From a virus (taxonomy: Duplodnaviria > Caudoviricetes): 26,046 nucleotides of DNA. Shown here one piece after another: positions 1 to 26,046 of this stretch. The position numbers and the translations under genes are program-made. The DNA lies in IMG/VR virus record IMGVR_UViG_3300024518_001114, positions 1 to 26,046 of that record; one strand, written 5' to 3'. The notes under the pieces were generated by a model, which searched no databases, had not been told where the DNA came from, and saw only the letters and a program-made list of their open reading frames with translations. Within the stretch, counting starts at the first letter, position 1; every line of letters begins with the position of its first letter.

Positions 1-203
1 GAATCTACCCTTCCTTGCTGTAATTGTTTTACTTTTTCTATTCCGGGAAGAAAACGGTCGGTGGGCTGTTGAGGTGATTGCTGAGATGGTTGTTCGCCTA
101 TCTGAGAAAAGATATCATTTAACTCTTGCTCTGTTGGTAGACTATCCCCAGTTAATTTTACAGTCTTCCCAGTATTCGGGTCTGTTATTCTAAACGTAGC
201 CAT
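1..203 (-). CDS. N-terminus of a probable large internal-virion/ejection protein (runs off the window edge)
   Basis: Not in ORF track. ATG at 203 overlaps the upstream stop (TAATG); frame open to the edge: MATFRITDPNTGKTVKLTGDSLPTEQELNDIF..., an N-terminal pattern I recognise from large podophage virion proteins; follows two ejection-like genes. Confidence 0.65.
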   Translation of the reverse strand, partial: MATFRITDPNTGKTVKLTGDSLPTEQELNDIFSQIGEQPSQQSPQQPTDRFLPGIEKVKQLQQGRVD

Positions 204-1816
204 TATTCGACCTCCACCGTAAATCTTCCAATCTTCTTCGGATGTTTAAAAGGTATATCTTGGAATCTAATTGTTTCTCCGGGTATTCGTTGCTTCTCTC
301 TCGTTGGTTCTGATATTTGATTCAAGTGAGCAGTAAGAGGGCCGTTAACTTCACCTATTATTGCATCTATTTGTGCCTGCTCTTCAGGACTAAGCTGAAC
401 TCTATCGATAACTTGAGATACCTTAGAAATCCATCTCGATAATTCAGGAGAAGGCACATCTTCCGTGGAAATAACTTTTCCTTTTCTATTTTTTATTTCT
501 CTTGTAAAAACTAAATCGTCTACGTCCATCTTGCTAAACTCTTTATCAAAAGATAATCTATTATTCTCTGCCGCTCTTGCGAATCGGAAGAACGTTCTCA
601 TTGTTTCCGCTACCTGCTCTCCTGCCGCTTCCGGTGCTGTATTAGAATCTGGAATAGTCTTGCCTAACGCTTGTAAAATAGAAGCTACCATTCTAACAGA
701 ACCTTCCCCTTTTTCTGTTTGTTGAGATAACATAGGCATCATTTTAAGTAAGAACTCGCTTCTTTTCCCTTCTAATGTTCCTGTTCGTTTAAACTTACTA
801 CCGAACTTTATTGTTTCCGATGTCCCGCCTAATGCTGGAATACCTTTAGGAATATCTCCTACTTTAGTAGCAAACTGTCCAATCTTTTGTTGAGCAAATC
901 CACCTGCGCCACCTTCTTTAACGGCGTCAACATAAACTTGCATAAAGTCTCTACCAACACCGGATACTAACTCTAAATTAGATATCGCCGCTCTTGCACC
1001 TGATTCTATTTTAATAGACCTTTCCGCTCGTTTTGTTTGTTGAGTTTCAAATCCTTTCTCTCTAATAGCTTGAACTTTCTGTTCTGGTGTCTTTTCTTTA
1101 TCTTTATCAAATCTGGGATTCGCAAATAATCTACCACGAAACTCAATAAACGGGGGCTCTTCTTGTTGTCCTGGCTGTACTCGTCGTGATTGTTGCTCCC
1201 CTTGCTGAGCAAATGGACTTTGTCCCTGTGATACTCTTTGCTTAGCATGAACTACAGCTTTATCAACTATCTCTTTAGTAGGTTGTCCACCGCCTAAAAG
1301 ATGGTTCTTCTCTTGTTCTGTTAATGTAGGAACTAATGAAGGTATCTGTACTTCTTTGCCATCAATATCTACTCCAATAGAAAGCTCTGTAGATACTCTT
1401 CCATCTGGTCTTTGTAATGTTCCAAAGAATCCTGGTCCTTTTTGTGTTCCATCATTCCTCGCTCCAAATCCTTGTTGTGAAACACGATTACCTTGTATAT
1501 CTCCAAAACCACCACCCACTAAAGATTGAACTAGTCCTTGCCCAGCCAAAGGATTGAGCGGATTTAACCCCCCCTGTCTTGATGTTGGTTGTAACGCCCT
1601 TTGTTGTCCTAACTGCGATTGAACTTGTCCAGATTGTTGCCGCCCAGAAGCGATAAATCCCCGTTCCTCTGCCTCTGCTCTAAATGATTCTAATTCGTCT
1701 TTTGCTTTCTGTTTCGCTAACGTCGCCTCAAACGTTGCTAACTCAAAAGCGTGTCTCTGCTTTAATATATTCTGAGCGAAATTGCCAAAATCTATTTTTA
1801 CACCTTCACGTGCCAT
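203..1816 (-). CDS. Putative internal virion (ejection) protein, Gln/Gly-rich N-half with an embedded compact domain
   Basis: 537 aa, AGGAG RBS, low-complexity helical composition, position downstream of tail genes. Confidence 0.6.
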   Translation of the reverse strand: MAREGVKIDFGNFAQNILKQRHAFELATFEATLAKQKAKDELESFRAEAEERGFIASGRQQSGQVQSQLGQQRALQPTSRQGGLNPLNPLAGQGLVQSLVGGGFGDIQGNRVSQQGFGARNDGTQKGPGFFGTLQRPDGRVSTELSIGVDIDGKEVQIPSLVPTLTEQEKNHLLGGGQPTKEIVDKAVVHAKQRVSQGQSPFAQQGEQQSRRVQPGQQEEPPFIEFRGRLFANPRFDKDKEKTPEQKVQAIREKGFETQQTKRAERSIKIESGARAAISNLELVSGVGRDFMQVYVDAVKEGGAGGFAQQKIGQFATKVGDIPKGIPALGGTSETIKFGSKFKRTGTLEGKRSEFLLKMMPMLSQQTEKGEGSVRMVASILQALGKTIPDSNTAPEAAGEQVAETMRTFFRFARAAENNRLSFDKEFSKMDVDDLVFTREIKNRKGKVISTEDVPSPELSRWISKVSQVIDRVQLSPEEQAQIDAIIGEVNGPLTAHLNQISEPTREKQRIPGETIRFQDIPFKHPKKIGRFTVEVE

Positions 1817-1829
1817 AGTTTGTCTCCTA

Positions 1830-2906
1830 TTAATTTCTTAAATCGGCGAACACCTTGCTTAGACTTGAACTACTTGTTCCCCCAATAGGTTGAGCAGTCG
1901 TTGCGCCACCCCCAACCCCTTGATTTATACCTAATAATTGTCTTAATAATTCATTTTGTTGATTCTGTTGACTACCCGGAAATAAACTAGGTTGTAACGC
2001 TTGACCTAATTGAAGCGAATCACCTAAAGAAATAGGGGAGTTAGTTCCACCCAATAATGCGCCAAGATTACCACCCAATCCGGCTCCTATTGAAGCACCT
2101 CCTAGCCCGCCACCGAGAAAGAATCCTGCACCTCCACCCAATAACGAACCAAACGAACTAATAGCCTGACCTTCGGCTGCTCTTCGTCTTTCATCCTCTT
2201 GTAAATCCAATGCACGTTCTTGAGAAAGCAACCCTACTCTAGATTGCTCTTCTATTAATCTATCCTGAGCTGATAATTGAGCGGTTTGGAAATCTTTTAA
2301 CGCTTGCTCTAAATCTGCATCAAATTGTGTGCCTTTTTGTAAAAAGTCTTGACGTTGTTCGATTCCAGCTAATGGATTTATAATCTGTGATATCGGGTCA
2401 ATTCCTAATAACCCTTGTAATGTCAACTCTCCACGTCTTTGATTCTGATTAGAAAGAAACTGCCCTATGTTTCCTATCGTCGGCCCTATCGCTTCAGCGA
2501 ATAACTCAGGAAATGCCGACTCTATCCCACCTAAAGAAGCTCGATGTCCAGCACTTCTTTCCGCTCTTCTTAACATATTACCAAACGTAGAGTCTGCAAC
2601 TCCTTGCTCAAAATTGCTAGGTTGGAATCCTTCAAAGAATTGACTAGCTGTAGCAGGGTCTTGAAGAAAACCAAGCCCCGTTTCTCTTGAAGTTAATCCT
2701 AACGGAGCAATCTCTTGTCCTCTGCCTACTCCAAAATCAAATAACTCCTGGCCAGTTGCAAAATCAGGAACATTTGGCCCGACAAAAGGCTCTCTATCAG
2801 GTAAAGATATCGGAGCAATAGGGTCTCCTTTACTGTCTTTAGGTCTATCAATTTCAGATAAGCCCAGGCTTAATACGCCCGCTGCAATTCTTGAAAATAA
2901 TCCCAT
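1830..2906 (-). CDS. Putative DNA ejection/pilot protein with glycine-zipper hydrophobic segment
   Basis: 358 aa, AAGGAG RBS; GSLLGGGAGFFLGGGLGGASIGAGLGGNLGALLGG segment typical of membrane-inserting ejection proteins; synteny. Confidence 0.6.
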   Translation of the reverse strand: MGLFSRIAAGVLSLGLSEIDRPKDSKGDPIAPISLPDREPFVGPNVPDFATGQELFDFGVGRGQEIAPLGLTSRETGLGFLQDPATASQFFEGFQPSNFEQGVADSTFGNMLRRAERSAGHRASLGGIESAFPELFAEAIGPTIGNIGQFLSNQNQRRGELTLQGLLGIDPISQIINPLAGIEQRQDFLQKGTQFDADLEQALKDFQTAQLSAQDRLIEEQSRVGLLSQERALDLQEDERRRAAEGQAISSFGSLLGGGAGFFLGGGLGGASIGAGLGGNLGALLGGTNSPISLGDSLQLGQALQPSLFPGSQQNQQNELLRQLLGINQGVGGGATTAQPIGGTSSSSLSKVFADLRN

Positions 2907-2926
2907 TTGAATCTCCTTTATTTAAA

Positions 2927-4387
2927 CTATTGTCTATGTCCTAGCGATGTTCTAAAAAGAATCTCCGCTGGTGTCATTCTTTTATATAATATTCTTATTC
3001 CGTCTATATCGCCATTCCACCAATCTGCACTAGAGTTCTGGTTTGTCCCAATATTAAATCCAGATATCGCACTCACATTACCATTACCTGCATCATCTCC
3101 ATCCCCAACATCTACACCATTAACATAAACAGTTGAAGCAGCAGAACTATCCCAAACCACAACAATGTAAGCCCATTGTCCTGTCCCGTTGCTAGATAAA
3201 CCATGTGCTTCACTAAAAGTCTCATCGCCTGAAGCAGTTTTAATTTGTCCAGTTATAACGGTATCTGTCATAGCAACCCTTATAACATTATTAGTTATAT
3301 CAGATATAATAGCTTGTGTTCCTGTAGTTGCTTTATTAACCCACGCCTCAACAGTAAGCTCTGACGTTATACTATCAAAGTCGGCGTCATCAGCTATTAC
3401 AACCTTCTCCTCTGACCCGTCGTAGTCATAACATTCTGCACTTACTTTCCCTAAAACTAAATCTGTGCTTCCCAAATTTGTAGGTGTAGCAGCCTTTTGT
3501 GTACGAGACCTATCTAAGGTTCGGTCTGAATACGATAACAAGACATGGGTATCTTCTTCCCAATAAGAACCAGCACCACCCCATTCAGGAGCCGTAGCTG
3601 CATTATTCATTCTTAATACTTGCCCACCTGCCCCCTTAGCTAACCTAGTAAGAACATTAGAAGAACGATAATAAACATCTCCGTCAGCATCAGAACCTAT
3701 TGACATTGTTGGAGCACCATCTATTGTTACTGCACCGATAGTCCCTGAGTCTATATCTACGCTATCCATATCAACGCTACTAAAGTTTATCGTATTAGTC
3801 GTATCCGAAAAGGTTAACGTATTCGCAGTATGCGTTAATGTTATATCACTACCATCCCAGTTAATAATACCTCCAGAACCGAAATGTAAATCGTTAAGTC
3901 CGAGAGCAGTCGTACCTATATCCAACAACTCTGTTTTTAATGGAATACTAGCAGAGATAGAGCCTAAGATTTTGATATCGTCTCCAGTAGCACTCCCTAA
4001 CGTGACGTTACCTTGAAAATCTGCCGTACCTGTAAACGTATTATTGCCAGAGAACGTTTGAGTATTGGCGAGCATAGCTACCGCCCTGAAACTACTGCCA
4101 TCATCAAAATATAACGTATCATCTGACGTTAAGAATACAGTTCTTCCTTCATTCCCTGCCGCTGGTAAAGAACCTAATATCTCGTGAAATCTAAAACCAT
4201 TCGTAGTATCTGCGTTTGTATTGTTAAGACCACCATTTATCTGGTTTGTATTAAGATTCCATCTTTGATTTAAATTAGACGCTGTTAGCGTATCTCCTGC
4301 TCCGTATTGTGGCATATCTACAACGTCAGCATATACTGGTGTAACTAATAATATAAAGAATAGAAATATGTTTAGTTTTTTAAACAT
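2927..4387 (-). CDS. Tail fibre/spike-like protein with C-terminal LamG/concanavalin-like domain and N-terminal signal peptide
   Basis: 486 aa; fibre-like repeats (ANTQTFSGNNTFTG; GDVYYRSSNVLTRLAKGAGGQVL); LamG motifs LTVEAWV, WAYIVVVWD, VYVNG, WNGDIDGIRI; N-term MFKKLNIFLFFILLVTPVYA/D. Confidence 0.75.
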   Translation of the reverse strand: MFKKLNIFLFFILLVTPVYADVVDMPQYGAGDTLTASNLNQRWNLNTNQINGGLNNTNADTTNGFRFHEILGSLPAAGNEGRTVFLTSDDTLYFDDGSSFRAVAMLANTQTFSGNNTFTGTADFQGNVTLGSATGDDIKILGSISASIPLKTELLDIGTTALGLNDLHFGSGGIINWDGSDITLTHTANTLTFSDTTNTINFSSVDMDSVDIDSGTIGAVTIDGAPTMSIGSDADGDVYYRSSNVLTRLAKGAGGQVLRMNNAATAPEWGGAGSYWEEDTHVLLSYSDRTLDRSRTQKAATPTNLGSTDLVLGKVSAECYDYDGSEEKVVIADDADFDSITSELTVEAWVNKATTGTQAIISDITNNVIRVAMTDTVITGQIKTASGDETFSEAHGLSSNGTGQWAYIVVVWDSSAASTVYVNGVDVGDGDDAGNGNVSAISGFNIGTNQNSSADWWNGDIDGIRILYKRMTPAEILFRTSLGHRQ

Positions 4388-5997
4388 TACTCACGTCTCC
4401 AGCGTTTGGGGTCACTAAATATTGTAGCTCTTTGTAATATAACACTCTGTGATGAAGCTGTATTCGTTACCATCATTTTCATCTTTTTAAACTCTCCATA
4501 GTTCTGTAACTGAAAGGTCTTTCTCGCTACTCCGCTATTAGATAACTGCGTTGGGAGTGTAACAGGTAATGTTACCGATTGTCCCGCAAGACTAACTGTT
4601 CCAGCCGTTTTCCATCCAGTATTATCTAAGTTTATATATACAGTAGCGTTATAGTCTCCTGTCGGGTCAAACTCTACTTCAATATCGTCTATAACCTTAA
4701 ATATCTCCGGCTTCTCGAAATCTATTGACCTTGATATCCAAGCGAACTCTATTCCTTGCTGAGGGTCTTGTCCTGATGTAGTAGTTTGAGGTCCTTCTTG
4801 AAAGTCTCCTGTCGTACCCGTAAAGACTTGTAGCACCCTTCCATCATTAGCATCTGTATAATAAAGTTTATTATTAAACTCTATCCACGCTGAAGGGAAC
4901 CAACCTTTAATTATATACCAAGCTTCTGTAAGGAAATCGAATACTAAAACTGTATTATTAACTGTAGACGTTCCTGTTGGGATTGCGATTATATACTTAT
5001 TATCAAACAACACAGCACAAGCTTTTGACATCTGTGTTTTATTTAAATTAAACCCGTTCTCATTCGTTCCTTCAAAGATATCCTGAATAGGCTTTGATAC
5101 CATGTCTACTAATATCTTATCAAACTCTGAACGTATTAAACTTCTAATCGCTACGGGCTCACTCGACATGAACCATTGGTCGTTACCTAAACTCACCACA
5201 GAACGCGGTGCTGGTGTCCCTATAACCGTGCTGATAGGCTGTACAGTCCACCCACTTAACACAGCCCCTTCTATATCTAATACAAATATACTCCGTTCTT
5301 TATATACAATTAACTCATTTAAGCGATAAGGCATTAACCTTATAATAGCTTGCCCATCTCCTGTATTAATTTTAATAATATCAGTAGAAGTAAACTTTGT
5401 CGGATTCAAGTTATTAGAGAAATATATCCAATCGGTCTCTGTCGTAGCCCCACCTAAGAATAGATAATTCCTTAACCACGCCCCTGTAGTTGCTGTTGGT
5501 GGTGAACTAGGATATATTGAAGATTGAAAAAACTTACTGCCATTCCACCACCCTGTATTATCCGAACCATTTAATACGAATATATTGTCATTCGCTTGAA
5601 CAAACTCTGTATCTTTATTTATAGTTAAAGGAGATGCGTCATTAGCAGAACGCCAAGTAGTATCGTTAGATAAAGAAGCTATCACTCTTATCCCTGACGC
5701 CGCCATTATATACGAAGTTGTCTTATCTGGGTCGAATCTACCTAACCCTCGAAATGGTGTGCTTCCTACGTCTACATTAAATAACGCTTGTCCTTTACGC
5801 TTTGAAATCTTTCCTAATCTATTTACTACAACGTTAACAGCCGAAGCCGCTTGATTCTCTGGTAATAAATCAGCCAAATCAAAACTGTTCATTCCTTTTG
5901 AGAAATCACGTATTCTTATCTGTTCAAGACCCTGCTGTGCAAACAACGAGGATGCTACTAAAAGAACTATAAATATTGAGGTTACAAATTTCTTCAT
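4387..5997 (-). CDS. Tail tubular protein B/nozzle (P22 gp10/T7 gp12-like beta-propeller) with N-terminal signal peptide
   Basis: 536 aa beta-rich; DFSKGMN...NVVVNRLGKISKRKG start of mature region, LIVYKERSIF, IGTPAPRSVV, VLVFDFLTEAW; follows adaptor gene with ATGA overlap; N-term MKKFVTSIFIVLLVASSLFA/Q. Confidence 0.7.
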   Translation of the reverse strand: MKKFVTSIFIVLLVASSLFAQQGLEQIRIRDFSKGMNSFDLADLLPENQAASAVNVVVNRLGKISKRKGQALFNVDVGSTPFRGLGRFDPDKTTSYIMAASGIRVIASLSNDTTWRSANDASPLTINKDTEFVQANDNIFVLNGSDNTGWWNGSKFFQSSIYPSSPPTATTGAWLRNYLFLGGATTETDWIYFSNNLNPTKFTSTDIIKINTGDGQAIIRLMPYRLNELIVYKERSIFVLDIEGAVLSGWTVQPISTVIGTPAPRSVVSLGNDQWFMSSEPVAIRSLIRSEFDKILVDMVSKPIQDIFEGTNENGFNLNKTQMSKACAVLFDNKYIIAIPTGTSTVNNTVLVFDFLTEAWYIIKGWFPSAWIEFNNKLYYTDANDGRVLQVFTGTTGDFQEGPQTTTSGQDPQQGIEFAWISRSIDFEKPEIFKVIDDIEVEFDPTGDYNATVYINLDNTGWKTAGTVSLAGQSVTLPVTLPTQLSNSGVARKTFQLQNYGEFKKMKMMVTNTASSQSVILQRATIFSDPKRWRRE

Positions 5998-6938
5998 GCC
6001 CTATGACCTTGTATTAATGATGATGTCATTTTATGCTGGAACGTCGGTCCTAACTTGGTTGTCTGATTTAACATTAACTGGCTTAACGCCGCTTGTGCTT
6101 TTTGTATCATTAAAGAAGCTCTGTTAATATCTTCTTTTTCTTGTACCATGGCTGTCGCCGCTGTATCAAAAATTAAATAATCGTCTGCGTCTATAAATGG
6201 ATAATCTTCGTCATCTACTAATCTCCTGAACTTCTTCTTATAAATAACTCGCATACTATCAGCACTTCCAGGAATTAAACCCATATCAAATGCTTTATGT
6301 CTCGATACTCTCTCAATATCAGATAACGTAGTCAATGCTGTTAAAGATGAGTTTCGTAATGTAACATAACCTGTAGTATCTGCTGATTTACTCACGTTTA
6401 GTATTTTATAAAAGGTAGTCGTCCCCGAAACATCTGTCGTCCCATTTAAAGTTAGTTCTTCAAACCCTATTATAGTTAATGCTGAATCTAAATACCCTTC
6501 AATCCTCACTGTTTGCGTTGTATCGGCTGTACTCGAACTATCCACTACTATCGTATCACCACTCGTTGATATCTGCACCTTGACGCCGACAACCTCTGTA
6601 AAGTAAGCGCTACCAGCGTCATCTTCAGTAGCATCTGCGATGTTGGCTATATTAGCGTCAAAATACTCTTGATATGTCTTAATTGCAATAGGTTTATCAT
6701 TTGTAATATCGTAAAATCTTATCGGCTTCTCGAAGTCGCTAGGCATATAATATCTTTTAGTTCCGTCTACTGTTGTGAAATTATGAACGTTTTGTAGCTC
6801 TATGAAGTGGTCGTAACTATTATATAAAGTCTGCAAGGAAAGATTAACCCATACTTTTATATTATTAGCGTAAGCCGTATCCTCCGAACGTTGAACTAAC
6901 TTACCGATGGTTGATACTATCTCTCCGAAATTATACAT
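5994..6938 (-). CDS. Head-tail adaptor/tail tubular protein A-like
   Basis: 314 aa; helical N-term then TVDGTKRYYMPSDF and C-terminal DDEDYPFI...YLIF pattern; AGGAG RBS; immediately upstream of nozzle gene; no signal peptide. Confidence 0.65.
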   Translation of the reverse strand: MYNFGEIVSTIGKLVQRSEDTAYANNIKVWVNLSLQTLYNSYDHFIELQNVHNFTTVDGTKRYYMPSDFEKPIRFYDITNDKPIAIKTYQEYFDANIANIADATEDDAGSAYFTEVVGVKVQISTSGDTIVVDSSSTADTTQTVRIEGYLDSALTIIGFEELTLNGTTDVSGTTTFYKILNVSKSADTTGYVTLRNSSLTALTTLSDIERVSRHKAFDMGLIPGSADSMRVIYKKKFRRLVDDEDYPFIDADDYLIFDTAATAMVQEKEDINRASLMIQKAQAALSQLMLNQTTKLGPTFQHKMTSSLIQGHRA

Positions 6939-6946
6939 AATTGCTC

Positions 6947-7162
6947 CTAAAGTTTTCTTTTAGTAGGAAAAGGTAAAAAACTATTTATCTTTAAAACCGT
7001 AAAGCTTCTCGTTCTTTCAACTACAGTATATCCAATTATAGCTCTTATCTTCTGTCCAGGTTTAACGTCTCCAACGGTAGGCGCAACTTTCTGAGAAATA
7101 GAGAAGTCCGCTGGCATATGGAACTGTACTGTCTGGATTTCTCTTTTAATAGATTTTGTCAT
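6947..7162 (-). CDS. Hypothetical protein (small beta-rich, basic)
   Basis: 71 aa, ATGA overlap with upstream gene. Confidence 0.6.
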   Translation of the reverse strand: MTKSIKREIQTVQFHMPADFSISQKVAPTVGDVKPGQKIRAIIGYTVVERTRSFTVLKINSFLPFPTKRKL

Positions 7163-7395
7163 ACCGTTCTTTTCTTGTTTATTACTAAGATATCAGCACT
7201 TTTAATCTCTAACGCATAAATCATTATATCGTCTGCGTTCTCATCAGGCGTTAAAGAAACGCCTATAACTTCTACCATAGCATCTAACTGTCCTTTCTCT
7301 CCGACTTCCATAGCTTGAGCAAAAGGAAACCTATTGTCTAATACCACCGTAGGCTTGGGTCTTTCCAAGCCACTTGACATTCTGCTTTCAAACAT
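7159..7395 (-). CDS. Hypothetical protein (small beta-rich, acidic; possible minor virion protein)
   Basis: 78 aa, TAATG overlap with upstream gene. Confidence 0.6.
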   Translation of the reverse strand: MFESRMSSGLERPKPTVVLDNRFPFAQAMEVGEKGQLDAMVEVIGVSLTPDENADDIMIYALEIKSADILVINKKRTV

Positions 7396-7775
7396 TATGA
7401 GCCGTCACATAATCCATCTGCATCGTTAGAACAAGATAAAGTTCCATTTAATGCGGAACATTCTGTCCATCCAGCATCATCTGTATCTCTTATCATTATA
7501 CAACCACCGCTAGAACCATCTAATGCTAATTGTCCCCACCCTGTTCCTATATCAGTATGAATAAACGTGGCTGGACTAGCGACACCTATCCCCACCTTTA
7601 ATGCACCAGAATTAGTGGTGATAGCAACCGAACCATCCGTACTATTTGAAATCGTTTCACTATTCTCAAGTGTGAGGTCTGTTTTAAATGTACTTGTCTG
7701 ACCAGGAGCGAATCCACCAGCCCACACGTTTCCGCACATAAAAAGAAACGCTATTAAAAGAATATACTTTTTCAT
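7395..7775 (-). CDS. Secreted-type small protein, four Cys in mature part
   Basis: 126 aa; AAGGAGG RBS; MKKYILLIAFLFMCGNVWA/G signal peptide; Thr/Ser/Gly-rich. Confidence 0.75.
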   Translation of the reverse strand: MKKYILLIAFLFMCGNVWAGGFAPGQTSTFKTDLTLENSETISNSTDGSVAITTNSGALKVGIGVASPATFIHTDIGTGWGQLALDGSSGGCIMIRDTDDAGWTECSALNGTLSCSNDADGLCDGS

Positions 7776-7784
7776 CTTGCCTCC

Positions 7785-8162
7785 TTAATATGTAATAACA
7801 ACATTTACAGGACTCGCTGTTCCCGTTTGTGTCTTAAAAGCTATCGAGTTTGTCTTAAAATCGGATAAACTTATAGCCGTATTTGCGTCTAAAAAGAACT
7901 GTGACGGCTTTGTGGAATCCGTAGAAGTACACGAACCACCAATAGACTCGCCTTTTATACTTAAACAAATAGCAGTTGTTGAACCATTATGTACCGTGAC
8001 ATCTCTAGATTCAAACTCTTCTGGTAATGTTATAGTAGTCTGTGCTGTAGTAACATTATACCATTGAGCAAATGTATTACTTAACGCCCCTCTCTTACTC
8101 TGTGCATACGCAGATGTCCCTATCATTAAGACCATCAACATAGCTACGATTAGTTTTTTCAC
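7785..8162 (-). CDS. Secreted-type small beta-sandwich-like protein (possible virion decoration)
   Basis: 125 aa; GTG start with AAGGAGG RBS; MKKLIVAMLMVLMIGTSAYA/Q signal peptide; two Cys. Confidence 0.75.
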   Translation of the reverse strand: MKKLIVAMLMVLMIGTSAYAQSKRGALSNTFAQWYNVTTAQTTITLPEEFESRDVTVHNGSTTAICLSIKGESIGGSCTSTDSTKPSQFFLDANTAISLSDFKTNSIAFKTQTGTASPVNVVITY

Positions 8163-8183
8163 CTTTTTTCCTCCTTGTTGAAA

Positions 8184-10649
8184 TTAAACGCTTCTTAAAC
8201 TTCTATCTTCGTCTAAACTGCTTAACGGTTGTCCTTCTTTTAAAACTTTATTCTTCATAGCTGGTGTAATACGAAAGCCTTTTTGGTTTAGTTTAGGAGC
8301 ATTTTGAATAGCTTTTTCTTTTGTACTATAAATAGTTGCAATACCATCTGTGTCTATTACTCTCCAAACTCTTTTTCCTTTTTCTGGTCCTCCCTCAATC
8401 TTTGTTTCTTGAATCTCTGCGCCTAAATTTATCTCCTCGACCTTCGCATCCTTATCTAACGTCTTAATATACTTATCTGCTACCCTTGGTAGACTAACGT
8501 CATAGGTTTGTTTTAATGCTTCGCCACCGACTTTGAGGTCTTTTTCAAACAAAGTTCCACTAATCCTATCATCCCCCGTTATCTTAGAAGCAGTCTCTTT
8601 GCCAATAACATTAGATAGATTCTTTCCAGTTATATCTGCTGGATTCATCCCACTAGCCCGCAAAGTATTTACAATTTTTCCATCACTATCAATAGAAAGC
8701 TTTAACATAGGTTCAATATCAGCTTTTTCCCTAAAAATGTTTAAAATCTTGTTTCTCGTTGTTGATTGAGTAACCCACTCCATCCTGTCTACTTGCTTAC
8801 TCAAATCAAACCTATCGGCTTGTTGCTCTCCGCTTGTCCACGCTACGACATCTTTCCCGTCATCTATCGCTTTCTTTACCATTTGCTTCACCATAAACTC
8901 TGTATTGTTATTCGTAGCAAACTTAGGTAAAGACTTTAACTGCTCGTCTGTTACGTCATCTACATTAGAGTTTATCTTCTGCATCTCTTCAACGAATAAA
9001 ACCTTATCTCCTTCGCTCGAAGTTCTATCGTTTACTCTTAACCAAGAAAATACATTAGGTTCGTCAAAGGCGTGGGATTTGAATTGTTGTTGATTTCTGA
9101 AATGTTCTATCTGCTCTCTAGTGAGACCACCAACTCCTTCTTTTTCTAATAAATCTAATTGAGCTTTAAATATCTTTTTATGAATCTCTCCTTTATCTTT
9201 AAATCTTTCCATTAATTCCTTTAATCTAATTTTTTCATCCTCCAATATTTGTTCTTCCGATATTTCTTCTTTAACTGGCACCTTAAACTTCAACTCCTGA
9301 TAGTTCTCCCCTCCTGGGAGTTGGTATTGTTGCCATTTAGTAGGTTTTCCAGTAAAACCTCTTGCTCTTAATTGTTCTGCTGTTCCTGCCTGGGTTTCAA
9401 TAATATCATCGAGTAATTGTTTTCCTTGTTCTCCAAGAAGTTCATCTTCTTCCTGTTCAGAAAGTTCAAGATTAATTGCTTTCGTAACTATATTATCAAT
9501 ATCTTGTCTACCAGTTCTATTGGTAACTATTGTATGTAATTTACTTATCTTTGGTGTTGCTTCTACTAACTTTGGGTCGTTACCAAGTATTGATACCTCA
9601 AACGTGTTCTTATTCTCTTTCACGAAATCCAGTAACTCTTGCTTCGTGAACTTACCTTTACTCGCCAAGAAACTATCTAACTTACCCTCTTCTATATCAG
9701 CTTTCTTCCCGAACTTTACTATCTGTGCTTTCGCTTGCTGACTCGTTAGCGTATTCTGTTTTAAGCCCTTAATAGCTTTCTCGGTCTTTGTGAAGAATGG
9801 TTCTTTCGCTATCTCCCCACCCTCTTGGGGTTGGGCTAAGTCTTTCTTTCGTCTAGCCTTCATTCTTCGGTTATGAATCTTATCAACTTCTCCTAAAAAA
9901 ACCTTCTTCTTATCACTCAAATTAACAAATTCTATCTGTTCTTCTCGTGAATTTAGTCCTTGGATTCCTAAGCTGTTGCCTCTTCTAACAATCTTATCTT
10001 CTGCTGGAAACTCTTTTTCCCATAACTCACTCGGAGGTGTAAAACTATCTGGGTTTATATCTTTATTTACATTCTTAATTGCCTCATCTACTGTCTTTGG
10101 TGTTATCTCCCCACCCTCACTAAAAACAACACCACTATCCTGCTGTGGTATCGGGGTCTCTAGCCTAACTTCCCCCTGTGGTGTCACTATCGGTCCCTGT
10201 AACTCTGGTAACGCCTGTGGTAACGGAGTCTCTAACCTAACCTCACCCTGCGGTACTGCCCTCGGTCCTTGTAACTCTGGTAATGGTGCTTCTTGTGGTG
10301 TTCCCCCTAACGGTGGTAACTGCGGCGCCCTCATCGCCCCTACTTGTCCGAAAGGATTTAATATATTAAAGTTAATAGGACTCATCATACCTTGTGCAAA
10401 AGGTATCTGAGATTGTATCGCTTGTTGCCTTCTTCCTTCTAACAACCTAGAAAGTAACGCTATCTTATTAGCCGAAGCTATCTTTAAAAGCGTTCCTATC
10501 GCATTACCACCACCTGACGATAACGCTTGCCCTATCCCGCCCTGCTGATTATCGAGCTGACTTAATATCTGCCCTAACCCGCTACGAGAGAGTAACCCAC
10601 CTATATCCGTCTTAGGTTTTTCAAGTAATGATGTATCAACTCTAGACAA
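8184..10649 (-). CDS. Large phage protein, low-complexity N-terminus plus conserved-looking C-terminal domain; function unknown
   Basis: 821 aa; TTG start with AAGGAG RBS; motifs YQLPGGENYQEL, SHAFDEPNV..LRVNDR, KVLFVEEMQ, VAWTSGEQQADRF resemble large virion-associated/polyvalent phage proteins. Confidence 0.65.
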   Translation of the reverse strand: MSRVDTSLLEKPKTDIGGLLSRSGLGQILSQLDNQQGGIGQALSSGGGNAIGTLLKIASANKIALLSRLLEGRRQQAIQSQIPFAQGMMSPINFNILNPFGQVGAMRAPQLPPLGGTPQEAPLPELQGPRAVPQGEVRLETPLPQALPELQGPIVTPQGEVRLETPIPQQDSGVVFSEGGEITPKTVDEAIKNVNKDINPDSFTPPSELWEKEFPAEDKIVRRGNSLGIQGLNSREEQIEFVNLSDKKKVFLGEVDKIHNRRMKARRKKDLAQPQEGGEIAKEPFFTKTEKAIKGLKQNTLTSQQAKAQIVKFGKKADIEEGKLDSFLASKGKFTKQELLDFVKENKNTFEVSILGNDPKLVEATPKISKLHTIVTNRTGRQDIDNIVTKAINLELSEQEEDELLGEQGKQLLDDIIETQAGTAEQLRARGFTGKPTKWQQYQLPGGENYQELKFKVPVKEEISEEQILEDEKIRLKELMERFKDKGEIHKKIFKAQLDLLEKEGVGGLTREQIEHFRNQQQFKSHAFDEPNVFSWLRVNDRTSSEGDKVLFVEEMQKINSNVDDVTDEQLKSLPKFATNNNTEFMVKQMVKKAIDDGKDVVAWTSGEQQADRFDLSKQVDRMEWVTQSTTRNKILNIFREKADIEPMLKLSIDSDGKIVNTLRASGMNPADITGKNLSNVIGKETASKITGDDRISGTLFEKDLKVGGEALKQTYDVSLPRVADKYIKTLDKDAKVEEINLGAEIQETKIEGGPEKGKRVWRVIDTDGIATIYSTKEKAIQNAPKLNQKGFRITPAMKNKVLKEGQPLSSLDEDRSLRSV
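10143..10286 (-). repeat. Two-copy 72-bp in-frame tandem repeat
   Basis: Units 10143-10214 and 10215-10286 encode LPELQGP(RAV/IVT)PQGEVRLETP(L/I)PQ. Confidence 0.9.
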
Positions 10650-10659
10650 AACTTCTCCT

Positions 10660-10866
10660 TTATCTATTCAATCTGTCTCTCTCTAACTCTGCTCGTTGCT
10701 CGTCTGTTATATAATCAAACGATTCTTTGGTTACATTCAATCCTCGTTGTCTTAATATCTTACCTGAACGAGAACCTTCCCACGTCCCAGTGATGTCATC
10801 CCTGATTAATTTTCCTTTGTGCCACGGTGGTAATCCTCTACTTCTAATTTTGCTTCCTCTACCCAT
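10660..10866 (-). CDS. Small basic hypothetical virion-module protein
   Basis: 68 aa; GGAGG RBS; overlaps end of the ligase-like gene by 8 nt. Confidence 0.65.
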   Translation of the reverse strand: MGRGSKIRSRGLPPWHKGKLIRDDITGTWEGSRSGKILRQRGLNVTKESFDYITDEQRAELERDRLNR

Positions 10867-12034
10867 TTATCTTCCTCCACTCCCCGTAAAATAAACCTAA
10901 TGATATAATTAACAACATCCCCGAAACCGCTGTATGTATCGTGAAAACTCCTAACGCACTTACCATCTGTGCTACGATACAAGAAAAATATATTATCAGC
11001 TCTTTTGACTTATCAAATATTATGAACTTATAAAACAAATCTATAATAATAAGCAGTATTAACAACCAACCTATTATACCTAAATCAAAATATGCTTCTG
11101 CGTAATCATTATGTGCGTGTGCGTAAACATGAGTGTTCTGCCTACTCTGATATAAGAACTCGTATTGCGACATCGGTGAGAACCTTTTAAAGTTTCCCAA
11201 CCCGTACCCTAACATCGGATTACACTTAATTGATTTCTTATACTTAACAAAATCTAATACAATCTCGCCATCATTAACGTCCCTAATCGTATTCTTAACT
11301 AAATCTATTCTTTCTTTTACTGCGACATAAGATAAGTTCTCGAACTTACTAAAGAAGATTAACGAACAAACAGCCATAATTAAAACGATAACACCTAGTA
11401 GACTACGCCTTAAGCGTTTATTTATCTTACATGGCATACTATACAAAAGATATCCGTTAGCTATTAAGAACGCTATCCACGTTGATGTCGTTGTTGAACA
11501 CCATAATCCGAAAATAACAAAGGGTATTAACCAAGGACATACCCCCATAACCACAGGGCTTACTACCGCAAAGAACACGCCTATCTGGTTATGGCTTCCT
11601 ACGAACCCTACTGTGTCGTCTAAGGTCATGTCTTTCGTATAACTAAATATCGGGTCTAAGTTAAAGTATTGTAAGATAACCCAGAAACATTGTATCCCTG
11701 CCGCTACTACAATCGCCCAAAGTATTACCTTCCTCTGCTTCTTAGTGAACTTACTTATAGCGTAAATACTTAGAAACGAAAACATCACCTGAACTAACAT
11801 TACTATCGACGTAGGATACTGCTTCGCTACGAAAACCATGTTATACACACAATAAATACCTAACAACGTATATAAGAAATGAAAATTCCAAAGAACAAGA
11901 AATACTCCTACACATGAAAATGAAAATAACGATATCCAATGGATATACCAAACATCCGCTCCCCTCATCGGAATCGCTCCCAACAAAGGGATTGCTACTA
12001 TTCCTGTTACTACTAATAGAAAAATGCTTTTCAT
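10859..12034 (-). CDS. O-antigen ligase/O-oligosaccharyltransferase family (Wzy_C-type, WaaL/PglL-like) integral membrane protein
   Basis: 391 aa with about 10-12 hydrophobic segments; large loop with PMLGYGLGNF and HAHNDYAEAYFDLGIIG signature; GFVGSHNQIG earlier motif. Confidence 0.85.
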   Translation of the reverse strand: MKSIFLLVVTGIVAIPLLGAIPMRGADVWYIHWISLFSFSCVGVFLVLWNFHFLYTLLGIYCVYNMVFVAKQYPTSIVMLVQVMFSFLSIYAISKFTKKQRKVILWAIVVAAGIQCFWVILQYFNLDPIFSYTKDMTLDDTVGFVGSHNQIGVFFAVVSPVVMGVCPWLIPFVIFGLWCSTTTSTWIAFLIANGYLLYSMPCKINKRLRRSLLGVIVLIMAVCSLIFFSKFENLSYVAVKERIDLVKNTIRDVNDGEIVLDFVKYKKSIKCNPMLGYGLGNFKRFSPMSQYEFLYQSRQNTHVYAHAHNDYAEAYFDLGIIGWLLILLIIIDLFYKFIIFDKSKELIIYFSCIVAQMVSALGVFTIHTAVSGMLLIISLGLFYGEWRKING

Positions 12035-12051
12035 TTTATTCTATCCCCCAT

Positions 12052-12079
12052 AAAAGAGGGTGGCTTTTACACCACCCCC
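12052..12079 (-). terminator. Intrinsic terminator-like hairpin after the capsid genes
   Basis: Minus strand GGGGGTGGT-GTAAAA-GCCACCCTC-TTTT; short U tract suggests partial read-through. Confidence 0.65.
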
Positions 12080-12092
12080 GATGATACTTGTG

Positions 12093-12458
12093 TCAACTTT
12101 GGCCGCCTACTACAGTACAAGCTGCTTCCATATTAGTAGCTCCCCAGTCACCCGTAGGATAACTAGAATAAGCACTAATTGTTGTGTGTGATGCTAAACA
12201 AAGGTCTCCAGATTCATCAATCCACAAAATATAATTCGTGGTTGTATCTGTTTCTACTCCTCCTGTCGGACCTTGACCTACTCCTCGCATCATAATGAAC
12301 CCAGGATTACCAGTCGTATTCAAACCAGTAAGACCTAGATTCGATGTATTCGTACGTAAAGTCTCTGTCGGGAATACTGGCTCCCTTGCGACCTGAGCAT
12401 AACAGAGAGTCGCCACAAGTAATACTGCTGAACATACAACAGCGATTCTCTTGTTCAT
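12093..12458 (-). CDS. Secreted-type small protein directly downstream of major capsid gene
   Basis: Start reassigned to ATG 12458 (GAGGAG RBS), 121 aa; MNKRIAVVCSAVLLVATLCYA/Q signal peptide; two Cys in mature part. Confidence 0.75.
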   Translation of the reverse strand: MNKRIAVVCSAVLLVATLCYAQVAREPVFPTETLRTNTSNLGLTGLNTTGNPGFIMMRGVGQGPTGGVETDTTTNYILWIDESGDLCLASHTTISAYSSYPTGDWGATNMEAACTVVGGQS

Positions 12459-12473
12459 ATTGTCTCCTCTCAA

Positions 12474-13388
12474 TTATGCACCTTGTGACCCATAAGTTCC
12501 CATCCAATGAGAATATCCTGTAGAGAATCTCATGCGAGATAGATGTTTTAAATTAGTGGTATCAAAATCGTTACCACGTTTTAAAGCACCTAGTCTAACT
12601 CTCCAGAAGAATTTTAACTTATGGTTTTCTTTCTCTGACAATAATACCCATGCGTCTGTATCTGTTAGATAGTGACCTACGAAATACTGTAAGTCTTTCT
12701 TTCTAAATGCATTGACTTCGTTGTTGGCGACGTATGGTTTATATTCTGACCCTAAAAGCTCTTCTGCTACGTTCCATAAATCAACTGGAACTAAAAGCAT
12801 AACCGCTTTTGTAGGTCTCTTTAATCCTTTTTCATCAACATACTTCTCAATCGCTGTTAAACCAGCAGTTAAAGAAGTTACTGACAAGTCAGCTTGTGTT
12901 GAAGGTGTATTGGATTGTGTGCTTCCATCAAGATTAGGATGTGCCGTGTTAAACAATGCAACTCCGTCAAACCCTGTTACTGTACCATCTAAACCTGTGT
13001 TGATAACGTTAGCTGCTTCTGTCTCTACAGTTTCAATAGCACTTCTTGATAAAGCTTGAGGTAGCTTAGCGAACGTTTCTGGCGTTCTTAGGTTATCCTC
13101 AACCGCTTCCTCAGTTAACTCGTAACCAAGCGCGTATGTCTTGTGAACATAATTCTTTGAAATACCTGGAAGGATAGCATCGTATGACGCTGCAACTCCT
13201 TCACCTTTCTCAGGCATAGTCACAAAACCCGATTCGTAAGAATCTTTCTCTGACTGTTTATCAGAGGTTTCTACATTCATAAACTTAGTGTACTCTTCTC
13301 CCCAACTTGTTAAACCATCTTGAAACATTTCATTCAAGTTAGCGTCAAGAGCATCAACTATTTGTGTTCTAGTTGTAACATTAGCCAT
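12474..13388 (-). CDS. Major capsid protein (Mu gpT-like HK97 fold)
   Basis: 304 aa; HKTYALGYELTEEAVEDN, GFDGVALFNTAHP, LLVPVDL, YLTDTDAW, DFDTTNLK motifs; AAGGAG RBS. Confidence 0.85.
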   Translation of the reverse strand: MANVTTRTQIVDALDANLNEMFQDGLTSWGEEYTKFMNVETSDKQSEKDSYESGFVTMPEKGEGVAASYDAILPGISKNYVHKTYALGYELTEEAVEDNLRTPETFAKLPQALSRSAIETVETEAANVINTGLDGTVTGFDGVALFNTAHPNLDGSTQSNTPSTQADLSVTSLTAGLTAIEKYVDEKGLKRPTKAVMLLVPVDLWNVAEELLGSEYKPYVANNEVNAFRKKDLQYFVGHYLTDTDAWVLLSEKENHKLKFFWRVRLGALKRGNDFDTTNLKHLSRMRFSTGYSHWMGTYGSQGA

Positions 13389-13407
13389 TTAATTCTCCTT
13401 TAGCTCT

Positions 13408-13989
13408 TTATATGCCCGCAACGCCACCGTTGAAGATTGATTCGTTAAAGATTACTAACAAGTCTGTATGCTCACTCCAAGTATTTCCAGGTTCATCAAC
13501 TTTATCCATAACTAAAAGTTGTGCTGTACTTGCACTAAGTGCAGATGAATCTACCTCATGTCGTGAACGTGAAGTAGTTGTATCACCTGCAGTTATTACA
13601 ATATCAGCCATGTTAAACCTGTTGCTCGATGTAAGTGTCGTACCTGTATCTGACTGTATCTTAAACAACGCTGTAGGTAACGCTAAAGCTATCTTAGCGA
13701 AACCAGCCGTTGATGAAGGCAGATACTTCGTTGACTGTGAACTGTTAGGATGTCCGATTGGAACTTCATCTGAATCCTGAAGTGCTGTGATAACACCTAT
13801 TACTCTCGTAGGATTAGTTCCTGATGTTGCTATCTTCTGAACTGACCCTGCGGCTGCTATCTCTACGGCATCTCCAACGAATAGATTTGTTCCATTCCCG
13901 CTATCTACTGGGTACCACATAGAAGGAACTTCAGAACCATCTAACATTCTAACTGGAGAGAAACCTTGTGGGGTATCTCGATTTGCCAT
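13408..13989 (-). CDS. Capsid-associated (decoration/cement-like) protein
   Basis: 193 aa; MANRDTPQGFSPVR...LFVGDAV N-terminus of the type found just upstream of this kind of capsid gene; AAGGAG RBS. Confidence 0.6.
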   Translation of the reverse strand: MANRDTPQGFSPVRMLDGSEVPSMWYPVDSGNGTNLFVGDAVEIAAAGSVQKIATSGTNPTRVIGVITALQDSDEVPIGHPNSSQSTKYLPSSTAGFAKIALALPTALFKIQSDTGTTLTSSNRFNMADIVITAGDTTTSRSRHEVDSSALSASTAQLLVMDKVDEPGNTWSEHTDLLVIFNESIFNGGVAGI

Positions 13990-13999
13990 TTAATTCTCC

Positions 14000-14605
14000 T
14001 TATTTTAACCCTAAATCGTCTGCTGTTTGTAACCCTTTCATATTCGGATGTCCAACCCCTGTTAACTCTGGGTCGTTGGGTATTCCTTTGTCTCTCCGTT
14101 CATGAATATAGGTCATTTTATCTTGATTCTGTTTCCGCTTGTAACTGCGTTTCTTTAACCATAGCTCTTTAGGCATCCTTGCTAATACAGTATCTCCGAC
14201 TCTATAAATCCCATCTTTGCCGTAATACCGCTCTTGAATACCTAACTTAACTAAATGGTCTCTTGGTACTATCTGCCATCCACCTTTTTGAAAAAGGAGA
14301 TTTCCAGTCTTTATAGACAGGTTCTTATCATCCGCTCTTATAAAGCGATACTCATATTCTTCATCCTTCTTACTTAAATAAAAAGGGTCAACTTTCCCAT
14401 CGTAATCCATTATAACTTCAATGTTGTACTCATCTTTAGTGTCAACATTAAGACTAGGAAGTTCTTTTAACTCTGGTGTTTTTTCTGGTGCTACTTCCGA
14501 AGTTTTAACTTCGTTAATTTTTTCAGATGGCTCACTAAAAGTATTTAGTGACGAACCACATGATTTGGCTTTCTTTGCTACTGGAGCTTTGTTTTCGCTT
14601 TCCAT
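14000..14605 (-). CDS. Conserved head-module hypothetical protein
   Basis: 201 aa; YEYRFIR...GWQIV...VGDTVLARMPKE pattern; sits between scaffold and capsid genes; TAATG coupling. Confidence 0.7.
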   Translation of the reverse strand: MESENKAPVAKKAKSCGSSLNTFSEPSEKINEVKTSEVAPEKTPELKELPSLNVDTKDEYNIEVIMDYDGKVDPFYLSKKDEEYEYRFIRADDKNLSIKTGNLLFQKGGWQIVPRDHLVKLGIQERYYGKDGIYRVGDTVLARMPKELWLKKRSYKRKQNQDKMTYIHERRDKGIPNDPELTGVGHPNMKGLQTADDLGLK

Positions 14606-15465
14606 TATGCCCTCCTCTTTTCTAGTGCTTGGCGATACTTCTCGACTGACTCTGTTTCCGTGTAGTTTCGCCCAGTTCTCGGATTAAGCTTGTCACGGTA
14701 CATTCTCGTGGCAAACTCTTTATCTGCATCCGTTATGGTTATCTCGCCTTTCTTATCATTTGACTCTGGTGCGCCCGGCGAGTGTAAATTTAAGTTGTTC
14801 GTGTTGTCTACCCTCCCGCTCGTTATTCCTAACATTCTCTTAGCATCGGTGATAGCTAAACTTAAACCATCTGGCTTTGCATAATATCCATTCATATAAA
14901 TTCTGTTAACCTCTTTATACAACGGGTCGTTAGGGTTGTGGTCAGGATGCCTGGTATTAAAGTTGGGATGTTCTGACAACACCTTCGCCCTATCCGAATC
15001 CTGAGTTGTTTTAAAATCTTTTTCTTTATTCTCTTTTGTGATGCGTTGATAAGCCATATCAGCAGCTTCTTCTTTTAACCTTGATTGCTGTAGCTTAAAT
15101 GCCTCGTCATCTGACATCTCTCCGGATTTAACCTTTGAAAGTAAAGCCGAATCTGTGTAATGTCTAACGTTGTTTATCATAATAGTATCATCCGTTGTTC
15201 GTACCGGGGCAGCGTTATCTTTCTCGGATAACTGTGTCTCAAGTTCTTTTGTCCTCTCACGTTCTTTATCAAGTTCTTCCTGTGCGTTCTTTGAACGCCA
15301 CGATAACTCGTTAATCCTCTTCTGATACCTTGTCTGCTTCTCGCTCTTTAAACCTTCTAACTTACTACTATCTTCATCTGTCCTATCCGTCTTTTCGTTT
15401 AACTCTGTAATCTGTGTATCAATCTGTTCATCCGTAACCGTGGTTTGGTTTTGCGTGTCTCCCAT
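14605..15465 (-). CDS. Putative capsid scaffolding protein
   Basis: 286 aa, charged coiled-coil, YQKRINELS motif, position between portal and capsid; AAGGAG RBS. Confidence 0.65.
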   Translation of the reverse strand: MGDTQNQTTVTDEQIDTQITELNEKTDRTDEDSSKLEGLKSEKQTRYQKRINELSWRSKNAQEELDKERERTKELETQLSEKDNAAPVRTTDDTIMINNVRHYTDSALLSKVKSGEMSDDEAFKLQQSRLKEEAADMAYQRITKENKEKDFKTTQDSDRAKVLSEHPNFNTRHPDHNPNDPLYKEVNRIYMNGYYAKPDGLSLAITDAKRMLGITSGRVDNTNNLNLHSPGAPESNDKKGEITITDADKEFATRMYRDKLNPRTGRNYTETESVEKYRQALEKRRA

Positions 15466-15476
15466 TGTGTTCTCCT

Positions 15477-15653
15477 TTATTTTTCCATCAGAATTAAGTC
15501 CGATGAGCTTTTATCCGACCCTATTATCTTCCATCCTTCTGCTGATAACCTTACTACGTTTCTTTTAGCTACATAACGCTGTTTCTTCTTCGTAGACTTT
15601 TTTGGTGATAGAATCTTTTTCTTAATAACCTTATTAGCCTTACCTCTTACCAT
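15477..15653 (-). CDS. Small Lys-rich protein (58 aa)
   Basis: Not in track; MVRGKANKVIKKKILSPKKSTKKKQRY...LMEK; GGAGGGAG RBS, TAATG overlap. Confidence 0.65.
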   Translation of the reverse strand: MVRGKANKVIKKKILSPKKSTKKKQRYVAKRNVVRLSAEGWKIIGSDKSSSDLILMEK

Positions 15654-15742
15654 TACGGTCTCCCTCCTTTTCGTTTAGATTTACCTTTAATCTCCTTATC
15701 TTTAATCGGAGTCTTTCTTTTCATTATTCTTATTGTTGCCAT
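15653..15742 (-). CDS. Small basic peptide (29 aa)
   Basis: Not in track; MATIRIMKRKTPIKDKEIKGKSKRKGGRP; AGGAGGT RBS. Confidence 0.6.
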   Translation of the reverse strand: MATIRIMKRKTPIKDKEIKGKSKRKGGRP

Positions 15743-15756
15743 CTCCACCTCCTAAT

Positions 15757-15805
15757 AAAAAACCCCCAAGTATACAGAATCATTGTCTATTCTGTACCTT
15801 GAGGG
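15757..15805 (-). terminator. Long terminator/attenuator hairpin ahead of the scaffold-capsid genes
   Basis: Minus strand CCCTCAAGGTACAGAAT-AGACAATG-ATTCTGTATACTTGGGGG-TTTTTT. Confidence 0.7.
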
Positions 15806-15896
15806 CCTTGTTTTAAAGCTATCTCAAATAGCTATATCTTTCAGAGAGGTGGGCTGATTAGGCCGCTTTTTGTGTGTCGGCATTACAGAATCATTG

Positions 15897-15998
15897 CTAA
15901 GCCTTAACCACTAACGTATTAAACTCCCAAGTTTCTAATCTTGGTAAAGGGCTTTCAACCTTGGTAACGAACCTCTCTATTTTAAAAGAACTAACCAT
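15897..15998 (-). CDS. Possible leader peptide (33 aa)
   Basis: MVSSFKIERFVTKVESPLPRLETWEFNTLVVKA; start overlaps the end of the DUF2292-like ORF; no clear RBS. Confidence 0.35.
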   Translation of the reverse strand: MVSSFKIERFVTKVESPLPRLETWEFNTLVVKA

Positions 15999-16155
15999 CC
16001 AACTTAACCGACTTGTACTTACCGCAATTCATATTAGCTATCCCGCCTTCTCGCAAATTTATCTTGAACTCTATATTACCCGTGAACTGTGTATCTCTCA
16101 ACGTCTCTAAATCTTTACGAACTACATCTAGATATTTCTCAATTAAAACGTCCAT
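15991..16155 (-). CDS. DUF2292/YezD-like small protein (54 aa)
   Basis: Not in track; MDVLIEKYLDVVRKDLETLRDTQFTGNIEFKINLREGGIANMNC...; FTG-x-I-x-I-N-x-GGI pattern; family call by eye. Confidence 0.55.
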   Translation of the reverse strand: MDVLIEKYLDVVRKDLETLRDTQFTGNIEFKINLREGGIANMNCGKYKSVKLDG

Positions 16156-16211
16156 TAATATCTCTTTTTCTTTTTACGTTTACGAGCCATTATCTAACTT
16201 CCGAATCTGTA

Positions 16212-16475
16212 TCATTTGCCATACTTTACCATATTATCTAAACAAGTTACTTCTTGTATTCCCCCGCACTTCCCTGCGTAATAATCTCTTGACCCGCAAT
16301 CTAACGACCTTAACTTACTCATTGTGTTCTTGGCGCATAAATTCATCTCTTCAACTAAATCACACCACTCCTGCGGGTTGCCCTTGAACCACTCCTGGAG
16401 ACGCTCCCTGCGGGCCTTGACCTCCTCCTCCTCCTTGTCCTTGTCCACCTGGCTGTAATACTCCTTGTCCCGCAT
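16212..16475 (-). CDS. Small helical head-module protein overlapping portal C-terminus
   Basis: 87 aa; AAGGAGGT RBS inside portal gene; DYYAGKCGGIQEV pattern typical of post-portal proteins. Confidence 0.7.
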   Translation of the reverse strand: MRDKEYYSQVDKDKEEEEVKARRERLQEWFKGNPQEWCDLVEEMNLCAKNTMSKLRSLDCGSRDYYAGKCGGIQEVTCLDNMVKYGK

Positions 16476-18606
16476 CTTGACCTCCTTGTTGAGGTTGCTG
16501 TGCCGTTGCTAATTGCTGTACTCTCTCTTGCTGCATCATCTTTACAGTTTCGTTTATATGCTGTATTACATTAACTTTTATCTCTTCCGGGATATTGGGG
16601 TCGCCTAATAATACTCTGTGCACTTTAATATGATTAAGATGGTCCTCACCTTCACCCGGAGTTCCAGTCTCTCCCTGCAAGAACCTAGCGTTCTCTTCTT
16701 CCGGCGTCCGTACATTATCCTGTGGAGCGTTAGGCAAGAAAGCACTTAACCCTACTTCGTCTAACTTATCAATTAACCATTTAGTTAAATTAAACAACGC
16801 TTTGATTCCTGGTTGCGTCTGCGGACTAAAGAACGGATTCTGTATCAATAACTGATACGTTCCTATCGCCTTGTTAATCTCTAAGCTCTTATTAACATTA
16901 AGTATATTACCCACCATCTCGAAATCAGGAAGTGAATTAAGTGAAAAATCGTCAAGAGTAATATTATTAAACCTAAATATATTATCTTGGTCTCCCGTTA
17001 TTCTCATAAACTTGTTGGGTGGCATATTGTCTTGATATAACAAAAACCACCTCTTCAGTATATCCTTAATAGTCTTATTCTTACGCTTGATGATAGCGTT
17101 CATCCTTACATTACCCTGCTGAACTACTATCTCCGTTTTCTTAGCCGGAGCATCTGGGTCAGTTCTTGAATCTATCCCCGCCTGAAAATCTGATATCCCA
17201 AACAATAACTGCGCCCATGTATTGATTATCTGTAACATCGTCTGTAGCGAAGCGTTAGGTGCCGGCCATTGGAATAGCTTGACTCCACTCGCATTAGAAG
17301 TAGGATACATAAATCCGTTCTGTAGCTTTATCTTCTCATCTCGCATATTACCTACCGGCTCAAAGAAACCTATCGGATTGTTAGAGTTTACTGTTGCTAA
17401 CACGAACTGATTATATAACGCATCGTAGCCCGTTTGTAAACTCTTCATAAACTCTACTATACCTAACGCCGCTCTACGCCCTTCATCATCAGGCATGAAA
17501 TAATCCATCCCTATTGGTCTCTGCTTCATTGGGAACTTGTTACGTCTTAACTGACACAATACATTAGACTCTATGTTTACTATAGCTATAAACTCATCTT
17601 CTAATTCTTCCATCTTAATCGTCTCTTGGTCGTCTGCGTCTGTCTTTATCATTCTGATACGAAGCCTACCGAAGAACGTTACAAACTGTTTCTCCCACTT
17701 ACCCGCTGGTATCGTATCGCCATCAAAGTCGAACATCTTTGTATCACTTGTCTGTTCGCTTCCCCAATCTTTAATCTCTTGAATAGTTCCAGGGTACATC
17801 TTGCCCGCTAACTGGTCTCTTAGATACTCGTCATACGTTAACCTGGTTCTCATCATCTCCCACTCTGGAGTCTTGCCCATTACTGCGTTCTTAGGCTGGT
17901 AATAGTCTTTCCTTGAGAACGGAACTAACTTAGGACCGTTATATATTAAAACCTCTTCCTCAACTTCTTGAAAGATTGGTTCTTTTGTCTCGATATCGTA
18001 CATCGGTTGGCTAGGGTCTGAGGGATTAGGAATTATCTTACGTTTAATCTGTGTACCATACTCTTTTACCCAATGCATTAAATACGGGGCTTCTCCGTTC
18101 TTTGTGGAGTTATGAAAAAGCCTGTCAATGTTTTCAAACATCTCTAGCTCTTCTCTCGCACTCCAATTCATAAATGTTGTGAGTTTATCGACCTTATCTA
18201 TATCACCTTCTTCGGTTGGCAACACTCTCCCTAAATCTTTAGGTGTGAAGAATACATTCATATAATTACTATGAACGACTTCAACCGATACCGTAGATAA
18301 AGGTGAACGATAATTAGGTAACTCTCCATCGCTTCCTTTAACCTCCGCACGTTGCATCCTGAACACTTCGTCGTTCTCATCCATCTTATCGCAGATATCG
18401 TTATGCTTAGTCTTAACATCGTTGAACCTATCAACTATATACTGTGCGATTCTTTCCCGTTCTAAGATGCTTAGATTCTCAACTAAGAAACCTTCGTTAC
18501 GTTTCTTGAGTTCTTTAAGATACTGCTTTTCATTATCTACTTCAATTTCTTTAATTATATCTTTATCGGGTGTGCGGTTGTTGGGACTGTCTTTAAACTC
18601 TGCCAC
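16360..18606 (-). CDS. Portal protein (podovirus-type)
   Basis: Start reassigned to GTG 18606 (AAGGAG RBS), 748 aa; helical, QLLFGISDFQAG, Gln/Gly tail; downstream of terminase. Confidence 0.8.
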   Translation of the reverse strand: MAEFKDSPNNRTPDKDIIKEIEVDNEKQYLKELKKRNEGFLVENLSILERERIAQYIVDRFNDVKTKHNDICDKMDENDEVFRMQRAEVKGSDGELPNYRSPLSTVSVEVVHSNYMNVFFTPKDLGRVLPTEEGDIDKVDKLTTFMNWSAREELEMFENIDRLFHNSTKNGEAPYLMHWVKEYGTQIKRKIIPNPSDPSQPMYDIETKEPIFQEVEEEVLIYNGPKLVPFSRKDYYQPKNAVMGKTPEWEMMRTRLTYDEYLRDQLAGKMYPGTIQEIKDWGSEQTSDTKMFDFDGDTIPAGKWEKQFVTFFGRLRIRMIKTDADDQETIKMEELEDEFIAIVNIESNVLCQLRRNKFPMKQRPIGMDYFMPDDEGRRAALGIVEFMKSLQTGYDALYNQFVLATVNSNNPIGFFEPVGNMRDEKIKLQNGFMYPTSNASGVKLFQWPAPNASLQTMLQIINTWAQLLFGISDFQAGIDSRTDPDAPAKKTEIVVQQGNVRMNAIIKRKNKTIKDILKRWFLLYQDNMPPNKFMRITGDQDNIFRFNNITLDDFSLNSLPDFEMVGNILNVNKSLEINKAIGTYQLLIQNPFFSPQTQPGIKALFNLTKWLIDKLDEVGLSAFLPNAPQDNVRTPEEENARFLQGETGTPGEGEDHLNHIKVHRVLLGDPNIPEEIKVNVIQHINETVKMMQQERVQQLATAQQPQQGGQDAGQGVLQPGGQGQGGGGGQGPQGASPGVVQGQPAGVV

Positions 18607-18608
18607 GT

Positions 18609-18851
18609 TTATCTCCTTCTTATATTCTTCATTACATTGTCTGGAATAACTATAGCGGGTTGACTCTCCATTTCTTTTTCTAGCTTCCTTAACGCCAATT
18701 CTTCTTGCCACTTAGATAGCGCTTCAATAAACGCATGGGAGATTAACGCCGCATTGAACGCTCCAAACGTTACAGCCATCTTGCCATCTACTAAGCTGAC
18801 TTTAAGTAAAATCTTTTCTTGCTTTAGTTTTCCGTTATCACTCATCGACAA
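18609..18851 (-). CDS. Hypothetical protein
   Basis: 80 aa; AGGAG RBS; fills gap between GroES-like gene and portal. Confidence 0.65.
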   Translation of the reverse strand: MSMSDNGKLKQEKILLKVSLVDGKMAVTFGAFNAALISHAFIEALSKWQEELALRKLEKEMESQPAIVIPDNVMKNIRRR

Positions 18852-19242
18852 CTCCTATAATATCACTCGTTGATACTAATGTTAAATTCCCGCCACCTTG
18901 ATTATCATGAAACGTAACACCTACATACTGGCTTATCATTACCCTGTCTCCAGGCTGTACCGACTTACGCTTTAAATACTCATTGAAGTTTATTACGGCT
19001 TTTAACGCTTCTGCATTACCCTCTTTAGCTTCTTTCGTAAGCGACGCAACGATACTCTCAGAGTTGTCTATCAAATGCTTATCACAGAACGAATGGTCCG
19101 ATACATATATTACATCTGCTAAATCTGTCTGCCTCTCTGCTGTTGTTTCTACTGCGATTATTAATCCTTCTTTACCGAGCTTATCACCCACTATCCTGCG
19201 TTTTACTAATATCCTGTCACCAAACGGTATTATCTTACTCAT
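18838..19242 (-). CDS. GroES/Cpn10-like co-chaperonin with internal insertion
   Basis: IIPFGDRILVKR, GLIIA mobile loop, VQPGDRVMISQYVG, SDIIGVV motifs; 134 aa versus about 95 aa typical. Confidence 0.85.
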   Translation of the reverse strand: MSKIIPFGDRILVKRRIVGDKLGKEGLIIAVETTAERQTDLADVIYVSDHSFCDKHLIDNSESIVASLTKEAKEGNAEALKAVINFNEYLKRKSVQPGDRVMISQYVGVTFHDNQGGGNLTLVSTSDIIGVVDE

Positions 19243-19268
19243 GTTTTACCTTTCTTTAAGGTTTCGTC

Positions 19269-19381
19269 TCGCTCTTAATCTTAAATATGTCTATAAACTG
19301 ATAATCTTCTAGTCCAAAGCGTAATCTGTCTAGCTTTCTCTACACTTTGTTCGACAACGCTTCGCTCTTAATCTTAAATAT
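19269..19381. repeat. Exact 20-bp direct repeat TCGCTCTTAATCTTAAATAT
   Basis: Copies at 19269-19288 and 19362-19381, 93 bp period. Confidence 0.9.
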
Positions 19382-19512
19382 AATAGCTTCTTACAATCTG
19401 GTCTCGGTACTTCATCTTCAAATATTCTGGGTCGTTCGTCTCTCAAGTTATATCCTTTAACTCCATGTGCCTTAATCCACTCAAGGCTTACTACATCACC
19501 GATGTGTTTCAA
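19330..19512 (-). CDS. Hypothetical protein
   Basis: 60 aa; TTG start overlapping terminase stop. Confidence 0.45.
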   Translation of the reverse strand: MKHIGDVVSLEWIKAHGVKGYNLRDERPRIFEDEVPRPDCKKLLYLRLRAKRCRTKCRES

Positions 19513-20909
19513 CGGTAGCTGTAGCCCCTCATGTCCCCGAACTTACTCATCCATATTGCGTACTCACTCATCATACAGCTATCAGCCGAATCAGGACTTG
19601 CTATCTGTCTTGCGTGTAAATCTTCTTTTGTCTCGATTCGTATTCTTCCCAATGGGTCACACGGCTTATAGTTTATACAACATAACTGATTTTTAAGTAT
19701 ATCATACTCTTTCTGCGGTAAGTTCTTGAAACTGATTAATCCCTTCTCAAGCTTCTTTGCGAGTATACAATAAAACTGTGTTCTTAGATTCTTGAACTTC
19801 TTATCTTCTAACGCTTTATATCCATGCCCACCGTGAAACGCTAAGAACGGGATATGTTTACGCTGCATATACTCATCTAATCCCTCACCCATACCATCCG
19901 AATCAAATATTATCGTATCGACTTTCTTCGTTCCGTAGTCTCTTGCTAACTTATCACCTGCCGCTAAAATACCTATATCCCTAATTGCTTGACATCTAAA
20001 GAATGTATTACCTGTACGCTCTGTGAATACTGTACTGTTCTTTCCATGCTTACTTGCTACGTCACACGCTTCAACTCTATGTGCGAACTCATCATGCTCT
20101 GGTTCCTTCAAACGTGCAGCCTCAACCCACTCACGCTTGATTACAGCGTCCTCAGAACTCTGTGGGAACTCTCCTAATATTCTAGCTTGATACTCTGGGC
20201 TCTTCTCGCCCCATTCGTCTTTACGTTCTTCTATCCACTCTCTCGTAATTAATCCAGGAATCTTACCGTGCTTCTCTTGCCACTCTACACACTCGTTACC
20301 ATCTATCTGTATACAATTCCATTGGTCGTTCTGAAAACAATTAAAGAAGTCTCCAACCGGGTCTAATGGATTTCCTATCGCTAACACTCTAAACGGTAAT
20401 AAACCTTCAATCGCTCGCCATATTATTGAATCTATTCCAAGAGCCTCATCCATTATTACTAACAAATGCGGAGACTTAAAACCTTGCATCCGATTCTCTT
20501 CGTTCGTGCTTATTCCTATCATCTGCCAAGGATGTCCGTCTGTTATTCCCATGTCTAACTCTGTTGATGTTAAATGCCCGTTGAATGGTATTCTAGACTT
20601 ATGATATAACGAATGTATCTCTTTCCACAAGATTTCTTCAACCTGTGTAAACGTTGGCGCAGTTGTTATCACCCTGCTCGGTCTAAACCTTAATAAGAAC
20701 AGTAATGCTATCTCGGCACTTATTCTACTCTTCCCACCTGAATTACACGACTTCACCGCTGTTTTCTTATGCTTCCATACTGACCGCATTATCTCTTCTT
20801 GCTTATCCCAATACTTACTGTCAAAGAGCCAGCGACCTAATTCTACCGGGTCGTCTTGCTTTTCTTTAAACTTATTCTGTAGTGCTGTAAATACTTCTTG
20901 GTCGTTCAT
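19509..20909 (-). CDS. terL: Terminase large subunit
   Basis: Walker A SCNSGGKS, Walker B LLVIMDEA, IGNP motif III, ARILGEF, nuclease ACDVA and SPDSADS. Confidence 0.92.
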   Translation of the reverse strand: MNDQEVFTALQNKFKEKQDDPVELGRWLFDSKYWDKQEEIMRSVWKHKKTAVKSCNSGGKSRISAEIALLFLLRFRPSRVITTAPTFTQVEEILWKEIHSLYHKSRIPFNGHLTSTELDMGITDGHPWQMIGISTNEENRMQGFKSPHLLVIMDEALGIDSIIWRAIEGLLPFRVLAIGNPLDPVGDFFNCFQNDQWNCIQIDGNECVEWQEKHGKIPGLITREWIEERKDEWGEKSPEYQARILGEFPQSSEDAVIKREWVEAARLKEPEHDEFAHRVEACDVASKHGKNSTVFTERTGNTFFRCQAIRDIGILAAGDKLARDYGTKKVDTIIFDSDGMGEGLDEYMQRKHIPFLAFHGGHGYKALEDKKFKNLRTQFYCILAKKLEKGLISFKNLPQKEYDILKNQLCCINYKPCDPLGRIRIETKEDLHARQIASPDSADSCMMSEYAIWMSKFGDMRGYSYR

Positions 20910-21268
20910 CAGTCTTTCTGATTAGTATTTCCCAATAACGCTTTTAAATCCATATCCGTTGAATGATGTATCTCTTGTTTATCTGTCCATCCAAAGTTCT
21001 TCATCCAAAATATAGCTCCCGAATGACCTTTATTTAGAGTCAATAACTCTACCTGAGCTATTACTTTATTCTTAATCTTTTTTATAGTGTTAGTAAATTC
21101 TGGGCGTTTTGCATATTCACATAACGTAACTCTATCAGTATCAAGAGCTAACGCCAATCCTGTAATAGTATAGAATTGTTTCTTTGCGTCACATTTCTTG
21201 AAATATGTGGTAGCTAAGTTCTCTATCTCTTCTGGTGTTTCGAATTTGAGTGGTCTACCTGCTGGCAT
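20909..21268 (-). CDS. terS: Terminase small subunit (P22 gp3-like DNA packaging protein)
   Basis: GRPLKFET, YTITGLALAL, GAIFWMKNFGWTDKQE; TGATG coupling to terL. Confidence 0.85.
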   Translation of the reverse strand: MPAGRPLKFETPEEIENLATTYFKKCDAKKQFYTITGLALALDTDRVTLCEYAKRPEFTNTIKKIKNKVIAQVELLTLNKGHSGAIFWMKNFGWTDKQEIHHSTDMDLKALLGNTNQKD

Positions 21269-21401
21269 TTATATCCTTTTGCTCTGCTAATCTTGCTGTG
21301 GCTTCATACCCACATTTATAAGTACAATATGCGAAGATTGTTTCTTCTCCGCACTCAGGACACTCATGCGTAATACTTTTTACCCAATCTTTATGCGTCA
21401 C
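21255..21401 (-). CDS. Small zinc-ribbon protein (48 aa)
   Basis: Not in track; GTG start directly after upstream stop; CPECG...CTYKCG. Confidence 0.55.
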   Translation of the reverse strand: MTHKDWVKSITHECPECGEETIFAYCTYKCGYEATARLAEQKDINASR

Positions 21402-21557
21402 TTAGGACAATCCATGTGATGTTAAATCCTTTAGTCTAAACTTCTTAAAATGCGCTTTAAGTTTCTTGCGTTGCTTCTGGGTTAGTTTTTCTTCGGGACT
21501 TAATGGTCTACTAAAGAATTTCCCGACTTGCTGGTTTATTTGTGGTGTTGGTTGCAT
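21402..21557 (-). CDS. Small basic hypothetical protein (51 aa)
   Basis: Not in track; MQPTPQINQQVGKFFSRPLSPEEKLTQKQRKKLK...; no clear RBS. Confidence 0.45.
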   Translation of the reverse strand: MQPTPQINQQVGKFFSRPLSPEEKLTQKQRKKLKAHFKKFRLKDLTSHGLS

Positions 21558-21562
21558 ATATT

Positions 21563-21630
21563 AAAAGCCCGATTGCCTAGTAAGAATCTCTTTTTTATCT
21601 GTCTGACTTGTAGATTCTGGAACCGGGCTT
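21563..21630 (-). terminator. Long interrupted hairpin followed by short U run
   Basis: Minus strand AAGCCCGGTT/AATCGGGCTT outer stem, AGAATCT/AGATTCT inner stem. Confidence 0.55.
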
Positions 21631-21651
21631 AAATTACCCTCTATATAATAT

Positions 21652-21679
21652 ACTATACATATAAAAGCGGATTTGTAAA
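21652..21679 (-). promoter_or_regulatory. Putative sigma70-like promoter for packaging/late genes
   Basis: TTTACA-N16-TATAGT on minus strand in the only sizeable AT-rich gap upstream of terS. Confidence 0.5.
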
Positions 21680-21682
21680 CAA

Positions 21683-21931
21683 TTATTTTTTCTTTTTTCT
21701 AAATCTTATTCTTTTCCCTCTGAGTTTTATTCTTTTAACAATAAATTCACCCCATTTAAGCTTTGGAAGTTTGTTTAGCGGGAGTTGTTTTAATACTTCG
21801 CCACTCTTAATATCTTGAATTTCTTTTTTAAGGTGAGCGATACTCTTTAAAGCTTTTGCGTCTATAGCAGGTTGCTTTCTTATGAACTCATACTTTGCAT
21901 CTAGTTTCTTGTAATACTCTTCAGGCGTCAT
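21683..21931 (-). CDS. Basic hypothetical protein
   Basis: Start probably ATG 21931 (ATGA overlap), 82 aa. Confidence 0.6.
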   Translation of the reverse strand: MTPEEYYKKLDAKYEFIRKQPAIDAKALKSIAHLKKEIQDIKSGEVLKQLPLNKLPKLKWGEFIVKRIKLRGKRIRFRKKKK

Positions 21932-22083
21932 TTTATTTGTAAACACCTTGTGTCTATATTAAACTCTTGCTTTAAGTACTCCGTTACTAACGCTGGGCAG
22001 TTAAACCCTAACCCTCCAGCGTCAAACTCTATTTGTTCAGTTATTTCTTTCCGATTAACATTATCTTTAATCTCAACTCTCAT
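21928..22083 (-). CDS. Hypothetical protein (51 aa)
   Basis: Not in track; MRVEIKDNVNRKEITEQIEFDAGG...; coupled at both ends (TAATG, ATGA). Confidence 0.6.
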   Translation of the reverse strand: MRVEIKDNVNRKEITEQIEFDAGGLGFNCPALVTEYLKQEFNIDTRCLQIK

Positions 22084-22313
22084 TATCTTATCTCCAATTG
22101 ATGGTCAGGCACTAGCTTAATTGTCCTATCTTCGTCGCCTATTCCACAAATATAGTTATCGCACCAGACGAACTCCATCCCCTTTATCCCCAACTCCTTA
22201 CTCATAGACGTTTCAATCTTACACAAAGATGCAAAGTATTTGTCTGTACATTGTTCCTTCTGTTTCCAATAAGGCTTTAATCTATCAATCTGGGTTCTAG
22301 TTAATCGTTTCAC
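22083..22313 (-). CDS. Hypothetical protein
   Basis: Start probably GTG 22313 (GAGGAG RBS), 76 aa. Confidence 0.6.
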   Translation of the reverse strand: MKRLTRTQIDRLKPYWKQKEQCTDKYFASLCKIETSMSKELGIKGMEFVWCDNYICGIGDEDRTIKLVPDHQLEIR

Positions 22314-22471
22314 TATCTCAACTCCTCTTCTAGACAATCATTAATGTTGTCTGGATGAAACCCAATCCCCATCAAGGCTTGTTTGACTAGTTGAAAAGCC
22401 TGAGTAATATCAACTATATCATTATCTTCAACCGTTGCCTTTGTGCCTTCATGTTCTATTGTTATTTTCAT
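22313..22471 (-). CDS. Hypothetical protein (52 aa)
   Basis: Not in track; MKITIEHEGTKATVED...ALMGIGFHPDNI; AGGAG RBS. Confidence 0.65.
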   Translation of the reverse strand: MKITIEHEGTKATVEDNDIVDITQAFQLVKQALMGIGFHPDNINDCLEEELR

Positions 22472-22886
22472 TTCTCTCCTTCATACATGTTTTACACAGA
22501 GTAGAAATCCAGCCTTTAGTCTGTGTTACATCTTTAGTTGAACCACATTCCTCACAAATACTATTGCTCATAAACTCAGCCAAAGTAACCATTCCCCTTT
22601 GTGTTCCACACTTATTAGCCAAATCTTTACCTTCTTTTGTTCCTGATATGATATAATACCAGCGTAACCCCCCAAACTTCTCTTTAACTTGCGTAGCTTC
22701 AATCTGAGGGAAGCCGTTATGGTCTATGTCCCATTGAAGACTGGAACAAAGATTGTCTATAAGCCAATACCAACCATCTCCCGTGTCTATTCCCCAACAC
22801 ATACAGGTTTCTTGAGGGCTTAATCCTTTTTGCCTGAATATCTTGGGATACTTTTTAAGTAATTTCTTTTCTAGCTTGGCTTTCAT
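22449..22886 (-). CDS. Conserved phage protein with C-terminal zinc finger
   Basis: GWYWLI...QVKEKFGGLRWY...ICEECG...GWISTLCKTC. Confidence 0.75.
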   Translation of the reverse strand: MKAKLEKKLLKKYPKIFRQKGLSPQETCMCWGIDTGDGWYWLIDNLCSSLQWDIDHNGFPQIEATQVKEKFGGLRWYYIISGTKEGKDLANKCGTQRGMVTLAEFMSNSICEECGSTKDVTQTKGWISTLCKTCMKERNENNNRT

Positions 22887-23155
22887 TCGCTCAACTCCTT
22901 TTTCAATTCGGTGAGGCGTTCAAGTAATTCAATAATAGTAATCCTAGTGCTACTCCCAGATAAATCATTTGCCCATTTAGATATTTCCTTAATCTTCCCC
23001 TCTATGATTAGCTTGCGGACATAACGAGCAACTTCTATTGCTAGTCCGCCCCCTGATACCATGCAGACCTTATGTTGTACTTCTGGGTTATATTTCTCAT
23101 ATTTCCAGAAAACATCTTGTTCTAATTCCTTCGCCAGTTCCTCTATGCTTTTCAT
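22883..23155 (-). CDS. Hypothetical protein
   Basis: 90 aa; AAGGAG RBS. Confidence 0.65.
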   Translation of the reverse strand: MKSIEELAKELEQDVFWKYEKYNPEVQHKVCMVSGGGLAIEVARYVRKLIIEGKIKEISKWANDLSGSSTRITIIELLERLTELKKELSE

Positions 23156-23168
23156 CTTCTCTCCTTTG

Positions 23169-23266
23169 TCTTGGGTGGCTGACTATCCGAAACTATTACG
23201 GATAATTTCTTTGTCATTTAACGCAATCCTGCTCCGCACTCAGGGGAAAGACGCACCACCTAAAAC
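23169..23266 (-). ncRNA. Candidate structured RNA element C
   Basis: Closing stem GTTTTAGGTGGT/GCCACCCAAGAC; internal hairpins CCTG/CAGG and ATTATCCG/CGGATAGT. Confidence 0.3.
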
Positions 23267-23397
23267 CATTCATCATCAACAAAACCATAATAGTTAGCCA
23301 TTATTTGGTCGTATATACATTTGAATGTTTCAATGCCAATATCTTCTCTGTTAGCAAATTCGCATATTAAATCTTCGGCTATAAATAAAGCACTCAT
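23260..23397 (-). CDS. Small acidic protein (45 aa)
   Basis: Not in track; MSALFIAEDLICEFANREDIGIETFKCIYDQIMANYYGFVDDEWF; AAGGAG RBS. Confidence 0.55.
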   Translation of the reverse strand: MSALFIAEDLICEFANREDIGIETFKCIYDQIMANYYGFVDDEWF

Positions 23398-23413
23398 CTT
23401 CTCTCCTTTGCTC

Positions 23414-23506
23414 TGGTCAGGGGGGTTGGATTTTCACCAACATTATATATCGTTTACTAGCCAATATTTTGTTCTAGAATTAATATTGGTGTTCCACTAC
23501 CCCCCG
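23414..23506 (-). ncRNA. tRNA-like element B (non-canonical or degenerate tRNA)
   Basis: 7-bp acceptor CGGGGGG/CCCCCTG + A + CCA; T arm GTTGG-TGAAAAT-CCAAC; U8A9; minimal D arm GTG-GAA-CAC; stem CAATATT/AATATTG with 13-nt loop. Confidence 0.5.
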
Positions 23507-23516
23507 TTATTCTTTG

Positions 23517-23643
23517 CTCTGGGTGGCTAGGCAGTTGGCTGCAATACATAACTCAAGTTGGTGCTGTATAGTCGTCACATCAAGCACGATTTAACTTTCC
23601 GCTTTTTAGCATCAGGCTACCACGCCACTAGCCACACCAAGAG
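23517..23643 (-). ncRNA. Candidate structured RNA element A
   Basis: Closing stem CTCTTGGTGTGGCTAG/CTAGCCACCCAGAG; internal GTGCT/AGCAC stem; GC-rich in an ORF-free gap. Confidence 0.35.
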
Positions 23644-23717
23644 TTATCCATTCTTTATTAAAAATTCTGACCACCAAAAGCTAAATGGTTCAATGTACAC
23701 TACAAGTCCTACATACT

Positions 23718-24053
23718 TCATTCTATTACCTCCCTGACTTGTTTAATTGTGTCATTAACATCATAAGAACCACAACTACAATACTTTTCTTTAGATGGAT
23801 TATTAAAATATCTTGGCTCTCTTACATATAGACAAGTTACCGAATGTTCTAATTCTTCAGGCAACCTACTCAACAACTCTTTGCGTATGGCTTTGGCAAG
23901 TGTTTCTTCAAACTCTAAACTTGAATCATGTTCTCTCTTAGAGTGTATTATCTCAACCAACCAATCCTTCTCCGAACAAACAATGCAAACACCACCAATA
24001 AACTGGTGGTTACAATCTGGTTCTATCCTATGCCCATCTTGTGAATAAGTCAT
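23718..24053 (-). CDS. Cys/His-rich hypothetical protein
   Basis: 111 aa; CNH...CIVC and HSVTC...CSCG clusters; TAATG coupling. Confidence 0.65.
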   Translation of the reverse strand: MTYSQDGHRIEPDCNHQFIGGVCIVCSEKDWLVEIIHSKREHDSSLEFEETLAKAIRKELLSRLPEELEHSVTCLYVREPRYFNNPSKEKYCSCGSYDVNDTIKQVREVIE

Positions 24054-24223
24054 TATTCTATTTCCTTTAGAAATGCTTCGGTTATATTATCTTCTTGATT
24101 AAAAATACACTTGCAATCAAAAACATAGTTTTCTAAAAACTGTCCTAATCTTTGGTCGGGGACTAAACTCCATTTCTTTTCTATTAATTTACAAATTCTC
24201 TTTATTCTCTTAGGGTCTCTCAT
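24053..24223 (-). CDS. Small phage protein, YihD/DUF1040-like (56 aa)
   Basis: Not in track; MRDPKRIKRI...W...PDQRLGQFL; AAGGAGG RBS. Confidence 0.65.
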   Translation of the reverse strand: MRDPKRIKRICKLIEKKWSLVPDQRLGQFLENYVFDCKCIFNQEDNITEAFLKEIE

Positions 24224-24254
24224 ATTGCCTCCTTAATAATATTAATTTAATATC

Positions 24255-25127
24255 TTATACCGAACAATGAACATCAATATATCTAGTCTTTAACTTATCT
24301 CGTTTCGGCGTTAATATAATCTTAATTAATCCTAAGTCCGTGGGATTATAGTTTCCTTCTGCGATATAACTTTGTTTACCATCCACGAATCCCCTCAGAA
24401 ATCCACCAGCCCTAATTAAATGTATTTTCTTTTGAATAAGTCTAAGCGAATGCTTTGAATCCGTTAATGCTATCCGGCTCTTAGTAGCCACAGCTTTCTT
24501 ATGGTCGTGGCCTTGTATATATAAATCCGCTTCAATTCCTTTCATTGACCGCTCTAGTTTATTTAAACTTGTCCCAACTGTCCTCCCCCCGCCTTCGCCA
24601 TGGTGGGCATATATATCTATCTTAGCTGAATGAGCCTTTGAACGTTTACTTATATTTGCGTCTTTGACTATTAATCTTATCATTGAAGCTACACCTAGAT
24701 TTCTACATTGAAAGTATTCACATATCTTATCCGTTGAAGTCATTCCACTTTGATACTGGAAGTAATGATTTCCACCTAATACTCCAATCGTTCTACCTTT
24801 TAGAAAACTAGCTGATTCGCAAAACGCTCTTACCTTTCCGTCTGATACGGTTTCTAACTCTTTTCTCGTCTGCTCATGAAAATCTGAAATCTTAACATAA
24901 TTTCTTTCCGATGATGACATATAATCTATCATATCTCCCATGAGTAAATACCAGCAATCTTTCCTATCTTTAGCCCACTCGCAAAACTCGTCCCATTTAC
25001 CTTGATGAAAATTCTCCGTCCCATAATGAACATCCCCTATCGGAATAAGATAAATAGGCTTTTGTCTCCACTCCGGTATCGTTATCTCGTATCTATGTGC
25101 TGTAAAGAATCCTTCTGTTTTCATCAC
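24255..25127 (-). CDS. Calcineurin-like metallophosphoesterase
   Basis: GDVHYG, GDMID, GGNH, HHG, GHDH metal-binding motifs. Confidence 0.88.
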   Translation of the reverse strand: MMKTEGFFTAHRYEITIPEWRQKPIYLIPIGDVHYGTENFHQGKWDEFCEWAKDRKDCWYLLMGDMIDYMSSSERNYVKISDFHEQTRKELETVSDGKVRAFCESASFLKGRTIGVLGGNHYFQYQSGMTSTDKICEYFQCRNLGVASMIRLIVKDANISKRSKAHSAKIDIYAHHGEGGGRTVGTSLNKLERSMKGIEADLYIQGHDHKKAVATKSRIALTDSKHSLRLIQKKIHLIRAGGFLRGFVDGKQSYIAEGNYNPTDLGLIKIILTPKRDKLKTRYIDVHCSV

Positions 25128-25432
25128 TCCCCCTTAGTAAGTAAATCTATTTTATTACTTCGGATGAGTTTCATCACCTCAACTCCCAGAGTGTTTATTT
25201 GACGTTCGTTCATATTCAAATCGTAGATACTTGCGATAACATGGAGACATTCGTGTAACATAACCTCAACAAATCTGCTCTCTGGCAACCCATTCTGTAT
25301 ATAAATTCTAAGATTATCAACGTCAGCTAACCCTAAAAGCTCAATCTTCTTGTTCTTTTCGTCAAAGAGTTTATCTTTATATATTATTTTAATTTTATGC
25401 CCGCCGATATTTAAGCTTCTTAACTTTCGCAT
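25124..25432 (-). CDS. Small HEXXH metallopeptidase-like protein
   Basis: VMLHECLH; start probably ATG 25432 (GGAGGAG RBS), 102 aa. Confidence 0.7.
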   Translation of the reverse strand: MRKLRSLNIGGHKIKIIYKDKLFDEKNKKIELLGLADVDNLRIYIQNGLPESRFVEVMLHECLHVIASIYDLNMNERQINTLGVEVMKLIRSNKIDLLTKGE

Positions 25433-25584
25433 TGCTCCTCCAATGCAATTACTATCTCTTTGCACATATCATTTATACTTGAATTACATCGTAATATAGT
25501 CTCCTTAACAATATCTATCTTCCTATTTCTAATAACATCCCTCTTGAACTGCCCCTCGTAATCATGTCCCATTCCACCTGACAT
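25420..25584 (-). CDS. Hypothetical protein (54 aa)
   Basis: Not in track; MSGGMGHDYEGQFKRDVIR...; GGAGG RBS. Confidence 0.55.
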   Translation of the reverse strand: MSGGMGHDYEGQFKRDVIRNRKIDIVKETILRCNSSINDMCKEIVIALEEQCES

Positions 25585-25585
25585 C

Positions 25586-25987
25586 TTACACCTCCTGTTC
25601 GATTAATTGTTTAAGATGTTTAGCTATTTCCTTTTTCTTTTGCTTATACCCTCTGAACGGCTCTTGTGATTTACGATATAACCTTAACAACCCATCCCAT
25701 GTATACCCCAATCGTTCTACAAGAAAATGAAAGGATTCATCTCGCCCATCAAATACACGCTTACTCGCATCGAATAAGCAAACTTGCATCTTGTGAGTAT
25801 CAAACCATTGATGGCACGAAAAATCTAAAACTATAGCATTGAGCGGGTCGAATCTTGTACTATAATATTTTCTACTAAAGATATGACAAGTTTGTAAAAC
25901 TTTAAATTCCCGCAGACATCTCTGGCATTGAACTTGGTTCTGTCTTTTAAGTTGGCTGAATAACCTGTCGTTAACATCTACTTTCAT
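25586..25987 (-). CDS. NinG/Rap-like HNH-fold recombination nuclease
   Basis: DRLFSQ..R, CQRC, CHIFSR...TRFDPLN...SCHQWF; the first Cys of the second pair appears replaced by Asp. Confidence 0.7.
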   Translation of the reverse strand: MKVDVNDRLFSQLKRQNQVQCQRCLREFKVLQTCHIFSRKYYSTRFDPLNAIVLDFSCHQWFDTHKMQVCLFDASKRVFDGRDESFHFLVERLGYTWDGLLRLYRKSQEPFRGYKQKKKEIAKHLKQLIEQEV

Positions 25988-26046
25988 TTCTTACTCTCCA
26001 TCCAAAAAATTAAACATAATAATAAAGTTATAGCCCAGAACTCTAG

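Follow-up and report, generated by a model that had tools for sequence, protein, structure and literature searches.

Predicted export leaders on the nozzle, fibre and small late proteins of a tailed phage that also encodes a Wzy_C-family membrane enzyme

In the usual view, every part of a tailed phage particle is assembled in the cytoplasm. Why would the late operon of one such phage, a podovirus from an uncultured short-tailed family, encode both export leaders and a glycan-ligase-like membrane enzyme? We asked this of a 26,046-nucleotide stretch of viral DNA (the window), in which all features described here lie on the minus strand. Five late genes encode proteins whose basic N-region is followed by a hydrophobic core and a cleavage motif: the small proteins SP121 (12093..12458; CYA/Q), SP125 (7785..8162; AYA/Q) and SP126 (7395..7775; VWA/G), the 536-residue tail nozzle (4387..5997; LFA/Q; 20-residue Sec-type leader, 5938–5997) and the 486-residue tail fibre (2927..4387; VYA/D; leader, 4328–4387). 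Checking the sequence bore out the original prediction for all five, in coordinates, N-region, core and cleavage motif alike. AGGAG(G) precedes the starts at 12458, 8162 (GTG) and 7775, the start at 5997 overlaps the adaptor stop (ATGA), and that at 4387 overlaps the nozzle stop (TAATG).

Leaders were scored in related loci with a hydropathy and charge rule made for this analysis, not with SignalP. Among close loci, SP121 (24/24), SP125 (18/18) and the nozzle (21/21) always passed, as did 17 of the 19 fibre matches when the best in-frame start was taken. No positives were seen for the major capsid protein (12474..13388; PF25209, phrog_371; 0/27), the SU10-type portal (16360..18606; PF23899; 0/16) or the SU10-type tail adaptor (5994..6938; PF24175, E 7e-11; 0/25), all leaderless. 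The scaffold (0/22) and the protein encoded just before the capsid gene (13408..13989; phrog_37556, function unknown), which is probably decoration-like given its position (0/24), were likewise negative. Two further genes at 203..2906 are ejection-like by position and are read as not exported. The window gene at 1830–2906 does, however, score positive in the leader test (1/12 homologues).

The nozzle has the beta-propeller and platform fold of P22 gp10, T7 gp12 and the SU10, Pa223 and VP1 nozzles (PDB 8eap, 9jyz, 7z4b, 9nwi, 8zkk). This fold spans the whole chain and the leader falls outside it, preceding the residue aligned to the first residues of the solved chains. The nozzle is encoded by a single gene, 3′ of the adaptor and 5′ of the fibre, and each of five complete genomes has one nozzle match, leader-bearing in all five. 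A hydrophobic leader is present in 119 of 120 nozzle homologues, the single miss being a truncated start; such conservation appears to be more than chance. By locus, leaders were found in 38/41 close loci (2 more by eye; none seen in L125) versus 0/17 distant loci. Could the real starts lie further downstream, making the leaders annotation artefacts? In a few loci an in-frame start codon does lie close to the cleavage site, yet such downstream codons are neither conserved nor preceded by an RBS. The assigned starts overlap upstream stops or follow an RBS, and leader character persists in 119/120 homologues at a core identity of 21%, versus 58% in the mature part. We consider this explanation extremely improbable and largely refuted, and the view that the leaders are not products of ORF extension stands.

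The nozzle leaders were also examined for export class. K or R occurs within the first 8 residues in 116/119 and A, S, G or C at –1 in 115/119; Q follows at +1 in 74/119, a count made without bias in this one protein family. Twin-arginine motifs are absent (0/120 homologues) and lipobox-like leaders rare (2/119). Judged on these features, the leader fits the Sec/SPI class and neither the Tat nor the lipoprotein class. The small –1 residues and the Q at +1 suggest that the leader is cleaved. Gln after the SPI site is the Q-rule of Bacteroidota-type export (PMC5837995); high Q-values occur outside Bacteroidetes too. Cysteine numbers were even, odd and zero in 20, 7 and 10 of 37 leader-bearing late proteins, and in 3, 17 and 23 of 43 leaderless ones. 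No cysteine pairing was evident in the nozzle (43 even, 70 odd, 6 none). Good support for the predicted export of outer virion parts comes from the nozzle fold, the single nozzle gene, the lack of a conserved internal start, the conserved –1 and +1 residues and cysteine pairing.

Among the five leader-bearing proteins, the three small ones are candidate virion parts. The fibre has a conserved N-terminal domain and a C-terminal LamG domain, with matches to PF13385 (E 1e-17) and to the virion structural protein phrog_8510 (E 1e-10); its mature start weakly matches (E 0.02–0.1) genes that follow the nozzle in distant phages and lack a leader. SP125 is conserved in the clade and probably has a virion role, given its position; the look-alikes found for it in the Atlas are viral proteins with no name (score 0.95, TM 0.66–0.71). 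SP126, with four cysteines after the leader, has no Pfam or PHROG match and no homologue among the related loci listed, and was seen only in the window genome. SP121 lies between the capsid gene and a terminator-like GC-rich hairpin (12056..12079), beyond which lies the Wzy_C enzyme gene. A hairpin of –10 kcal/mol or stronger follows 28/28 true SP121 genes versus 2/30 after the capsid gene, and 13 of the 28 satisfy the T-tract rule. Position and hairpin are suggestive of a capsid decoration role for SP121, which has no fold match (model pTM 0.54) and whose two cysteines are both present or both absent in 20/22 members. It is our candidate for an abundant capsid-surface protein and glycan acceptor. 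A pair of short genes without leaders (6947..7395; 71 and 78 aa) is specific to the clade, with 28 and 26 distinct members, and often duplicated in relatives; neither has an HMM match at E 0.1 among 44 distant loci or a solved relative that we found. A small leaderless basic gene (10660..10866), which overlaps the stop of the Wzy_C enzyme gene and is conserved in the clade (22 distinct members), gave a single weak distant match (E 0.038).

The 391-residue enzyme encoded at 10859..12034, here called the ligase, has 8–9 predicted membrane segments and matches Pfam Wzy_C (the O-antigen-ligase family) with a bit score of 42.3 (cut-off 31.7). PF04932 is found in 108/108 aligned homologues, among which the only relevant families are Wzy_C (108) and O-antigen_lig (3); the homologues form a clade, and all were seen on contigs of 46.4 kb or less. 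Profile matches were obtained to WaaL (7tpg, E 2e-14) and to a PglL-type oligosaccharyltransferase (9rmk, E 3e-11), with which the ligase has the Wzy_C domain and the HAHND histidine motif in common. H308, present in 108/108, aligns with the HAHND of 7tpg; R242, N309 and D310 are likewise invariant, and H306 and E313 invariant or nearly so, as expected of an active site. A G-x-x-G-x-x-N-x-x-G stretch is common to the ligase and 9rmk. In contrast, the TRG/SR arginine of 7tpg and 9rmk, important in Wzy_C enzymes, is absent from the phage ligases, in which columns 183–184 are mostly S, T or F and R is not one of the four most frequent residues. Unlike PglL/PglS (PglL_A plus Wzy_C_2, 520–600 aa), the 108 homologues match neither of these two domains. 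The conserved Wzy_C histidine is required for activity (PMC9829042), and the domain does not tell O-oligosaccharyltransferases from WaaL (PMC12645811). Of the proposed WaaL/PglL-family enzyme, then, Wzy_C membership in the co-oriented gene run holds, and protein O-oligosaccharyltransferase is a candidate function, reached by interpretation.

The same two sources (PMC9829042, PMC12645811) describe pilA–tfpO and pilin–tfpM pairs, in which a Wzy_C enzyme also lacks the PglL domains. As in those pairs, the ligase gene immediately follows the gene of a small exported protein, whose last residue is often Ser. However, the ligase is phage-encoded and smaller than TfpM/TfpO (420–470 aa, with 550–600 aa for PglL, in the table of PMC9829042), and in place of a cognate type IV pilin gene, its upstream neighbour is that of SP121, which matches no Pfam pilin family and whose leader is of SPI type. 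Moreover, whereas TfpO/TfpM acceptors end in Ser or Thr, SP121 does so in only 14 of 24 clade members, among them that of the window, which ends in S. No acceptor motif was enriched in the exported proteins. For D-(S/T)-(A/I/L/V/M/T), the Bacteroidota O-glycosylation sequon, the ratio was 1.28 in the exported set of the window and 0.85 in leader-bearing late proteins; close nozzles showed depletion of D-S/T-hydrophobic, to 0.64 of the level in shuffled sequences. Pfam found no glycosyltransferase in the window.

Among close loci whose upstream sequence spans 4.5 kb or more, the ligase is present in 20/20, versus 0/12 distant loci; related loci are not independent, and in essence the comparison sets one clade beside its sisters. 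Within the close clade, linkage of the ligase to the leader set is strong. Ligase distances track those of the nozzle (rho 0.60) and adaptor (rho 0.69) over 18 loci, with 0.72 for nozzle versus adaptor. Upstream of the adaptor or nozzle, six distant loci (L029, L030, L031, L035, L039, L040) have GT1/GT2 or TPR-bearing genes and another (L036) has sugar-synthesis genes. In other phages, 6/8 distant ligase loci have leader-bearing neighbours; in L082 and L086, which have the ligase, no virion gene with a leader was seen, and L080 and L084 have the ligase with a leaderless nozzle. Conversely, L030 and L034 have leader-bearing late genes, with no ligase detected. In the cultured podovirus phi18:3 of Cellulophaga (Pachyviridae), gp085–087 are MS/MS-annotated virion proteins with leaders ending in A/Q. 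These resemble the leader-bearing proteins of the window, but are three accessory proteins only; other annotated virion proteins scanned were leaderless, and no match to the ligase profile was found among the 18 of 46 CDS scanned. The proposed co-occurrence of signal peptides and ligase agrees with the close–distant contrast, with exceptions in L030, L034, phi18:3, L082 and L086.

Leaders on the nozzle, fibres and small proteins, together with the adjoining ligase, suggest the periplasm as the likely site where these parts are made and, probably, coated with sugar. We favour, with some confidence, a mechanism in which the leaders route the nozzle, fibre and three small proteins through Sec, the ligase glycosylates exported proteins, and the parts are joined to heads at lysis. 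Its starting point is the distribution of leaders, present on outward-facing parts and lacking on capsid, portal, scaffold and adaptor. Signal peptidase I would, very probably, cut the leader to give the normal nozzle N-terminus, often Gln, and disulfides would form in the fibres and small proteins. The ligase, which read-through of the hairpin would supply at a low level, would then quite likely move a host Und-PP-type glycan onto Ser/Thr of at least one exported protein, SP121 being the first candidate. It occupies the gene slot of the sisters' cytoplasmic glycosyltransferases, so this would be a changed glycosylation route with export as its price. Heads closed by the adaptor only, perhaps temporarily plugged, would meet the periplasmic pool once the inner membrane is breached. 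P22 heads without gp10 leak, and the need for heads lacking a nozzle to keep their DNA counts against the mechanism. A fuller version, which we regard as rather unlikely, has assembly span the inner membrane: DNA-filled heads would dock on nozzle and fibres pre-built and glycosylated in the periplasm by a phage O-oligosaccharyltransferase, and the particle's capsid and tail would both be covered by the host's own surface glycan, serving as a cloak or for adhesion.

Another reading keeps export and joining at lysis but has the ligase act on the host surface, by WaaL-like ligation to lipid A-core or by chain-linking as in serotype conversion, leaving virion proteins unglycosylated. WaaL 7tpg is the best structural-library match, the ligase (391 aa) is nearer in length to WaaL (413 aa) than to the TfpM/TfpO or PglL sizes tabulated in PMC9829042, no sequon is enriched, export is known without a detected ligase, and an integrase and a repressor mark at least one relative as temperate. 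Conversion genes, however, are usually sporadic, and this one is co-oriented between capsid and tail genes, is kept in all 20 loci, diverges with the tail genes, sits in the sisters' glycosyltransferase slot, and has the glycine-rich stretch in common with 9rmk; we regard the host-surface role as unlikely. Less probable still is that the leaders are uncleaved or late-cleaved anchors, with the tail built at the inner membrane and the ligase-like protein a scaffold or gate rather than a transferase. Such an arrangement would make the head-sealing problem vanish, and it accords with the loss of the third arginine and the unpaired nozzle cysteines. But the –1 and +1 residues point to cleavage, a basic N-region implies an outward-facing mature part, and the active-site-like residues are kept. 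That the exported proteins derive from tail genes but act instead in the periplasm, as decoys or in superinfection exclusion, is very improbable: SP121, SP125 and SP126 match no solved virion protein, yet the sole nozzle gene of each complete genome, directly 3′ of the adaptor, bears the leader, the particle would lose all post-nozzle fibre genes, and phi18:3 virions hold leader-bearing proteins.

Under the favoured mechanism, apparent export extends beyond an accessory fibre to a core head-completion part, the nozzle, which implies assembly across two compartments; what closes the head until the nozzle arrives becomes a testable question. With its Wzy_C enzyme, the phage would add a new branch to the glycan ligases, perhaps a compact O-oligosaccharyltransferase for proteins that glycoengineering could use. 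The ligase route would be a second way to glycosylated virions: Che8-type mycobacteriophages, as cited in PMC11256854, also glycosylate their own particles, but encode glycosyltransferases where the window phage has a membrane ligase. The sister phages resemble the Che8-type route more and, with the partially exporting lineages, would form an evolutionary series. We found no cultured member of the nozzle clade; for the export half, the cultured phage phi18:3 can serve as a system.

The window's 26,046 bases make up the entire virus record, with the long open reading frames (ORFs) on the minus strand, and by gene content they read as a podophage late operon. Profile matches of Pfam and PHROG type, taken together with position, give a small and a large terminase, an SU10-type portal, scaffold-like genes, a capsid protein, an SU10-type adaptor, a 536-aa protein, a LamG-tipped fibre and ejection-like genes. 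A GroES-like co-chaperonin (18838–19242, minus strand) lies between terminase and portal and is retained in close relatives. An inserted 821-aa leaderless gene (8184–10649, minus strand) separates the ligase region from SP125, a small leader-bearing protein. It has no match in Pfam or PHROG, and its sole match among related loci (29% over 331 aa) sits between portal and scaffold in L017. Complete relatives measure 42.6–46.0 kb, four of the five with direct terminal repeats; a search for a close cultured phage found none. The operon continues past the window's end in a near-identical strain (L103, 99.5%), where four further leader-bearing late genes (7443–10774, plus strand) lie 3' of the ejection-like genes; one product, of 585 aa, resembles a tailspike by eye. 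The capsid gene of L013 (4916–6508) and L022 (5169–6879) consists of two ORFs with a further, inserted ORF between them, which may be an intron carrying an endonuclease.

Five genes had been predicted to begin with a Sec-type N-terminal signal, or leader: 12093–12458 (SP121), 7785–8162 (SP125), 7395–7775, 4387–5997 (the 536-aa protein) and 2927–4387 (the fibre). The leader and cleavage motif of each were borne out, and every start is tied to an RBS or to the stop of a preceding gene. Our leader test is a simple rule of our own rather than SignalP (10-residue hydropathy of at least 2.2, a preceding basic residue, no acid). The test separates exported from retained parts sharply. Counted as distinct sequences, passes were 24/24 for SP121, 18/18 for SP125, 21/21 for the 536-aa protein and 17/19 for fibre matches, versus 0/27 for capsid, 0/16 for portal, 0/25 for adaptor, 0/24 for decoration-like and 0/22 for scaffold proteins. 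Capsid, portal, adaptor and ejection-like proteins had been described as leaderless, which stood for capsid, portal and adaptor but not entirely for the first ejection-like gene, where 1 of 12 distinct sequences passes.

Structure prediction and structural comparison, proposed originally as a check on fold identity, matched the 536-aa protein to podovirus tail nozzles. The model has high confidence (pLDDT 90) and most closely resembles the tails of Pa223, VP1, P22 and Sf6; on this modelled fold the protein is the tail nozzle. Residue 1–3 of the solved Pa223, VP1, SU10, crAss001, P22, Sf6 and T7 chains aligns with model residue 23–27, so the leader extends a nozzle that is complete without it. 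Of 120 homologues (48–100% identity), 119 have the leader, with A/S/G/C at –1 in 115/119 and Q, the residue of the Q-rule (PMC5837995), at +1 in 74/119. Identity to the window's nozzle is 21% in the leader core and 58% in the mature part. Each of five complete genomes has a single nozzle match, and inspection of 30 loci, some overlapping, revealed no internal start that is conserved; thus, a leaderless nozzle copy is not in evidence. After removal of 36 duplicates, nozzle loci numbered 42 close (the window's clade) and 18 distant (its sisters). Of 41 close loci whose nozzle start is complete, 38 show the leader, as do two more by eye, whereas L125 shows none; among distant loci the count is 0/17. 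The L125 nozzle (1052–2689) has a divergent 5' part and is possibly a frameshift or chimera.

Assignment of the gene at 10859–12034 to the WaaL/PglL family held up: its 391-aa membrane product scores above the Wzy_C cut-off and is, on profile evidence, a Wzy_C member. A 108-member profile of this ligase matches the structures of WaaL (7tpg, E 2e-14) and a PglL-type oligosaccharyltransferase (9rmk, E 3e-11). H308, N309, D310 and R242 are invariant in the family. H308 aligns to the second histidine of 7tpg HAHND (residue 313, counted along the alignment); a Wzy_C histidine is needed in TfpM, a pilin O-oligosaccharyltransferase, according to PMC9829042. R242 lies in an R-x-x-L-W motif resembling that of 7tpg R265, a pairing made by eye, HMMER having placed R242 on another arginine. 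The TRG/SR-motif arginine, important in WaaL, is absent from the phage family. As in pilin–tfpO/tfpM pairs, the window has a small exported protein followed by the enzyme. The SP121 C-terminus is Ser in the window, but S/T in only 14/24. The family has no PglL_A or Wzy_C_2 domain, and no glycosylation sequon is enriched. Shared domains alone do not separate O-oligosaccharyltransferases from WaaL (PMC12645811). We did not assign the ligase as TfpO, TfpM or PglL.

Ligase and exported set go together in the close clade. Among loci with at least 4.5 kb upstream, the ligase is present in 20/20 close and 0/12 distant, a contrast of one clade versus its sisters (support 1.0, 127-row tree) rather than 32 independent trials. 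Over 18 loci, ligase distances correlate with those of nozzle (rho 0.60) and adaptor (0.69), compared with 0.72 for nozzle versus adaptor. For the 112 ligase homologues having contig data, no contig exceeds 46.4 kb. A strong hairpin lies behind SP121 in 28/28 cases, behind the capsid gene in 2/30 and behind the ligase in 0/30, with the T-tract criterion satisfied at only 13/28 SP121 hairpins. We infer that SP121 is made abundantly along with capsid, and ligase scantly. L096 (5381–12162) and L070 (12004–18135) carry extra fibre-like gene blocks in or right behind the ligase region; those of L096 comprise three leaderless and three leader-bearing genes.

The structural operons of seven sister loci contain gene clusters for TPR-GT1, GT2, radical SAM, epimerase and aminotransferase proteins. 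GT1, GT2 or TPR-bearing genes lie upstream of adaptor or nozzle in L029, L030, L031, L035, L039 and L040, as do sugar-synthesis genes in L036. These clusters are candidate cytoplasmic virion glycosylation systems. The close clade has the ligase in the sisters' glycosyltransferase slot, which suggests one job done by two means. Leader-bearing late genes also lie behind the ejection genes of L030 (17063–21129) and L034 (7211–7963); in both loci the nozzle is leaderless and no ligase was detected, and L030 has glycosyltransferases as well. Six of eight distant ligase loci (L080, L081, L083, L084, L085 and L087) have leader-bearing neighbours, with the Wzy_C gene in the late region; in L080 and L084 the nozzle is leaderless, and in L084 the gene directly 3' of the capsid gene bears a leader. 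In L082 and L086, where the ligase lies opposite the capsid genes, no such neighbours were seen. The suggested co-occurrence of signal peptides and ligase stands in the close clade; L030 and L034 have leaders with no ligase detected, and L082 and L086 a ligase with no leader-bearing neighbour seen. Intermediate states exist, namely L030, L034 and the mixed distant ligase loci. Among 141 further nozzle representatives, six pass the leader test, three of them close-group fragments, and two more look leader-like by eye; leader-like nozzle N-termini outside the clade (P0254, P0264, P0243, P0329, P0351) occupy four separate tree positions. Given leaders without ligase and these scattered positions, virion-part export appears to have had more than one origin and to require no phage ligase.

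Cysteine parity separately supports an oxidising compartment. Among late-region proteins of five complete genomes (fixed cut at residue 21; rows related), the 37 with a leader had even, odd and zero counts in 20, 7 and 10 cases, and the 43 leaderless ones in 3, 17 and 23. SP121's two cysteines are jointly present or jointly absent in 20/22. Nozzle counts (43 even, 70 odd) run against the argument.

Given the gene identities, the leaders, their distribution and the linkage, we modestly favour a mechanism of export, periplasmic maturation, glycosylation by the phage enzyme and joining at lysis. Leader-bearing virion parts would be exported, their leaders cleaved and disulfides formed in the periplasm; the ligase would transfer glycan to an exported acceptor, and the exported parts would join heads at lysis. 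Heads would then have to hold DNA before nozzle addition, and clade-specific small leaderless genes 5' of the adaptor are, by position alone, plug candidates. The arrangement is real and conserved and, as far as our literature search reaches, undescribed: open-access full texts (subscription journals being mostly outside coverage) yielded no report of Sec-exported core tail parts or of a virion operon that includes a phage Wzy_C enzyme. In the cultured Cellulophaga podovirus phi18:3, the annotated MS/MS virion proteins gp085–087 each bear a leader. PMC10367356 interprets Porphyromonas phage genes with signal peptides, some following the Q-rule, as host-modifying, and signal peptides on capsid proteins as prohead-protease leaders. 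Che8 glycosylation is cited in PMC11256854.

SLT domains, a leader-bearing M15 peptidase, a weakly matched BamE-like lipoprotein and, in one case, an integrase and repressor occur among the relatives, a set suggesting that the host is a diderm with peptidoglycan. Among the 120 listed homologues of that integrase, only two others carry an organism name, both Omnitrophota (36–39% identity), a weak lead to the host. Binning placed the integrase-bearing record with Obscuribacterales, and L062 was assigned to an archaeon's bin; both contigs are phage-sized. Outside the late operon, all on the minus strand, lie the M15 peptidase, a candidate exported endolysin (L097, 3552–4055), a PMT_2-like membrane glycosyltransferase (L099, 2838–4445) and a PglD-like acetyltransferase (L094, 15258–15887).

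Follow-up and report, generated by a model that had tools for sequence, protein, structure and literature searches.

The usual view of head-and-tail phages is that particle completion happens in the cytoplasm, and the podophage nozzles with solved structures are assembled there. The host Sec pathway serves filamentous phage coat proteins and Sec-exported endolysins. Pilins are paired with the O-oligosaccharyltransferases TfpO and TfpM, which in the available portion of the source are enzymes of 420-470 aa carrying a Wzy_C domain with a conserved His (PMC9829042). Phages D3, phi297 and VarioGold also carry Wzy_C genes; in the accessible sections of another paper these run opposite to the late genes and are classed as conversion genes or morons (PMC9658991). 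The literature on phage glycosylation and Wzy_C, as far as its available excerpts go, concerns cytoplasmic glycosyltransferases and conversion genes. In the literature searched, with subscription journals and supplements outside its scope, we found nothing on exported core tail proteins.

The locus described here appears to follow a different plan, with a tail nozzle and a tail fibre that begin like secreted proteins. The window (the whole stretch of 26,046 nt that was analysed) is a 26-kb fragment of a virus record with an estimated completeness of 57%. It contains a podophage late operon on the minus strand, consisting of terminase, a GroES-like gene, an SU10-type portal, capsid, adaptor, nozzle, fibre and ejection-like genes. 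Its relatives include five complete genomes (G001-G005) of 42.6-46.0 kb. The features of interest are as follows.

203..2906, minus strand: two leaderless Gln/Gly-rich proteins after the fibre; no family match
2927..4387, minus strand: tail fibre-like protein, 486 aa; predicted leader residues 1-20 (4328-4387); C-terminal LamG lectin domain
4387..5997, minus strand: tail nozzle, 536 aa; predicted cleavable Sec leader residues 1-20 (5938-5997)
5994..6938, minus strand: head-tail adaptor, 314 aa, leaderless (PF24175 SU10_adaptor, E 6.9e-11)
6947..7395, minus strand: leaderless pair of small genes (71 and 78 aa), next to the adaptor on its upstream side
7395..7775, minus strand: 126-aa protein with a leader and four Cys in its mature part
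7785..8162, minus strand: 125-aa protein with a leader (the second small protein), conserved by alignment
10859..12034, minus strand: Wzy_C polytopic membrane protein, 391 aa, O-antigen-ligase/O-oligosaccharyltransferase-like (PF04932)
12056..12079, minus strand: G+C-rich hairpin with a T-run, after the 121-aa post-capsid gene
12093..12458, minus strand: 121-aa post-capsid protein with a leader, directly after the capsid gene
12474..13388, minus strand: major capsid protein, leaderless (phrog_371, PF25209)

The nozzle ATG overlaps the adaptor stop codon, and the fibre ATG overlaps the nozzle stop codon. Judging by position and make-up, the proteins of 203..2906 are likely internal ejection proteins; the third ejection-like gene of the relative G003 encodes a transglycosylase domain. 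The 71- and 78-aa genes gave no family above the cut-off, and their profiles match leader-bearing clade loci and none of the leaderless loci. The 126-aa protein has no homologue among the collected loci. A near-identical copy of this phage (L101) reaches 5 kb beyond the window and adds at least four further leader-bearing proteins, one of them with a beta-helix.

The first-pass annotation had placed 20-residue leaders on the nozzle and the fibre and none on the adaptor, and the sequences bear this out. The nozzle leader, with a basic start, a hydrophobic core and small residues at -3/-1, is followed by 10 residues and then by the DFSKGMN stretch from residue 31. The fibre leader is also 20 residues long and has the same build. 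The adaptor has no hydrophobic start. Leaders were called by our own hydrophobicity-and-charge rule, applied identically to every protein class. A hydrophobic core is present in 119 of the 120 close nozzle homologues listed (of 217 found; 48-100% identical to the query), and the sole miss, P0007, is a gene call that begins at the tail end of a leader. The nozzle leader is therefore not a chance feature. In the 119-row nozzle alignment, the first 8 residues have a net charge of at least +1 in 115 rows, position -1 is A/S/C/G in 111/119 and position -3 is A/V/C/S/L/T in 114/119. Mean charge is +2.05 before the hydrophobic core and -0.19 in the early mature part. The leader is 30% identical to the query, and the mature part 58%. 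A twin-Arg pattern occurs in 1/119 leaders and a lipobox in 0/119. Under the in-house rule the nozzle leaders have the basic n-region, core and -3/-1 residues of Sec/SPI signals.

The charge distribution, the -3/-1 residues and the faster drift fit a cleavable Sec signal, and the nozzle and fibre starts look like ordinary bacterial secretion signals. Cleavage would fall after residue 20. Gln occupies +1 in 103/119 nozzles vs 44/110 leader-bearing proteins overall. The Bacteroidetes Q-rule, as given in the available part of its source (PMC5837995), was considered for this Gln and rejected, the overall frequency being too weak. An alternative start behind the nozzle leader, the route by which the leader might have been spurious, is rejected. 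No internal start is conserved, and Met occurs within the 12 residues before the fold start in 8/119 rows. Over the first 45 codons of the nozzle gene, the one in-frame ATG is at codon 36 and lies within the fold.

In a rival reading, the leader does not serve full export. The nozzle could be tethered to the cytoplasmic face of the membrane, or leaky export could leave a cytoplasmic pool that builds normal tails. A GroES-like co-chaperone encoded by the clade could speed cytoplasmic folding, and the nozzles show no enrichment of sequons or Cys: N-X-S/T sequons number 571 as against 698 in shuffles, Cys stands at 0.55% vs 0.9% in leaderless nozzles, and paired Cys are not in excess. By these measures the nozzles show no need for periplasmic chemistry. 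However, basic residues before the core and a neutral early mature part point to an outward orientation, the -3/-1 pattern is retained while the leader sequence drifts, and the same leader build recurs on many unrelated late proteins. We regard tethering or leaky export as unlikely.

The identity of the 536-aa protein as a nozzle, on which the earlier proposal depended, is supported by its predicted fold. Its AlphaFold2 model (pLDDT 90) shows the nozzle fold, a propeller with flanking beta domains. Its best matches in both Foldseek and VIA are podophage nozzles, namely the tail chains of Pa223, VP1, SU10, crAss001, P22 gp10 and T7 gp12. The top 19 VIA rows are phage tail chains; the Pa223 chain 9NWI aligns over 451 residues with Z 30.3 and rmsd 2.6, and P22 gp10 reaches Z 26. 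Searching solved structures by sequence gave no relative of the nozzle, which was placed by fold search alone. The PHROG label "amidase" (phrog_5107) was dropped given the fold. In the top matches, residue 1-2 of the solved chain pairs with residue 23-25 of the model. The part behind the leader is thus already a complete nozzle, to which the leader has been added; the solved nozzles begin at the point where the 20 leader residues end. The nozzle gene is single-copy and lies directly after the adaptor. Each of the five complete genomes has one nozzle match, and thus there is no recognisable leaderless spare.

Leaders are distributed by gene class. Among the clade loci they occur on 35/38 nozzles, 34/35 fibres, 27/27 post-capsid small proteins and 15/16 second small proteins, and on 0/7 terminases, 0/11 portals, 0/24 scaffold-like proteins, 0/28 capsids and 0/33 adaptors. 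These counts include near-identical records and omit some copies whose loci are not on the clade list used for the count. The nozzle, fibre and second-small-protein misses look like start-call problems. The split looks like one between proteins that are inside or packaged with the head and proteins that are added on the outside. An assembly boundary between adaptor and nozzle had been proposed for this locus. The nozzle does carry a leader and the adaptor none, but the boundary is wider than proposed, with leaders also on a small capsid-co-expressed protein and on several accessory late proteins.

The leader is also a clade-specific addition, with 95/101 full-length, mostly distant nozzles lacking it. 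These 101 sequences of 480-570 aa, drawn from 150 representatives listed of 2172 found, were combined with 15 close homologues in a 116-row FastTree tree. Leader-bearing rows fall in four places: a 17-row clade that includes this phage, P0137/P0143, P0138, and P0179, the leaders of P0137 and P0179 being less clear-cut. The four places in this tree suggest that the leader was gained repeatedly. Leaderless environmental relatives, such as MW202524 (whose 28% identical nozzle is named "phage stabilization protein"), share the nozzle and adaptor families and a genome size near 42 kb, and they also carry glycosylation genes between capsid and adaptor. They differ in that nozzle and first fibre have no leader and in having cytoplasmic GT1/GT2 enzymes instead of Wzy_C.

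The other leader-bearing proteins appear to belong to the outside of the particle. The fibre matches PF13385 (E 1.4e-17) and phrog_8510, a virion structural protein. Its conserved N-terminal region is likely the tail-docking part, and the profile of this region matches leaderless fibres weakly (iE 0.04). A weak Pfam match to a neurotoxin receptor-binding domain is explained by the shared lectin fold. The 121-aa post-capsid protein has a leader in 27/27 loci and in 66/70 database hits; searches gave no family and no solved relative, and its Atlas matches are all below 0.9. A hairpin of -11 kcal/mol or stronger follows its gene in 27/27 loci, compared with 3/27 after the capsid gene, 0/31 after Wzy_C, 0/38 after the adaptor and 0/36 after the nozzle. 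The small gene is thus placed in the expression unit of the capsid. The hairpin at 12056..12079 is likely a terminator or mRNA-end stabiliser, and the small gene is likely expressed at the level of the capsid gene, as expected for a decoration protein. The 121-aa protein is likely a capsid decoration protein and a candidate glycan acceptor. It ends in Ser in the window, and a terminal Ser/Thr is found in 16/25 loci; among the 70 database hits the last residue is Ser/Thr in 31 and Gln in 32. A strict rule of a C-terminal Ser/Thr acceptor accordingly fails in the wider family.

The candidate enzyme for such an acceptor is the Wzy_C protein, which matches PF04932 at 42.3 bits (cut-off 31.7). Its residues R242 and H308 are invariant in 108 rows. 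The profile matches WaaL (7TPG, 1.7e-14) and an oligosaccharyltransferase (9RMK, 3e-11), and H308 aligns with the His motif of both, TfpM itself lying outside the alignment. WaaL 7TPG is also the best fold match of the model, a weak one (E 4e-3, TM 0.50). All 112 hits of the Wzy_C protein lie on contigs of at most 46.4 kb where a length is given, and tblastn against 50,697 phage records gave no match. Among 28 distinct loci spanning capsid to nozzle, a Wzy_C gene with a small exported gene before it occurs in 21/21 leader-bearing and 0/7 leaderless loci, the latter having neither of the two genes. This contrast counts as about one event, being that of one clade against relatives whose capsid family also differs (one tested). 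Five leaderless loci that were checked (L002, L027, L029, L037 and L038) have cytoplasmic GT1/GT2 glycosyltransferases in the Wzy_C slot. Wzy_C or exported late genes also occur beside leaderless nozzles in other podophages (L093, L097), as do exported accessory genes (L028, L032), and such genes hence do not require nozzle export. These four loci weaken the causal tie between the Wzy_C enzyme and nozzle export. They would fit a graded history that began with export of the outer accessories and ended with that of the nozzle.

The Wzy_C protein may move host lipid-linked glycans onto at least one exported part, a role to which we give slightly less than an even chance. Glycan transfer of this kind would explain why the outer parts must leave the cytoplasm. 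For the enzyme taken alone, serotype conversion is a less likely but real alternative. In a broader version of that idea, the exported proteins would all be cell-surface products (superinfection block, decoys) rather than virion parts, and Wzy_C would polymerise O-antigen and convert the serotype, like the enzyme of Pseudomonas phage D3. The Wzy_C genes of D3, phi297 and VarioGold, in the accessible sections of their source (PMC9658991), are conversion genes or morons, and their products, like the one here, are phage-borne polytopic proteins. The relative G002 is temperate-like, with an integrase and a repressor. Yet the conversion genes described in those sections oppose the late genes, whereas the window gene lies inside the late operon and is co-oriented between capsid and nozzle in 21/21 loci. 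The nozzle, moreover, is kept as one full-length copy, its gene is translationally coupled to that of the adaptor, and its sequence is conserved (48-73% identity). The broader version is very unlikely.

Export, glycosylation and their timing are inferred. We think it fairly probable that heads mature in the cytoplasm, that the outer parts, possibly carrying glycans, remain in the periplasm, and that docking follows membrane breach. The leaderless capsid, portal, adaptor and ejection proteins would build a DNA-filled head in the cytoplasm. The nozzle, fibre and other outer parts would be exported through their predicted Sec leaders and stored outside the inner membrane, where some may be glycosylated. 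Retention of the DNA before the nozzle is in place would fall to the portal, perhaps assisted by the adaptor or by the two small proteins specific to the clade; that the 71- and 78-aa leaderless proteins beside the adaptor might help to retain DNA is speculation. A closed portal has been proposed to retain DNA in T7 before tail assembly, in the available part of that work (PMC6702177), which makes a waiting nozzle-less head plausible. Breach of the inner membrane at lysis would let heads meet the stored parts, which would dock by ordinary self-assembly. Membrane breach or passage would thus have to precede completion of the particles.

A scan for a gene that could serve the breach step recognised no holin at the late end of the five complete genomes (82 proteins scanned); the Pfam scans covered proteins of at least 75 aa and, in G003-G005, genes other than the known core set. 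This raises the question of passage without lysis. The head, capped by its adaptor, would dock on the inner membrane and be pushed out onto nozzles already in position, so that release would be chronic. In the late operon of the five genomes, neither a classical cytoplasmic endolysin nor a holin is recognised. Free wall hydrolases are encoded outside the late operon in G002, G004 and G005 and have a membrane anchor or a leader, G003 has a wall hydrolase domain solely within an ejection-like protein, and none was found in G001. The operon also contains a conserved polytopic protein. However, this protein retains the catalytic-type residues of a glycan ligase, and no ATPase or channel gene is seen. 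Small hydrophobic genes of holin size lie at the operon end, one of them weakly matching an Rz-like spanin. The lack of an endolysin is not specific either, because the leaderless locus L002 names none in the 35.6 kb shown. We know of no precedent for moving a head of this size through a wall. Passage is, in our judgement, quite unlikely.

The assembly route proposed above assumes a periplasm. In a monoderm or archaeal host, the parts would be secreted to the wall or the medium and would join the heads after release. One clade locus (L060) lies in a bin titled as an archaeon, but phage contigs are often mis-binned and the homologue P0011 is labelled Obscuribacterales. Peptidoglycan hydrolases in 4/5 complete genomes also point to bacteria. 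A host of this kind is highly improbable, and the two-compartment logic would hold either way. The host search gave 4 genome-contig matches, two of them full-length; neither the clade loci nor the Wzy_C homologues include a contig longer than 46.4 kb. G002 encodes a BamE-like lipoprotein, below the cut-off.

Export of a DNA-sealing tail part by a clade of more than 100 distinct nozzle sequences, if true, would be a different assembly route. Infectivity would be tied to exit, and the phage would have a way to dress its particles in host-type sugars. Export could also shield the nozzle from a cytoplasmic immune sensor. Avs13 is a STAND sensor of nozzles, according to the available portion of its description (PMC13581612). 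Escape from it is a possible benefit, yet capsid, portal and adaptor also have sensors and stay inside. In its most general form, the proposal is that tailed phages of a widespread class divide virion assembly between the two sides of the inner membrane. The head would stay in the cytoplasm, sealed and without a tail. The nozzle, the fibres and a capsid coat would leave through Sec, receive host lipid-linked glycans from a phage oligosaccharyltransferase and join the head only during exit. Nozzle export would have arisen several times and would hide the nozzle from Avs13-like sensors. We put this general form forward tentatively, as a possibility that is weaker than an even one.

In summary, this phage resembles known systems in its parts and departs from them in where the parts would be placed. 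The nozzles of Pa223 (9NWI), VP1 (8ZKK), SU10 (7Z4B), P22 gp10 (8EAP) and T7 gp12 share its fold over residues 25-534 (Z 21-30). Known podophages likewise have the gene order adaptor, nozzle, fibre and ejection-like genes, and SU10-type adaptor and portal families. The solved chains start at the end of this leader and are 10-17% identical to the window nozzle. The Wzy_C locus resembles the TfpO/TfpM pairs, as the accessible text presents them, in its Wzy_C domain with a conserved His, in the small exported protein directly upstream and in enzyme length, 391 vs 420-470 aa (PMC9829042). It differs from them in that the gene upstream encodes a predicted Sec leader and matches no pilin, a terminal Ser/Thr is present in 31/70, and the system is known here from sequence. 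The predicted use of Sec is shared with filamentous phage coat proteins and Sec-exported endolysins, but neither of these is a core tail part of a head-and-tail phage, as the nozzle is.

Within the clade of relatives sharing a predicted Sec leader on the nozzle (the core tail protein), the capsid gene heads a block of constant layout. It is followed by a small predicted-exported gene, a conserved hairpin and the gene for a Wzy_C enzyme, an O-antigen-ligase-like membrane protein, in 21 of 21 loci. A capsid decoration that is exported and glycosylated is a candidate reading of this unit, which in the window comprises, after the capsid gene:

12056-12458 (-), small predicted-exported gene and hairpin
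10859-12034 (-), Wzy_C enzyme

Immediately past the Wzy_C gene, most clade loci encode a conserved basic protein of ~60 aa (window 10660-10866), several copies of which have CxxC motifs. Further genes occur in individual clade genomes: a sulfotransferase within the late operon (L065 13004-13798), a PglD-like acetyltransferase (L070 15258-15887), and, together in L077 (15838-18869), a B12 radical SAM gene and a membrane glycosyltransferase with a weak PMT-like match. The capsid gene itself is divided in two by an ORF of ~190-225 aa in L011 (4916-6508) and L020 (5169-6879); the interruption may be a homing element or an intron that splices itself out.

Just 5' of the adaptor gene lie two small beta-rich families without leaders (window 6947-7395), often tandemly duplicated to as many as four copies and absent from the loci with leaderless nozzles. 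No family was found for an 821-aa insert (window 8184-10649); its sole relative among the loci compared (L089, E 7.5e-22) occupies a different place in the operon. Three unrelated wall hydrolases (SLT, RlpA-like and M15), one per genome and each with an anchor or leader, are located outside the late operon:

L067 18862-19398; L073 6116-6685; L076 3552-4055, wall hydrolases as a group

In five leaderless relatives, the capsid-adaptor interval encodes a ~760-aa GT2-TPR-GT1 or TPR-GT1 enzyme, GT2 enzymes and sugar-modifying genes, forming candidate clusters for cytoplasmic virion glycosylation:

L002 3222-7307, glycosyltransferase cluster
L027 3300-7489, glycosyltransferase cluster
L029 2361-9015, glycosyltransferase cluster
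L037 3039-9048, glycosyltransferase cluster
L038 2942-8520, glycosyltransferase cluster

Apparent leaders also occur on four distant nozzles (P0138, P0143, P0179 and P0137; 29-32% identical) placed outside the main clade. Two unrelated podophages, L093 (4326-10428) and L097 (9362-16535), have a Wzy_C-like gene and predicted-exported late genes, yet their nozzles are leaderless; these arrangements may represent intermediate states.
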